64,000 nucleotides of DNA. Source: Verrucomicrobiota bacterium. GTDB taxonomy: Bacteria > Verrucomicrobiota > Verrucomicrobiia > Limisphaerales > JAHDYP01. The notes below the pieces were generated by a model. The model was not told the DNA's origin. It did no database searches and worked only from the letters and a program-made list of their open reading frames with translations. The DNA lies in the NCBI GenBank assembly GCA_046047235.1, contig JBJOII010000001.1:31720-95719 (forward strand), given 5' to 3'. The translations under genes were made by a program, and so were the position numbers. Below, piece after piece: positions 1 through 64,000 of the stretch (positions within the stretch are counted from its first letter, which is position 1; each line of letters opens with the position of its first letter).

Positions 1-46
1 CACCGCGCCGCCCTATGTGGGCGGGAGCAGGCAATCAATAATCCGG

Positions 47-1015
47 TTATGGTGTGGCTGCTCCCTCGAGCTTATCCAGCGTAATCAGTTCGATCTTAAC
101 CGGAATATAGGCCTCAAGGGTTTCACCACCGAGCGCAGCCATTGCGCTGACGACAGCCTGCCGTCCCATCTCCGCGGGGTTTTGCGCCACCGAAGCCTCC
201 ATGCGTCCATCCTTGATCTCCTTGCGGGCCTCGTCCACCGCATCAAAACCCATGATCCGGATCTTGCCCGTCAGGCCGGCGGCAGCCACAGCCTCCACCG
301 CACCCAACGCCATCAAGTCATTCGCGGCAAAAATGGCCCCCAAATCGCGGTGGGCCTGCAACAGGTTCTGGGTGACATTGAATCCCTGGTCCCGTTCGTT
401 GTTGGCCGTCTGCGAGGCCACAATCTCCACGTTCTCCCTGTCCTTGACCGCATCCCGGAACCCCCGCAACCGGCTGTCTCCAGTCTCATGGCCCGGAATC
501 CCCTCAAGCAAAGCCACCTTCACGGGCTCCTTGCTGGAACTGGCCAGAAAATCCCCGACGATGCGGCCTCCGTCGTAATTGTCCGACCCGATAAAGGTCA
601 ACGTCCTGGCGCCCTCAGACTTCACCATCTCCTCGTCGAGACGGGTATCCACGATGATGACGGGTATGCCGGCCTTGTTCGCCTTGGCCACCGCGGGCAC
701 GAGCTCACGCGATCCGCTCGGGGTCAGGCATAAGGCCTTCACCCGCGTCTGGATCAGGTTCTCCACAATCTGCATCTGCTTCTCCACATCCAGCTCGCGC
801 TCGGCAGCCTGCACCACCAGATTGACGCCCAATTCAGCAGCCGCTTCCTCAGCACCGCGTTTCATGTCTAGAAAGAAGGGGCTGTTGAGCGTCTTGCAAA
901 CCAGCGCGATGCGCGGACTAGCATCGTCCTCATTGCCTGGCACCTGACGATTGCACGAAACCAAACCAGCAGCGGCCAAGGCCAGCACACCGGCGAGCAG
1001 AATCTGTTTTCTCAT
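47..1015 (-). CDS. rbsB: Ribose-type sugar ABC transporter substrate-binding lipoprotein
   Basis: Lipobox-like LVSC; LNSPFF, GSDNYDGG, ANDLMALGA and GFDA motifs of RbsB-family binding proteins; overlaps permease stop. Confidence 0.88.
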   Translation of the reverse strand: MRKQILLAGVLALAAAGLVSCNRQVPGNEDDASPRIALVCKTLNSPFFLDMKRGAEEAAAELGVNLVVQAAERELDVEKQMQIVENLIQTRVKALCLTPSGSRELVPAVAKANKAGIPVIIVDTRLDEEMVKSEGARTLTFIGSDNYDGGRIVGDFLASSSKEPVKVALLEGIPGHETGDSRLRGFRDAVKDRENVEIVASQTANNERDQGFNVTQNLLQAHRDLGAIFAANDLMALGAVEAVAAAGLTGKIRIMGFDAVDEARKEIKDGRMEASVAQNPAEMGRQAVVSAMAALGGETLEAYIPVKIELITLDKLEGAATP

Positions 1016-1962
1016 GAGTTGCGTCGTTTAAAAGCCGTATCAAAAAGCACTGCGGCGATAATCACCGCGCCAATAATGATCTGCTGCAGAAAGGAGGATA
1101 CGCCCAGAAGGTTCAAGCCGTTTCTGAGCACGCCCATCAGCAAGGCGCCAATTAGCGTCCCAGCCAACGTTCCCCGACCACCCATCAGGCTGGTTCCGCC
1201 AATGACGGTCGCCGCAATCGCGTCCAGCTCATAGGTCATCCCTGCGATGGGCTGGGCCGAGTTCAGTCGCGCAGTCAACACGATTGCCGCCACCGCACTG
1301 GTGCACCCTGACAGCACGTAAATCAGCGTCTTGTGAAAACGGATGTTCACGCCCGAAAGATGGGACGCCTGTTCGTTTCCACCCATGGCATAGGTGTAGA
1401 GACCGAAGCGCGTGCGCGTGAGCAGGACATGCGACAGCGCATAAACGATTAACATGATCCAGGCAGGCGCCGGAATGAACAGGAACTCCCCGTTTGCCAA
1501 AACCCGGAAGTCCTGACCAAAGCCCGAAATCGGCCGGCCATCGGTCATCAACAACGCACCGCCCCGGGCTACGCTCATCATCCCCAGCGTGGCAATAAAC
1601 GGAGGCAAACGTCCCAGGGTGACCAACAGCCCGTTCACCAGCCCGCACGCACCTCCCGCCGCCAACCCCAGCACTAATGCCATCGGAAACGCCACGCCCT
1701 TCTGCAAGAACCACGCCAGAACGATGCCCGAAAACGCCAGGATCGACCCTACCGACAAATCAATCCCCGCACTGATAATCACGAAGGTCATCCCCACCGC
1801 AATGATCCCGTTGATGGCCGATTGCTCGAGCACGGTCTTGAGGTTGTCCAGAGTGAGGAAATACGGGGTAAGGATCGTCAACGCCATGCACAACAGCAGC
1901 AGCCCGGCGAGGGTGCCCAGTTGCCGTCCGTGCTGTAATATCAACTTCTTCCAATGCATCAC
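1012..1962 (-). CDS. rbsC: Ribose-type ABC transporter permease
   Basis: Hydrophobic; GIDLSVGS, PPFIATLG and YELDAIAATVIGGTSLMGGRG motifs. Confidence 0.92.
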   Translation of the reverse strand: MMHWKKLILQHGRQLGTLAGLLLLCMALTILTPYFLTLDNLKTVLEQSAINGIIAVGMTFVIISAGIDLSVGSILAFSGIVLAWFLQKGVAFPMALVLGLAAGGACGLVNGLLVTLGRLPPFIATLGMMSVARGGALLMTDGRPISGFGQDFRVLANGEFLFIPAPAWIMLIVYALSHVLLTRTRFGLYTYAMGGNEQASHLSGVNIRFHKTLIYVLSGCTSAVAAIVLTARLNSAQPIAGMTYELDAIAATVIGGTSLMGGRGTLAGTLIGALLMGVLRNGLNLLGVSSFLQQIIIGAVIIAAVLFDTAFKRRNS

Positions 1963-3452
1963 ACTTCTCCCAGTGCAGCCTTCAACACCGTAGGCTGGTC
2001 CACTCTGCCACGTTCAAACTCGGCCGACACGCGGCCACCATGCAGGACAAGGATCCGGTCACTCATCCCCAACACCTCAGGCAGGTCCGAGGAGATCATC
2101 AGGATCCCCGCCCCTTGCGCCGTCAGCTGGTTCATTAACTCGTAAATCCCCACCTTGGCGGCGACATCAATTCCGCGTGTCGGCTCGTCAAAGATCAGGA
2201 TGTCGGCTTCCCTCGCCAGCCATTTGCCCAGCACGACCTTCTGCTGATTGCCTCCGCTCAGGTTCACAGTCGCCTGCTCAAGGTGGGGCGTCCGCACGCT
2301 GAGCTGCTCCACCTGCTTTCCGGCAACCTCACTCTCCCTGCGCGAACTCAGGAATCCACGCGGATAGGTCGTCTCAGGGTTCGCCAGCGAAATGTTCTGT
2401 CGAATCGACAGCGGCAACACCAACCCCATGCCCTTGCGATCCTCCGGCAAATACCCCATGCGCTCGCGCACCGCCACCGCCGGCGAGTCCATCCGCACCG
2501 GCCTGCCATGCACTCGAACCTGCCCCGCAGAAGCTTGCAACTGCCCGAACAGCGTCCGCGCCAGGGTGCTGCGACCCGACCCCATCAATCCCGCCACCCC
2601 CAGAATCTCCCCCCGCCGCAAGGTAAGATTCACGCCACGCAACTTGCCAACCGTGCATAACCCTTCCACCTCCAGCAATGGCTCACCCGGCTCAACCGGC
2701 CTGCGCGGAAAATGTTCCTTCAACTCACGATCCGCCATCCAACGGATCAACTCCGAAATCGACGTCTCCTCCACAGGCCGCGTCGCCACCCACCGGCCAT
2801 CGCGCATCACGGTCACACGATCCCCCACCTCGAGGATCTCCTCCATTCGATGCGAAATATAGACTATGCCCACACCACGCTCCCGGACCTGCCCGATCAG
2901 CTCGAACAACCGCCGGATCTCGGTCGGCGTCAGGGCGGACGTCGGCTCGTCCATGATGATAATCCGGGCCTCAAAAGCCAGCGCCCGCGCAATCTCCACC
3001 ATCTGTTGCTGGGCAATGCTCAACTGGTCCACCAACACCCCGGGATCGATCCGGATCCCCAGGCTGTTCAAAATCTCGCGGGTCCTCCTCCGCATCCCGG
3101 CATGATCCAGCAACCCCCACCCGAGACCCGGTTCCCTCCCAAGAAATATGTTGGAGTAAACCGGCAGCTGCGGCACCAGACTGCACTCCTGATAGATGGT
3201 GTTGATCCCCAAATGCAGGGCTTCAGCCGGACTGCGAAACTGCACCGGGCGCCCGTCCAAAAGCATCTCCCCCGCATCGCTGACATAGGCCCCGCTCAAA
3301 ATCTTCATGAGCGTCGACTTCCCCGCCCCGTTCTCCCCCAGCAAGACATGCACCTCCCCCGACCGCAGCTCAAAATCCACCCCGTCCAGTGCCAACACCC
3401 CGGGAAACACCTTCCGCATCCCCCGCATCTGCAACAAAGGCACCCCGCTCAT
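1959..3452 (-). CDS. rbsA: Sugar ABC transporter ATP-binding protein (two ABC domains)
   Basis: Walker A GENGAGKST, MDEPT, LSGGNQQK, FDEPTRGIDV; start trimmed to MSGVPLL. Confidence 0.92.
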   Translation of the reverse strand: MSGVPLLQMRGMRKVFPGVLALDGVDFELRSGEVHVLLGENGAGKSTLMKILSGAYVSDAGEMLLDGRPVQFRSPAEALHLGINTIYQECSLVPQLPVYSNIFLGREPGLGWGLLDHAGMRRRTREILNSLGIRIDPGVLVDQLSIAQQQMVEIARALAFEARIIIMDEPTSALTPTEIRRLFELIGQVRERGVGIVYISHRMEEILEVGDRVTVMRDGRWVATRPVEETSISELIRWMADRELKEHFPRRPVEPGEPLLEVEGLCTVGKLRGVNLTLRRGEILGVAGLMGSGRSTLARTLFGQLQASAGQVRVHGRPVRMDSPAVAVRERMGYLPEDRKGMGLVLPLSIRQNISLANPETTYPRGFLSSRRESEVAGKQVEQLSVRTPHLEQATVNLSGGNQQKVVLGKWLAREADILIFDEPTRGIDVAAKVGIYELMNQLTAQGAGILMISSDLPEVLGMSDRILVLHGGRVSAEFERGRVDQPTVLKAALGEV

Positions 3453-3641
3453 CTCAGCACCCCCAATGCTCCGCCCGCCCCCAAATACCGACCCGCCAGG
3501 TCCAAAAGCATGGACCAACTTGAAACTGGCAGTGCGTCACAGGGAAACATGTAAGCCAGATTCTTAAAGCGCCCGCTCACCCGTGGCAAGGCCAGGCCGC
3601 AACCCGCACACCCCAACCCCCGCGCGTTTCGGTGGTCCGCC

Positions 3642-3739
3642 CTCAGCCCTCAGCCCTCAGCCCTCCGCACTCCGCACTCCGCCCTCCGCCCTCCGCACTC
3701 CGCCCTCAGCCCTCAGCCCTCAGCCCTCAGCCCTCAGCG
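3642..3739 (+). repeat. Heptamer tandem array, 14 units of CTC(A/C)GC(C/A)
   Basis: Directly read: ctcagcc x3, ctccgca/ctccgcc x6, ctcagcc x4, ctcagcg; intergenic between divergent rbsA and the oxidoreductase. Confidence 0.95.
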
Positions 3740-3788
3740 CTTTGCGCACACTTGCCCCGCCCCCGCGATCTACCGCACAGTCCCCGCC

Positions 3789-4895
3789 ATGCAATCACAG
3801 AAAGTCCGCTGGGGAATCCTTGGTGCCGCCGGTATCGCCCACAAAAACTGGAAAGGCCTCCAACTCTCGGGCAACTCGATCGTCACGGGTGTTGCCAGCC
3901 GTAATCCAGACCACAGCCGAAAATTCATCGACGAGTGCCAGGCTGAAGTCCCGTTCGAGCAGGCCCCGCAGGTGTTCAACTCCTATGCCGACCTCCTCGC
4001 GAGTGATCAGGTCGATGCCGTCTACATCCCCCTGCCCACCGGCCCCCGCAAGGAATGGGTCATCCGCGCTGCCAAAGCCGGCAAGCACGTTGTTTGTGAG
4101 AAACCCTGCGGCGGAACCGTGGCCGACCTCCGCGAGATGCTCGCCGCCTGCGAAGCCAACAAAGTCCAGTTCATGGACGGCGTGATGTTCATGCACAGCG
4201 CCCGACTGGATACGCTTCGCGGGGTGCTGGACGACGCCAAAACGGTCGGGGACATGCGTCGTATCACCACAGCTTTCACCTTCGGACAAGCTCCCGAGTT
4301 TTTTACCGACAACATCCGTGTCCACAGTGTACTCGAACCCCTTGGCTGCCTCGGCGACCTGGGGTGGTACTGCGTCCGGTTCATCCTCTGGCTCATGCGT
4401 TGGCAGATGCCCGTCCAGGTCACCGGCCATCTGCTGGACCAACACGGCCGCCCGGACAGCCCGGCACCCGTATCCACCGGATTCCAGGGCCACCTCCTCT
4501 TCCCCGGCAACGTCTCCGCCGACTACTATTGCTCCTTTGTCACCGAGACTGAGCAATGGGCACGCATCAGCGGCACCAAAGGCATCCTCGAAATCTCGGA
4601 TTACGTGCTTCCCTGGAACGGGCCTGAGCTCCATTTCCAAACCCACCACACGGCCGTCGAAGCCAACGGCTGCAACTTCCAGCTCACGGACGTCGTACAA
4701 CAACACACCACCCGGGAACACAGCCACGGCAACCCGAACGCCCAGGAAAGCCTCCTGTTCCGCAACTTCAGCGCCCAAGTGCTTTCCGGCACCCTCAACC
4801 CGGACTGGCCGGACCAAGCCCTCAAAACCCAGATCGTCACCAACGCCTGCCTCGACTCCGCGCAACAATCCGGACAAGCCGTCCGGCTGGCCTAA
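3789..4895 (+). CDS. Gfo/Idh/MocA family oxidoreductase
   Basis: WGILGAAGIA Rossmann motif, KHVVCEKP, GCLGDLGWY. Confidence 0.92.
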   Translation: MQSQKVRWGILGAAGIAHKNWKGLQLSGNSIVTGVASRNPDHSRKFIDECQAEVPFEQAPQVFNSYADLLASDQVDAVYIPLPTGPRKEWVIRAAKAGKHVVCEKPCGGTVADLREMLAACEANKVQFMDGVMFMHSARLDTLRGVLDDAKTVGDMRRITTAFTFGQAPEFFTDNIRVHSVLEPLGCLGDLGWYCVRFILWLMRWQMPVQVTGHLLDQHGRPDSPAPVSTGFQGHLLFPGNVSADYYCSFVTETEQWARISGTKGILEISDYVLPWNGPELHFQTHHTAVEANGCNFQLTDVVQQHTTREHSHGNPNAQESLLFRNFSAQVLSGTLNPDWPDQALKTQIVTNACLDSAQQSGQAVRLA

Positions 4896-4981
4896 ACACC
4901 GGCCCATCCCGGCCAGACTTCGAATAGCCCCCGCAACATCCGATTTGCCAGCCCTCCGCTCATGATCCATAACCTGCCTGC

Positions 4982-6043
4982 ATGAACCCCGCGCTGCCGA
5001 CACTCCTCACCATACTCCTGTCTGTAATGTCAGTCCGTGCAGCCACCCCGCCCCAGATCGTCATCACAAACGAAGTCCTCCGCGCAACGGTCTACCTGCC
5101 CGCCAAAGAAAATGCCTTCTACCCAGGCACGCGCTTCGACCACGCAGGCATGATCGGCAGCCTGCAGTTCGCCGGTCACGACTTCTTCCCCCAATGGTTC
5201 GACCGCATTGATCCCGCTGTCCATGACTTCACCTATGACGGCAACGCCATCGCGGCCAGCCCCTGCACAGCCGCCACGGGGCCAGCCGAAGAATTCTCAA
5301 CGAATGGAAAGCCTCTCGGTTTCGATACAGCCAAACCGGGCGACACATTCATCAAAATCGGGGTCGGCCTCCTCACCCGGCCTGACGACCGCGACTACGA
5401 TCCCTACCGGGTGTATGCGCTGCGGAATGCCGGCCGTTGGAACATCCGAACCACCCCCCGGTCAGTCGAATGCCAGCAGCAGCTGGAGGACCCCGCCTCA
5501 GGCTACGCCTACGACTACCGCAAAACCATCTACCTGGCTCCAGGTGACACCCCCCGACTGATCCTCGCCCACCACCTCCGCAACCTCGGACGTCAAACGC
5601 TGGAAACCGACGTCTACAACCACAACTTTCTCTTCCTGGACCGGCTCCCCCCGACTCCCGGAACCACCATCACCCTGCCATTTAACATTCAGGCCACACC
5701 GGTGCCAGATCCCTCCCTCGCCACAATCCAGGGCCAATCAATCCACTTCCAAAAAACCTTCTCCGGCGAAGACCGCATCTTCATGCGCATCGAAGGCTTT
5801 GGAACCTCCGCAGCCGACTACGATATCCGCATCGAAAACCCGCAGGCAGGTGCCGGACTCCGTATCCGGGGAGACCGCCCGCTGGCACGCATGGCCCTGT
5901 GGAGCATCCGCGCCCCGATCTCTCTCGAACCCTTCCTGCACATTCGCATCGATCCCGGAGAGGAATATCAATGGCAGATCGCCTATGATCTCTACGCCCT
6001 CAAACAACCCGCCCCACAAACGCTCAGATTGCCCGCCAACTAG
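4982..6043 (+). CDS. Exported protein, probable galactose-mutarotase/aldose-epimerase-like fold
   Basis: Signal peptide; GTRFD, YNHNF and EPF motifs resemble the mutarotase superfamily; sugar-cluster context. Confidence 0.6.
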   Translation: MNPALPTLLTILLSVMSVRAATPPQIVITNEVLRATVYLPAKENAFYPGTRFDHAGMIGSLQFAGHDFFPQWFDRIDPAVHDFTYDGNAIAASPCTAATGPAEEFSTNGKPLGFDTAKPGDTFIKIGVGLLTRPDDRDYDPYRVYALRNAGRWNIRTTPRSVECQQQLEDPASGYAYDYRKTIYLAPGDTPRLILAHHLRNLGRQTLETDVYNHNFLFLDRLPPTPGTTITLPFNIQATPVPDPSLATIQGQSIHFQKTFSGEDRIFMRIEGFGTSAADYDIRIENPQAGAGLRIRGDRPLARMALWSIRAPISLEPFLHIRIDPGEEYQWQIAYDLYALKQPAPQTLRLPAN

Positions 6044-6148
6044 CCGTCACCCGCCACGGCCCCGTTACAATTCCACCGCTCGGTTTTCATTGCCTCCCGC
6101 ACCGGGATGGTGTGTGGTTAACCAAGTCAAGAGAGACCAGTCTATCCC

Positions 6149-7756
6149 ATGAAACGCTCGTTCCATCTCATCACCAACCTGCTCCTTATCGCTGCCACCA
6201 GTTCGCTGGCCGTCGCTGAGGCGCCCATCACCATCACAGTAAAGAACTTCCGCTCGCTGACCAACATGGTCGCCAAGATCGCGGATACAGCCTCACCCGG
6301 ATCCTCCTACCAGGTGCTCTCCGGCCTGCAAGGCATGCTCAGTGACGCCACCCTCGAAGCCATCGACACCGAACGCCCCTGGCACGCCGCAGTCTGGATC
6401 GAAAGCCTCGGCGGCACCCCCGCCATGAGCCTCTTCCTGCCCACCAAAGACTACAGCGCACTGAAATCGTCCCTCGAATACGGCCCGCTCATGAACGGCC
6501 CGTCCGGCGCCGCCGAAGTCTCCGAGAACGGCTCCTACGCCGCCCTCTATTACCCCGGTGACATGGACTCGGAATCCGCCAGCTCCGAACACAAGGCCTG
6601 GAAATCCTCCAGCCTCAAATCGCTCGACGGAGTCATCGACCTCAGCATCCAACCCAGCGAACCCCTCCGCCAACAAATCGTCCAAAGCCTCGCCATGGTC
6701 CGCATGATGATCGGCGGCGCGTTTAGCTCCCAATCCCAGGACGCCTTCCCCGGTGTCGACCCCATGGTCATGTCCCAGCTGCTCGGCAGCTACTTCGATG
6801 TCATCGATATCGGCCTGAAAGGCTGGCAGAAACTCAGCATCGGCCTCGACCTGAGCGGCGAAAACCTCGCAGTCCGCCAAAGCCTCACCGCCATCGACGG
6901 CTCCGAACTCTCCAAATGGCTGCAAGGCAGCGATGGCAGCCTCGGCTCCGTCACCAGCTTCATCGACGAAACCTCCCCGGCCGCCTTCGCCATGCGCTGG
7001 GACGCCAACCCCGCCTACATGCCGACGTTGAAGAAATTCATGCGCCTCAGCATGCAAATGCAGGGCACCGCACCCGATTCCGAAGCCGTCGCCGAAACAG
7101 AAAAGCTCCTCGACCTCATGGCTCCCATGCAAGCCGCCGGAACCATCGACTTCGCCAATGGCATGGGAATCTCCGGCGTCTACCAGTTCCCCGGCCGCGA
7201 CGTAAACGAGATGTACGGCCTCATGCGCAAGTTCATCCAAAACTCCATGCAGGGCCAGGTCGGTGAAAACATGCCCTACAAAGAACTGAGCATTAAGGAA
7301 GGCCACCACAAAATCGGCAGCCAGTCCGTCGACCGCGTCACCATGGCCTTCAACCTCGACGCGCCCATGTACCAAATGCAGGGCCAGAAGGAAATCATCG
7401 AAGGCATGTTCCCCGGCGGCAAAATGGAGTTCGACTACGCTGTCAAAGGCGACAACCTCTTCGTCGCCTCCCCCGACCGGCTGGAACAACTCCTCGCCAC
7501 CAGCAACTCCGCAGCCAAAACCCAGATCGGCACACTGCGCCCCACCACCGTCCTCGCCGCACGGATCAATATGCTCAAGCTCGTCCCGCAGTTCATGAAG
7601 AATAACCCCATGGTCCCCGAAACCACGCGGAACCAATTCAATAATATCGATAGCACCGGCACGGATATCCGCATGACCATCGACCTCGATGGCTCACTCA
7701 AGGGCGAAACGCTCGTCCCCCTGCGCCTCATCAAGAACGTGGCCCAGTCCATGTAA
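6149..7756 (+). CDS. Exported hypothetical protein (Met-rich, PVC-type)
   Basis: Signal peptide ending SSLA-VA; long ORF with consistent codon bias; followed by terminator. Confidence 0.75.
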   Translation: MKRSFHLITNLLLIAATSSLAVAEAPITITVKNFRSLTNMVAKIADTASPGSSYQVLSGLQGMLSDATLEAIDTERPWHAAVWIESLGGTPAMSLFLPTKDYSALKSSLEYGPLMNGPSGAAEVSENGSYAALYYPGDMDSESASSEHKAWKSSSLKSLDGVIDLSIQPSEPLRQQIVQSLAMVRMMIGGAFSSQSQDAFPGVDPMVMSQLLGSYFDVIDIGLKGWQKLSIGLDLSGENLAVRQSLTAIDGSELSKWLQGSDGSLGSVTSFIDETSPAAFAMRWDANPAYMPTLKKFMRLSMQMQGTAPDSEAVAETEKLLDLMAPMQAAGTIDFANGMGISGVYQFPGRDVNEMYGLMRKFIQNSMQGQVGENMPYKELSIKEGHHKIGSQSVDRVTMAFNLDAPMYQMQGQKEIIEGMFPGGKMEFDYAVKGDNLFVASPDRLEQLLATSNSAAKTQIGTLRPTTVLAARINMLKLVPQFMKNNPMVPETTRNQFNNIDSTGTDIRMTIDLDGSLKGETLVPLRLIKNVAQSM

Positions 7757-7780
7757 CCCTGCCCCAATAACCCGCTTCAC

Positions 7781-7814
7781 AAGCCCCGGCCCCCAAGGCC
7801 GGGGCTTTTTATTT
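7781..7814 (+). terminator. Rho-independent terminator
   Basis: aagccccggcc-cccaa-ggccggggctt stem-loop followed by tttattt, just after stop 7756. Confidence 0.85.
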
Positions 7815-7850
7815 CTCAGCCCCCAACACCACCATGCCTGCCTGGGACGA

Positions 7851-8000
7851 TTCACGCGGTTCACCCCAGATTCACGCTCAGCTCCCTTCACAGGGTAAAC
7901 CTCACCACCCACACCCCAAACCTCACCACCCCACCGACCCACCCACGCCCTCCATTCACGTCAGGCTGCGTTCACGCGGTTCACCCCAGATTCACGCTCA
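7851..8000. repeat. 30-bp exact direct repeat pair (7851-7880, 7971-8000) with an internal aaacctcaccaccc duplication
   Basis: ttcacgcggttcaccccagattcacgctca occurs twice, 120 bp apart. Confidence 0.9.
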
Positions 8001-8016
8001 TGGGTAGGAAATTACC

Positions 8017-8103
8017 CCAAAAAAACGGCCCATAGGCCCTATTCCGGGGGTGAAAATTGGGAGAACCTGTTGCAATCCAGTAGGTTGCCGTGGTCCGACG
8101 ACG
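8017..8103. repeat. Partial (right-end) copy of the MITE-like element at 62120-62360
   Basis: ccaaaaaaacggcccata...aggttgccgtggtccgacgacg matches 62276-62360 with near-identical spacing. Confidence 0.6.
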
Positions 8104-8157
8104 ACTTACTCGACGACTTACTTTGCGTAGTTGAGGCAATCTGGCATTGTGCCCCCC

Positions 8158-9765
8158 ATGCACGCCCGCCAGTCACGCATCCTCGCCGCGCTGCTCATCC
8201 TCGCCGCAAGCTACATCCAGCCCCGGGCAGCCACTCCCGCCAAGCCCAACGTGCTGTTGATTGTAGCCGACGACATGGGCTTCTCCGATCTGGGCTGCTA
8301 CGGCGGAGAGATCTCTACCCCGAACCTTGACGGACTTGCCGCCAACGGCCTGCGCTTTGCCCAGTTCTACAACACCGCCCGTTGCTGGCCCACCCGCGGC
8401 GCACTCATGACCGGCTACTACGCCCAGCAAATCCGGCGGGACACGGTTCCCGGAGTAAAGAGCGGCGGTGGTGGCACGCGCCCCGACTGGGCACCACTCC
8501 TGCCCGAACGCCTCCGCCCCCTCGGCTACCGCTCCTATCACTCAGGTAAATGGCACATCGACGGACCCCGTATGGCAGGCGGTTTCGACGCCTCCTACAG
8601 CGTCGAGGACCACGACCGCTTCTTCTATCCCAAACGACACCTGGCGAATGACAAGGACCTCCCTCCCATCGAACCCGGCTCAGGTTATTACTCCACCACC
8701 GCCATTGCCGACCACGCGATCCGCTGCCTGCAAGACCACGCCGAAAACCATGCTGACCAACCCTTCTTCCATTACCTCTGCTTCCTCTCACCCCACTTCC
8801 CACTCCACGCACCGCCGGAGGACATCAACCGCTACCTCCATCGCTACCAGGGAGGCTGGGACGTCCTCCGCCAGGAACGCTGGCAACGCATGCAGGACCT
8901 CGGACTCGTCAATCACCCGCTGCCTCCAATGGAAGCCGAGGTCGGCCCCCCCTACCATTTCCCGAAGGCCCTCGAACAACTCGGCCCCAACGAGGTCAAC
9001 CGCCCCCTCCCCTGGAACACCCTCACCCCCGATCAGCAGTCTTTCCAGGCAGCGAAAATGGCGGTGCACGCCGCCATGGTGGATCGCATGGACCAGGAAA
9101 TCGGCCGCGTCATCAGCCAGCTCAAGACCATGAACGCCCTCGACAATACGCTCATCCTCTTCCTGTCCGATAACGGGGCCAGCGCCGAAATCATGGTCCG
9201 CGGTGACGGCCACGACCAAAACGCGCCACCCGGATCACCCGCCTCCTTCCTGTGCCTCGGTCCCGGCTGGTCCAGTGCCGCCAATACCCCCCATCGTCGA
9301 CATAAAACCTGGGTCCACGAAGGCGGCATCTCCACCCCGCTCATCGCCCACTGGCCCCAAGGTATCCACCACCGCGGCCAATGGCGCGCAACCCCCACCC
9401 ACGTCATCGACATCGCCCCCACCATCGTCGAACTCGCCGGCGGTTCCTGGCCAGACGCATGGAACCACTCGAGCGCCCCCAAAACTCCCGGTCGCAGCCT
9501 CGCCCCAGTCCTCCAACACAACACCAACGCACTCCATGACTCCATCTGGTGGCTCCACGAAGGCCATCGCGCCATCCGCGCAGGTGACTGGAAAGCAGTT
9601 CGCGACGGTGATGACCAACCCTGGGAACTCTACAACCTCGCCAACGACCGGGGCGAATCCCTGAACCTCGCCGCCACCGAACCCGAACGCCTCCAAACAC
9701 TCGTCGCCCTCTGGGAAACCCAATGGGCCGCCATCCAGGAAAACGCCAAACCACCCGAAGAGTAG
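8158..9765 (+). CDS. Arylsulfatase (S1, formylglycine-dependent)
   Basis: Signal peptide; PNVLLIVADDMG, CWPTR (CxPxR), GKWH, SDNG, ELYNL. Confidence 0.93.
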   Translation: MHARQSRILAALLILAASYIQPRAATPAKPNVLLIVADDMGFSDLGCYGGEISTPNLDGLAANGLRFAQFYNTARCWPTRGALMTGYYAQQIRRDTVPGVKSGGGGTRPDWAPLLPERLRPLGYRSYHSGKWHIDGPRMAGGFDASYSVEDHDRFFYPKRHLANDKDLPPIEPGSGYYSTTAIADHAIRCLQDHAENHADQPFFHYLCFLSPHFPLHAPPEDINRYLHRYQGGWDVLRQERWQRMQDLGLVNHPLPPMEAEVGPPYHFPKALEQLGPNEVNRPLPWNTLTPDQQSFQAAKMAVHAAMVDRMDQEIGRVISQLKTMNALDNTLILFLSDNGASAEIMVRGDGHDQNAPPGSPASFLCLGPGWSSAANTPHRRHKTWVHEGGISTPLIAHWPQGIHHRGQWRATPTHVIDIAPTIVELAGGSWPDAWNHSSAPKTPGRSLAPVLQHNTNALHDSIWWLHEGHRAIRAGDWKAVRDGDDQPWELYNLANDRGESLNLAATEPERLQTLVALWETQWAAIQENAKPPEE

Positions 9766-10041
9766 TCCTGGCCGCAGCGCACCCCAACCCCTGTCCTTCG
9801 TAGCTCGAGGAGCGAAGGCGGGTGTGTCGTCCGCGAAACATTGGCCCCACCTCGCGCACTCTTCGGGATCGCTATCGCTATCGAAATCGAGATCGAACGC
9901 GACTTGGTCGCGAGTAGCCGGAAGAGCGCAGGGAGATGACAGTAACTACGCGCCGCCCAGCGACACCGCGCTCTCCGCTCCCACGGCCTCCCCTCTCCTC
10001 TCTCCTCTCTCCCTGCGGCCCGCCCTCGGGTCGCAAGAGCT

Positions 10042-10120
10042 CTCAGCTCTCAGCCCTCAGCTCTCAGCCCTCAGCTCTCAGCCCTCAGCCCTCAGCCCTC
10101 AGCTCTCAGCCCTCAGCCCT
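10042..10120 (+). repeat. Heptamer tandem array, 11 units of CTCAGC(C/T)
   Basis: Directly read; same family and orientation as 3642-3739. Confidence 0.95.
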
Positions 10121-10244
10121 ATCTCCCTCCTGCTCGGCGCAACCGCGCCGACTATCTGTCCCGAAACTCCACCCCCGTCCCGCGCCCAAAGTCTCGACAC
10201 CGCCTCTCGTCGATGGTCCACTCACACCTCGCATCCCTAACTGT

Positions 10245-11648
10245 ATGAACACGGCCCACACCCCCTCCTCCAACCCGTCCGCTTCAACCACCCGCCGCTC
10301 GTTCCTGAAGCGCATCGGACTTGCCAGCTCCGCCCTGTCCCTGCCCCAGTTCGCCAGCGCCGCTGCATTAGGTCGCGACGGCAACACGCCGCCAAGCGAA
10401 CGCATTCGCATGGGCTTCATCGGCCTCGGCGGACAGGGCACCGGCCACTTGCTCGGCGGCGCCTGGACCTACGTCCCCGGAGGTTATGTCGCCCGGCCCG
10501 ACGTGCAAGTGCTGGCAGTCTGCGACGTGCGCCGCGAACGCCGCGAAAGCGCCTGGACCCGCTGCAACCAGATGTACGCCCAGGCCCGCGGGGTCGCCAC
10601 TTACAACGGCGTCCAAGCCTACAACGACTTCCGCGAAGTGATCGGACGCGAGGACATCGATGCCGTCCTGCTCGCCCTCCCCTATCACTGGGCCGCCACC
10701 ATGGCCACCATGGCCATGCGCGCCGGCAAGGATGTCTACTGCGAAAAGCCCATCGCCACCACCATCCGCCAAGGCCTCAATCTCATCGAAACCGCCAACC
10801 GCTTCGGCCGCGTCTACCAAGCCGGCACCCAGCAACGCTCCGAATACGGCGGCAAATTCCGCCAAGCCTGCGAACTCGTCCGTAACGGCCGCATCGGCCA
10901 GCTCAAGGAAGTCTATGCCTACCGCCAGCCCGGCGCCTTCTTCCCCGCGTCGTGGACTTCCGGGGCCTCGGTGCCAGTACCCGCCGGCTTCGACTGGGAC
11001 ATGTGGCTGGGACCGCTCCCCTGGCGCCCGTTCGGCGGTGAAGCCGGCCATACGCTCTCAGGACTCTTCGTCGGCGACGTCAACTGGAGCCCGCACCACT
11101 ACGATATCATCCAGTGGACCGTCGACCCTGACCTCAGCAAAACCGTGGATATCGAATACGTTCCCGCCAACGCCGGCGCCGGCACCGGACAACACCCGGC
11201 CGGTGCTGCGGGACGCCCCGAGGATGGCCAGGTCCACTACCATTACTCCAACGGTGTCGTGATCCACTCGACCCCCTACCCCAACGAACCCGTCGGCGGT
11301 GAAGGCGGTGCCTGCTTCGTCGGTACTGAAGGCCGTATCGCCGTCGATCGCTCCAGCATCGTCTCCTACCCGGCAAACATCCTGACAACCCCTCTCAAGC
11401 CCGACGACGAGCGCGTCTACTACACCAATAGTCATTCAGGGAACTTCCTCGAGTGCATCCGGAGCCGGCGGCGCACGATCTGCGATGCGGAAACCGCGGT
11501 GAACACGATTAAAACAATCCTGACCGGCGGCATCGCCATGGCACTCCAACGCAGTGTTCGCTGGAACCCGGTGACCAGCACGTTTGAAGGGGATGAAGCC
11601 GCCAACCGGCTCCTCTCGTTCACACCCCGCCCGCCCTGGCGCCTCTGA
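10245..11648 (+). CDS. Tat-exported Gfo/Idh/MocA family oxidoreductase
   Basis: TRRSFLK Tat motif, GFIGLGGQG, KDVYCEKP, QAGTQQRS, DWDMWLGP. Confidence 0.92.
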   Translation: MNTAHTPSSNPSASTTRRSFLKRIGLASSALSLPQFASAAALGRDGNTPPSERIRMGFIGLGGQGTGHLLGGAWTYVPGGYVARPDVQVLAVCDVRRERRESAWTRCNQMYAQARGVATYNGVQAYNDFREVIGREDIDAVLLALPYHWAATMATMAMRAGKDVYCEKPIATTIRQGLNLIETANRFGRVYQAGTQQRSEYGGKFRQACELVRNGRIGQLKEVYAYRQPGAFFPASWTSGASVPVPAGFDWDMWLGPLPWRPFGGEAGHTLSGLFVGDVNWSPHHYDIIQWTVDPDLSKTVDIEYVPANAGAGTGQHPAGAAGRPEDGQVHYHYSNGVVIHSTPYPNEPVGGEGGACFVGTEGRIAVDRSSIVSYPANILTTPLKPDDERVYYTNSHSGNFLECIRSRRRTICDAETAVNTIKTILTGGIAMALQRSVRWNPVTSTFEGDEAANRLLSFTPRPPWRL

Positions 11649-11672
11649 TACCACCCGACCGCTGTAATCGAA

Positions 11673-14093
11673 ATGAGCCAAGCCAAACCAACCTCCATGA
11701 AACGCTCTCCCCTCACTCTCAGTCTCGTTACCTGCCTTGTCCTGCTGCTCCCGGCAGCCAGCCACGCCGCCACGGAAGCCGAACTGCTCTCCATCCTGCA
11801 GTCGTCCAACGACGCCGTGGCCCGCAGCTCCGCCTGCCAACAACTCCGCACGCTCGGATCACCCAAATCCATTCCCCTGCTCGGCGGCATGCTCGGAGTC
11901 GAGGGCGTCAGCCACGCCGCACGCTACGCCCTCGAAGGCATGCCCTATCCCGAGGCCGGCGCCATGCTGCGCGCCTCGCTCGCCCGCATATCCGGAACCA
12001 ACCAGGCCGGCATCATCGATTCCCTCGGCTGGCGCCGCGAACCCCAGGCCGTCCCCCTCCTCATGCCTCTCATCAAAAGTGACGATGTACTCGTCGCCAC
12101 CAGCGCAGCCACCGCCCTCGGCCGTATCGGCGGCACCGAGGCCACTGCCGTCCTCATGGGCGTAAGCACCGAAGCACCGCAGGCAGTCCAGCACGCCGCC
12201 TATGAAAGCCTGCTCCGCTGCGCCGAGAAAAACCTCCGCGAAAAAACTCCCGCTTCCGCCCTCGAAATCTACAAGCAACTCGCCGGACGCCCCGCCCCAG
12301 AACCCATGCGGGTTGCCGCCTGGCGAGGCTGGATGCTCACCAGCACTCCCCTCTCCAGTGAAATGACCCGGCTCATGGTCACCACGCTCTCCGATACCAG
12401 CCACTTCCGACACCAGATCGCCGTCAAGGTGCTGCGCGAAATCTATGATCCCGCTTTGCTCATGACCTGCCGCAACGCCTGGGAGACCTTGCCCGCAGAT
12501 GCCCAACTGGCCCTCCTCGACGCCATGCTCCTGGCCGGCCTTAACGTCGAGGACGCCATCCAGCAAGCCACCCAAAGCCCTCACGAAGCAGTGCGCATCG
12601 CTGGATGGGAATCCCTCGCTCTCCACCCCGATTCAAGCCGCCTCCAACCGCTGGCAGCCGCAGCCGCAGCAGGCGAACCCGCCGAACGCGAAGTAGCCCG
12701 CCGTATCCTCACAGTCGTCCGCGGCCCGAACATGACCACCCGCATTGCCGACGCCATCCCCGATGCCCCCGCACCCGTACAGGCCGCCCTGCTCCGCGCA
12801 CTCGGTGAACGCGGCGACCCCGCCGCCGCCCCAGTCCTGCTCAACATGGCCCGCACCGGCGAACGCCCAGTCCGCTACGCCGCCCTCGCCTCCCTCCAGA
12901 CTCTCGCACTCCCCGATACGCTCGAATCCCTCCTGACCATCACCGCCCAAGCCAAAGCAACCGGCGAACGCGATGCCGCACTCCAAGCCGTTTTCGCCGT
13001 GTGCCGCGCCGATGGCGACAAGGAACGCATCACCTCAGCCGTGCTCCAGGCGCTCACGGTGGGTGAAGACGCCGAAAGACTGCGCCTGCTCCCCATCCTG
13101 CCCGAACTCGGCACTCCCGGGGCACTGGCTGCCGCAACCGCTGCCACCACCTATCCCGATCCCGAAATCGCCAAGGAATCCCTGCGCGTGCTGGCCCGTT
13201 GGCCCAACAGCACCCCCGCCCCGGACTTGCTCGCTCTCGCCCGAACCACGGACGACCCCACCACCCACGCCCTCGCCCTGCGCGGCGCCATCGCAGTCGC
13301 AGCTCTCGATACCAACCCCCAACAGCGGCTTGCCTGGCTAACCCAGGCCCTGGAAACGGCCAAGCGCACCGAAGAGAAGAAACAAGCACTCGGCGCCATC
13401 GGCCAACAACCCACCGCTGCCGCTCTGGAAATCGTCATCCGCACACTCCAGGAACCCGAACTCGCCAACGAAGCCGCCCTCGCCGCCCTCGCCATCGCCG
13501 AAACACTGGCCCCCACAGAAAGCCAGCTCGCCAACGACGTCGCCGTCGAAGTCCTGCAGCATGCCGACGCACCCGAAGTATTCCGCCGCGCCTGGAAATT
13601 GCGTATCCGCCCCCAGACCGGCGGACCACGCCTCCGCCACTGGCAGCTCAACGGCCCCCACCGTCAGGACGGAGTCACCGGCGCCCAAGCAGTCTTCAAT
13701 CTCGAGTTCGGACCGGAAAAAGACCCCGCCACAACCCAATGGCAACGCCTGCCCGAAGGTGAACAAGTCAACCTCGCCGCACGATTCCCCGGCCAAGACA
13801 ACTGCATCGCCTACCTCCGAACCCAGGTCAAGGCACCGGAAGCCATGCCCGCCGCCATCCTCCTCGGCAGCGACGACGGCGCAAAAATCTGGGTCAACGG
13901 CACGGTCGTCCATAGCAATAACATCGACCGCGGAGAAGTCCCGGACGACGACGTCGCCCCCATCCAGCTCCAGAAAGGCCTCAACGAAATCATCGTCAAA
14001 GTCAGCCAGGGCGGCGGCGGATGGTCCATGAGTGCCCGTATCGTCAACACCGACGGCACCCCCGTGAACGGACTCACCGAAGTCGCACCCTAA
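11673..14093 (+). CDS. Exported HEAT/PBS-lyase repeat protein with C-terminal PA14-like beta-sandwich domain
   Basis: Signal peptide; repeated AATALGRIG/ALGERGD helical repeats; C-terminal GSDDGAKIWVNG...LQKGLNEIIVK. Confidence 0.82.
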   Translation: MSQAKPTSMKRSPLTLSLVTCLVLLLPAASHAATEAELLSILQSSNDAVARSSACQQLRTLGSPKSIPLLGGMLGVEGVSHAARYALEGMPYPEAGAMLRASLARISGTNQAGIIDSLGWRREPQAVPLLMPLIKSDDVLVATSAATALGRIGGTEATAVLMGVSTEAPQAVQHAAYESLLRCAEKNLREKTPASALEIYKQLAGRPAPEPMRVAAWRGWMLTSTPLSSEMTRLMVTTLSDTSHFRHQIAVKVLREIYDPALLMTCRNAWETLPADAQLALLDAMLLAGLNVEDAIQQATQSPHEAVRIAGWESLALHPDSSRLQPLAAAAAAGEPAEREVARRILTVVRGPNMTTRIADAIPDAPAPVQAALLRALGERGDPAAAPVLLNMARTGERPVRYAALASLQTLALPDTLESLLTITAQAKATGERDAALQAVFAVCRADGDKERITSAVLQALTVGEDAERLRLLPILPELGTPGALAAATAATTYPDPEIAKESLRVLARWPNSTPAPDLLALARTTDDPTTHALALRGAIAVAALDTNPQQRLAWLTQALETAKRTEEKKQALGAIGQQPTAAALEIVIRTLQEPELANEAALAALAIAETLAPTESQLANDVAVEVLQHADAPEVFRRAWKLRIRPQTGGPRLRHWQLNGPHRQDGVTGAQAVFNLEFGPEKDPATTQWQRLPEGEQVNLAARFPGQDNCIAYLRTQVKAPEAMPAAILLGSDDGAKIWVNGTVVHSNNIDRGEVPDDDVAPIQLQKGLNEIIVKVSQGGGGWSMSARIVNTDGTPVNGLTEVAP

Positions 14094-15556
14094 CCTCGCC
14101 AGGGACGCCACCCTCGGCGAATGCGACCCAGCACCGCAGGAATACGTTCTGGCGGAACAAACCGCACGCCGCCCCGTCGACGGTGCAACGCCAGCGCCAC
14201 GAAGTGAAACGGGGCGTCCGCAGGATCCACCGCGGCATTCCACCCATCCAATGCCTGATACGCAAGGTCATCGCCGGTGAGCGTGTAGCGCCCCAGTCGG
14301 CGAATGAGCTCAAACCGGACAGGTCCGCGCCCATGGAAGGAGCGATACACTAAGCCCGTGCACACCACACGCGTGCTCAGGGTAAAATCGAACTCGAAAT
14401 CATAGGGCAAACCAAAATGGCCCAGCGCCTCTCTCAAAGCGTCCTGCCTCGATTCGGGGGATACGTTCGGCCGCAGCACCAGCACATGGTCTGCCGCCAG
14501 ACATTGTTCGAGGGGGTTGATCTGCACCCTCGGCGCCAGTCCCTCCAACACATGCCCGAATCGCCCCCCAACCACCAGCCGCTCCCGCATGCCTTCCGAA
14601 AACTCCAGCCCCTCACGCTGCTCCTCCGTGCCAAGCGCAATCGCAGCATGCGCCCAGAAACCGGGCAATAACGCCGTCGTCACCTTCCCCTCCGTGCGCA
14701 CCAGCAGGATGTCCCCGGGACAAACCTGACCCCTGAGCTCCTCCAGCACCAGCTCGGTGATCCCCGGCTTGTAATCATACTTCAACCGCGCCTGCGCAAA
14801 GGTCTCCCCGATGATCGACTGCAGCCCATACGCCGCCTTCCGTGCAGGACGCAGCACCGTCTCACGAAACTCCCGCCAGTCATGTCGCAGACGCTGCCAC
14901 AACACATGCATCAGCCGGTTGCGGACTATCCGGCGCTGCCGCCGAACCAAACCCATCGCCCAGGCCAGCTGCGAATCCGCAGCAAAACCCAAACGGATCA
15001 TGCGACGTCGCCCCTTTCTCCAGTAACGATCCGCCTCACGCATCAAACGGTAATGGGACAGCGAGCTGTAACCGCGCAGGACATCATCAAAGAAGCCCGC
15101 TTCAATGTCCAAACGTGGCTCGGGCTCGTTGAGCTTCGACCTCAGCAACGGTGCATGTTCCACCAGCTGAATGACCCGCAACGACTTCGCGTAAAGCACC
15201 AGCGCCGCGACAAAGGCAACCAGGAAACTGCGGTAACGGCACGACTCCGTTTCTCGGCCGGCATAGTTGCTGTTCTCCAGAATCAGGTCATAAGCCACCA
15301 GACGGAGATTGCGATAACTCAGCAACATCTGCCGCACCTGCGACTCCTCATCGGGAGTCAGGTAACCACGCCGAATCGCCCCGGGAAGAATCATGCCCCG
15401 GTCCAACCGAACCTCCAACGCATCCAGGCCTTCCACCAGCTCTCGCAGCAACTCAAACCGATCGGGCCCACAACCAACATCCCCTGCCGGAGCAACCCCG
15501 CCGTGGTGTGACTCCACCTGCAACAGCGCTGCAGGACTATGTCGAAAATGCCGCAT
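14090..15556 (-). CDS. Permuted papain-like (YiiX/YebB NlpC/P60) hydrolase with long N-terminal helical extension
   Basis: PGDILL, PGFWAHAAI (His), PYDFEFD and VVCTGLVY (Cys) in permuted order. Confidence 0.78.
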   Translation of the reverse strand: MRHFRHSPAALLQVESHHGGVAPAGDVGCGPDRFELLRELVEGLDALEVRLDRGMILPGAIRRGYLTPDEESQVRQMLLSYRNLRLVAYDLILENSNYAGRETESCRYRSFLVAFVAALVLYAKSLRVIQLVEHAPLLRSKLNEPEPRLDIEAGFFDDVLRGYSSLSHYRLMREADRYWRKGRRRMIRLGFAADSQLAWAMGLVRRQRRIVRNRLMHVLWQRLRHDWREFRETVLRPARKAAYGLQSIIGETFAQARLKYDYKPGITELVLEELRGQVCPGDILLVRTEGKVTTALLPGFWAHAAIALGTEEQREGLEFSEGMRERLVVGGRFGHVLEGLAPRVQINPLEQCLAADHVLVLRPNVSPESRQDALREALGHFGLPYDFEFDFTLSTRVVCTGLVYRSFHGRGPVRFELIRRLGRYTLTGDDLAYQALDGWNAAVDPADAPFHFVALALHRRRGGVRFVPPERIPAVLGRIRRGWRPWRG

Positions 15557-15615
15557 CTATGACATTTTCCCTTACCAGAGTCTGACCCCACCGCAAACAG
15601 CGAAGTCAACCAACG

Positions 15616-15657
15616 GCGTACGGATTATTGGGACACCTGTCCCAATAATCCGTACGC
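15616..15657. repeat. Perfect 42-bp palindrome (20-bp arms, 2-nt spacer), family copy 1
   Basis: gcgtacggattattgggaca-cc-tgtcccaataatccgtacgc; related half-site gtacggatt near 15761. Confidence 0.95.
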
Positions 15658-15834
15658 TGCGCCGACCCGGACCAATGGCCCCAGTCTCACGGAGACAAGC
15701 TGTTGTGCAGATGAACAGCCACTGCCAGCTCTCACGATCCGGCTCATTCCTGACTTTGTCGTACGGATTGTGAGCCCAGGTGTCCCTTTTTTTCGTAGCG
15801 CTCAAGGACGCACGGCAGTGGCTACGGTCGGGAT

Positions 15835-18800
15835 TCAGGGTTGCGTGAGAACGCGATAGAAGAGTGCCGGCAGGCTGGGTTGGATGGGATTGGTGAGGAG
15901 GTCGTGGCCCGTGGTGTTGGTTCCTGAGAGGATGGGTGTCCAGTTTATGACGTCCTGGCCCAGGTTGGTGGTGTAGAGCAGTTCATAGGGTTGGAGCGGT
16001 TCACTGAGCAGCTGGAACACGAGATTGGTTTGGTTGATGAGCTCAGGTGAACTGAGTAGGATGTAGGTGCTCCCGGTAAAATGCGCGGTCACATGCAGGC
16101 TGCGCTGGACATCGAACACATACGGGTTGTTATCGGAACGGAGGTCTCCGCTCCAGCCGAGGAAGCCCGCATCTGCGTCGGGCACCGCCGTGAGGGTGAT
16201 GGCGGTGCCGTTGGTATAGAAGTTGGCGGCGGGCGCTTTCGAGACCGTACCGGATCCTTCCGTGAGCACGGTGACGGTGAAATAGCCATCGGGCAATGGG
16301 GAGAAGGAACCGACCACGACGGGTTCTGCGTCGTTCACGGTGAAGGTGACGGGGTTATTGGTACCGGTGGCTGTGCCGCTCCATTGGGAAAAGAAATGCC
16401 CCTGATCGGGGATGGCGAGCAGGCTGATCACCTCACCCCGGGCGTACAACGCGCCTGATGGCCGGAGTTGGAACGAGCCCTTGCCGTCGGCAGCAGTGGT
16501 GACTGTGGTCCCGAAGATCGGGGTGATCGTTTTATCCCGGTCCATGAGGACCGTTGCCACGGGGTTGGTATCGGTGAGATCGCCGGACCAGCGGGAGAAG
16601 AACCAGCCATCGTCGGGCTGGGCTGTGGCGGTTACGACGGTATTACTGACATAGACTCCGCCTGGCGGGGTGAGCGTGACGGATCCATCGGGGGCGGGTG
16701 GGACTGTGAGTTCGTGGGTGGTGAGGAGATGGATTACGACTGGTTCGGCGGCGGGGCTTTCGAGGCTGGAGGTAAAGGTCCTGGCGCGGAGCGTGACATT
16801 ACTTGAGACCAGCAGCGGTGCTGTGTAGAGGGGATCAGCGGGCGTGGGGTTGGTTTCACTGGTGGTGTAATGGATGGTGGCTTCGGGCATTCCTGCGGTC
16901 ATGGTGACCGTGACGGGGTTGATGTTGGTAAAGAAGAGGTTTGTGCCCTGCTGGTCGTTGACGGTGATGATGGGGGGGGAAAGGTGCATCTCGATGACAA
17001 CGGGGTCGGCTTCGGCAGACTCGAGTGTGGCGTCGTAGCCGATGGCACGCACTGTGGCGGGAGCGTTGACGGTGACCGTGCTGGCATAGGGGTGGGAGGC
17101 GAACGTGGGCTGGGAGCCATCGAGCGTGTAGTAGAGATCTGCGTCGGGGAAAGTTGCGATCAGTTCGAGTGAGACGTCGGGCAGATCGACGAAGCTGAAG
17201 TTGGTGCCGGCGGATCCATTGACGAGCACCTCCGGTGGGGTGACGCCATAGACCGTGAGCTGGACTGGCGGGCTGGTGGAATTACCGTAGGCGTTGCCTG
17301 AGACCAGCTGGTAGGAGCCAGAATCCAGAGCGGTGACTTCGGGGAGGAGGATTCCGGTGTTGGTTGCGTTGGTAATGGCGTTGGTTTTGTTGTGGTACCA
17401 CTGGTGGGTGATGGGTTCGGCGCCGCTGACGGTGAAGTTGAGTGACACGTCTGTGCCGGCGTTTGTGACGACGTTGGCGGGTTTATCGGTGATGAGCGGT
17501 GCAGGGGAAACCCGGGTGATGAGCAGGTCGAAGGCTTGGGCATTGGTGAGGGTGAAGGAGTCGAAGGTGGCATTGGTGGTGGCTCGACCGGCGAGAGTGA
17601 GGGCGGTGCCCGGGCCGGGCTGCAGGTTATAGGCGTAGTCCATGTTTGTGCCTCCGGCGGAGCGGGCCCATTGGACACCGCCGGTGGCGTTATGCTGCAG
17701 GATGAACCAATCGAAACCTCCGGCGCTGACGAGTTCGTTGGTGCCGAAGGTGCGGTTGCCCACGAAGAATCCGGCCACAGCTGCGCCGTTTTCCGGCAGG
17801 GCAGCGACGCTGGTGGCTTCCTGGCCGCCGTGATCGACCAGCCAGAGGGGTGTTCCATCGGGGGCGAACCTGGCGGAGAACGTGTAGCGGATGGCGGAAT
17901 TGGTGAGCACCAGGGATCCCAGTTCCGCGGGTCCGGCGAAGTAGCCGACCAGAGTCACTGCATTATCGGGATCCACGGCAACGGCTTGGGCGGCGTCGGC
18001 CTGGCTACTCCCCCCCGAGTGTGCCCAGAGGAAGCGGCCCGAGCCATCGGCCGCGGCGACGACGACCTGACTATTCAGGGCATTGGTGAGCTGGATATCA
18101 TCGAAGTCCACATCGCCGGCAACGCTACCGGAGAGGATCAGGTTACCGTTGGGGCTAAGCGCGAGGGCGGATGCGAGATCGACGGAGGCGCCTCCCGCTT
18201 GGGTCGCCCATTCAACGCCCCCTTCCGGCGTCAGCGAGGTCAGGTAGATATCGCTATTGCCGTAGCTGGTCAGGGTGGTGTCGCCCCATTGTGCGGTGTT
18301 CATGAAGGAACCGGTGGCGTAGATCCGTCCGGACGAGTCGACAGCGATACCCTTGAGCGTGTCGTAGATATTCGCTCCAAACTGGGTCATCCAGAGCAGG
18401 TTGCCGTCGGGGTCGAGTTTGGCGAGGAAGGCATCGGCGGTGCCGACGGGGCCGCGATTGGTGAGTGTGACCTGGCTGCAGGTGAGGTCCCGGATGAACT
18501 GGCCACCGGCGATCGTGTTGCCGTTGGGGTCGATGGCGATGGCATCGACCTTGACTGCTCCGGGGCTGGCAAACGTCTGGACCCACAGTGGCTGGCTGTT
18601 GGACGGGGTGTAGTGGGCGACGAAGCCGTCTGTATCACCGGCGGAGGTCAACTGGGTGGTTCCGAAGTGGATGGTTTCCTCGAAGGCGCCGCCGACATGC
18701 AGTCCGCCATTGGCATCGATGGCGAGGCATCTGGCTTCGTCGTCACCGCTACCGGTGGCGGTGAGCAGGTTATGGAAGTTGTAACCCGTGGGGTGTCCCG

Positions 18801-18888
18801 CTGCATGGGGTCTCGGGGTGAGGAGCAGGGCGAGCAGGAGCGGGAGGTATTGGAGGGTGGACGGAGGAATTTTGGTAGCGGGAGCCAC
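15835..18888 (-). CDS. Large surface protein: beta-propeller repeats, Ig domain, two Fn3-associated/CHB_HEX_C-like domains, three InlB-B-like repeats, C-terminal FYRV domain
   Basis: Signal peptide; AIAVD..G repeats; QWYHN...DSGSYQL Ig motif; YYTLDGSQP; FxxWSGD repeats; terminal ALFYRV. Confidence 0.8.
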   Translation of the reverse strand: MAPATKIPPSTLQYLPLLLALLLTPRPHAAGHPTGYNFHNLLTATGSGDDEARCLAIDANGGLHVGGAFEETIHFGTTQLTSAGDTDGFVAHYTPSNSQPLWVQTFASPGAVKVDAIAIDPNGNTIAGGQFIRDLTCSQVTLTNRGPVGTADAFLAKLDPDGNLLWMTQFGANIYDTLKGIAVDSSGRIYATGSFMNTAQWGDTTLTSYGNSDIYLTSLTPEGGVEWATQAGGASVDLASALALSPNGNLILSGSVAGDVDFDDIQLTNALNSQVVVAAADGSGRFLWAHSGGSSQADAAQAVAVDPDNAVTLVGYFAGPAELGSLVLTNSAIRYTFSARFAPDGTPLWLVDHGGQEATSVAALPENGAAVAGFFVGNRTFGTNELVSAGGFDWFILQHNATGGVQWARSAGGTNMDYAYNLQPGPGTALTLAGRATTNATFDSFTLTNAQAFDLLITRVSPAPLITDKPANVVTNAGTDVSLNFTVSGAEPITHQWYHNKTNAITNATNTGILLPEVTALDSGSYQLVSGNAYGNSTSPPVQLTVYGVTPPEVLVNGSAGTNFSFVDLPDVSLELIATFPDADLYYTLDGSQPTFASHPYASTVTVNAPATVRAIGYDATLESAEADPVVIEMHLSPPIITVNDQQGTNLFFTNINPVTVTMTAGMPEATIHYTTSETNPTPADPLYTAPLLVSSNVTLRARTFTSSLESPAAEPVVIHLLTTHELTVPPAPDGSVTLTPPGGVYVSNTVVTATAQPDDGWFFSRWSGDLTDTNPVATVLMDRDKTITPIFGTTVTTAADGKGSFQLRPSGALYARGEVISLLAIPDQGHFFSQWSGTATGTNNPVTFTVNDAEPVVVGSFSPLPDGYFTVTVLTEGSGTVSKAPAANFYTNGTAITLTAVPDADAGFLGWSGDLRSDNNPYVFDVQRSLHVTAHFTGSTYILLSSPELINQTNLVFQLLSEPLQPYELLYTTNLGQDVINWTPILSGTNTTGHDLLTNPIQPSLPALFYRVLTQP

Positions 18889-19003
18889 AGTGGCCGGACT
18901 TTATCCGGCTTTGGGGGTATTCGCAAGGTGGTCGGGTGGCGGTGCTGGGCACGAAAAGGAGTGCTTCAATATTGACCATGGGGTGCAGTAGTTTCCGGGT
19001 TGG

Positions 19004-20656
19004 ATGCGCGAAGCGGCGATTGAGATTGTGCGGCGTTTGCAGGGGGCTGGTTATGAGGCCTACTGGGTGGGGGGGGGCGTACGGGACATGCTGCGGGGCG
19101 TGGAGCCGAAGGACTACGACATTGCCACCTCGGCGCATCCGGGTGAGGTGGAGCGATTGTTTAGGCGCACCGTTCCGGTGGGGCGGGCCTTTGGGGTGGT
19201 GCTGGTGTTGAGCGGGGGGCATCCATTTGAGGTCGCGACCTTCAGGAGTGAGTCGGACTATCGGGATGGGAGGCGTCCTGAGCGGGTGGAATTCAGCAGT
19301 GCGCGCGAGGATGCGAGCCGGCGGGATTTCACTGTGAACGGTTTATTTTTCGATCCGGTCCGGGGGCGGTTGATGGACTGGGTGGGTGGGGAGCGGGATT
19401 TGGCGGAGGGGATTTTAAGGACAATTGGTTCTGCGGCGGAGCGGTTTGCGGAGGATCATTTGCGGTTGCTACGCGCCGTGCGGTTTGCGGTGCAGCTGGA
19501 CTTTAAGATTGAGCCTGAAACTTGGGGAGCGGTGTGTGCTGCGGCGGGGATGATTCGGGGTATTTCAGCGGAGCGGGTGCGGGACGAGTTGCTCAAGATC
19601 CTGCGGCCTCCGCATGCGGCGCGGGGTTTCCAACTGCTTCAGGAGAGCGGGTTATTGGCTGAGGTTTTGCCTGAGTTGGAGGCCACCGTGGGCTGCGAGC
19701 AGTCGCCCGATTTTCATCCGGAGGGGAGCGTCTTCAAGCACATCAGCAAGATGCTGGGGATGCTTCCTTTGGAATCGGGTCCGGAGCTGGTGTGGGCGGT
19801 ATTATTGCATGATGTGGCGAAGCCGGTCACGGCGGTGAAGGAGCCCGGGGAGGGGCGGATTCGCTTTCCTGAGCACGAGCGGGTGGGGGCACAGATGGCA
19901 GCGGGAATCCTGGAAAGACTGCGTTTTCCGCGGAAGTTCATGGATGCCGTGATTGAGTGTGTGCGGTTTCACATGCAATTTCTGGACGCGCCGGCCATGC
20001 GGCGGTCGACCCTGAGGCGGATGTTGATGCGGCCTCATTTTCCTTTGGAGCTGGAGTTGCACCGGCTGGACAGTTTGGGGTCGAACGGACGGATGGAGAC
20101 CTATGACTTTGTGCGGCGGGAGCAGGAGTCCTTTGCGGCGCAGCCGGAGTTGGTGCCGCCGTTGCTTGGGGGTCGGGATCTGATGGCGCTGGGTGTGTTG
20201 CCTGGTCGGGGGATGGGGGAGATGCTGGGGGAGTTGCGTGAACTTCAGCTGCAGGGCGAACTGGGCAACAAGCTTGAGGCGGAGGCGTGGATACGCAAAA
20301 AACTGGCGAAAACCGCAAAATCCTGCTGGCGTTCTGGCGCAGAATGCCCTAGACGCAGTGTTCAACATATGCCCAAAGCACTTACCAAATCCCAGATTGC
20401 GGCAGCAATTGCCGAGAAAGTTGAAATCACCAAGAAGCAGGCGGTGGCCGTGCTGGATACCATCACCGAGCTGGCCTACAAGAATGCCAAGAACTCCTTC
20501 ACTGTTCCCGGACTCGGGAAGCTCGTGCTTGTGAAGCGCAAGGCTCGCACTGGCCGCAACCCCGCGACTGGCGAGACCATCAAGATTCCGGCCAAGAAGG
20601 TCGTGAAGTTCCGCGTTGCCAAGGCGGCTAAGGACGCGATCCTCGGCGGCAAGTAA
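19004..20656 (+). CDS. cca: CCA tRNA nucleotidyltransferase with HD domain; ORF continues in frame through HU
   Basis: VGGGVRD, KDYDIAT, RRDFTVN, EDHLRLLRAVRF, ERVRDEL, LLHDVAK; no stop before the HU ATG at 20369. Confidence 0.88.
   Translation: MREAAIEIVRRLQGAGYEAYWVGGGVRDMLRGVEPKDYDIATSAHPGEVERLFRRTVPVGRAFGVVLVLSGGHPFEVATFRSESDYRDGRRPERVEFSSAREDASRRDFTVNGLFFDPVRGRLMDWVGGERDLAEGILRTIGSAAERFAEDHLRLLRAVRFAVQLDFKIEPETWGAVCAAAGMIRGISAERVRDELLKILRPPHAARGFQLLQESGLLAEVLPELEATVGCEQSPDFHPEGSVFKHISKMLGMLPLESGPELVWAVLLHDVAKPVTAVKEPGEGRIRFPEHERVGAQMAAGILERLRFPRKFMDAVIECVRFHMQFLDAPAMRRSTLRRMLMRPHFPLELELHRLDSLGSNGRMETYDFVRREQESFAAQPELVPPLLGGRDLMALGVLPGRGMGEMLGELRELQLQGELGNKLEAEAWIRKKLAKTAKSCWRSGAECPRRSVQHMPKALTKSQIAAAIAEKVEITKKQAVAVLDTITELAYKNAKNSFTVPGLGKLVLVKRKARTGRNPATGETIKIPAKKVVKFRVAKAAKDAILGGK
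20369..20656 (+). CDS. hup: HU family DNA-binding protein
   Basis: LTKSQI...PGLGKL...RKARTGRNPATGETIKIPAKKVVKF; C-ending codon usage distinct from the surrounding cca. Confidence 0.93.
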   Translation: MPKALTKSQIAAAIAEKVEITKKQAVAVLDTITELAYKNAKNSFTVPGLGKLVLVKRKARTGRNPATGETIKIPAKKVVKFRVAKAAKDAILGGK

Positions 20657-20674
20657 TTCATTACTTTTGCAGCA

Positions 20675-20706
20675 AGAGCAGGGACCTTTCGGTCCCTGCT
20701 TTTTTT
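20675..20706 (+). terminator. Rho-independent terminator after HU
   Basis: agcagggacc-tttc-ggtccctgct followed by a T run. Confidence 0.9.
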
Positions 20707-20788
20707 GTATTTCTGTCTGCCGTTTCAGGGCGAACGCGTGGGTGGATATCTCAGGTTGGAACGGGCGACATGGGGGGCGTGAGGAGAG

Positions 20789-20864
20789 TGGTGGGCCCAG
20801 AGGGATTTGAACCCCCGACCAAACGATTATGAGTCGTCTGCTCTAACCGCTGAGCTATGGGCCC
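20789..20864 (-). tRNA. tRNA with CAT anticodon, most likely tRNA-Ile2 (lysidine-modified); CCA encoded
   Basis: Reverse complement GGGCCCATAGCTCAGCGGTTAGAGCAGACGACTCATAATCGTTTGGTCGGGGGTTCAAATCCCTCTGGGCCCACCA; 76-nt cloverleaf resembling the ileX type, lacks the initiator GGG/CCC anticodon stem. Confidence 0.92.
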
Positions 20865-20932
20865 GGAAGAGGTGGGCCATGCTGGGAAACTGCGCTGCGC
20901 TGGGCAAGGAGAATTGGTGTCCAAATACGACT

Positions 20933-20964
20933 TGCTCCGCGGAACGAGTGGATTCCGCGGAGCA
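20933..20964. terminator. 12-bp stem hairpin downstream of hcp (possible terminator)
   Basis: tgctccgcggaa-N8-ttccgcggagca; weak U-tract. Confidence 0.45.
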
Positions 20965-20991
20965 GTGTGGGAGCAGACTGTGGAGGGATAA

Positions 20992-22674
20992 TTAGACTTC
21001 GACCATTTCCGTTTTGGTTTTGGAACCACCGTTACCGAGGCAGGCGTTGAGGTCGGCATCGACTTCGCCTACTGGCATGAGGTTGAATTTTTCGACCAGC
21101 ACATCGAGCACGGCGGGTGTGATGAAGGCGGGGAGTGTGGGCCCGAGCCGGATATTCCGGATACCGAGGTGCAGGAGGGTGAGCAGGATCGCGACTGCCT
21201 TTTGTTCGAACCAGGACAGGATCATGGAGAGCGGCAGGTCATTGACCCCGCATTTGAAGGCTTCGGCGAGGGCGCCGGCGATCTTGATGGCCGAGTAGGC
21301 ATCGTTGCATTGGCCCAGGTCAAGCAGGCGAGGAATACCGCCGATCGTGCCGAACTCCATTTTATTGAAGCGGAACTTGCCGCAAGCGAGCGTGAGAATC
21401 ACGCAGTCCTGGGGGACCTTTTCGGCGAACTCGGTGTAGTAGTCACGTCCGGTGCGGGCGCCGTCGCAACCTCCGATGAGGAAGAAGCGTTTGATGTCAC
21501 CGTTTTTGACGCCGTTGATGACCTGGTCGGCCACACTGAGCACGGTGTTGTGGCCGAACCCGGTGAGGATGGTTTTATCGGGGCCATCCTCGGTGAAGCC
21601 GGGGGCGGCGAGGGCGGCTTCGATGAGCGGGGTGAAGTCGCGATTTTTGATATGTTGGACACCGGGCCAGGCGACCATACCTGCGGTGAAGATACGGTCG
21701 GAGTAGGAAGTCTGCGGTTCGATGATGCAGTTGGTGGTCATGAGGATTGCGCCGGGGAATTTGGCGAACTCGATCTTCTGATCCTGCCACGCGCCGCCAT
21801 AGTTACCGACGAGGTGCTTGTATTTCTTGAGGTTGGGATAGCCATGGGCGGGGAGCATTTCACCGTGGGTATAGATGTTGATGCCCTTGCCTTCGGTTTG
21901 CTTTAGCAGTTCCTCGAGGTCCTTGAGGTCGTGACCGGAGACCACGATGGCTTTGCCCTTCAGGGGTTCCGTGCGGACGGGTGTTGGGACCGGGTGGCCG
22001 TAGGTTTGGGTATGCGCGGCATCGAGCATCTCCATGACCTGTAGATTAACGGCGCCGCAGGCCATGCTTAGGTTGAACAATCCATCCACGCTTGCTTCCG
22101 TCTCGGCCATGTAAGCCAAAGCCTCCGTAAAGTGGTCGTATACGGAATCAGCTTCACTACCGAGAATCAAAGCATGGTCAGCGTAGGCTGCGGCGCCTTT
22201 GATTCCATAAAGCAAGAGGTCCTGGAGTCCGGTGATATCGGGGCCGAGTTTTTCGCGGCGTTGGAGGACGGACACGGTGCGGCCCTGTTGAAGGAGGCCA
22301 TCGAAGGAGCCGGCGGGTTCCCAGGTGCAGGGGCCGAGGGGGGTTTCGGGAACTTGTCCGGCAGCGGTGGTCGCACCGGTATACAGGTCACGGGCCTTGT
22401 CGCGGATGCCGGCGGCTTCCTGGAGCATTCCAGCGATGCGTTCGGCATCGAAGTTGACGTTGGTGACCGTGGTGAAGAGAGCTTCGAGGATGAACCGGTC
22501 GATGGTGCGGTCCCGTGCGCCGATTTGATGGGCGCGGTGGTTGAATTGCGCGATGCCTTTACAGGCATGGACGAGGAGGTCCTGGAGCACGGCGCTATTC
22601 TCGTCCTTGCCGCAGGTGGCAAACTCGGTGCAGCCCATTCCCCGGGAGGTTTGTTCACATTGATAACAAAACAT
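20992..22674 (-). CDS. hcp: Hybrid cluster protein (hydroxylamine reductase)
   Basis: MFCYQCEQT...C...CGK N-terminus, SGHDL, THGEMLPAHGYP, GGCDG, DLGQCNDAY, SWFEQKA. Confidence 0.97.
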   Translation of the reverse strand: MFCYQCEQTSRGMGCTEFATCGKDENSAVLQDLLVHACKGIAQFNHRAHQIGARDRTIDRFILEALFTTVTNVNFDAERIAGMLQEAAGIRDKARDLYTGATTAAGQVPETPLGPCTWEPAGSFDGLLQQGRTVSVLQRREKLGPDITGLQDLLLYGIKGAAAYADHALILGSEADSVYDHFTEALAYMAETEASVDGLFNLSMACGAVNLQVMEMLDAAHTQTYGHPVPTPVRTEPLKGKAIVVSGHDLKDLEELLKQTEGKGINIYTHGEMLPAHGYPNLKKYKHLVGNYGGAWQDQKIEFAKFPGAILMTTNCIIEPQTSYSDRIFTAGMVAWPGVQHIKNRDFTPLIEAALAAPGFTEDGPDKTILTGFGHNTVLSVADQVINGVKNGDIKRFFLIGGCDGARTGRDYYTEFAEKVPQDCVILTLACGKFRFNKMEFGTIGGIPRLLDLGQCNDAYSAIKIAGALAEAFKCGVNDLPLSMILSWFEQKAVAILLTLLHLGIRNIRLGPTLPAFITPAVLDVLVEKFNLMPVGEVDADLNACLGNGGSKTKTEMVEV

Positions 22675-22783
22675 AGAGTCTTTCTTTCTCGTTCAGATCG
22701 CGAAGCCGACCGCGCCACTCGACTTGGTTGACGTCGCTTTTGTTTGCACGGGAGAACTAAAGCAGAACGGGGAAGTCCTCGAT

Positions 22784-22797
22784 TTGACCTTTGTCAA
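22784..22797. promoter_or_regulatory. Candidate CRP/FNR-family (FNR/DNR/HcpR-like) binding box upstream of hcp
   Basis: TTGAC-CTTT-GTCAA perfect 5-4-5 palindrome resembling TTGAT-N4-ATCAA, about 110 bp before the hcp start. Confidence 0.7.
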
Positions 22798-22932
22798 TTC
22801 GAGGAGAGGAATAAGACAATCCGATCGATACGATCAGGACAGCTGGAAATGCGGAGAGAGGGGCGACGAGCCGGTTCCCTACCCGAGCAAGGCGGGTGCG
22901 AGGAATTGGCGGACGAGACGCCGCGCAGGATG

Positions 22933-22958
22933 CCGCAGGCAGCGGTCGCTGCCTGCGG
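22933..22958. repeat. Perfect 12-bp-arm hairpin in intergenic region
   Basis: ccgcaggcagcg-gt-cgctgcctgcgg. Confidence 0.7.
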
Positions 22959-23048
22959 TGGTTTATTGAGCAGCCTTACTTGGGCGTGGGTCCGCCCGGA
23001 GGCGCATTGAACCCCTTCTCGTCTATTCCGGGACAGTCGGCTGTGAGG

Positions 23049-24350
23049 CTAGAGTTTCCAGCCTTTGCGGTAGCGGTGTTGCACGAACTCAGCGGCCTGT
23101 TTGCAGTTGCGCGCCTGCATTTTGGCGCTATCCCAGTCGATGGCGCAGCCGGTGCGATAGGCGACGTTACCGAGCAGGGCGGCTTCCGTGAGCGGGCCGG
23201 AATAATCGAATGCGCAGGTTGTAGGTTGGCCGGTTTTACAGGCCAGGATCCATTCTGCGTGGTGGCCGATTGAATCGGCGATGAAGGGCGTGGGACGTTG
23301 GAAGTCCTTGTATTGCTCTTCGGGCAGGAGGACGTGGCGGCTGTAGTCGGAGATCAGCTGGCCCTTTTCGCCGATGAACAGAACTCCGCTGTTCCAGGTG
23401 AAGTCGGTTTGGCCTTCCAACAGGTCGTCTGGCTTTTTGCCGCCGTGGTACCAGGTCAATTTCACAGGCGGTTTCTCGCCTCGGGCGGGATAACCGTAGC
23501 GCACGATGAGCCAGGGCGGGGTGGAGTCGGGATGCACGGCGGGGCCGTCCACCACCTCGGCACTGAGCGGATGGCGCAGGTCCAGAGCCCAGTGGGGGAG
23601 GTCCATGAAGTGGCAGCCGAAGTCGGCGAGAGAGCCGCCGCCGAAGGCCCACCAGTTCCGCCATTTGAACGGCACCCATTCCGGGCTGTAGGGTCGGTAT
23701 TCCACGGGGCCGAGCCAGAGGTCGTAGTGGAGATGGGCGGGGACGGGGGGATATTCTGTGGGGAGATCCATGCCGCCGTAGGTGGCTCCGACCCAGACAT
23801 GCACTTCACGGACGGCGCCGATGGCGCCGGACTGGACGAGCTCGACGACGCGGCGGTAGTTGGAGCCGGCATGGATTTGGGTACCGATCTGGGTAACGCG
23901 TTTGTAGCGCCGGGCGGTTTCCGTGACGGCCCGGACTTCAGAGATGGTGTGGGCGAGGGGCTTTTCGCAATAGACGTGGCGACCGCTTTCGAGCGCCCAT
24001 TTGGAGGCGACGGCGTGCACGTGGTCGGGGGTAGCGACGACTACCGCATCGAGGTCGGGCTGTTCCAGCAGGCGGCGGAAGTCATTGTAGCGTTTGGCTT
24101 GCGGGAACCTCTCACCTGCGGCGGCGAGGTAGTTGTCATCGATATCGCAGAGGGCGGCGATGTTTTCCGTGGCCACGTTGGTGAGGTTGAAGTTGCCTTG
24201 GTTGGCGACGCCGACGATACCGATATTGAGCTTATCGTTGGCGGAGAGCCTTCGTCCTTGGGGGACTGTGCTGCAGGAGACCCAGGCCATGGAGCCGGCG
24301 ACGGCGGAAGCCTGTTTCAGGAACGAGCGACGATTTAGGAGCATAGACAT
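23049..24350 (-). CDS. Tat-exported Gfo/Idh/MocA family oxidoreductase
   Basis: NRRSFLK Tat motif, VATPDHVH, HVYCEKPL, TQIGTQ, YDLWLGP, DFGCHFMD. Confidence 0.93.
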   Translation of the reverse strand: MSMLLNRRSFLKQASAVAGSMAWVSCSTVPQGRRLSANDKLNIGIVGVANQGNFNLTNVATENIAALCDIDDNYLAAAGERFPQAKRYNDFRRLLEQPDLDAVVVATPDHVHAVASKWALESGRHVYCEKPLAHTISEVRAVTETARRYKRVTQIGTQIHAGSNYRRVVELVQSGAIGAVREVHVWVGATYGGMDLPTEYPPVPAHLHYDLWLGPVEYRPYSPEWVPFKWRNWWAFGGGSLADFGCHFMDLPHWALDLRHPLSAEVVDGPAVHPDSTPPWLIVRYGYPARGEKPPVKLTWYHGGKKPDDLLEGQTDFTWNSGVLFIGEKGQLISDYSRHVLLPEEQYKDFQRPTPFIADSIGHHAEWILACKTGQPTTCAFDYSGPLTEAALLGNVAYRTGCAIDWDSAKMQARNCKQAAEFVQHRYRKGWKL

Positions 24351-24473
24351 AACGGTGTTAGCGCTGGTGTTGTTGGACCTAGTGAACGGGGGCATTCGAC
24401 TGCAAGTGCGCAGGAATGTCGAGGACTGAGCTTGCGGACTGGTCAAAGCGACCGGGTTGGCGTAGGAACGGGC

Positions 24474-27400
24474 ATGATCAATTCGACCTTGGTAAGGGCT
24501 GGGCTGGCAGGTCTTCGACGGTCAGTGGTGCCGGGTGTTGCGCTGGGTTTAGTTTTGTCGGGAACACTCTTTGCTGATGCGGCTTGGGAGGCGGGTGATG
24601 ACGGGTTGATGCCGAAGGCTGAAACGGGCGTGCTGAGCTTTCTGGACGAGCATCCGGAGTATGATGGGCGTGGTGTAGTCGTCGCGGTTTTCGACACAGG
24701 GATTGATCCGGGTGCGGCAGGGCTGCAGCGCACGCCGGACGGCAGGGTGAAGATCATTGATGTAGTGGATGCGACGGGGAGTGGTGACGTGGACACCTCC
24801 ACGGTAATTGAGGCGGAGGATGGCAGGCTGGCAGGACTGAGTGGCAGGACCCTGCAATTGGGGTCCGGATGGAGCAATCCGACGGGGAGTTACCATGTGG
24901 GCTTGAAGCCTGCGTTTGAAATCTTTCCTGACAGCCTGGTGTCACGCATTCGCGGGAAGAGGGCGGAACAGATGGCGCCGGTGCAGCGTGAAATGAGGAC
25001 GAAGTTGCGTCGGCAACTGGAGTCATGGGATGACGAGCACCGATCCCCGACCGAGCAGGAGCGCAAGGAGCGGGACGATTTGGAGGAGCGACTGAGCCAG
25101 CTGGAGTCTTTGGCGGGTTCATTGCCTGATCCCGGGCCCATGCTGGACTGTGTGGTATTTCACGACGGGGAGGTTTGGCGGGCGGTGATTGATACTGACG
25201 AGGATGGTGATCTGGGGGACGAGCGGTTGATGGCGGACTATCATCGCGAGCATCAGTGGGCGAGTTTCGGCGAGGAGACGATGTTGAACTTTGCGGTGAA
25301 CATCTATGAGGAGGGGCGGGTGCTTTCGATTGTGGCGGACAGCGGAATGCATGGGACACACGTGGCGGGGATTGTGGGGGCGTATTATCCAGAGTCACCT
25401 GAGCTGAACGGGATGGCGCCGGGCGCGCAGCTGGTATCCGTGAAGATTGGCGACACCCGGCTGGGCGGGATGGAAACATCGACGGGATTCGAGCGCGGTC
25501 TCGCGGTGGTTCGTCGTCACGGGTGTGACATCATCAACTTGAGTTATGGCGAACCGACCACGGCGCCGAACTCGGGCCGCATTCCGGAGTTACTGACGGA
25601 GCTTGTCCGGGAGGACGGGGTTATTTTCATTTCATCGGCGGGCAACGCGGGGCCTGCGATGTCGACAGTGGGAGCGCCGGGAGGCACGACCAGCGCCTTG
25701 ATTGGGGTGGGCGCGTATGTTTCGCCGGCGATGATGGAGCGCGGGTATTCCATGCGGTCGGGTTTGGCTGAGACGCACTACACGTGGACTTCGCGGGGGC
25801 CGACGGCGGATGGCGACTGGGGGGTGAACATCTCGGCGCCCGGGGGTGCCATATCTCCGGTTCCGACGTGGACCCTGCAGCGGAGCATGATGGCGAACGG
25901 GACATCGATGGCTTCACCGAATGCGGCGGGTTGCGTTGCGCTGCTGGTATCTGGATTAAAGGCGGAGGGGCTTCCTTACACGCCATGGAGCGTACGGTTG
26001 GCGTTGGAGAACACAGCTCGAGCTATTCATGGCATGGAAGTGTTTACGCAGGGCCAGGGGTTGATCGATGTGGTGAGTGCCTACGAATGGCTGCGGGAGA
26101 CGGGGGCAGCATGGGCAGATCAGCCGGCAGTGGATGTGCGGATTCCGTCGCTGCACAATGCAAGGGGGATTTACCTGCGGGAGCCACAGATGGTGCGGGA
26201 ACCGGTGGCGGTTTCCGTCCAGGTGAGTCCGGTATTTCCGAAGGACGAACCCAACCCGGATCGTGTTGGGTACGAGAGGCGTTATCGGCTGGAGAGCACC
26301 GCGGACTGGGTGGAATCGGCGGCGAGCCTGTTATTGGTTCATGGGGGACGGTCCTTTGACGTGAAGGTGCACCCCGAGGGGCTTGCGTGGGGGGTGCACA
26401 CGGCGGAGGTGTTGGGGTATGACGTTCTTGGCGGGGAGGATGCCGGTCCGGCCTTCCGGGTTCCGGTCACGGTGGTGCGGAGCATGGAAGTTGAGGAGCG
26501 GGGCGGGACTTTATGGAATGCTGAAGTGCATCTGGAACCCGGGGATGTTCAGCGGCTCTTTTTTGAAGTTCCGGCCGGGGCGACCTGGGCGGAGTTCAGG
26601 CTGACGGCTGGCGAACTGGAGGAGACGTTCCGGCTGGTATTGCATGCGCAACAGATCCTGGACGGCAAGCTGGCTTCCGAGACTGGTGCGAACCGTCGGT
26701 TGTCCTTTGAATCGAACGAGGCGAACACGGTGACCTTTGGGGTTGCGGAGGGGCATACCTTGGAGGTTTGTCTGGCGAGCTATTGGTCGACGCAGGGTGC
26801 GGGTGATTTTGAGGGGAGACTGGAGTTTTATGGTGTGGCACCCGAATCGGAGACCTTATTCCTGGATGGCGCTGCCAGGGCGACGTTGACGAGCGTGACG
26901 GCGGGACTGCGCGAGACGCGGCTACAATTACGGGGGCAGTTGAACCGTCGGTTGCGGACCATGACACCATCGGCGGCGGCGCTTACGCCACTGGACGCCG
27001 AGCGGGACGGGCTGCCGGAGAACCGGCAGATTCATCAGCTGGTATTGGAGTATGGGTTTCACCTGGATGCTGACACCACCGTGCGGCCGCGTTTCCCGGC
27101 GTTGAACGGCCGTTTGTACGATGGCGAGTTCGGGTCCCAGCTCTGGATGATCTTCGACGCGCAGAAGCGGTGGATCACGACGGACGATGGTTGGGAGCCC
27201 GGGCCGGTTCGATTGGAGAAGGGCGACTACGTGTTGCGGTTTCATTTGCGTCATGAGGAGGCTGGAGAGCTGAAGGAACTCGAGGAGCTGCCCATGGTGT
27301 TGGAAGAGACCTTGGGTTCGCCGATCGGCCTGGTTGTGTCCTCCAGTGCTGATGCTTTGCTGAAAGGGACTTCATCAGCAGTGGGGCAGTCGTTGGCCAA

Positions 27401-28316
27401 GGGTGAGCGGGCAGCGTTCTGGCTGGCGCCGTCGGATCCGGGAAAGCTCAGTGCAGCGGGAGCGCCGGGGGATATTCTGGCGGGCAGCATTCAATACGAG
27501 GCTGGCGGATCAGCGCCGTCGTATCCCGTTTTCGCGTCTATCCCGCCTGCGGTGAAATCGGGCGGGAGCGGATCGAATTCGCCGTCAAAGGAGAAGCTGA
27601 CGCCTGAGGAGGAATATGAGCGCGACCTGCGGGAGTGGAAGGTAGCCCGGCTGAAACGGTTGGGCGCCGCGAACAAGGGAGACGCTTTTGAGGCTCTTTA
27701 CTCGGAGTTGCTGGCGGAGGATGCAGAGCAACTGGAGGTGCATGAGGCGCGGCTGCACTGGATTGACAATGATGAACGGAAGGCGCGGCTGGCTTCCGTG
27801 GTGGAGGCGGCGAATGCGGTATTGGCGCGGATTGACACGACCGCGCTGGCGACCGGGCTGGGCAGGCGCACGAACCCGGAGGATTCCGAAGCGACGACCT
27901 TGACCAAGGAGCTGAACGAAAAGAAGGGCGTATTGATTGATGCGCTGTATCGCAAGGGCCGGGCACTGGCGTGGATGGAGCTGCCTGACGAGGGCGGGGC
28001 GGATGAGAGTGCCGAGCCCCCGTTTGAGTCGGACACCATTGAGAAGCTCTTTGAAGCGAACTATGCGGAGCTGATGCGCTGGGTTGAACCTGAGGATGCG
28101 CGAGTGATTCTGCTGACCATTCGGCGCGAGTGGCGCCAAGGACGACTGGGTGAGGCGTTGCGGTTGCTGCAGGTAGAAATTGGGCGGCAGCCGACGAGTC
28201 GCAAGCTGTTGGAGAAGCGGATTCGTTTGTTGGACGAGCTGGGCTGGGAACAGCTGGCTGAGCGCGAGAGGATGCGGCTTCTGTTGAGTTATCCGACTGG
28301 CTACGCCCTCTTCTGA
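24474..28316 (+). CDS. Tripeptidyl-peptidase II-like S8 serine peptidase
   Basis: YDGRGVVVAVFDTGIDPGAAGLQ, DATGSGDVDTS, HGTHVAGI, KIGDTRLG, YTWTSRGP, NGTSMASP; long insert between catalytic Asp and His; TPPII-like C-terminal domains. Confidence 0.9.
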   Translation: MINSTLVRAGLAGLRRSVVPGVALGLVLSGTLFADAAWEAGDDGLMPKAETGVLSFLDEHPEYDGRGVVVAVFDTGIDPGAAGLQRTPDGRVKIIDVVDATGSGDVDTSTVIEAEDGRLAGLSGRTLQLGSGWSNPTGSYHVGLKPAFEIFPDSLVSRIRGKRAEQMAPVQREMRTKLRRQLESWDDEHRSPTEQERKERDDLEERLSQLESLAGSLPDPGPMLDCVVFHDGEVWRAVIDTDEDGDLGDERLMADYHREHQWASFGEETMLNFAVNIYEEGRVLSIVADSGMHGTHVAGIVGAYYPESPELNGMAPGAQLVSVKIGDTRLGGMETSTGFERGLAVVRRHGCDIINLSYGEPTTAPNSGRIPELLTELVREDGVIFISSAGNAGPAMSTVGAPGGTTSALIGVGAYVSPAMMERGYSMRSGLAETHYTWTSRGPTADGDWGVNISAPGGAISPVPTWTLQRSMMANGTSMASPNAAGCVALLVSGLKAEGLPYTPWSVRLALENTARAIHGMEVFTQGQGLIDVVSAYEWLRETGAAWADQPAVDVRIPSLHNARGIYLREPQMVREPVAVSVQVSPVFPKDEPNPDRVGYERRYRLESTADWVESAASLLLVHGGRSFDVKVHPEGLAWGVHTAEVLGYDVLGGEDAGPAFRVPVTVVRSMEVEERGGTLWNAEVHLEPGDVQRLFFEVPAGATWAEFRLTAGELEETFRLVLHAQQILDGKLASETGANRRLSFESNEANTVTFGVAEGHTLEVCLASYWSTQGAGDFEGRLEFYGVAPESETLFLDGAARATLTSVTAGLRETRLQLRGQLNRRLRTMTPSAAALTPLDAERDGLPENRQIHQLVLEYGFHLDADTTVRPRFPALNGRLYDGEFGSQLWMIFDAQKRWITTDDGWEPGPVRLEKGDYVLRFHLRHEEAGELKELEELPMVLEETLGSPIGLVVSSSADALLKGTSSAVGQSLAKGERAAFWLAPSDPGKLSAAGAPGDILAGSIQYEAGGSAPSYPVFASIPPAVKSGGSGSNSPSKEKLTPEEEYERDLREWKVARLKRLGAANKGDAFEALYSELLAEDAEQLEVHEARLHWIDNDERKARLASVVEAANAVLARIDTTALATGLGRRTNPEDSEATTLTKELNEKKGVLIDALYRKGRALAWMELPDEGGADESAEPPFESDTIEKLFEANYAELMRWVEPEDARVILLTIRREWRQGRLGEALRLLQVEIGRQPTSRKLLEKRIRLLDELGWEQLAERERMRLLLSYPTGYALF

Positions 28317-30583
28317 ACCCGCAGCGTGCGGTCGATCTGAACGAGCGAAGGGACGGGGGCAGCGGCCTCGGGCTCGATGTAGGGCTTGCGAGCGAGGAGG
28401 GTGGGGCCATGTTCGCGCCACCAATTGGCCCGGCAGGATTCGTCCCACTGCCCGGCCTCGGGTGTGGCCAGCAGTGCCTGTTTGAGTTCGGCGACGGTGG
28501 CGGGACGTTCGTCGAGTTTCTTCTTCAGGCAGCGCAGGAGGATCGCTTCCATCTGCGGACTGACCTGCACGTTGGGGAGGGTGGATGGAGCGACTGGCGT
28601 CTCATTCAGGTGCTTCTCGGTAACTTCCTCGGGGGTGGCCCCTTCGAACACCGGATGCCCGACGAGCAGGTAGTAGCCAAGAGCGGCCAGCGAGTAGATA
28701 TCGCTGCGGGGATCGCTGCGTCCCGGCGTGCGAATGGACTCGGGCGACATGAAAAGCGGGGTGCCGACCGTGGTTTCATCGCCGGGCAGCGATTCTTCGC
28801 TGGAGTCATTTTCATCGCGCCGGTATTCCCGGACCAATCCGAAGTCGAGCACCTTGACAGCGTCGGGTCCCTGCCCGCGGTGTGTAAGGAAAACGTTGGC
28901 GGGCTTAATGTCACGGTGCACGAGTCCCCGTTCATGGGCTTCGTGGAGGGCATCGACAATGTGGAGCAGAATATACATGACGCGGGTGGCGGGCTGGGCT
29001 CCGTACATGACGACGAGGTCCTTGAGGTTCAGGCCCTGCAGCAGCTCCATGGCGTAGTAGAAGATGCCTTCGGGCGTATGGCCGTAGTCGTAGACCTGTA
29101 TTGTATTGGGGTGAGTGAGCTGGCAGGTGAGCCGGACTTCCCGTTCGAAGTGCCGGATGGACTCGGGGTCCGTGCGTTCGGGCAGCAGGAGTTTGATGGC
29201 GGTATCGCGACGCAGAAGTGCGTGTCGTGCGCGGTAGACGACGCCCATGCCGCCTTCGCCGATTTTCTCCTGTAGTTCGTATTGGCCGAGGCGGCGCGCT
29301 TTGAGTTCGGCTTCTGACAGGCGCCTTTTCCAGCCCGCACCGAGATAGGAGGCGAAGAAGAAGCCGTTGGCGCTGAGCACCAGGAGGAGGAAGAGCACGA
29401 GGAACAGCGTACGCAGGAGGCGCAGGGCCGAGAAAGCTTCCCGGGCATCCATTTGGGTTACGACACCGAAGTCTCGCCCGGGAAGCCATTGCCAGGCGGC
29501 CACCACCGGCACGCCACGATAATCGCGGGCTGGCGTGACCCGAACGTCGTCCCGCCCTGCGAGGGCTTCGAGGACAGAATGTGTGAGCGGACAATTGGTG
29601 GTGGCGGTCTGCATGACGAAGCCCCTCGACAGGTCACCACCCGGATCAACCAGTGGCAGGGTGAGCGCGGAAGTCACTTCGGAACGGTCCTCCAGGAGTC
29701 CGAATGCCTTTAGCTGGTCGTCGAACCGGCTGCGAGAGATCATGAGGCCGCTGGAGTCGAAAGCGTAGGTTTCACCGGTTTGGCCGAAGCGTGCGACCGA
29801 GAGAATCCGGCTAAATTCCTTTTCGGGATCGATGATGAGGGCGAGGGCACCGCGGATGACGCCATTGTCGTCGCGGATGGGCGCGGCCACCATCATGAGC
29901 ATGATATCACCGGATGGACGGAAGGCGGGGTTGGCTGGCCCGTCGCCGCCGGGGCCGGGGCCGCGGCGTCCTTCGAGCGGCCGGAATCTGGGGCCGTCTT
30001 CACTGCCGGGCTCACGCCCGGGGTCACGTCCGCCACCGAAGCCCGGGCGCATACGGTCGGGCATACGGGGTCGGAAAGGAGTGATCAGGAGGGGTTCACC
30101 GGTGGCGAAGAGGCCGGCAAATCGGCCCTGATGTTCTTCGGAGACAGGCATGCCCATGCGACCGCGACCGAACATGGACAGCACCTGCATATTGGTACCT
30201 ACGAGCAGGCCGACATGGCCGAGGGGTTTCAGTCGATCCTGCAGGTAGCGATCGACACCACTGGCTTCCGTCCATGGGGGCGGACCTCCAGCCTGTCTTC
30301 GGGGGCCTGGCATGGGCAGGGCGGCGGGATCTTCCGAGAATCTGGCGAGAGCGAGTTTACGGAGTTCGGGTTCACTGGAGAGGAGGCTGACGAGCTGGGT
30401 TTGGTTGGTGACCCAGATTTCGAGGGCGGTGACGTTGGCGTGCAGGGTGGTTTCGAGTTCGGCGCGCACGGTGGATTCGAGGGTGCGGCGCAGTCGCAGG
30501 TTGCCCCACCAGCCGAAAACGGCCACGAATGCGGCTGCCAGCAGGAGCAGCATCCACAGGTTGAGTCTTCGTCCGGAGTTCAT
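28301..30583 (-). CDS. Membrane Ser/Thr protein kinase with extracytoplasmic Cache-like sensor domain
   Basis: Two TM helices; IGEGGMGVVY, AIK, HRDIKPAN, DFG, GTPLFMSPE, SDIYS. Confidence 0.92.
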   Translation of the reverse strand: MNSGRRLNLWMLLLLAAAFVAVFGWWGNLRLRRTLESTVRAELETTLHANVTALEIWVTNQTQLVSLLSSEPELRKLALARFSEDPAALPMPGPRRQAGGPPPWTEASGVDRYLQDRLKPLGHVGLLVGTNMQVLSMFGRGRMGMPVSEEHQGRFAGLFATGEPLLITPFRPRMPDRMRPGFGGGRDPGREPGSEDGPRFRPLEGRRGPGPGGDGPANPAFRPSGDIMLMMVAAPIRDDNGVIRGALALIIDPEKEFSRILSVARFGQTGETYAFDSSGLMISRSRFDDQLKAFGLLEDRSEVTSALTLPLVDPGGDLSRGFVMQTATTNCPLTHSVLEALAGRDDVRVTPARDYRGVPVVAAWQWLPGRDFGVVTQMDAREAFSALRLLRTLFLVLFLLLVLSANGFFFASYLGAGWKRRLSEAELKARRLGQYELQEKIGEGGMGVVYRARHALLRRDTAIKLLLPERTDPESIRHFEREVRLTCQLTHPNTIQVYDYGHTPEGIFYYAMELLQGLNLKDLVVMYGAQPATRVMYILLHIVDALHEAHERGLVHRDIKPANVFLTHRGQGPDAVKVLDFGLVREYRRDENDSSEESLPGDETTVGTPLFMSPESIRTPGRSDPRSDIYSLAALGYYLLVGHPVFEGATPEEVTEKHLNETPVAPSTLPNVQVSPQMEAILLRCLKKKLDERPATVAELKQALLATPEAGQWDESCRANWWREHGPTLLARKPYIEPEAAAPVPSLVQIDRTLRVQKRA

Positions 30584-30780
30584 TCTTTGATTCACCTTCC
30601 AACCATCCCTATACCCCCATCCAGACTCGAATCAACAGGCGGAGGTTACAAATTCCTTCCGTCGAGCCGGGCCGGTACTGGTTGAGACGGGCTGCCGGTG
30701 GAGGGTAGACCATGATTGTCGGGGGGGCGAGGGACGTGTAAAAGGCGTGCGTTTGGGGGCGAGGCCCCTAGACTGGGGCT

Positions 30781-31734
30781 GTGAAATCCATTCCGTTGGT
30801 GGAGCGCTTTACTGTGTGGCTGGTGATTCTTGGGTTGGCGGGCTTAACTCCGGCCGGCTTGGGCCAAACGCCACCGGGAGAGTTTCCGAACATGGCTGAG
30901 CAATCGGTTCTACCGCAGGGTGATGGGCTTGCGGCCGCTTACCCGGGTGATCGGGGGATTCGGGACGATGAGGGTGTGCTCTTTGCGGACGACTTTGAGG
31001 CGGGTGATTTCCGGGAGCGTTGGGATTCCGTGCGGGATGATGACCGTGCGGTGCTTTCGCTGGTGGAGCCGGGAGAGTCGGGCGGGAAGCTGGGGAAGCG
31101 GGCACTCCGGGTTACCGCGACCTTGGGAAAGAACACCGGAGGGGGACTGACGCAGTGGTTTGAGTCGGCAGACAGCGTATTCATCCGCTTTTACGTCCGG
31201 TTTGATACCAGGTGCGACTACATCCATCACTTTGTGACCTTGAGGGCGAATCGAGGTTTACAGGGTGGGGATCGATGGAGTGGGTTTGGAGGCGCGGGGG
31301 AACGTCCGGACGGTGACGCACGCTTTTCGACGGCGCTTGAGCCCTGGGGAAACTGGGGTCGCTGGGCGGCTCCGGGGCGGTGGAACTTTTACAGTTACTG
31401 GCATGAGATGCAGGCGAGCGGGGATGGGAAATACTGGGGAAATGGATTCCGGCCGGAAGTTCAGGACGACATTCCGAAGGGGCGATGGATTTGTTGTGAG
31501 TTCATGTTGCGGCACAACACTCCGGGGAAGGCGGATGGCGAGCAGGCCTACTGGATTGATGGCCGGCTTCAGGGCCATTGGAAGGGCATTAACTGGAGGA
31601 CTACTGAACGGTTGCAAGCGAATGCCTTGACCCTGGAGAGCTACGTGACCGATCGCTGGACCAAGCAAGCGACGAACATTGTGGATTTCGACAACCTGGT
31701 GATTGCGCGGCAATACATCGGGCCGTGCCGATAG
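30781..31734 (+). CDS. Exported Trp-rich jelly-roll protein (polysaccharide lyase-like)
   Basis: Signal peptide; LFADDFE, FIRFYVRF, GRWICCEFML..NTPG..DG...WIDG, FDNLVIA. Confidence 0.6.
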   Translation: MKSIPLVERFTVWLVILGLAGLTPAGLGQTPPGEFPNMAEQSVLPQGDGLAAAYPGDRGIRDDEGVLFADDFEAGDFRERWDSVRDDDRAVLSLVEPGESGGKLGKRALRVTATLGKNTGGGLTQWFESADSVFIRFYVRFDTRCDYIHHFVTLRANRGLQGGDRWSGFGGAGERPDGDARFSTALEPWGNWGRWAAPGRWNFYSYWHEMQASGDGKYWGNGFRPEVQDDIPKGRWICCEFMLRHNTPGKADGEQAYWIDGRLQGHWKGINWRTTERLQANALTLESYVTDRWTKQATNIVDFDNLVIARQYIGPCR

Positions 31735-31812
31735 GATGGTCCGTCAGCGGGCTGATGCCGGTTATCCAGCTTACGGGAGCACGATTTACGGGGGGCCGAA
31801 GCTATGCGTGAA

Positions 31813-32106
31813 TTATCCCAGAAGCTTCTTGAGGGCATCGCGAGCGGCTTGTTCCCGTTGGTTTTCCTCGCTGGGCTGGGTGAACTCACGTTTGGCGAAC
31901 TCGAAATATTCGCAGTAGGTGGCAGCGGCTTTGTCCTCAACGGGGTCTGCGCGACGATCGCGGCAGTGGTAGGCGACTGTGGTATCGTAGCTGAAGCAGT
32001 TTCGGCACACGCGCAGGTCGGTCTGGCATTGATCGCAAGTTTCACTGCGGCCCGGAGTTCTGTTGTGCTCGAATACACAGCCGCATTTCCAGCAATGGCG
32101 CGTCAT
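31813..32106 (-). CDS. Small Cys-rich (probable zinc-binding) conserved hypothetical protein
   Basis: CWKC, CDQC, CRNC plus further Cys; helical tail AARDALKKLLG. Confidence 0.75.
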   Translation of the reverse strand: MTRHCWKCGCVFEHNRTPGRSETCDQCQTDLRVCRNCFSYDTTVAYHCRDRRADPVEDKAAATYCEYFEFAKREFTQPSEENQREQAARDALKKLLG

Positions 32107-32186
32107 GGGCGGCAGTCTAGCAGAACGGACAAGCAGAGGAACCTTTTTGCGTGCGCTGGAGCCAGCGACGCCTAACATCGGTCGCG

Positions 32187-33092
32187 ATGTCCGATGTTTT
32201 CCAGCAGGCACTTGATTCGACGCTGCTTTATCTGGGTCAGCTACGTGAGCGCGGGGTGCGCCATGTGGCGGTATCTCCCGAGACACTGACGGCACTGGCG
32301 GCGGAGCCCAATCGCGCCATGACTGCGCGCAAGCCGGCCGCTTCGGCCAAGACCGCGCCAGCGGCTGGCCGGCGTAAAGCACCGCCAGTTCCTGCTCCTG
32401 CTGCTGCCCCTTCGGCGCCGGCTGCAGCATCGCCGGCCAAGCACTCCCCTGCCCCATCTGCTGGAGGAGGGGACAAGGAATCGGCCATGGCGGCTTTGCG
32501 GGAGCGCGTCCTGAAGTGTCAACTTTGCCCTCATTTGGCGTCATCGCGAACCCAGGTTGTGTTTGGGGTGGGGACGATCCACACCGACGTGATGTTTGTA
32601 GGGGAGGCGCCGGGGGCGGATGAGGACCGGCAGGGTGAGCCGTTTGTGGGGCGTGCGGGGCAGTTGTTGACGCGGATTATTGAGACGATGGGGCTTTCGC
32701 GAGAGACGGTGTTTATCGGGAATGTGTTGAAGTGCCGGCCTGACACGCCGGGACAGACCAGCGGCAATCGGAAGCCAAAGCCTGAGGAGATGGAGGTCTG
32801 TCTGCCTTATTTGCGTGAGCAGATTGAGATCATCCAGCCGAAGGTTCTCGTGGCGCTGGGGGTCACTGCGATGGAGGGTTTGTTTGGACGGACCCTGCAG
32901 ATCACCAAGGCACGGGGCAACTGGCAGGAGTTCCAGGGCATACCAGTGATGCCAACGTATCATCCGGCCTATTTGCTGCGGAACCAGTCGCTCAGCGAGA
33001 AGCGGAAGGTCTGGGAGGATATGCTGAAAGTGATGGAGCGGGTGGGGATGCCGATCAGCGAGAAGCAGCGGAACTATTTCCTGACGAAGTAA
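32187..33092 (+). CDS. udg: Uracil-DNA glycosylase family 4 (Fe-S)
   Basis: [41 protein letters not shown]; Ala/Pro linker after an N-terminal extension. Confidence 0.92.
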
Positions 33093-33110
33093 GTCCGGCG
33101 GCGACGGTGT

Positions 33111-34073
33111 TCAAGGTCGAGGGTGGAACTTCTGGTGGGCGTCCTGCAGCCGGTCACCGGCCACGTGGGTATACACTTCGGTGGTGGCGATGCTGCTGTG
33201 GCCGAGCATTTCCTGAATGACGCGAAGGTCCGCACCATGTTCGAGGAGGTGGGTAGCGAAGCTGTGCCTGAGCATGTGGGGAGTGACGTTGCGTTCGATA
33301 CCGGCGAGGCGTGCTCGACGTTTGATGCGGAGCCAGAGCGTAACCGAGGCAAAGCGGGTGCCGCGCAGTGTGAGGAAAACATTTCCCGGCGACTTGCGTT
33401 GGACCAACTGGGGGCGGGCGACATCCAGGTAACGTTGCAATACTTCGATGGCTTGCCTGCCCATGGGAACGACGCGTTCCTTGTCGCCTTTTCCGATGAC
33501 CGTGACGAAGCCGGCATCGAGGTGAAGCTGTTCAATCCGGAGGTCACAGAGTTCCTGCAAACGGAGGCCCGAGGCGTAGGCCAACTCGAGGATGGCCTGA
33601 TCGCAGAGGGATGCGGGAGTTTCGGGAGTTAGCGGCTGGAGCAGCCGCAGAACTTCCTGGAGGGTCAGCGCTTTGGGCAGACGTTTCCAGCGTCGGGGCA
33701 GGCTCAGCTGTTCTGCCGGGTTTTCGCGCACGTGGCCTTCCCGCTGGGCGTAGCGGAAAAAGGCACGGATGGCCGCGATCCCCAGATAGAGGCTCTCGTT
33801 GCTCAGGCGATTTGCGGGCTTTCCCTTGGCGGATTCGGCATCGGGCTTCTTGTCTCTCGGGGGACGCCCCCGGCCTCCCTGCTTGCGATCCCGCTCATGT
33901 TGCAGGAAAGCCATGAGCTTCTCACTGTCGACACCAGACCAGCTGGTGATGCCACATTGACCGCCCCACGAAGCGAACCGATTCAGCTGGACGGCGTATG
34001 TTTTGACCGTGTTCTCCGACAACCCGCGTTCCAGGCGCAGGTGTTGCAGAAAATCCTCGATCAACTCGTCCAT
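33111..34073 (-). CDS. xerD: Tyrosine recombinase XerD
   Basis: [64 protein letters not shown]. Confidence 0.85.
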
Positions 34074-34194
34074 CCCGGACACCACGCCAGCGGTTCCATG
34101 GGTTGTCAACGGAATTACCCCCGGACCGTGTCTTGCGTTGGGCGGTGTAGTCTGCATGATCACGCGTCGAACGTTTTTTTGCATAGAGCCGAGG

Positions 34195-35226
34195 ATGAAA
34201 CCCACACCCTACACAGCGTTGCTGCACGAGCTGCAGCAGGAACCCCGCAGATGGCTTGTTACCGGAGCTGCCGGCTTTATTGGCTCAAACATCGTGGAAA
34301 CGCTGCTGCGCCTGGGCCAAAAGGTAGTCGGGCTGGACAACTTTGCTACGGGCCATGCGGCGAACCTGGAGGATGTCCGGCATCTGCTTCCCGGCCCTTA
34401 CCGGAAGAACTTCCGCTTTATCGAGGGGGACATCCTGGATGGGAAGGCTTGTCGCAAAGCCTGTGCAAAAGTGGACTACGTGTTGCATCAGGCTGCGCTG
34501 GGATCCGTGCCAAGGTCCATCGAGCAGCCTTTGGCGAGCCACGACAGCAACGTCACCGGATTCATCACGATTTTGTCAGCAGCGCGCGATGCGGGGGTGC
34601 GCCGCTTTGTGTATGCGTCGAGCAGTTCGGTCTACGGAGACCATCCCGGCCTGCCCAAGCAGGAAGCGACCCTTGGCAATTTGCTGTCGCCGTATGCGGC
34701 CACGAAGTTCATCAACGAGGTGTATGCCTCGGTCTTTGCGACGTGCTACGGCATGGAGACCATCGGGCTGAGATATTTCAACGTGTTCGGACCGAGGCAG
34801 GACCCTGAAGGGGCCTATGCTGCGGTGATTCCCAAGTGGGTGGCATCACTGTTGCGTGGCGATGACGTGTTCATCAACGGCGACGGCGAGACGAGCCGGG
34901 ACTTCTGCTATGTGGCGAATGCGGTTCAGGCGAACCTGCTCGCGGCGACGACTTGCCGTCGGGGTGCCGCCAACCAGGTTTACAACGTCGCCTTGAACGA
35001 GCGCACAACGCTCAAGCATCTGTATCAACTGATCCGGGACGGCTTGGCTGCGCGGCATCCGCAGGTCGCGGATGCGAAACCGGTCTATCGCGAGTTTCGC
35101 AAAGGTGATGTGCGGCATTCGCAGGCGGACATCAGCAAGGCAAGGCGACTGCTCGGGTTCCGGCCGACGCACCGTTTGGCGGATGGACTCAACGAGGCAT
35201 TGAGCTGGTATGAATCACAGTGCTGA
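34195..35226 (+). CDS. UDP-GlcNAc(A) 4-epimerase, WbpP/TviC-like extended SDR
   Basis: [51 protein letters not shown]. Confidence 0.9.
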
Positions 35227-35827
35227 CAAAGACGCTGCGGCGGCAGCGGCCCTTGGGGGGCATTACTGGGAGGACTGTTACCAACGTGGTGACATGCGCT
35301 GGGACAAGGGGGCACCCTCGCCGGGGCTGGTGGACTTTCTTGCGGCGCATCCGGATCTTCCACGCGGCACGGTCTGCTCACCGGGATGCGGCACCGGGCA
35401 TGACGTGCGAGCCTGGGCCCAGGCAGGGTTCCGGGTGACGGGTGTCGACATCGCACCTTCGGCAGTGCGGCTGGCTGCGGAGCGGACGCCGGTCAATCTG
35501 GCGGGGGTGGACTTTGTGCAGCGGGATTTTCTGCGGGACACGCCTGAGGAGCCCTTTGACTGGATGTGGGAGCACACGCTGTTTTGTGCCATCCACCCTT
35601 CCCTGCGCGAAGCCTATGTGGATGCGGTGCCGCGCTGGGTTAAGCCAGGCGGGCACTTCCTTGCTGTGCATTACCTGATCCCGGACGAGGACGGTCCACC
35701 GTTCGGGACGACAATGGAGGAGTTGCTGCGTCGCTTCTCGCCGCGTCTGGAACTACTGGATTCCTGGGTCCCACGGTCCTACCCCAACCGCACCGGGCTG
35801 GAGCTCATGCTGTGGTGGAGAGTCTGA
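35210..35827 (+). CDS. Thiopurine S-methyltransferase family SAM-dependent methyltransferase
   Basis: W...Y....[26 protein letters not shown]. Confidence 0.85.
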
Positions 35828-35852
35828 CTGACTGATCACTGCACACTGGCAG

Positions 35853-38800
35853 CTAGCTGCTTGCGGGGGCAGGAGGCGGGGGCGGCGTGGCACCGTCCGT
35901 TTGAGACGCGGTAACCCAGGGCATGCCCGGCGGGAGACTCCGGATGTGGAGGTCACGTTGCGGGAAGGCAATCTCGATACCGGCCTCGTTGAACTTGCGA
36001 TTGATGGCGGAGAGGAGCGAGTGCCGCGTAGCAAGCCGTTGATCGAAGCTGCCCAAAAAGCAGCGCAACGTCATGTTCAGCGTGCTGTCACCGAACCCCT
36101 CGAAGTAGGCCATCGGCGGTGGCTCAGTGATGACCTGCGGATTCTCGCGTGCCGCCTCCAGCAACAAGTCGCGGGCCTTCTCGACGTCGGAGCCGTAGGC
36201 AACTCCGACCTCGATGACGACGCGGTTCACCGAATTGGACAGTGTCCAGTTGAGCACGCGCCCCGTGATGAACTCCTTGTTGGGTACGATGAATTCCTTG
36301 TGGTCCCAGTCGGTGATCGTCGTTGCGCGAATCTGGATTCTGGACACCACCCCGGTGATATCGGAGACCGTGACGATATCCCCGACGCGGATGGGTCGTT
36401 CCAGGAAGAGCAGCAGGCCGCAGACAAAGTTGGCGACGACCTCCTGAAGGCCAAAGCCCAGGCCGACGCTGAGAGCTGCGGCAATCCAGCTAAGCTGGGA
36501 CCAGTTCATCCCCAGCCGGTTGAAGGCGATGAACGTTCCCAGGGCAGCGAGCACGTACTGGCTCATCGCACTAATGGCGTAGCGACTACCGGGGTTGAGC
36601 GGGAGGTTTTGCAGGATCGCGATCTCCAGAAGTCCGGGCAGGTTGCGACAGGCGGCGATCGTGACGACAACCACGAGCAGGCTGGAGACCAGATTGGCGA
36701 GCGTGATGTCTTTGAGCTGGCTCACCCCCTCCACCATGGTGTTCACCGTCCAGAGCGTGTAGTGGTTCAGGTAATTGAGCGCCGGAAATTCGGCCGACCA
36801 GATCAACCACAAACCCACCACCAGGGCAAAACCCAGCATCGTCCGCAACAGGCGCCGGGTTTGCGTTTTCACTGTGGAGAGCTTCATCTCAGGCTCTTCA
36901 GCCAGAGCCTTGAGCATGGATTCGTCGCCATCGGTTTCTTTGCGTGACGCACGTCGTTCCCGGATTTGGGCCAGCGCCAGGGATCGCTCCCGGACATAAA
37001 GCCAACGGGCGGCAAGGTGGTGAGTGAGGACGACCGCCATCAGGTAAACCATGCTGTAGAGCAGGCGCAGTTCAAGTCGCAGGGCCGTGTAGAAGTAGCC
37101 TGCTGCTGCGAGCCCGAGGAGGATCAGCGGCCCCACCACAACAAGGGCATACCAGAGCCGGCCCAACCGGGCGGCCCATCCAGTCGGGTTGCGTCGGAGC
37201 AGCTCGGCAAACACACCGTCAGTCGGCCGGAAGAGCCGCTTGGCCAGCATGGCCAGGGCGATCATGACAACGAAGAACCCGATCCTGCCAAGGCTATCGA
37301 TAACCTGACGGTTCTTTTGCCAGACCGTGGCCGCGACGACAAAGTTGGTTCCAGCGATCACCGGGAGAAAGCGGATGAGATGTCGACGGAGCAAGATAAT
37401 CGTTGGCTTTTCCCAACGGAAGTGGACCTCGGCGATGCCTTTCGGACTGCAGAGTTCGATCAGGGGGAGAAAGACGAGAAGGTGGATTCCGAGATACCAC
37501 AAGGCCCTGCCCATGGATTCCACAAATTCGCTGGCGCCTTCCACGCGGGCCAGTTCACTGCCAAACCAGATCGGCAACGCCACGAACGGGAAAACCCTCG
37601 CAAACAGGATGACCATGGCCCGCAGCGTCAGCTGAAAGTCGTCCTCCTCGATGCGCCGGACCTTTTCCGCGATGGCGGCGAGCCTGGAAGTCAAAGTCTT
37701 TCTCCCGGCGAGGGCGATGATCGTGAGCAGGCAGAGTATACCGCACAACCATGAGGACTTCCGGGCCACCATCTTCGACGACGCCCACAACTGCGACAAC
37801 TGGCCGGGATGAACCAGCCAGGCCACCGAAGGTCCCAGCTGCCGCAGCGTGTCCAACCCCAAAGGCGAAGCGCTCGGCGTCCACATCAGGACCTCCGCAA
37901 GGAACTTCCGGTAAGCCTCCACGAGATCGATGTAGTCGGACTGGGCATTGTCCAAACGCCGCAAGGCCTGCATCAGCTCGTCGTACTGGGTTCGCAATTT
38001 CCCCAGCAGCTCGCGTCGGGACTGCAGCATTTCCTCGACGTTCTTCTGGAGAACCTCGGCTTCTGCCGGGGACAGGCTGGCCTCAACCTTGTTGGTATCA
38101 GCCAGGATCGATCTGGCTGCTCGGTTGACGAGGAGCAGTGACTGGATGGAGGAATCAACCAGGACACGCTGCAGCCCATTGGTTGAGATGATGCTCCGGG
38201 TTTCGTCCAGTTCGTCCTGCAGGACGCGGACCTCGGGCAACTGCCGTCGTTCGTTTAGGAGAATGGAGGCGAGCGCTTCGCTCAGCCCTGCAGCTTCGAT
38301 TTGTCGGAAGGCGTTAGTGTAGGCGAAGGTGATGGACTGCTGGCGTTCCTCGGCGATCTTGAGCCGGACGCTGATATTGGTGTTCAGAGCAGTGACTTCG
38401 GCGAGCCGGGCGGCATACACGGCATTTGTGGCGGCAAGTTCCTGGAGGATTGGATGCTTGTCTTGCGCTTCCCGCTGGGCCTTGGCGGCGTTCATTTCAG
38501 CAACCTTGGCTTCATCAGCGGTTTTTTGGTTCACCAGCTTCTCCAGTGTGGCGACTTCCACATCGGCTGCAGCGACTGCCTGTGCGGCGACCTGCCGCTG
38601 GACGCCGAGCAATTCCAGCAGCATGGGCTGGCTGAGGTTTTCCTGTTCGAGCATGGCCAGCGTTTCCTGGGCCGCGAGGCGCTGGGCGGCGGCCAGCAGC
38701 TGGCGCGAACGAAAGCTGGCCTGACTTTCCCCTTCCAGCGGGGAAAGCTTCAGCTCGGATTCCGCCTTCTTTAGACGTTCCTGTTCGGCATCCTTTTCCG

Positions 38801-39365
38801 CGGGCGTGCTGGCGGGACGCTTCTGTCGATCGGCAAGGCTCTGTTCGACTTTCGCGAGATTCCCCTTGGCCGTTGCGGCCGCGGCCTTGGACTGCGTCAG
38901 GGCTTGTTTGAGCTCCGGGAGACTGGAATTTGTGGTGAGTCCTTCCGGTAATTTTTGCTCGGGGAGACCCGAGTCTTCCGTCCGCTTCACCTGCTCACGC
39001 AAAGCCTGGGTCTGACCGGGAGATTCGATGATGGCCTTCTCGAAAGCAGCTGCTTTCCGTCGACTTTGATCTGCGACATCCAGTTGCTTGAGTGCGGCTT
39101 CGTAGCGGCTGGCGAGGTCCTTGCGGGTTTGCTCTTCCAGGTCCTTGTTGGCCTGAATCTCAGCCAGCAGGGCGTTGACTCCCTCCACAGTGGGGTTTTC
39201 CACCCGAATATCCCCCACTGCTGCTGCAGCCAGCGGAGCGTTGGTGGCTGGAAAGGCGTCAGGCTGGCTCGTGGTTGCCGGTGCCGACAAGCTGGCCAGG
39301 CTGCAGACCACCTGGAATAGCAGGAAGAGCAAGGTTGGCTGCATGTGCTTGTTTAGTCTCATCAT
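35853..39365 (-). CDS. mscK: MscK/KefA-type mechanosensitive channel
   Basis: Signal peptide, long coiled-coil periplasmic region, multiple TMs, AALSVGLGFGLQEVVANF, PIRVGD, IVPNKEF, IAFPQRD. Confidence 0.88.
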   Translation of the reverse strand: MMRLNKHMQPTLLFLLFQVVCSLASLSAPATTSQPDAFPATNAPLAAAAVGDIRVENPTVEGVNALLAEIQANKDLEEQTRKDLASRYEAALKQLDVADQSRRKAAAFEKAIIESPGQTQALREQVKRTEDSGLPEQKLPEGLTTNSSLPELKQALTQSKAAAATAKGNLAKVEQSLADRQKRPASTPAEKDAEQERLKKAESELKLSPLEGESQASFRSRQLLAAAQRLAAQETLAMLEQENLSQPMLLELLGVQRQVAAQAVAAADVEVATLEKLVNQKTADEAKVAEMNAAKAQREAQDKHPILQELAATNAVYAARLAEVTALNTNISVRLKIAEERQQSITFAYTNAFRQIEAAGLSEALASILLNERRQLPEVRVLQDELDETRSIISTNGLQRVLVDSSIQSLLLVNRAARSILADTNKVEASLSPAEAEVLQKNVEEMLQSRRELLGKLRTQYDELMQALRRLDNAQSDYIDLVEAYRKFLAEVLMWTPSASPLGLDTLRQLGPSVAWLVHPGQLSQLWASSKMVARKSSWLCGILCLLTIIALAGRKTLTSRLAAIAEKVRRIEEDDFQLTLRAMVILFARVFPFVALPIWFGSELARVEGASEFVESMGRALWYLGIHLLVFLPLIELCSPKGIAEVHFRWEKPTIILLRRHLIRFLPVIAGTNFVVAATVWQKNRQVIDSLGRIGFFVVMIALAMLAKRLFRPTDGVFAELLRRNPTGWAARLGRLWYALVVVGPLILLGLAAAGYFYTALRLELRLLYSMVYLMAVVLTHHLAARWLYVRERSLALAQIRERRASRKETDGDESMLKALAEEPEMKLSTVKTQTRRLLRTMLGFALVVGLWLIWSAEFPALNYLNHYTLWTVNTMVEGVSQLKDITLANLVSSLLVVVVTIAACRNLPGLLEIAILQNLPLNPGSRYAISAMSQYVLAALGTFIAFNRLGMNWSQLSWIAAALSVGLGFGLQEVVANFVCGLLLFLERPIRVGDIVTVSDITGVVSRIQIRATTITDWDHKEFIVPNKEFITGRVLNWTLSNSVNRVVIEVGVAYGSDVEKARDLLLEAARENPQVITEPPPMAYFEGFGDSTLNMTLRCFLGSFDQRLATRHSLLSAINRKFNEAGIEIAFPQRDLHIRSLPPGMPWVTASQTDGATPPPPPAPASS

Positions 39366-39741
39366 TGGGGATACCGCCCGCCGTGCTGGGGACCGATGCC
39401 GCAGCCCCCGGCCGGCTGGCTTCCGAGGAGCTTTCCGAAGGGGATCACTACCATGATGGCATCCGATTCGCCAGCGTGATTCCCCCGGATTCCCGTGGTT
39501 AAGGGTTGCCTTTTCCGTCGATTTCACCATGGTGAACAATGTCTTCGCGGTCTTAGGCACCGTTTCGCGGGGCGAAGACCTCCCCTGTGAGCCATCCGGT
39601 AGTTCGTCCGAAGGTCGAATTCACGCTGTTGAAAAGCAGAAGGGTTCTTCGGTCCCCGGAGGTGGCTTGAACAGGAACGAAGTTCTCCCTGCGGGCCAAT
39701 GGGCCGCGTCAATCAACACCATTATTGTCGGTCATTAGTGA

Positions 39742-39957
39742 ATGAAAGAAGAAGCTATCGAAGTCGAAGGTCGTATCCACACCGTGCTCCCGGGCACGAT
39801 GTTCCGCGTCCAACTGAAGAACAACCACATGGTTCTTGCCACGATCTCGGGCAAGATCCGCCAGCGCTGGATCCGTCTCTCTGTGGGGGACCGTGTGCGC
39901 ATGCAGATGTCTCCCTACGATCTTAACAAGGCGCGCATCGTCTGGCGCCTCAGGTAG
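39742..39957 (+). CDS. infA: Translation initiation factor IF-1
   Basis: [19 protein letters not shown]...LA.ISGKIR..IR...GDRV...SPYDL.KARI. Confidence 0.95.
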
Positions 39958-40117
39958 CACTTCAATTAGAGGCGGCAGGCGCAGGGCCCATGCCGCCGCA
40001 CCGAAGGCAGGGACGCCCCTTCCCGGTGCATTTCCTCAGGTCGGTTTCACCTTCCCGCCGGCAAAACGGGCACAGAGCCCGATTGCTTACATTCCCGACC
40101 TGCCCCATGCTGGGGCC

Positions 40118-41680
40118 ATGATCCAAGTCGATCCACTGGATGAGTTGCTGGTATGCCGGTTGGACCTGCGCCGCAAGGCAGCCGAGCCGGGCACAATTAT
40201 CATTTTCGGGGCCAGCGGCGACCTAACCTCCCGCAAGCTCATCCCCGCGCTGTTTCACCTGCATCAGGAAAAGCAGCTGCCTGAGGCACATCGGGTGATT
40301 GGTTTCGCACGAAGGGAGAAGAGCGACGACCAGTGGAGGTCCGAGCTGCGCGCTGGAATGGACCGGTTTTCGCGGACCGGGCCACCGGCGACAGACGGAT
40401 GGGATAGCTTTGCTTTACGGCTATCCTATTGTCAGGGAGACCTTGAGGATCCTGCGGCTTACCAGAGGCTGAAGGACCTGGTTGAATCGCATGCTGACGA
40501 GGCAGTGCGGGAAAACCGAACGTTCTATCTGGCAATCAAGCCGAGCCAGTTTGCTGCGGTAGCGCGCAATCTTGAACAGGCAGGATTGCTCAGCCGGGAC
40601 GAGCCCGCAGCTTCACGCCAACGGCTCGTGGTAGAAAAGCCGTTCGGGCATGATCTTCTGTCTGCACGACAGTTGAACGACGCTTTGATGGCTCATGCCC
40701 ACGAACGACAGGTCTTCCGCATCGACCATTATCTAGGGAAGGAAACCGTCCAGAACATCCTGCTGTTCAGGTTTTCGAACGCGATTTTTGAACCCTTGTG
40801 GGGCCGCCAGGCGGTTGACCATGTCCAGATAACTGTGAGTGAGAAACTGGGGGTCGGCAACCGGGGGGGATTCTATGAGGAGGCCGGCGCGATGCGGGAT
40901 ATCATCCAGAACCATCTATTGCAGGTGCTGGCCCTGATCACCATGGAACCGCCGGTGAGCCTCGAAGCTGAAGCTATCCGTGACGAGAAGGTCAAGCTAC
41001 TGAAGGCGGTGCGTCCGTTCGACGCAGCCTCGGCTGAGCGCTATTCAGTTCGCGGCCAGTATACCTCGGGCACTGTGGATGGGGAGTTGCGGCCGGGTTA
41101 CCGCGAGGAGTTGCAGGTGGATCCGGCATCGAACGTGGAAACCTTTGTCGCGATGCGCCTGATGATCGACAACTGGCGATGGTCGGGTATTCCGATTTAC
41201 GCCCGCACGGGCAAGAACCTTCCGTTGAGTGCAACGGAAGTGAGAGTGCAATTCAGGCCAACACCTCACGTGCTCTTTGCGGCGCAGTGCGGACCGCGGC
41301 TGGATGCCAACGCCATCACCCTCAGGCTGCAGCCGCATGAAGGCATCTCGCTCCGATTCAACGGCAAAGTGCCCGGGGCGAGCATGCAGATTCGTCCGGT
41401 GCGGATGCAGTTCTCCTATAACAGCGAGTTTGGCGCCTACACTCCCGAGGCCTATGAACGGCTGCTGCTGGAGGCCATGGCCGGAGATCCCACGCTGTTC
41501 ATCCGTCGCGACGAGGTTGAGGCTTCCTGGAGCATTGTGGATCCAGTGCGTCAAGTGTGGAACAGCAAGCCCCTGGAAGATGGCGAGTTTTATGCCGCTG
41601 GCTCCTGGGGTCCGGCGGCCGCCGATGAACTCCTTGCCCGCAGCGGGCACGCCTGGCGCAATCCCCAGGCGGCACAGTAG
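40118..41680 (+). CDS. zwf: Glucose-6-phosphate 1-dehydrogenase
   Basis: [36 protein letters not shown]. Confidence 0.96.
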
Positions 41681-41729
41681 TACGGAGCAGGCCGCTTGCG
41701 GGAATCCTTCGGCGGGCGCATGTTGCCGG

Positions 41730-42467
41730 ATGATACCTGCACGGCGAGTCGTGCTCTTCGCCTGGGTCATTTGCGCAATGCTCACCGGTTGTCATGGAGC
41801 GGACCAAGGCGATCCTGATCGCAGCGAGGAACGCCGCCGCATGGTGCGGGAGCAGCTGGCGGCACCGGGGCGAGGCATACGGAATACCGCCGTGCTGCAA
41901 GCCATGGGCAAAGTTCCAAGGCACGAATTTGTACCCGGTTCGCAGAAGCACCATGCTTATGAGGACCGCCCCCTGCCCATCGGGTATGACCAGACTATCT
42001 CACAACCCTACGTGGTCGCGTTCATGACCGAACAGCTGGATCCCGGAATGGCTGACAAGGTGCTGGAAATAGGCACTGGATCAGGCTATCAGGCTGCGAT
42101 TCTGGCGGAACTGGTCCGAGAGGTTTACACAATTGAAATTGTTGAACCACTAGCCCGGTCAGCGAACGCCACATTCAACCGGCTGGGTTATACCAACATC
42201 CGGGTGCGCGCTGCCGACGGCTATCAGGGCTGGCAGGAGAACGCGCCATTCGACGCCATTATCGTGACGTGTGCCCCTGACCATGTTCCCGAGCCCTTGG
42301 TGCAGCAGCTCCGCGAGGGCGGGCGCATGATCATTCCTGTGGGCGACCAGGGAAGCCAGGAGCTGGTGTTGCTGGAGAAGCGGCACGGTTTACTCCACCG
42401 CCGCAGCGTGCTTCCGGTTCGCTTTGTTCCCATGACCGGCCGGGCCATGAAGCCCGCCCCCCCTTGA
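41730..42467 (+). CDS. pcm: Protein-L-isoaspartate O-methyltransferase with lipoprotein-like N-terminus
   Basis: VPRHEFV, QTISQPY, VLEIGTGSGYQAA, APFDAI, VRFVPM; N-terminal LFAWVICAMLTG-C. Confidence 0.92.
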   Translation: MIPARRVVLFAWVICAMLTGCHGADQGDPDRSEERRRMVREQLAAPGRGIRNTAVLQAMGKVPRHEFVPGSQKHHAYEDRPLPIGYDQTISQPYVVAFMTEQLDPGMADKVLEIGTGSGYQAAILAELVREVYTIEIVEPLARSANATFNRLGYTNIRVRAADGYQGWQENAPFDAIIVTCAPDHVPEPLVQQLREGGRMIIPVGDQGSQELVLLEKRHGLLHRRSVLPVRFVPMTGRAMKPAPP

Positions 42468-42612
42468 GTGGAGGGGCTATAGACCGGGAGGTTTTTCCCA
42501 TCGCTACTTGCCAAGACGTCAACTGGGGACGATTAGTACCTTAGCAGGCCTGGAAGGAGAAACTCCATGCCAGGGTTTTGGAACAGAGCGGAAACCCAGA
42601 AGCCCAGAGCTT

Positions 42613-42834
42613 ATGCGCAAGATGTTCTATGTGGACTATGCGATGTGCGGCGGAGACAACCTGCCGGACGACTTCGATCTTGAGGAATTCTGCGAGGTTC
42701 TGCAGGGGAAGCTGCAGGATGATGTGGAGGTCATCCCCGTCATGCATGGTGAGGGTCGTGCCCTAAACCGCGACGGCACTATTGTCAGTGAGACCGTCTT
42801 CCTGGAGGCACTGGGCGAGTATATCCCGCAGTAG
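42613..42834 (+). CDS. Small acidic hypothetical protein (73 aa)
   Basis: Protein-like composition, G/C-ending codons, fills an intergenic gap. Confidence 0.6.
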   Translation: MRKMFYVDYAMCGGDNLPDDFDLEEFCEVLQGKLQDDVEVIPVMHGEGRALNRDGTIVSETVFLEALGEYIPQ

Positions 42835-42894
42835 CCCCCGATGTGCTCCACACGCGATCCCTGCTCAACCGGCGAACTGTACGACAACTTGGCT

Positions 42895-42932
42895 GTACGG
42901 ATTATCGGTGCACGTACGCGAATAATCCGTTA
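42895..42932. repeat. Degenerate palindrome, family copy 3
   Basis: gtacggattat-N16-ataatccgt; same arm spacing as copies 1 and 2. Confidence 0.75.
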
Positions 42933-43046
42933 GGGTTTCTGCTGGGACTTTTGACGATGGTCTGTGGCAGAGCGGGTGTCCACATCATGCGGCGGCACGC
43001 AGGAATCGGAAAGGTCCTGCCACCGCTATTTGGGCAAAGACGGCGC

Positions 43047-44108
43047 CTAGCAGATCCGGGGCAATTGCTCCCCGCTGAGCCGGTCCAGTATCCTTCTCGC
43101 ACCGATCTGGCTGCGAAGAATGACCCTGGATGATGCCAAGGATTCAGCCAGCACGGTCCCGATGCGCCGTGCTCCGCTGCTCACCTCTTCGCCCCGGAGG
43201 ATTTCCAGTGCAGGAGCTGCGTCAGCCTCGGGAACGAAAAGCACGAAGCGTCCTTCATTGGCGACGTAGAGGGGGTCCAGGCCCAGCAACTCACAACCGC
43301 CGCGCACTTCCGAAGTCACGGGCACGCTGGCCTCTTCGATCTCGATCTCCAGCTTGCCGGTCTGGGCGATCTCATTGAGCCCACTTGAGAGCCCTCCACG
43401 GGTGAGGTCACGCAGGCATCGCACCTGAATCCCCGCTTCGAGCAGGGCGGATACTGGAGCCCAGAGCGGGGCGCAATCACTGAGTATCGGGGATTCGAAC
43501 GACAAGCCTTCACGCACTGACATGATGGCCATGCCATGTCGACCCAGGTCCCCACTGACGATCACAGCATCCCCTTGGCGTACGGATTTTGGCTGAATGA
43601 CGAGCTCATGTTGCAGTTCGCCGATGCCGGAGGTGTTCAGGAACACCTGATCTCCTTTGCCACGGTCGACGACCTTGGTATCGCCGGTGACGAATTCGAC
43701 CCCCACCTCTGCGGCCGCACGTTGCATGGACTGCACCACGCGCCAAAGGGTTTCCATGGGAAGCCCTTCTTCGAGGATCAAGCCGACACTCAACCATCGC
43801 GGTTTTGCGCCGCACATCGCAAGGTCATTGACCGTGCCATAGACCGCGAGAGAACCGATATCGCCACCCGGAAAGAATAGAGGCTTCACCACGAAGGAAT
43901 CGGTCGTGAACGCTATCCGACCCTCGTTCACCGCGAGGGCCGCACCGTCGTGCGCTTGTTCAAGCAGGGGATTGCGGAAGGCGGGAACGATCATGCGATC
44001 CAGGAGCTGCTGCATCAGAGTGCCACCACCGCCATGCGCCAGCAGCACGTGGGGATAATCCTGAATCGGCACAGGGCAACTCGAGGAAAAATCAGGGGAG
44101 GATTCCAT
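43047..44108 (-). CDS. hypE: Hydrogenase maturation carbamoyl dehydratase HypE
   Basis: [51 protein letters not shown]-terminal PRIC. Confidence 0.96.
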
Positions 44109-44254
44109 CGGATTACAGTTCTTCGAGCCCATCCTCGCATCCACCACTCACTGACTCAACGAATTCCGTCGGGCACTCGAAATGCATGCGAGCGCAGCAA
44201 CCCGAGTCCCGCGTCCTCGAAATCCGATTGGTTTTTGCATTTCCTTGGGGCTAG

Positions 44255-44300
44255 TGGCGTACGGATTATTGCGACACGTGTCCCAATAATCCGTACGCCA
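44255..44300. repeat. 46-bp near-perfect palindrome, family copy 2
   Basis: tggcgtacggattattgcgacac|gtgtcccaataatccgtacgcca, one mismatch. Confidence 0.93.
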
Positions 44301-44374
44301 GATTCTCGATCGCGAGACGATTGGAGTGGGGTATTGCCGGCGGCGGGTGGGGACGGGCATAAGAATGGGAGCAC

Positions 44375-45199
44375 GTGAAGGATATGACGACAGGGTTATT
44401 GAGGGTGGTTTACGAGGACGAGGACTTGCTGGTGTTGAACAAGCCAGCGGGACTGGTGTGTCATCCGGCGAAGCGGGGGTTGGAGTCGAGTTTAAGCGGC
44501 CGGGTGCGGCTTTATTTGGGATTGGACCAGCCGGTACACCTGATCAACCGGCTGGATCGGGAGACGAGCGGGGTTGTTGTGGCGGCGAAGAGCGTGGAGG
44601 CGGCCCGGCGGTTGCGGAAGTTGTGGGCAGGGCGGGAGGTCGAGAAGGAGTACTGGGCGGTGGTGCACGGGCATGTGGAGGCGGATCGCCTGACACTGGA
44701 GGGGGCGCTGGGTCCGGACGAGGCGAGTCCGGTGGTGGTGAAGGACTGTGTTCGGCCGGACGGTGCGGAAGCGAGGACGGAAGTGGAGGTATTGAGGCGT
44801 TTTGAGCGGGACGAGGGGGCGTTCAGCTGGCTGCGGGTAATGCCGCATACGGGGCGCAAGCACCAGATCCGGATTCATCTGGCGCATGAGGGACACCCGA
44901 TTGTGGGGGACAAGCTGTATGGGAGCGACGAGCAGGCGTATTTGGATTTGTCGGGGAGCACCTTTTTTGCGGAGCAGTGGCGTTCGAGGTTACTGCTCCC
45001 CTATCAGGCGTTGCATGCGGGCAGGGTGACTTTTGAGTGGGGTGGAGAGCTATTTGAGGCCACCGGTAAGCCTGAGCCTTGGTTGATGCCTTTTGTGGAG
45101 GGGGCTCCCCTGCCCTTGTTGCCTGAGCTTTGGGCTGAACTGGAGAGCACCTCGAAGCCGCAGCCGGTTATTGGGCCAGACGGAGCCAATCCACCATAA
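44375..45199 (+). CDS. RluA family RNA pseudouridine synthase
   Basis: NKPAGLVCHP, NRLDRETSG (catalytic Asp), TGRKHQIRIH, HPIVGDKLY, LHA. Confidence 0.92.
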   Translation: MKDMTTGLLRVVYEDEDLLVLNKPAGLVCHPAKRGLESSLSGRVRLYLGLDQPVHLINRLDRETSGVVVAAKSVEAARRLRKLWAGREVEKEYWAVVHGHVEADRLTLEGALGPDEASPVVVKDCVRPDGAEARTEVEVLRRFERDEGAFSWLRVMPHTGRKHQIRIHLAHEGHPIVGDKLYGSDEQAYLDLSGSTFFAEQWRSRLLLPYQALHAGRVTFEWGGELFEATGKPEPWLMPFVEGAPLPLLPELWAELESTSKPQPVIGPDGANPP

Positions 45200-46931
45200 G
45201 CCCGATCTCGGCATCACTGAGCACTTCCTCAACCCCGAAGCGGGGCATACGGTCATTGCGATCCCCGTAGAAGCGTTCGTGTGCAGGGTCGCGAATGAAC
45301 TCGATCATCCATTGGCGTGAGCCATAGCCGGTGAGATCGGGCGCTGAAGGATCCTCGCCGAATTCACGGAAGAGATGGCACTCCGTGCAACGGAGGTCAT
45401 AATCATTCAGCAGCTCACGACCTTCTGCGATGAGTGCGGCATCGGCAGCATCGGCCCCGGCTTGAGCCGGGAGTCCGGCCTCGGCGGAGAGGGCGACGAT
45501 GGCTTTCTGGAGGTTTTCTTTAAGAGCTTCATCGAAGTCTGCGACATCGCGTTTGACGAACTTGGCCATCTTGGTATTGGCGAACTTGGTACCGCCGAAG
45601 TAGTGCGGGCCGCTGATTTGGTCGGGGTCGAGGAGGCCGGCGATCCAGCTACGGGAGGCGAACTGATGCAGATCGGGAGCGGATGGCTCACCCTGTACCT
45701 CACGGCCCAGCCCGTCGTGATGATTGAACCGGTGACAGCTGGCGCAGTGTCGCGCGAAGAGTTTGGGTCCCTGCATGAGGGGGTCGGCATGAACCATGGC
45801 GAGGCCACCCGCCGGAGGGATGCCACTGGGGCTGGAGGCGATTTCGCGGGCGCGATCGGCATCGCGGCGGGCCTGTTCTTTGGCCTGGGCATAGACGGGG
45901 TCCTGCGAGTCTTCGCGGAGCGCGAGCGTGGTGAGAGTCACGATTGTGATGGCGAGAGCGGCAATGAAGAGCCTGTTGAACATACGTCCCGGGCGTGTGG
46001 CGGCGAGCCAGGGGGTGATGGCGAGGATGGCGAAGAGGGCGGTGGGGAGGACGACTGCGCCCCACACTTCGGTTCCTCCGCGGAAGTATTTGAGGAGTTG
46101 GAAAAGCCAGAGGAAGAACCATTCAGGGCGCGCGGCGGCATACTCCTGGCTGGGATCGGCGGGAGCACCGAGTGGTGCGCCGCCGCGCGAGGCGGTCCAG
46201 GTCACGAGCAGGCCGACGAAGGCGGCGAGAACGGCGGCATCGCGCCAGGCCTGGTCGGGCCAGTAGGTTCCCTGGACGGGGCCTGCACCGCCGTCGCTAC
46301 TGGTGCGTCGCCAGCTCAACAGCCAGTGGAGCAGGAGGACGACCAGGGTAATTGCGGGCAGCAGGCCGGCATGGAGTGAGAGGAACCGGGTCAGGGTGAG
46401 GTGGGAGACCTCCTGTCCACCGAGCAGGGCGACGCGGGTGGGTTCACCGACGACGGGTGTGATGGAGAGGATATTGAGCGGGACGCGGGCGGCCCAGAAT
46501 CCGTGTTGATCGTAGGGCAGCATCCAACCGGTGACGGAAAGGCCGACGGCGAGCGGGACGAGGAGCAGGAGAGTCCAGAAGGCGACTTCTCCGGGGGCGC
46601 GCACGGCGCGGCGGAGGACGAGCTGGAGCAGGTAGATTCCGAGGAGGACGACGAAGGCCTGGGCACCGAAGTGGTGAAGGCCGCGGAGGAGCCAGCCACC
46701 GGCGACCTCATTTTGGAGGTGGTGCATGCTTTCCCATGCGGTGACTGTGCTGGCGCTGTAGTGCGTCCAGAGGAAGAAGCCGGTGATGGCCTGAGTCAGG
46801 AATGCGCCGAGGATGAGGGAGGCCCAGGCGTAGTGCCACCGGGGTCCGCCTGGCAGGGGTGCGCGAAGCACCTGAGTGAGGAGGCCGGGGATACCGGTTC
46901 GATTCTGGAGCCAGCTGAGAAGCGCCTTCAT
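45168..46931 (-). CDS. Cytochrome b/b6 fused to subunit IV and a diheme cytochrome c domain
   Basis: QAITG, GWLLRGLHH, LPYDQ, LTRFLSLH, PEWF motif, two CxxCH (CASCH, CTECH). Confidence 0.9.
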   Translation of the reverse strand: MKALLSWLQNRTGIPGLLTQVLRAPLPGGPRWHYAWASLILGAFLTQAITGFFLWTHYSASTVTAWESMHHLQNEVAGGWLLRGLHHFGAQAFVVLLGIYLLQLVLRRAVRAPGEVAFWTLLLLVPLAVGLSVTGWMLPYDQHGFWAARVPLNILSITPVVGEPTRVALLGGQEVSHLTLTRFLSLHAGLLPAITLVVLLLHWLLSWRRTSSDGGAGPVQGTYWPDQAWRDAAVLAAFVGLLVTWTASRGGAPLGAPADPSQEYAAARPEWFFLWLFQLLKYFRGGTEVWGAVVLPTALFAILAITPWLAATRPGRMFNRLFIAALAITIVTLTTLALREDSQDPVYAQAKEQARRDADRAREIASSPSGIPPAGGLAMVHADPLMQGPKLFARHCASCHRFNHHDGLGREVQGEPSAPDLHQFASRSWIAGLLDPDQISGPHYFGGTKFANTKMAKFVKRDVADFDEALKENLQKAIVALSAEAGLPAQAGADAADAALIAEGRELLNDYDLRCTECHLFREFGEDPSAPDLTGYGSRQWMIEFIRDPAHERFYGDRNDRMPRFGVEEVLSDAEIGLMVDWLRLAQ

Positions 46932-47500
46932 GTGACAGGTTCCTTTTCTTCGATACCGGGACGGAAATTCTGGAATTGGACCCAGACCTCTGAGCTGCCG
47001 CGCACTTCGGTTACGAGCTGGTCGAGACCGCGAGGGCTGGGGCTGCCGGCGCTGGCGATTTTACCGTCGAGGGCGAAGCGGCTGTCGTGGCAGGGGCAGA
47101 GGAAAGTGGTATCGCCCTGTTGATAATCGACGAGACAACCGGCATGGGGGCAGACGACATTGAGTGCTTCGACACTTTGGGAGTCGGGATTTTTGCGGAG
47201 ATAGACGGCGCCGATGCTTTGGTTAGGTTGCTTGGTCCAAGCGTTCACCTGGTCGGCGATGATGGGAAAGCGTCTGGGGGATCCGTCGTCGGGGATGGCT
47301 GAGAGGAGGGCGACTTTGACCCAGAGGCCTTGGGATTCTTCCTTTTTGCGCAGGGGCTGGAGCCAGACGCGCAGGCCGGCGAGAGGGGCGGCAAGCAGGG
47401 CGCCCAGGCCGAGCACGGTCGCGGTGAAGCCTTTGAGAAAGCCCCTACGACCCGCGCTGGTTTCGGGTGGACTCGAGTGTGAGCTGGACATGGACGACAT
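46928..47500 (-). CDS. Rieske 2Fe-2S subunit
   Basis: GRRGFLK Tat anchor, CPHAGC and CPCHDS boxes, SPRGLD. Confidence 0.93.
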   Translation of the reverse strand: MSSMSSSHSSPPETSAGRRGFLKGFTATVLGLGALLAAPLAGLRVWLQPLRKKEESQGLWVKVALLSAIPDDGSPRRFPIIADQVNAWTKQPNQSIGAVYLRKNPDSQSVEALNVVCPHAGCLVDYQQGDTTFLCPCHDSRFALDGKIASAGSPSPRGLDQLVTEVRGSSEVWVQFQNFRPGIEEKEPVT

Positions 47501-47536
47501 GAGTTGCAATGCGACGGGTTCAGGACGGGCACCGCG

Positions 47537-48226
47537 CTATTCGACTGGGACGCGGATGCGGATATTGCGATAGAAGACCTCATCGACATGGTCAGTCAAG
47601 AGGATGTGCCCCTTGACGCGTTTGCCGAAGTTGGGGACGGACTTGAATTTGCTTTTGGCGATGGACTGGAGGACTTCGTCACTGCCGAGCTGGTAGTCGA
47701 GGACCTTTTTGCCATTGAGCCAGTGTTGGACGTGGTCGCCACGGGCCACGATGCGTGAATGATTCCAGTCACCGATTCTGTAGGATTTCAGGGTCTCATC
47801 GGGGGCGAGGATGTCGTAGAATCCTCCGGTTTTACCCGTGGCGTGGTTGGCTCCGACCGTGGCGTCGTCGATCATCTGGTATTCGTGGCCGATACCGCGA
47901 CCGCGTTCGGGCACGACGAAGTATTTAATGCCATTATTGCCGCGGGGGCTGATCTTCCATTCCCATTCCAGCTCGAACTGGTCGTAGGTTTCCGTGCTGG
48001 CGAGGTTGCCGCCACGAACGCCCTGTTGTTTATGGAGAACACCTTCCTGGATCTCCCAGCCTTGGGTGGGCGGCTCACCGGTATCGAGCAGTATCCAGTT
48101 GGTGAACGTCTTGCCGTCGAAGAGCTCACGCCATTCGCCCCATCCTTCGTCGGACTGCACTTGGGTTTGGGCGGTGAGATCGAGCGTGATGAGACACGCG
48201 AAGGCCAGTGCAACAAGAGTTTTCAT
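47537..48226 (-). CDS. DUF1080 (3-keto-glycoside hydrolase/lyase-like) exported protein
   Basis: LFDGKT..W, FELEWEWK, NNGIKY, EYQMIDD, WNHSRI, HWLNG, GHILLTDH, YRNIRIR. Confidence 0.88.
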   Translation of the reverse strand: MKTLVALAFACLITLDLTAQTQVQSDEGWGEWRELFDGKTFTNWILLDTGEPPTQGWEIQEGVLHKQQGVRGGNLASTETYDQFELEWEWKISPRGNNGIKYFVVPERGRGIGHEYQMIDDATVGANHATGKTGGFYDILAPDETLKSYRIGDWNHSRIVARGDHVQHWLNGKKVLDYQLGSDEVLQSIAKSKFKSVPNFGKRVKGHILLTDHVDEVFYRNIRIRVPVE

Positions 48227-48352
48227 GCTTGGGCGGTGTAGGAATGAGTGTAGAGGTTCGCGCATAGGCGGGTGCGTGTCGAGTCCGTGTTGGGGGCAGT
48301 GAGGGATGCACGCTTCTGCAACCTGCCCCTCCGGGTTCGCGAGGGGAACGTG

Positions 48353-51300
48353 TTAGCCTTCGCTACTGCCGTTGCCGTTGCTGTCGCGTTTCTCCCATTT
48401 GCGGACGGGGCGTTCGGGCAGCGTGGTATCGACGGCGGGGTAATAGCTTTGGTCCCCGAGGACGGCATCGATGGCTTGCTGCAGGTCGCGGCCGGGCCGG
48501 ACTTTGCAGCGGTCATGGGCTTCGATGAACACCTTTGCTCCGGAGGTTTGTTCCAGGCAGAGGTAGAGGGGAACGCGGCCGGAGTGACTGGAGGTGACGG
48601 CATGCACTTCGGCGAGCTTTTGTTCCGTGAGTGCGGTCATGCGGGCGCGGATATGGACTTGGCGGGTGTATTTTGCGGGGACGTCGTCGAGGGACATGAT
48701 TTCCTGGGGAAAGAGCTTGGGCTGGTCCTCGGCGAGACTGACTTCGGCGACCACCATGATGGGGCGATTGACTTCGAGGAAGGCGCGGTGCTTTTCGAAA
48801 TTATCGTTGAGGCAGAGCATCTGGACTGCGCCTTCCATGTCTTCGAGAGTGACTAGGGCGTAGGGTTTGCCGGTCTTTTTTGAGAACCCTTGCTGGATGG
48901 CGGTGATCATGCCGCCGATGCGGGTCATGCCGCGGTTCTGGAGCTGGTTGAGCGTGGTGGTGGTGGAGAGCCCGTAGCGGTCCAGGATGGCGGCGTAGGG
49001 TTTAAGCGGGTGACCGGTGACATAGAAGCCGAGCAGTTCCTTTTCCCAGGCGAGCAGCTCTGAGGAGGGCAGTTCGGGGAACCGTTCGATGGGGCGTTCC
49101 GTGGTGGGATCTCCGGCGTCGAGGTCACCGAAGAGCGAGGCCTGGCCTTTCTGGCGGTCGGAGGCGAGGCTGGCGGCACGGGCCAGGGAGTGGTCGATGG
49201 CGTTGAGGAGTGTATTGCGGGTTTCGCCGAAAGTATCGAGTGCGCCGCACTTGATGAGACCTTCGAGCATCCGGCGGTTGACCACGCGGGTATCCACGCG
49301 TTCGCAGAGTTCGGTAATCGAGCTGAAGGGGCCCTTTTCGGCGCGGGCGGCGAGAATACTTTGGACGGCGATTTCGCCGACGCCCTTGACGGCGGCCATA
49401 CCGAAGCGGATGGCGCGCCGGTCGGAATCGGGGCGGATGGGAGCGGGTTCGAAGTAGAGACCGCTTTCGTTGACGTCGGGGGGGAGGACGTCGATGGCCA
49501 TGGAGCGGCCTTCGATGATGTATTGGGCGAGCTTGGTAAGGTCGGCCATGTCGTTGGTCATCATGGCGCTGAGGAACTCGACCGGGTAATTGGCCTTGAG
49601 GTAGGCGGTTTGGTAGGCGACGACGGCGTAGGCGGCGGCGTGGGATTTATTGAAGCCGTAGCCGGCGAATTTTTCCAGGAGGTCGAACACCTCGTTGGCC
49701 TTGGCTTCGGTGATGCCGTTCTTTTCCTTGCAGCCTTTGACGAAGGCCACGCGCTGCTTGGCCATTTCCTCGACCTTCTTTTTGCCCATGGCGCGGCGCA
49801 GCAGGTCGGCACCGCCGAGCGTGTAGCCGGCGAGGATCTGGGTGGCCTGCATGACCTGCTCCTGGTAGATGAGGATGCCGTAGGTCTCACTGGCGATGGG
49901 CTCGAGCAGATCGTGGGGGTACTCGACCTGTTGGCGGCCGTGGCGACGCTCGATGAAGTCCGGGATGAGGTCCATGGGACCCGGCCGGTAGAGGGAGATG
50001 AGAGCTGTGATGTGTTCTACCGAGGCGATCTGGAATTTCCGGCAGAGATCGCGCATACCGCCGGATTCAAGCTGGAACACGCCGAGAGTCTGCGCGTTAT
50101 TGAGCAGCTCGTAGGTTTTCTGGTCATCAAGCGGGAGGCGGTCCACGGGAATCTCGACGCCGTGGATGCGTTGGATCATGTCGCAGGTATTGCGGATGAC
50201 CGTAAGCGTCTTGAGACCGAGGAAGTCCATTTTCAGCAGGCCGAGGTCCCCGACCGGGCCCATGGCGTACTGGGTTACGACGCTGCCTTCGTCGTCGCGT
50301 TTGAGGGGGAGGACATTGACGAGCGGCTGGTCGCCGATGACGACGCCGGCGGCGTGCACGGACGAGTTCCGGGTGAGGTCCTCGAGGACGAAGGCGGTAT
50401 CGAGCAATTCGCGGGTGACTTCTTCCGTGTCGTAGGCCTGCTTGAGATCAGGCGACTGTTTCAGCGCCTTTTCGAGCGTCATCTTCAGCTCGTTGGGGAT
50501 CATCTTGGCGAGACGATCTCCTTCACTGAAGCTGAGGCCCATGACGCGGGCGAGGTCACGCACCACGGACTTCGCGCCCATGGTGCCGAAGGTAATGATT
50601 TGCGCGACCGATTCGCGTCCGTATTTCTCGCGAACGTATTCGATGACATCGGCGCGACGGTCGTCGGCGAAGTCGATGTCGATATCGGGGGGGTTGACGC
50701 GTTCGGGGTTCAGGAACCGTTCGAACAGGAGACCGTAGCGGATGGGGTCGACATTGGAGATCTCGAGGAGGTAGGTGACGAGCGAACCTGCGGCGGATCC
50801 ACGGGCGACGCAGGAGATGCCCTTTTCGCGACCGTAGCGGACAAAGTCACCGACGATAAGGAAGTAGCTGACGAAGCCGGTTGTCTCGATGACGCCGAGT
50901 TCGAGTTGGAGGCGGTCGATGATCGTTTGGATGGAGGCAGCGACGGCGGGATCCTCCTGCCATTTCTCGGGGACGAACGCGTCTGGATCGTGGCCCTCTG
51001 CGGGAGCATAGGCAGGCAGCCGGGCGGGGTCTTCGACGCGGTCGACGACGAACTCGCGATCGACTGCACGGGCGGTGATCCCATAGCGTCCGGCGAGGGC
51101 TTCGGCGAGGACATGGCGGAGGTAACCTTCGCGGGTAAAGACTTCGGGCGGGTCGTAGACGGGGTAGTGGAGCGTGCCGAACTCGATCTCGAGATTGCAG
51201 CGTTCGGCGACGGCGAGGGTATTTTTGACGGCCTCGGGGGTTTCGGCGAACAGTTCGGCCATTTCCTCGGCGGAGCGGAGGTAGAACTGCTCGGGCTGGT

Positions 51301-52027
51301 AGCGCATCCGTTTGGAATCGGCGACCTGGCTTTGGGTTCCGATACAGATCAGGCAATCATGGGCCTGCCAGTGTTCGCGGCGCACGTAGTGGACGTCGTT
51401 GGTGGCGACGAGCTGGAGGCCGAAATCCTTGGACCAGGGGATGAGGTGTTTATTGACGATGGCCTGTTCGTGGATGCCGTGGTTTTGGATTTCCAGGAAG
51501 TAGTTGTCCGGGCCGAAGACTTGTTTGAACCAGTCGATGGAATCACGGGCACGGTCGAGCTGCTCCTTGACGATGAGGTCGGGCACTTCGCTGGCGAGGC
51601 AGCCGGAGAAGGCGATGATGCCTTCGTGGTGTTGTTCAAGGATCTCCTTATCGATACGCGGCTTATAGTAGTAGCCCTCGAGGTGGCCGGCGGTGACGAG
51701 TTTGACGAGGTTTTGGTAACCGGTGACGTCCTTGGCGAGGAGCAGCAGGTGGTTGTAGACCTCTTTGCCGCCGCCGCCGGAGGATTTGCGTTCATGGCGG
51801 CTACCGGGGGCGACATAGACCTCGCAACCGATGATGGGCTTGATGCCTTTCTTGCGGGCGGCCTGGTAGAAGTCGATCGCACCGAAAAGGACGCCGTGGT
51901 CGGTAATGGCGATGGCGGGGAACTCCAGTTCCGCGGCACGGTCCATCAAACGGTCCACCCGGCACGCCCCGTCCAGCAGGGAATACTCCGTATGCAGATG
52001 CAGATGCACAAACTCAGCCCGACCCAT
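48353..52027 (-). CDS. dnaE: DNA polymerase III alpha subunit
   Basis: HLHLHTEYSLLDG PHP, RGSAAGSL, PDIDIDF, KMDFLGL, YGFNKSHA, OB fold. Confidence 0.97.
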   Translation of the reverse strand: MGRAEFVHLHLHTEYSLLDGACRVDRLMDRAAELEFPAIAITDHGVLFGAIDFYQAARKKGIKPIIGCEVYVAPGSRHERKSSGGGGKEVYNHLLLLAKDVTGYQNLVKLVTAGHLEGYYYKPRIDKEILEQHHEGIIAFSGCLASEVPDLIVKEQLDRARDSIDWFKQVFGPDNYFLEIQNHGIHEQAIVNKHLIPWSKDFGLQLVATNDVHYVRREHWQAHDCLICIGTQSQVADSKRMRYQPEQFYLRSAEEMAELFAETPEAVKNTLAVAERCNLEIEFGTLHYPVYDPPEVFTREGYLRHVLAEALAGRYGITARAVDREFVVDRVEDPARLPAYAPAEGHDPDAFVPEKWQEDPAVAASIQTIIDRLQLELGVIETTGFVSYFLIVGDFVRYGREKGISCVARGSAAGSLVTYLLEISNVDPIRYGLLFERFLNPERVNPPDIDIDFADDRRADVIEYVREKYGRESVAQIITFGTMGAKSVVRDLARVMGLSFSEGDRLAKMIPNELKMTLEKALKQSPDLKQAYDTEEVTRELLDTAFVLEDLTRNSSVHAAGVVIGDQPLVNVLPLKRDDEGSVVTQYAMGPVGDLGLLKMDFLGLKTLTVIRNTCDMIQRIHGVEIPVDRLPLDDQKTYELLNNAQTLGVFQLESGGMRDLCRKFQIASVEHITALISLYRPGPMDLIPDFIERRHGRQQVEYPHDLLEPIASETYGILIYQEQVMQATQILAGYTLGGADLLRRAMGKKKVEEMAKQRVAFVKGCKEKNGITEAKANEVFDLLEKFAGYGFNKSHAAAYAVVAYQTAYLKANYPVEFLSAMMTNDMADLTKLAQYIIEGRSMAIDVLPPDVNESGLYFEPAPIRPDSDRRAIRFGMAAVKGVGEIAVQSILAARAEKGPFSSITELCERVDTRVVNRRMLEGLIKCGALDTFGETRNTLLNAIDHSLARAASLASDRQKGQASLFGDLDAGDPTTERPIERFPELPSSELLAWEKELLGFYVTGHPLKPYAAILDRYGLSTTTTLNQLQNRGMTRIGGMITAIQQGFSKKTGKPYALVTLEDMEGAVQMLCLNDNFEKHRAFLEVNRPIMVVAEVSLAEDQPKLFPQEIMSLDDVPAKYTRQVHIRARMTALTEQKLAEVHAVTSSHSGRVPLYLCLEQTSGAKVFIEAHDRCKVRPGRDLQQAIDAVLGDQSYYPAVDTTLPERPVRKWEKRDSNGNGSSEG

Positions 52028-52146
52028 GCCGCTGAGCTTATCCCGCGTATGGGCAGGCGAAAACCGGAAACCCCCATCCTGAAAAAATAGTCTGTAAAGA
52101 CTTGATTATAAAGCCGATCAAGGTGCGCCTCCGCAGGAGGCCCAGC

Positions 52147-52187
52147 CAAAAAGAACCCCCCGGCGAAGGTATCGCTGGGGGGGGGGT
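52147..52187 (-). terminator. Rho-independent terminator after secA
   Basis: Minus strand CCCCCAGCGA-TACCT-TCGCCGGGGGG followed by TTCTTTTT. Confidence 0.75.
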
Positions 52188-52222
52188 GAAAGACCGAGGT
52201 ATGCCGGGAGGGTTCGAACAGC

Positions 52223-55200
52223 CTAACGACCGCAGCACTGTTTGTATTTCTTGCCGCTGCCACAGGGGCAGGGATCGTTGCGACCGACTTTGGGACCACC
52301 GCGAACCGGCTTGGTTTTTTCGACGGCGTCGGCTGCTTCGCTGACGATGTCGCTGGCTTTGGCCTTAGGGGCGGGCTGGGAGGATTCGGTGGTCGTACCA
52401 CCGAAGGCGCTCGTGGTGCTATGGACCGTGCGCTGGGGCAGGTTATGGAGGAACTGCTCGAACGCCATCATGCTGGAGGCGCTACGGAAGATGTTGTGAC
52501 AGATCTCGCTTTTGATATTCACCATGAGGTCCTCGAAGACCTTGAAGGCTTCGGCCTTGTATTCAATGAGCGGATCGCGTTGTCCGTAGGCACGCAGGCC
52601 GATGGAGTTACGCAGGCTGTCCATGCCGTAGAGGTGTTCCTGCCAGAGACGGTCAATGGAGCTGAGGATCGTGTAACGCTCGACAGCCTTGAGTTGTTCG
52701 GGCTGTTCAAAACTGATCTTAAGCTCGTAGGCCTTGCGGACGGCTTCGGTGAGGTAGACGCAGGCAGCGAACTGGGCTGCACTCATCCCCTCGAAGATCG
52801 AACCGTCAGTAGGCTGTTCGGTGGCCTTGCTCGCCACGTCGGTCAGTTCCTTCTCAGAAACCCCCAGCGGAAAGGTCAGGTTAACCCAGTCAGCCAGACC
52901 GCGCATGTTCCAGGCGTCCGTATCGTCGTCGGCAGAGCTGAACTCACCGATCTTCTGGACGATGACCTCTTCCATGATGTCCATGAGGCGGTCACGCACG
53001 TCTTCACTGACGATGATTTCATTGCGGAAGCCATAGATGACTTCGCGCTGCTTGTTCATCACGTCATCGTATTCGAGCGTGCGCTTCCGGATCTGGAAGT
53101 TGTGTTGTTCGACGCGTTTCTGGGCCTGTTGGATGGAGCGGTTCAGCAGCGGATGCTCCAGCTCCTGACCTTCTTCCAGCCCGACGCGCTCCATAACCTT
53201 GACGATGCGGTCGGAACCGAAGAGGCGCATCAGGTCATCTTCCAGCGAGATGAAGAAGTGCGACGCACCCGGGTCGCCCTGGCGGGCGCAACGACCACGG
53301 AGCTGGCGGTCGATACGGCGTGATTCGTGTCGCTCAGTAGCGAGCACGTGCAAACCGCCGAGTTCGCCCACTCCTGCGCCGAGCTTAATGTCGGTGCCGC
53401 GACCCGCCATGTTTGTGGCGATGGTGACCGCTCCGCGCTGACCGGCCCGGGCGACGATCTCGGCTTCCTTCTGGTGGTATTTGGCGTTGAGGACGCTGTG
53501 GACGATACCGGCCCGTCCAAGCATGCGGGAAAGCGTTTCGCTGACCTCGACGCTGATGGTGCCAACGAGGATGGGACGGCCCTGGCTATGGACATCCTGG
53601 ATTTCCTTAAGGACGGCCGCGTATTTTTCCCGGCGGGTCTTGTAGACGGAATCGTTGGAGTCCTTTCGTGCAACCGGGCGGTTGGTGGGAATGACGAGCA
53701 CGCCCAGTTTGTAAATGTCGTGGAACTCCTGCGCTTCCGTCTCCGCGGTTCCGGTCATGCCGGCGAGTTTGGCGTAGAGGCGGAAGTAGTTTTGGATGGT
53801 GATGGTTGCCAGAGTCTGGGTTTCGCGCTCGATGGCGACCCCTTCCTTGGCTTCAACCGCCTGGTGCAGGCCATCGCTCCAGCGACGACCGGTCATGAGG
53901 CGGCCGGTGTTTTCGTCGACGATGATCACCTTGTTCTCCTGCACGACGTAATGGACATCGCGCTTGTAGAGGCAGAAGGCCTTCAGCAATTGGGAGATGG
54001 TGTGGATCTGGGCGGCTTTGCGTTCGAATTCCGACTGGATCTTGGCCTTGGCCTCCATGCGTTTCCGGACGTCCGTTTCCGGGCCGGAATCGATTTCATG
54101 GAAGAGCACCGTGAGGTCAGGCAACACGAAAGCTTCGGGGTCTTTGGGACTCAGGAAGCCGCGACCTTTCTCTGTGAGATCGGCGTCGTGACCTTTCTCA
54201 TCGATGGCGAAGAACAGCTCCTCTTTCTGCGCGTAGAGCTGGCGTTTGGTTTGGTCGAGATGCAGCTCCATCTCGGCCTTTTGCATCATGCGGATGTAAT
54301 CCGGATCTTCGAGGAACTTGAGGAGGTCATCGGAGCGCGGGGTGCCCATCTTGACCTTGTAGAGCAGCAGGCCCAGCTCGCGTTCGAGTTCATCGGGCTT
54401 CTCCGGGTTTGTGCCATCGAGGGGTTTGAGCTTCTTGCGCAATTCCTCGGCTTCGCTGAGGTAGCGGTTGGCCAGACGCTCCTGCTGGTAGACCAGGCTT
54501 TGAACGACCGGTTTGTACTGGTCGAACTGCTGGTCCACGTGCACCACTGCGGGGCCACTGATAATCAGGGGTGTCCGCGCTTCATCGATCAGGATCGAGT
54601 CCACCTCGTCGACGATGGCGAAGTAGTGTCCGCGCTGCACCTGATCCTCGCGACGTGTGGCCATGCCGTTGTCGCGGAGGTAATCGAAACCGAACTCGGC
54701 GTTGGTGCCGTAGGTGATGTCGCAGTTGTATTGTTCCCGGCGGACGGACGGGGGCTGGTCATGGAGGATACAGCCGACCGTGAGTCCGAGGAGTTTATAG
54801 ACGGCACCCATCCACTCGCTATCGCGGGCGGCCAGGTAATCGTTCACGGTGACCACGTGCACGCCGCGCCCGGTCAGTGCGTTCAGGAAGACGGGCATGG
54901 TGGCGACGAGTGTCTTGCCTTCGCCGGTGGCCATTTCTGCGATCTTGCCCCGGTGCAACGCCATGCCGCCGACCAGCTGGACGTCGAACGGAACCATCTC
55001 CCAACGGAGGGGGTGTCCGCGCACGGTGACGTCCTGCCCGACAAGTCGGCGGCAGGCATTTTTCACCACAGCGAACGCCTCGGGCATGATTTCGTCCAGG
55101 GTGCGGGCCAGTTCCCCGAGGTCCTCGATCGCGGACAACTGGGCTTTCCAGGCCGCGGTCTTCTCCCTCAGAACGTCCTCCGGTTGGGATTGCAACGCCT

Positions 55201-55297
55201 GTTCCAGTTCGTTGATGCGGGCCACAATGGGCTGCATCCGTCGGATCTCGCGGTCGTTTTTCGACCCGATGATCTTTTTGATGATGTAACCGATCAT
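52223..55297 (-). CDS. secA: Preprotein translocase ATPase SecA
   Basis: MATGEGKT, DEVDSILIDEARTPLIISG, ATNMAGRGTDI, GRCARQGDPG, SEC-C GRNDPCPCGSGKKYKQCC. Confidence 0.98.
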   Translation of the reverse strand: MIGYIIKKIIGSKNDREIRRMQPIVARINELEQALQSQPEDVLREKTAAWKAQLSAIEDLGELARTLDEIMPEAFAVVKNACRRLVGQDVTVRGHPLRWEMVPFDVQLVGGMALHRGKIAEMATGEGKTLVATMPVFLNALTGRGVHVVTVNDYLAARDSEWMGAVYKLLGLTVGCILHDQPPSVRREQYNCDITYGTNAEFGFDYLRDNGMATRREDQVQRGHYFAIVDEVDSILIDEARTPLIISGPAVVHVDQQFDQYKPVVQSLVYQQERLANRYLSEAEELRKKLKPLDGTNPEKPDELERELGLLLYKVKMGTPRSDDLLKFLEDPDYIRMMQKAEMELHLDQTKRQLYAQKEELFFAIDEKGHDADLTEKGRGFLSPKDPEAFVLPDLTVLFHEIDSGPETDVRKRMEAKAKIQSEFERKAAQIHTISQLLKAFCLYKRDVHYVVQENKVIIVDENTGRLMTGRRWSDGLHQAVEAKEGVAIERETQTLATITIQNYFRLYAKLAGMTGTAETEAQEFHDIYKLGVLVIPTNRPVARKDSNDSVYKTRREKYAAVLKEIQDVHSQGRPILVGTISVEVSETLSRMLGRAGIVHSVLNAKYHQKEAEIVARAGQRGAVTIATNMAGRGTDIKLGAGVGELGGLHVLATERHESRRIDRQLRGRCARQGDPGASHFFISLEDDLMRLFGSDRIVKVMERVGLEEGQELEHPLLNRSIQQAQKRVEQHNFQIRKRTLEYDDVMNKQREVIYGFRNEIIVSEDVRDRLMDIMEEVIVQKIGEFSSADDDTDAWNMRGLADWVNLTFPLGVSEKELTDVASKATEQPTDGSIFEGMSAAQFAACVYLTEAVRKAYELKISFEQPEQLKAVERYTILSSIDRLWQEHLYGMDSLRNSIGLRAYGQRDPLIEYKAEAFKVFEDLMVNIKSEICHNIFRSASSMMAFEQFLHNLPQRTVHSTTSAFGGTTTESSQPAPKAKASDIVSEAADAVEKTKPVRGGPKVGRNDPCPCGSGKKYKQCCGR

Positions 55298-55526
55298 TAG
55301 AAAAAGAGTTACCCAAGCTACGGAAAGCCCCTAGGACCGTCAAAGGGAATCCAATCCATGGAATCCCTTGCAAAGTCGAGGTGCGTCTGATTTAGTGCTA
55401 ACCAGTCGTATCTATTTTCGGGAGGGCTGGCTAAAGCCTGGACCGGAAGAAGCCGACTGCTCCCTGAGTGGCGAAAGCGCCGTTCTTGAGAACAGATGAG
55501 CGGGAAGGCTTCGGATTCGAACTTGA

Positions 55527-55928
55527 ATGAGCACAACGTTTGCAATCGATCAGGCCTCTGCGGCTCAGGGTGACACCCCGACCGCGGAGGAGGACAGTAT
55601 AGTCTACTCGCGTTATTCCACGATGGCCCTTCAGAGCCATCGCCCCCCTACCCTGCGTCGCTCCCGACGCTCCCTGCACCCGCCCGGTTCGCATAGGGCT
55701 CCCGTGCACGGCATAGCTGGGGATGACATCCATACGGCGGACCGTTGCCGCGAGGCCTTGCGGTGGATCACCACCCTGCCCGAAGGCTCGATCCGTTTGG
55801 AAGTCGCCGCAGGGCGTGTGACACTCCATGGTCTCGTGCGTCGGAACGCCGAACGCGAGGCGGCCGGCGAAGCGGTCCGGCAGGTGGAAGGCGTGACCGT
55901 TATCGACAACCAGATCGACGTTCAGTAA
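55527..55928 (+). CDS. BON domain-containing protein
   Basis: IRLEVAAGRVTLHGLV...EREAA...VRQVEGVTVIDNQIDV BON signature. Confidence 0.78.
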   Translation: MSTTFAIDQASAAQGDTPTAEEDSIVYSRYSTMALQSHRPPTLRRSRRSLHPPGSHRAPVHGIAGDDIHTADRCREALRWITTLPEGSIRLEVAAGRVTLHGLVRRNAEREAAGEAVRQVEGVTVIDNQIDVQ

Positions 55929-56059
55929 TTGGCGTCGGGGCGGAGGTTGATTCCGGGCGCAGGCGATGCCTGCAAGCATTCCTGCAAGAGGGGGCGGCCG
56001 TAGAATTCACTACCGGTCAACCCCTGTTGTTTGTACATGTCCCGTCGGTTGCCGGACCG

Positions 56060-56629
56060 ATGAGACTGATTTTGCACGAGAAAGTGAGGCAGGAGGGGGT
56101 GCGGAGCCTGGCTTGGGTTCAGGCCTTCCTTGCGGGCTATGATACTTCCATGCTGGGCTGGCTGCGCATTGACCTCGGGCGGGAGTATAAGGACCGTCTG
56201 GGTCGGCGTTACCGGAAGTACCGTGGGATATATGGCCGTTGCTGGTATCCCACGGAAGCCCAGCCCACGATCCGGCTGAGCTGTCAGGTACCGGGGCCAT
56301 TCCCGTGCGACATTGTCACGCGGCTTAAGCCGCTTTACCGCAATCCGGACGGAACGTGGCCGGCTGAAGCCCGACGCCTGCGGGGTCCGATCTTCAAGGC
56401 GCCAAAGTCTGACCGTCAATGGAAGCGGGTCTACGGGACAACCCGCGTTGCCACCCTGGATGAGGGCATTATTTGGATTTTCGCGCATGAAGCCTTTCAC
56501 TGGCTGACGAAGAGCCGACAACTCAAGGGTCGCAACAACGAGATTGAGGCCGACGCCTTCGCGGACGGTTGCCTGGCAGATTTCCGGGCTGGGAGGCCAC
56601 CACACGGCAATGTGCCCGGCTCCGGTTAG
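56060..56629 (+). CDS. Basic hypothetical protein with zincin HExxH motif
   Basis: FAHEAFH followed by NEIEADAFA. Confidence 0.65.
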   Translation: MRLILHEKVRQEGVRSLAWVQAFLAGYDTSMLGWLRIDLGREYKDRLGRRYRKYRGIYGRCWYPTEAQPTIRLSCQVPGPFPCDIVTRLKPLYRNPDGTWPAEARRLRGPIFKAPKSDRQWKRVYGTTRVATLDEGIIWIFAHEAFHWLTKSRQLKGRNNEIEADAFADGCLADFRAGRPPHGNVPGSG

Positions 56630-56686
56630 TGTTTTACCATCGGGCGGCCGGCAGCTAGTGTGCCCATAATCCCTATCATTGAAGTG

Positions 56687-57883
56687 ATGACACGCTACAC
56701 GCTCCTCTTGCCGATCCTCTGCCTGAGCGCAGGGGTACTTCAAATCCATGCGGCCACTCCCCTGCCTGAGCCGCCGGCGCTCAGAGTCCGCCCCCAGACG
56801 ATCGACGACCAGATCGGGATTGGCTACGGGCTGGCGGTTGCCGATGTTGATGGTGACGGCAAGGACGATATCCTGTTAGCCGACCAGCACGAGATTGTTT
56901 GGTATCACAACCCCAGCTGGCAGAAGTATCGCATAACGGGTGCATTGACGCCGGAGGACCATGTTTGCATCGCGGCACGGGACATTGATGGTGACGGCCG
57001 GGCGGAGGTGGCGGTGGGTGCGGGGTGGAACCCGGGCGACACCGAGAACAGCGGAGCCGTTTTTTATCTCATGCCACCTGAGGACCGCACGGGTATGTGG
57101 GAGCCCATCCGGCTGCCACACGAACCCACCGTGCATCGCATGCATTGGATCCGGATGCAGGACGGAACCTATTCCCTGGTTGTGCTGCCCTTGCATGGCC
57201 GCGGCAACAAGAACACCGAAGGCGCCGGAGTACGCGTGCTGGCTTACCGTCCCCCGGTAAACCCACACGACACATGGGAGACCTTTCTGCTCAACGATAC
57301 GTTGCATCTGACGCACAACTTTGACCCCACCGCGTGGGAAGCCAACGCAACCCGGGAAGGCATCCTGCTCGCCTCGAAGGAGGGACTGATGCGAATGGAA
57401 GGCTCGGATAGCGGCTGGAGAACCCGACAGCTCACCGCAAGGGGTGCCGGCGAAACTCGCTCCGGAAAGCTCCCTGGCGGAAACCGGTTCCTGACGAGCA
57501 TCGAACCGTTCCACGGCAACGAAGCGGTGGTTTATACGACTAGCGGACAGGATTTCGAGCGCGCTGTCCTCGACAACACACTCATCCAGGGCCACGCCCT
57601 GGCGACAGGAGACCTGCTGGGCACAGGCTGGGATCAGGTGGTCGTTGGGTGGCGGGGCCCCATCCCCACACGCCCCGGGGTCAAGGTCGGCATCAAGCTG
57701 TTCGCACCTACGGATCGCGACGGCAGCACCTGGAAGCTGCACGCCCTCGTCGATGACGATACGATGGCCTGCGAGGACTTGAAGCTGGCCGACCTCAACG
57801 GGGACGGAATGCTGGACATCGTGGCATGCGGGAGGGCTTCGAAGAACGTCATCATTTACTGGAACGAGACCGGTGCGAATTAG
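56687..57883 (+). CDS. FG-GAP/VCBS repeat beta-propeller exported protein (aldos-2-ulose dehydratase propeller-like)
   Basis: Signal peptide; DVDGDGKDDI, DIDGDGRAEV, DLNGDGMLDIV; EPTVHR, IEPFHGNE. Confidence 0.8.
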   Translation: MTRYTLLLPILCLSAGVLQIHAATPLPEPPALRVRPQTIDDQIGIGYGLAVADVDGDGKDDILLADQHEIVWYHNPSWQKYRITGALTPEDHVCIAARDIDGDGRAEVAVGAGWNPGDTENSGAVFYLMPPEDRTGMWEPIRLPHEPTVHRMHWIRMQDGTYSLVVLPLHGRGNKNTEGAGVRVLAYRPPVNPHDTWETFLLNDTLHLTHNFDPTAWEANATREGILLASKEGLMRMEGSDSGWRTRQLTARGAGETRSGKLPGGNRFLTSIEPFHGNEAVVYTTSGQDFERAVLDNTLIQGHALATGDLLGTGWDQVVVGWRGPIPTRPGVKVGIKLFAPTDRDGSTWKLHALVDDDTMACEDLKLADLNGDGMLDIVACGRASKNVIIYWNETGAN

Positions 57884-58117
57884 AGCGAGCGCGCTCGCAT
57901 TCTTGAAGGCGGACGCATGCACCTCTTGAGGCGCCACCGGTTTTGACGGAGCCAAACCTATCTGCATCAAGATGAAATTCCCCCCAGTGGGACGAAGCTT
58001 GCGCCAAGGAAGTGCTGGCAGCTTTGAGTTCGATGCGGCACATTGCCCGAGTAACAGGCAGGACCACGTGAAGCAGGCGTTCATGCCGGGTCCACGCCCA
58101 CCCCTTCGGACCTCACC

Positions 58118-60526
58118 ATGAACTCCAACGAACCCCAAGCCTGGATCAACACCCGGCCGCCCAGCTTGCCCAGTCCCTTGCGCACATCTGCAACCGCAGC
58201 CTTCCTCGCCTGGGTCGTCATGAGTCTGGGCTTCCTGGGCCTCCGAATGCTGATGCAGGAGCGCCCTGAGTTCGTCGGGCAGCCGATGCGCTTTTCACGG
58301 ACGGTGCTGGTGCAGGATGCACCCCGGGTCTATGTGCGGTCGGTGAAGGACGACGTGTCGCTGGTGCGGAGCTTCCAGCCGGAATCGGCGGAGATTGTCT
58401 TCGACATGAAGGGCCGACGGGATTACCGGGGGCTGAAAACCATCAGCGACATGTCGGGCACGTTCAGCGGCCGCTTTACTTTGGCGAACACGACGGGGGA
58501 AGCACTGCATGTACTCTTCCAATGTCCGCATCCCCGGGATGATTCTCTCAATGGAGATGGCCCCGCAGTGGCGGGCCTGCGGCTCAACAGTTCGGTTGAC
58601 GGGCTGCAGGAAAGCAGTCCGGAGGGCTGGTTGTGGAGCGGCCGGCTGGATGCGGGGAGCAGTGCTGTGCTTGAAGTGAGTTACCAGGCCGGCGCGCTGA
58701 AGGGAGCCCGTTACAACGCTGCGGGAAGCGGAGGACAACCCGTCCAGCATGTCGCGGTGTCGGTGAAAAGGACCGATCTGGATTCCATGCGTTTTGAGAG
58801 CGGCGAGGGGGCCATCGCTGCGGAGGGGGACACGCAGCGCTGGGAGAAATCCAATTTCCTGGGTCCGGACTACTTTGCTGCTCACATCGTCGAGGGACGC
58901 AACCTGTTCACTTCGCTTTCGCAGCTGGTCGAGATCGGCCCCCTCATCTGCCTGCTGTTTCTGGCGGCAGTGGTTGCAGTATTTCAAACCGGCCGGGGTC
59001 TGACTGCCCTACAAACCCTCACGATCAGCGCCGGTTACGCGCTGTATTTCCCGCTGATTCTCTACCTGAGTGTTCGCTTCACTTTCGCTGTGGCACTGAC
59101 CATCGCGCTTCTGGTGCCGGGCATCCTGTTGCTCAACTACGCACGCTGCCTTACCGGACACATTGGCGGCCTCGTGGGCGGCGTACTTTTCCTGCTGCTC
59201 TACCAGGTCTTTCCCACCCTGGCTGCCTTCGCCGGCTGGAACCGCGGCATGCTGCTCTTATGCCTCGGCGTGGTCACGCTGGCGGTGCTGATCAATCTGC
59301 AAAATCGGAGCCTGAAGAATGCCGCAGCAGCGGCTGTTGCACTGCTGGCTTCCCTTGGCACTCCCCACATTCAGGCCGCTGGAGTGCACATGGTGGTCCC
59401 GATGGAAGTCGCTACAGAGCTGGATCCAGAAGGACAGAAGGTTCAGCCGCTGATCTATTTTGGTGCAGCGGATTACTTGATAGCGCAGCGCGGCAACTAC
59501 TTCGATGTCACCGCCAGTTTGCCGCTGGAGATCATCCGGCCCGGCAACGTTCCAGAATCCCTCACGTCCCAGGCCATGCACCTGCAGACAGTGACCCTGG
59601 AAGCCGCGTCCAGCGCAGTGGCCCAGCTGGTGACGATGACGAACCGTCTTGCCTTGCTCGCCAACGAGCCCGGTAAAGCGACACTCCTGGCTCGCTATCG
59701 CGCACCGATTCTCATCGAAGGCGGCAAGCAGGTGGCGTCCGTGCCCATGTTCTCCATCGCGTCCGGTCGATTGCGGGTTGAATCTCCGCGCAACGCACTC
59801 GACGTCGTTGGCGGCAGCATCTGGAACCGCACGGTTTCCACGGATGATCCGGAACTGACCATTGTTGAGGCAGGTGTTGCGGGTGAGGATGCGGTCCTGC
59901 TGGAATGGAGTGAGTCCACGGCATCCACCACTACGAGCAGTCGCCTCCCGGATACGGACAACCAGCTCTATGGCATCGGCCTGCGCCAGGCCCGGCATCT
60001 CACGGTCATCAACTCAGATGGCAGTTGCACCCATTTCTCCGAATACGAATTGCCCGCCACACAGCGGGCAGACTTCCAGCTCCGCATCCCAGCCGAGGCC
60101 CGCCTCATTTCCGCATCGATCAACGGCACGGAGATCAGTGCGCCCACCGTGGATGCTGAGTCGCTCTGCAGGGTCCCCCTGCCCCCGCGTTCAGCCGGGA
60201 CGGATCAACACCGTGTCTCATTCCGCCTGGCCCTTCCGCCGGTTCAGCTCGGCTTTCTCGGCACCCTGAACATGTCACTGCCCGAGGCCTTCCAGACCAC
60301 CGGCACACTCGACTGGGTGATCGCCCTACCCGAGGGCTTCCTCGCCCAGCTGATCTCCAGCGACCTGCAACAGCACCGGGACCCGGCACAGCTCGAGGCG
60401 TTCGGCGACTACGGAAACGTCATCCGCAGCTACCCCTACACCCACCTCGCCAAATCGCTGGCACCACCAGGCGCCGCGAGCGCCCACCTCCGCTATCGCC
60501 AGATCCTTCCCGCAGTGCAGCCGTGA
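58118..60526 (+). CDS. Multi-pass membrane hypothetical protein (CreD-like N-terminal half, soluble beta-rich C-terminal half)
   Basis: One N-terminal TM, a soluble domain, about five TMs, then a soluble domain. Confidence 0.65.
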
Positions 60527-60584
60527 CACCAAGGTCGCTTTTCGATTGCGGCGACCCGCCCACCCATGCACATTGGCCCCCGTC

Positions 60585-62111
60585 ATGTTCGCCAAGGTGG
60601 GGTCGGCCGCGGTACTCGGGATCGAGGCCCATGCCCTTGAAGTGGAGGTTAATTCCGGAGCAGGAGACACGGCTACTGTTGTGGTCGGGTTGCCCGATAC
60701 TGCCATCAAGGAATCACGAGACCGGGTTCGCACTGCGATCCTGAATTCCGGCTATCGCTATCCCGACGGCCGGGTCACGATCAATCTCGCACCAGCCGAC
60801 ATTCGCAAAGAAGGCCCGAGTTTTGACCTGCCCATCGCCATCGGCGTGCTGGGTGCAACCGACCAGATGCTGTCACGGCACCTCGACGATTATCTTCTGA
60901 TCGGCGAACTCGCCCTCACAGGTGCCGTCCGCCCGATCAAAGGCGCGTTGCCCGTCGCTCTCCGTGCCAAGGCGCAGGGCTATCGGGGCCTCCTCCTGCC
61001 CGAGGACAACGCCCCTGAAGCAGCGGTCGTCAAAGGTCTGGAGGTAATCCCCGTCGACAACCTCCGCCAGGCCGCCGGATTCCTCGAACAGCGCTTCTCC
61101 CTCAACGCCATCGAGGTCGATCACGACGCGCTTTTCAATCAGCACCGCGACGACGACCTGGACTTCGCCGACGTGAAAGGCCAAGAGTCCGTAAAGCGTG
61201 CGTTGGAGATTGCCGCGGCCGGCGGTCACAATGTCCTGTTGGTCGGTCCTCCGGGCACGGGAAAGTCGATGTTGGCGAAGAGGATTCCCACTATCCTGCC
61301 TCCCTTGACTCTTGAGGAGGCGATTGAGACCACCAAGGTCCACAGCATTGTCGGACTGCTGGAGCCCGGCCAGGCGCTCGTCTACCGGCGTCCGTTCCGC
61401 GAACCTCATCATAGTGCATCCGATGCAGGCCTTCTGGGTGGCAACGTCAACCCGACACCCGGCGAAATATCTCTCGCCCACAACGGGGTCCTCTTTTTGG
61501 ACGAGCTTCCCGAGTTCAAACGCAACGTGCTGGAGACACTTCGCCAGCCACTCGAGGAAGGCCGAGTCACCATTTCGCGCGCCGCAGGCACGATGACCTT
61601 CCCCGCCCAATTCATGCTGGTCGCCGCCATGAACCCAACACCAGACGGCCTCATGCCCGGTGATTCGAAGTGCTCCCCCCGCCAGATTCAAAACTATCTC
61701 AACCGTGTCTCGGGCCCGCTGCTCGACCGCATTGACCTCCACATCGAGGTGCCGAGCGTGAAGTTTCGCGAACTCAGCAGCACCCGCACCGGCGAACCCT
61801 CCTCCACCATCCGCGAACGCGTCATGCAGGCCCGCGCCCTTCAGCACCAGCGCTTCAAGCAACGTCGCCGCATCACCTGCAACGCGCGCATGGGCACACG
61901 CGAACTCCGCCAGTTCTGCCAGCTCGACGACACCGCCATGGGCCTGCTCCAGTTTGCGATGAACGACCTCCACCTCAGTGCCCGTGCCTACGACCGTATC
62001 CTCAAGGTCAGCCGCACGATCGCCGACCTGGCCGGCTCCGAGCACATCACCTCCGAACACGTCGGCGAAGCCGTGCAGCTCCGCTCACTCGACCGGCAGC
62101 TCCTCGGCTAA
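60585..62111 (+). CDS. comM: YifB/ComM family Mg-chelatase-like AAA+ ATPase
   Basis: [64 protein letters not shown]. Confidence 0.93.
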
Positions 62112-62119
62112 ACCCTCAT

Positions 62120-62360
62120 CGTCGTCGGACCAAGGCATGTCCCTTGGTATCAATGGAATACAACAAATAATGGACCGTTTTTGGCCCTATGGAGCTGTTT
62201 TTGGCCTCAAAAAGCGGCCCATAACACCCTGACTCCCGCCATACCGCGAACACCGCTATGGAACCCAAAACTGGGCCAAAAAACGCCCCATAAACCCTTT
62301 TTCGAACCCAAACTATTCCTATCTGTTTAGGGGAGAGCAGGTTGCCGTGGTCCGACCACG
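62120..62360. mobile_element. MITE-like element with 18-bp imperfect terminal inverted repeats
   Basis: cgtcgtcggaccaaggca ... tgccgtggtccgaccacg (16/18 complementary), AT-richer interior with nested inverted repeats, partial copy near 8017-8103. Confidence 0.5.
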
Positions 62361-62407
62361 GCTTGGCGACAATCGGGCTGAATAGAGTCACATTCTGCTT
62401 CGACTTT

Positions 62408-63379
62408 ATGATAAGCATGGAGCTTATTGATGCAGAACCCCGAAGGAGAGCGATGCCCGGAAACGGCAGAGTGATGTTGGACACAGTGGCGCGTCATGCG
62501 GGATCAGATCCCGTCGTGACGGCCATCAGCCAGCATGCGGACATGGTTTACGCCACCTGTCGTCGCGTCCTCGGAAACGAGGCCGACGCTGCGGACGTGG
62601 CGCAGGAGACCTTCTTCCAGTTTGTGAAGCAGGCCGACCGGATCCGGGGATCGGTGGCAGGCTGGCTTCATCAGGTTGCCACTCGCCGCTCGATCGACTT
62701 CATCCGGCAGTGCACCTCGCGGCGTCGACGCGAAGAACGCTATGTGGCGGACACGGCGGCTGGCGAGACCAGCTGGAACGAGATGGAGCCGCTGGTTGAC
62801 GAAGCCATCGAGGCGCTCTCAGCAGAGTCGAGGGAGCTTCTACTGCTGCACTTTTTAGAGGGGCAAAGCATGGGGGCAATCGGAGTCGCGAAGGGAGTTT
62901 CCCAGCCCACTGTCTCACGCCGTATCACACATGCCCTGGATGAGCTGCGGCAGAACCTTCAGGCAAAGGGAGGGATCGTTGCTGCGGCATCCCTTGGGAA
63001 CCTGCTCCTCGGAACGGCGGAGGCGGCACCTGCACCCGTCCTGCATTCATTGGGCAAACTGGCGCTGGCACACACAGCCACCCTGGGAGCGGGAACAGCA
63101 GCGGCTTCCTCGACCCTTGGCGGAGCCAAAGTTGCCGCCATCATCGCCGCAGGCACCCTGACCGTCGGCACCGGCTGGTGGAGCCTTCGACCCCAACCCC
63201 AGTCTGTCATCCCACCACCCTCCCCCCCCATTAACTCGGTCTTTGTTGGATTCTCAACCAGTGTCGTCTGGACCGTCGGCCCGGGGGGACAGCGCACGTC
63301 GGTGTTCTCCACCGGCACGAACTACACCGTCACCAACCCGGGACCGCCAGTCAATCGTCCAACAAGAAGCGCGCGCTGA
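62408..63379 (+). CDS. ECF (sigma-70) RNA polymerase sigma factor with C-terminal membrane-anchored extension; start uncertain
   Basis: HADMVYATCRRVLG...DAADVAQETF, GWLHQVA, region 4 EGQS...IG...GVSQPTVSRR; Ala/Gly-rich hydrophobic tail. Confidence 0.85.
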   Translation: MISMELIDAEPRRRAMPGNGRVMLDTVARHAGSDPVVTAISQHADMVYATCRRVLGNEADAADVAQETFFQFVKQADRIRGSVAGWLHQVATRRSIDFIRQCTSRRRREERYVADTAAGETSWNEMEPLVDEAIEALSAESRELLLLHFLEGQSMGAIGVAKGVSQPTVSRRITHALDELRQNLQAKGGIVAAASLGNLLLGTAEAAPAPVLHSLGKLALAHTATLGAGTAAASSTLGGAKVAAIIAAGTLTVGTGWWSLRPQPQSVIPPPSPPINSVFVGFSTSVVWTVGPGGQRTSVFSTGTNYTVTNPGPPVNRPTRSAR

Positions 63380-63469
63380 CTTACCACTGGGACGGATCCC
63401 AAAGTAGCACTGTGAATTGGCGCTCATTTGCTGATGCCGAAAACCCAGATCGCCATGAAAGCCGGTTTT

Positions 63470-64000
63470 ATGAAACACACCACACTCCCGGGTCTTCCCG
63501 CACCACGCACCCATCACTGTGTCCCTGGTCATCCGCAGCGTGGGTTAGCCTCCTTCCTTATCCTGCTCCATCTCTGCCACTTCGTGGTTTTGGGCCCGGA
63601 GGTCCGGGCCGCGGAAACCCTTGGCAACTCGCTCACCGTGCAGCTCGCACCTCTCGACGCTGTGGCAGCGGGCGCGCAATGGCGTCTGGCAGGCGAGGAA
63701 GACTGGCGCGAAAGCGGCGTGGCCTACACCGGGCTTCCTGTTGGGCTCCACGTGCTCGAGTTCAAGCCACTCACAGACTGGATTCAGCCCGGCGACGAGA
63801 GACCGGTTCGAATCCAGCCTGGGGAGTCCATCATCCTCGGGCCGCTGGAATACCAGCCGTTGCCGGTGTTTCCGGTCCAAGTTACCGCCAGCCCCGGGGG
63901 ACGTGTTGTGTACCAGCACTGGGAACCCCTGGGATTTCGCGGACTGTTCCCGATTGGAGTCGATGGCGGTGATGACTCGCTCAGCCGGGAATGGCTGACA
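63470..64000 (+). CDS. Exported repeat-domain protein, truncated by window end
   Basis: Open frame from ATG 63470 to the end (my translation); signal-like segment ending EVRA, then AVAAGAQWRL...W.ESG...L..G.H..EFK...W beta-sandwich repeat. Confidence 0.65.
   Translation, partial: MKHTTLPGLPAPRTHHCVPGHPQRGLASFLILLHLCHFVVLGPEVRAAETLGNSLTVQLAPLDAVAAGAQWRLAGEEDWRESGVAYTGLPVGLHVLEFKPLTDWIQPGDERPVRIQPGESIILGPLEYQPLPVFPVQVTASPGGRVVYQHWEPLGFRGLFPIGVDGGDDSLSREWLT

Follow-up and report, generated by a model that had tools for sequence, protein, structure and literature searches.

Bacterial strand skew is the standard read-out of replication direction, and, rearrangements aside, a single origin and a single terminus are taken to be the only places where it switches. 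A bacterial oriC is intergenic, and there the top strand turns sharply from C-rich to G-rich while AT skew switches in the opposite sense; the site described here, at 15.6 kb of a stretch of verrucomicrobial DNA, looks the same. On the other hand, oriC is unique and its effect extends over a whole replichore, whereas this genome has 15 sharp up-steps and 40 copies of the element concerned, the effect fades within 10-30 kb, and the element at 15.6 kb is a 38-bp hairpin-forming palindrome, which we call pal1. Sulfolobus and Haloferax have multi-origin archaeal chromosomes, whose origins carry inverted ORB repeats, and Touchon, Huvet, Arneodo and colleagues are said to have described skew N-domains in mammalian chromosomes. 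The sharp upward jumps, gradual declines and paired dyad-symmetric repeats of these systems are found here too; N-domains, however, measure hundreds of kb, while the present domains are bacterial, 10-30 kb long and ride on an ordinary two-replichore skew. To our knowledge, bacteria have no Orc/Cdc6-type initiator. Rolling-circle and strand-displacement origins are nicked by HUH Rep proteins, with a hairpin or cruciform as the initiation signal, and outward displacement of the 5'-to-3' strand would yield the polarity observed here. Unlike such origins, pal1 sites are dispersed over the chromosome and symmetric on the two strands, with no adjacent Rep gene and no defined nick site.

The REP/BIME elements and their RAYT proteins are another close parallel, because REPs, like pal1, are short extragenic multi-copy palindromes whose stem is maintained by compensating changes. 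The foot of a REP is GTAG or CGTC, whereas in pal1, a full palindrome, both arms have GTAC, which is self-complementary; moreover, unlike REPs, pal1 flanks no Y1 gene, and its position is conserved between species at about 85% DNA identity. The titles and abstract openings of the literature searched held no description of REPs tied to skew jumps. Two further known sites were considered and rejected: dif/Xer is a single 28-bp site at a downward switch of the terminus type, whereas pal1 is multi-copy, 38 bp long and found at upward switches only, and with parS (16-bp TGTTNCACGTGAAACA) pal1 shares only the CACGTG centre, which varies among copies.

The source is a 5.1-Mb Verrucomicrobiota draft genome (G000) of 261 contigs, 90% complete with 4% estimated contamination, in which our own ORF-based calls gave 3,487 genes covering 85% of the genome. 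It was compared with a second species of the same genus (G001, hereafter the sister genome). Since the two are kin, the sister genome replicates the assembly, not the evolution. The window, that is, the whole stretch of 64,000 nucleotides analysed, lies on contig C1 and contains the following features.

2000..15557, no strand: C-rich domain; GC skew about -0.25, GC3 skew -0.39 to -0.58, genes on both strands
15616..15657, no strand: pal1 copy 1, a perfect 42-bp palindrome (C1:47337-47374 for the family core)
15691..15830 (support; best 15752), no strand: first skew change-point; GC skew from -0.24 to +0.23
15758..15800, no strand: decayed further copy of pal1, 63% identical to copy 1 and 142 nt away from it
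15835..33000, no strand: G-rich domain; GC skew +0.13 to +0.33, GC3 skew +0.31 to +0.55, genes on both strands
42895..42932, no strand: pal1 copy 2 (C1:74614), flanking a purM-like gene on one side
44255..44300, no strand: pal1 copy 3, a 46-nt near-perfect palindrome (core 44259-44296), site of the second upward jump
44300..52000, no strand: second G-rich domain; GC skew +0.15 to +0.26, about 0.05 by 53-59 kb

The palindrome at 15.6 kb is as perfect as the preliminary description of this DNA had stated: its arms (15616-15635 and 15638-15657) have 20 nt each, are 100% complementary and enclose a 2-nt spacer. The family core in it has 38 nt (15618-15655; GTACGGATTAT-N16-ATAATCCGTAC), and the predicted single-stranded hairpin (-23.7 kcal/mol, z = -10.2) was equalled by none of 200 shuffles. 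In the decayed copy the left arm is still recognisable, a T-run stands in place of the right arm, and the stable fold is lost (z = +0.75). Change-points were placed by maximum likelihood with 2-log-likelihood support intervals. The first (delta logL 271) lies in the gap that holds copy 1 and the decayed copy, where the polarity switch had been placed before, with a C92 peptidase-like gene and the gene of an Ig-repeat surface protein as neighbours. By 1-kb windows, GC skew is -0.20 to -0.31 over 2-15 kb, near 0 by 34 kb, -0.05 to +0.12 over 34-44 kb, +0.26 at 44-45 kb and -0.16 at 60-62 kb, which reproduces the fading, the restart and the C-rich turn reported earlier. The restart has its change-point at 44314 (support 44203-44349, skew 0.02 to 0.21), on pal1 copy 3, which is predicted to fold at -20.5 kcal/mol (z = -8.4). 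Copy 2 keeps conserved outer arms around an imperfect inner stem (-8.4 kcal/mol), and the product of the purM-like gene beside it (protein 12) has AIRS domains.

GC skew of the whole genome is bimodal, with peaks near ±0.4 (GC3 skew about ±0.6), and at about 0.4 the skew of this genus is several-fold stronger than that of relatives (near 0.05). By our gene calls, GC3 skew follows the DNA strand and not gene direction genome-wide. In C-rich segments, minus-strand genes (1,090) have a plus-strand GC3 skew of -0.55 and plus-strand genes (930) one of -0.63; in G-rich segments the values are +0.60 (minus-strand, 444 genes) and +0.53 (plus-strand, 509 genes). The genes of the window behave in the same way, so the claim that skew there ignores gene direction was correct. 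GC and AT skew are correlated at -0.94 over the genome. Ribosomal-protein and rpoB genes, whose orientation could have indicated whether the leading strand is the G-rich one, are absent from the draft, and a short contig holds the 16S gene; the overall gene-strand bias served as fallback, and the G-rich strand carries 1,599 of the 2,973 genes of skewed segments.

The preliminary description had proposed comparing motif copies with skew change-points over the whole genome, and this comparison bore out the association. Of the 40 pal1 copies, 39 lie outside our gene calls. Skew steps over pal1 average +0.19 (n = 36, 3-kb arms) and are never below -0.1; the 1,348 intergenic controls average 0.011 (sd 0.10; permutation p < 5e-5). 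The element is present at 7 of the 15 sharp up-steps of the genome and at none of the 5 sharp down-steps; the probability of at least 7 such coincidences is 1e-9 even when intergenic DNA alone is counted. Change-points fall within about 100 nt of the palindromes, and the polarity of the step, which is that of an origin, is unaffected by contig orientation. AT skew makes the opposite step (-0.089, p = 2e-7). Together with the correlation of GC and AT skew, this means that what flips at pal1 is the same strand asymmetry that shapes the genome.

The steps also have a characteristic shape. Between adjacent 2-kb windows genome-wide there are 13 rises above 0.3 and no fall above 0.3, and small falls make up 53% of the differences. 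With growing distance from unselected pal1 loci the skew relaxes to the left (+0.062, 15 of 20 loci) as well as to the right (-0.047, 14 of 19 loci). The sharp jumps decay over 10-30 kb, and the far ends of the domains are gradual. The domain scale of 10-20 kb suggested before was therefore about right, if somewhat narrow. Horizontally acquired islands were rejected as a source of this pattern, since the low-skew stretches hold housekeeping genes (G6PD, MscK-like, purM-like, dnaE and secA) and also fade gradually. Resection at double-strand breaks was rejected by reasoning only: 5'-to-3' resection leaves the 3'-ended strand single, which would make a downward step, the opposite of that observed.

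One of the two explanations offered in the preliminary description was that the palindromes are inversion breakpoints. Because a palindrome reads the same on both strands, its copies could recombine either way and flip blocks of DNA, for which the domain size of 10-30 kb is plausible. Such flips need paired up- and down-steps with repeats at both, which is not what the up-steps and down-steps above show, and the gradual far ends do not fit either. Moreover, the two species are collinear over 20 pal1-bearing regions. Codon positions 1 and 2 in the perturbed domains nearly follow position 3: the residual is +0.03 (+0.11 in the domain of the window), where unmoved positions would give about 0.13, and this residual has the wrong sign for a relaxing inversion. 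These data point to a steady state rather than to a relaxing rearrangement; the codon-position 'memory' of an older skew is weak and makes modest evidence on age. We regard inversion as extremely unlikely.

Even less credible is that palindromes caused chimeric joins of opposite-strand contigs during assembly or binning. The fragmentation and contamination estimate of the draft leave room for such errors, and both sister contigs end at the 15.6-kb locus. However, chimeric joins would yield down-steps as often as up-steps, and pal1, with its 38 bp and unconserved flanks, falls short of the word sizes in common use for assembly. The independent sister assembly repeats the junctions at all 29 of its copies with flanks, each orthologous to a copy here, and its own pal1 steps average +0.17 (12 of 14 positive, none at or below -0.1). 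At 15.6 kb, the ends of the two sister contigs that face the locus keep the same opposite skews, although the window segment 15544-20802 was sought in the sister genome and not found. The comparison of synteny suggested earlier thus gave collinearity at the other pal1 loci and contig ends at this one.

It could also be that the 15.6-kb site is simply the single oriC of the chromosome, a reading already named in the preliminary description. The sign change is sharp, intergenic and of origin polarity, and dnaA lies elsewhere, on C15 within a uniform +0.3 domain, so oriC need not adjoin dnaA in this genome. Nevertheless, a single origin does not account for 15 sharp up-steps, four of which are full sign flips at pal1. 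When C1 is joined to C12 by synteny with the sister genome, both outer ends are C-rich (-0.43 at one, about -0.3 to -0.4 at the other), and the G-rich domains are therefore islands within one replichore. In a genome scan for DnaA boxes (TTATCCACA, at most 1 mismatch), no C1 window was among the 12 densest 500-nt windows, and no dnaA, dnaN, gidA or parAB was found near the site. C8, with thyA/gidA, a near-consensus parS-like site (C8:7323) and an up-step, is a better oriC candidate. We therefore consider it very unlikely that the 15.6-kb site is oriC.

The size of the step depends on pal1 dose. Loci with at least two copies show a mean step of 0.284 (n = 12) and single copies 0.035 (n = 50; p = 3e-4). 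By gap type, divergent gaps have the largest step (0.31, n = 9; background 0.034), followed by tandem gaps (0.14, n = 14; background 0.004) and convergent gaps (0.06, n = 9; background -0.014). A gene-orientation artefact was rejected because these background steps are tiny and gene strand moves total skew by just ~0.03-0.05. Local replication direction might itself shape gene orientation, in which case the correlation with divergent genes would be a consequence and not a cause. Hairpins in general were tried as well: 171 other perfect palindromes (arms of at least 11 nt) have a step of 0.010 (n = 121), equal to background, so the effect is specific to the pal1 family. On the other hand, perfect copies inside strongly skewed domains on C49, C33, C29, C37, C7 and at C4:79352 have no step at all, and pal1 alone is thus not sufficient. 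No conserved unwinding element flanks pal1, and its flanks are unconserved.

The element itself is under selection. It is 94.7% identical between the two species against 83-86% for its flanks, with compensating double changes in both arms. In a scan of the order, 4 of 401 genomes matched, with multiple copies only in the present and sister genomes and one pal1-like copy each in G033 and G184. A motif scan of public metagenome contigs gave no match, and Rfam returned no family at gathering score, its single match being a sub-threshold hairpin (30 bits against 83). As one part of the explanation towards which we lean, pal1 would be a structured, selectively maintained DNA palindrome whose multi-copy form is specific to this genus.

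All five Y1_Tnp genes of the genome have an up-step at their 5' end (e.g. 0.01 to 0.51 and 0.04 to 0.43) and an upstream GGGACAG motif similar to the pal1 core. Since pal1 flanks none of the five, the link to Y1 genes is circumstantial. In three paralogues of 329-346 aa, with more than 6,900 homologues, the Y1_Tnp core has an insertion and is followed by a long C-terminal extension; they lie outside any REPtron. Subclasses of TnpA-Y1 comprise Y1 HUH proteins that lack REPs and have large extra domains (PMC6006769). The three long paralogues resemble them in having extra domains and no REPtron; that REP-less class has no known function, whereas each gene here sits at an origin-polarity jump, on the lagging strand. 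A separate classical REP family (REP2) flanks one RAYT-like gene and has a weaker step of +0.085.

Another possibility is that the jumps are made by other elements, and that pal1 and Y1-type hairpins merely insert or persist there, for example because single-stranded DNA is available. Y1 transposases are known to target single-stranded DNA at forks (PMC6006769), and 6 of the 15 sharp up-steps have neither pal1 nor a Y1 gene; the perfect copies without a step are likewise easier to place in this way. We nonetheless consider such hitch-hiking rather improbable, because the change-points lie so close to the palindromes, because step size rises with pal1 copy number while other hairpins have no effect, and because pal1, unlike a mobile scar, is positionally stable under purifying and compensating selection over two species.

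We lean instead, with somewhat more confidence than doubt, towards pal1 clusters being local start sites of outward, strand-asymmetric DNA synthesis, the 15.6-kb site not being oriC. Clusters of at least two copies within about 1.5 kb, particularly between divergent genes, would start a process that runs outward both ways. To the right of a site the top strand would be longer exposed and accumulate G+T, and to the left the bottom strand, giving the polarity of a replication origin. The synthesis may end at variable distances, either where the main fork is met or through limited processivity, and the effect would fade over 10-30 kb because of these variable ends. The outcome would be a sawtooth over the ordinary two-replichore skew, in which the 15.6-kb site would be among the strongest, reversing the skew locally inside a C-rich replichore. 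The other explanation of the preliminary description, initiation or loading sites, fits all that was measured: the polarity, the symmetric decay, the dependence on copy number and divergent transcription, and the conservation of sequence, dyad symmetry and position. These features are observed; that DNA synthesis starts at pal1, and which protein acts there, we infer.

The start could be a true extra theta-type replication initiation, or nick-primed strand-displacement synthesis by a hairpin-specific Y1 (HUH) nuclease. Both would give the same polarity. A reach of 10-30 kb is short for ordinary forks and needs a special explanation, such as firing only near the main fork or low processivity. 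A bolder picture, which on balance we doubt, is that in this genus replication, or partial re-copying, of the chromosome starts at dozens of sites besides oriC, each defined by a palindrome. Divergent transcription would probably open these sites as cruciforms, which a domesticated Y1 (HUH) nuclease would nick or bind, and an unusually strong cytosine-deamination bias would have recorded the activity of each site as the 10-30 kb sawtooth.

If this picture were true, it would give the first case of a natural bacterial chromosome that has many internal initiation sites defined by sequence, and the large class of REP-less Y1 proteins would have a function. If the sites start synthesis, they would be an exception to the one-origin rule of bacterial chromosomes, REP-like palindromes and 'orphan' Y1 nucleases would gain a candidate cellular role, and the sequence of the genome would be a natural record of how active each site has been over the long term. 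Even under hitch-hiking, the tight link of a hairpin element to skew boundaries is new.

Finally, pal1 might be a transcription-factor operator, perhaps of a PaaX-like regulator, or a REP-like RNA hairpin, either of them unrelated to strand asymmetry. A PaaX-like gene (C1:18295-19077) does lie between two pal1 copies, in G028 a different palindrome, of 28 bp, stands just upstream of a homologue, and the single pal1-like copies in two other families stand in the promoter regions of purH and of tyrS. However, the 40 copies here occur in convergent (12), divergent (10) and tandem (18) gaps, much like intergenic gaps generally, and neighbouring genes share no function; a regulon or terminator reading was rejected on these grounds. 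Off-consensus compensating changes in both arms indicate base pairing and not two protein half-sites, and, weightiest of all, the skew steps would be left unexplained. We find this reading quite unlikely, though the protein that binds pal1 may still be a PaaX-like regulator.

GC skew in the draft genome (G000; 5,137,072 bases in 261 contigs, about 90% complete, 4% contamination) has a bimodal distribution that peaks near -0.4 and +0.35 (10,145 bins of 500 nt), and AT skew mirrors it (r = -0.94; 896 windows, 5 kb each), so one strand is G+T-rich, which is the usual signature of the leading strand. It had been claimed that the skew ignores gene direction, and this holds for our own ORF-based gene set (3,487 genes, 85% of the genome): plus-strand GC3 skew is -0.55 for minus-strand and -0.63 for plus-strand genes in C-rich segments, and +0.60 and +0.53, respectively, in G-rich ones. 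The effect of gene direction on total skew is only about 0.03-0.05, with a weak bias of genes toward the G-rich strand (1,599 of 2,973 genes of the skewed segments). Strong skew is common to G000 and a second species of the genus (G001), whereas |skew| is mostly below 0.1 in ten further genomes from the family and order, sampled in twenty 20-kb pieces, except for one stretch of G004 that reaches -0.35. Thus, the extreme asymmetry is recent and limited to this genus among the genomes sampled. This G+T/C+A asymmetry resembles the outcome of cytosine deamination left unrepaired; the window has a gene of the uracil-DNA glycosylase superfamily at 32151-33092 (+).

Measured in 1-kb windows, the skew is -0.20 to -0.31 at 2-15 kb, +0.13 to +0.33 at 16-32 kb, about 0 at 34-44 kb, +0.26 at 44-45 kb with fading past 52 kb, and -0.16 at 60-62 kb, which bears out the succession of C-rich, G-rich, fading, restarted and again C-rich stretches in the preliminary description. 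A likelihood change-point search placed the first switch (-0.24 to +0.23) at 15752 (support 15691-15830), in a 278-nt gap bordered by two minus-strand genes, so that the polarity does flip, as proposed, within the gap holding the perfect palindrome. The second switch (0.02 to 0.21) was placed at 44314 (support 44203-44349). The copies of the palindrome, here called pal1, are as follows.
15616-15657: pal1 copy 1, perfect 42-bp palindrome in the first-switch gap
15758-15800: decayed second pal1 copy, 142 nt from the perfect one
42895-42932: pal1 copy 2, on one side of a purM-like gene
44255-44300: pal1 copy 3, on the other side of the purM-like gene, with the second switch on it
As single-stranded DNA, copy 1 folds at -23.7 kcal/mol (z = -10).

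The motif GTACGGATTAT-N16-ATAATCCGTAC occurs in 40 copies in G000 (up to 3 substitutions), 39 of them outside the genes of our ORF-based calls. With the step at each copy taken as right-flank skew minus left-flank skew, a value independent of contig orientation, the mean is +0.19 (n=36, 3-kb flanks); 89% of the steps are positive, 39% exceed 0.2 and none is below -0.1. Intergenic controls gave a mean of 0.011 (sd 0.10; 1,348 positions) that reached the pal1 mean in none of 20,000 resamplings, and 171 unrelated perfect hairpins gave 0.010, equivalent to no step. AT skew steps the opposite way (-0.089, p = 2e-7), so what changes at pal1 is the asymmetry of the genome itself. A motif-blind scan found 15 sharp up-steps, that is, steps of origin polarity, and 5 down-steps (>0.3, 3-kb arms), and pal1 half-sites lie within about 150 nt of 7 of the former and none of the latter (binomial probability 1e-9, counting intergenic DNA only). 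The skew jump at the palindrome is therefore confirmed and extended genome-wide and, as shown below, to a second species.

The preliminary description also offered inversion breakpoints. An inversion or a chimeric join should give equal up- and down-steps at repeats, and the one-sided polarity at pal1 together with the sister species makes both improbable: twenty pal1-bearing G001 regions are collinear with G000 across the palindromes and carry the same steps (mean +0.17, 12/14 positive, none as low as -0.1). For the site in the window, G001 contigs end on both sides, at 15543 and 20803; the two facing ends have opposite skews as in G000, and no DNA-level match was found in G001 for the intervening 15544-20802 (surface protein, CCA enzyme). 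The best relatives of the CCA-adding enzyme gene are in Verrucomicrobiota MAGs (52-60% identity), which marks the organism as a verrucomicrobium. In the perturbed domains, codon positions 1 and 2 nearly track position 3 (residual +0.031 toward the native sign, p = 0.015, where about +0.13 is expected had they not moved). A relaxing inversion would leave a negative residual, and the domains have the appearance of a steady state held for a long time. Acquired islands are excluded by housekeeping content and gradual far ends. Resection of breaks should expose the 3'-ended strand and so give the opposite polarity.

It is also unlikely that the window site is the single oriC of the chromosome. G001 synteny joins an end of C1, the contig of the window (C1:31720-95719), to an end of C12, and the resulting scaffold of about 180 kb, which carries 8 of the 40 pal1 copies, has a C-rich outer end on either side (-0.43 and -0.3 to -0.4), so the G-rich domains of the window represent patches of opposite polarity within a single replichore. 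In a genome scan for DnaA boxes, none of the 12 densest 500-nt windows lay on C1, and dnaA (C15) sits inside a uniform +0.3 domain. A plausible oriC candidate is the thyA/gidA gap (G000:C8:6392-7338), where the skew rises modestly from -0.19 to +0.16 and gidA itself contains TGTTCCACGTGGAACA, a perfect parS-like palindrome. A much stronger flip occurs 42 kb away, at the pal1 cluster C8:49103.

In oriented profiles, a sharp jump is followed by return to the surrounding level over 10-30 kb. At C1:18163 the skew goes from -0.5 to 0 and is back at -0.29 by 18-20 kb, and C22:12377, C2:39951 and C33:24416 behave alike. Adjacent 2-kb windows include 13 rises above 0.3 and no such fall, and their differences are positively skewed (skewness 0.53) with 53% negative (p = 0.003), so that the profile is a sawtooth. 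Over all pal1 loci, unselected for step size and with control means near 0, the skew relaxes on either side, changing from 0-4 kb to 12-16 kb by +0.062 on the left (15/20 loci, p = 0.017) and by -0.047 on the right (14/19 loci, p = 0.03).

The jump also depends on copy number and gene context. A relaxed motif has 97 copies (18 for the backwards control), and the step averages 0.284 at loci with at least two of them within 1.5 kb (n=12), versus 0.035 for single copies (n=50; p = 3e-4). The clustered kind includes the window site, with its perfect and decayed copies, and other full flips on C8, C85 and C102. On the other hand, several perfect copies show no step, and 6 of the 15 sharp up-steps, the thyA/gidA gap among them, have neither pal1 nor a Y1 gene. 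The main rival explanation, that some other process makes the boundaries and the elements simply come to rest there, seems to us rather improbable. Pal1 steps decrease from 0.31 in divergent gaps (n=9) through 0.14 in tandem ones (n=14) to 0.06 in convergent ones (n=9), against backgrounds of 0.034, 0.004 and -0.014. The DNA between two divergently transcribed genes becomes negatively supercoiled, which would favour cruciform extrusion or melting; reverse causation, in which local outward replication selects outward-facing genes, is also possible.

Because the jump polarity is what outward DNA synthesis would write, we lean slightly toward pal1 clusters being local bidirectional start sites of such synthesis. 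An initiation site for a local strand-asymmetric process is thus the best supported of the readings in the preliminary description, with a mechanism that we infer. To the right of pal1 the top strand, and to the left the bottom strand, would be the displaced, lagging-template strand and would lose C. This could come from extra replication initiation, whose counter-directional fork would soon meet the main fork, or from a hairpin-specific Y1 (HUH) nuclease whose nick would prime strand-displacement synthesis. Against the start-site reading count the perfect copies with no step and the lack of a DnaA-box cluster on C1 and of a conserved unwinding element beside pal1, and the 10-30 kb range needs explaining.

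Three observations suggest a link of Y1 nucleases to these sites. All five Y1_Tnp genes of G000 have an up-step at the 5' end, two of these being sharp ones (C2:39950 and C33:24400), and all lie on the natively C-rich (lagging) strand, divergent from the upstream neighbour. A GGGACAG motif resembling the pal1 core lies upstream of three long Y1 paralogues. Finally, a second family of short extragenic palindromes (REPs), GTAGGTTGC CGTGGTCSGACCACG, with 44 copies in G000, flanks a RAYT-like (REP-associated Y1) gene on C10 and has a smaller step than pal1 (+0.085, n=28). It has two copies in the window.
8079-8107: second REP family
62336-62364: second REP family
In the long Y1 proteins an insertion interrupts the core domain and a long tail follows it; they belong to a very large family, and their more than 6,900 homologues are named only 'transposase' or 'RayT'. 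Y1 subclasses without REPs, with large extra domains of unknown role, are described in PMC6006769.

We hold as doubtful the bolder picture, in which a domesticated Y1 nuclease would act on dozens of palindrome-defined initiation sites across a bacterial chromosome. Mammalian N-domains, archaeal ORB-flanked origins, IS200/IS605 orientation at forks and SbcCD palindrome cleavage are systems for comparison. In the papers found on GC skew with Verrucomicrobia and palindromes, multiple bacterial origins and RAYT/REP, mostly as titles and abstract openings, dispersed palindromes at skew jumps are not described in a bacterium.

Among 401 genomes of the order, multi-copy pal1 is found only in G000 (34 copies, up to 2 mismatches) and G001 (27), and two genomes of other families have one related copy each; two scans of public metagenome contigs found none.
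G033:C2:13979-14016: single pal1-like palindrome
G184:C74:22291-22328: single pal1-like palindrome
Both share the outer arms of pal1 but differ from it in the inner stem, which is self-complementary. In one case the palindrome separates a DEAD-box helicase gene from purH, and in the other it precedes tyrS. They may represent the ancestral single-copy form. Each of the 29 G001 copies for which 150-nt flanks are present has a positional orthologue in G000, and the palindrome is more conserved (94.7% identity) than its flanks (83-86%), so pal1 copies are old and fixed in place. Within G000, conservation ends about 2 nt from the palindrome on either side, and the inner stem varies with compensation (GGGACA/TGTCCC, GGCACA/TGTGCC, TCCGCA/TGCGGA). 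Several orthologous pairs have matched changes in both arms, such as GTACAG...CTGTAC versus GTACGG...CCGTAC, which argues for selection on base pairing or for within-hairpin correction of one arm by the other. Since all gap types are used (12 convergent, 10 divergent, 18 tandem) and the neighbouring genes examined have no common function, a main role as operator or terminator is disfavoured. Outside the window, at G000:C1:18163-19118, two pal1 copies directly bracket the gene of a PaaX-like regulator (260 aa; PaaX_M domain), an arrangement kept in G001. A different palindrome, 28 bp long, stands immediately before a homologue in G028. The regulator is a candidate pal1-binding protein.

Some minor observations were made. 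The frame at window 19004-20656 (+) combines a CCA-adding/poly(A) polymerase head with an HD domain and, at the C-terminus, an HU-type DNA-binding domain, and may be a fusion or two genes read through, because the HU part (residues 455-550) matches separately in other Verrucomicrobiota (76-84% identity). The rightward-matching G001 contig ends inside a tRNA-Met gene at window 20789-20864 (-). Identity between G000 and G001 varies by block from about 78% to 98% (C21/C84 97-98%, C102 95%), suggesting recent exchange of some segments, and G001 regions link the G000 contig ends C1-C12, C33-C36, C45-C85, C21-C84, C79-C18 and C8-C64. Arrays of a 7-nt unit (CCCTCAG/CTCTCAG, about 14 nt per double unit) at window 3596-3769 and 9989-10148, one in an intergenic gap and one at the start of a GFO/IDH/MocA-like gene, match many short G001 contigs.
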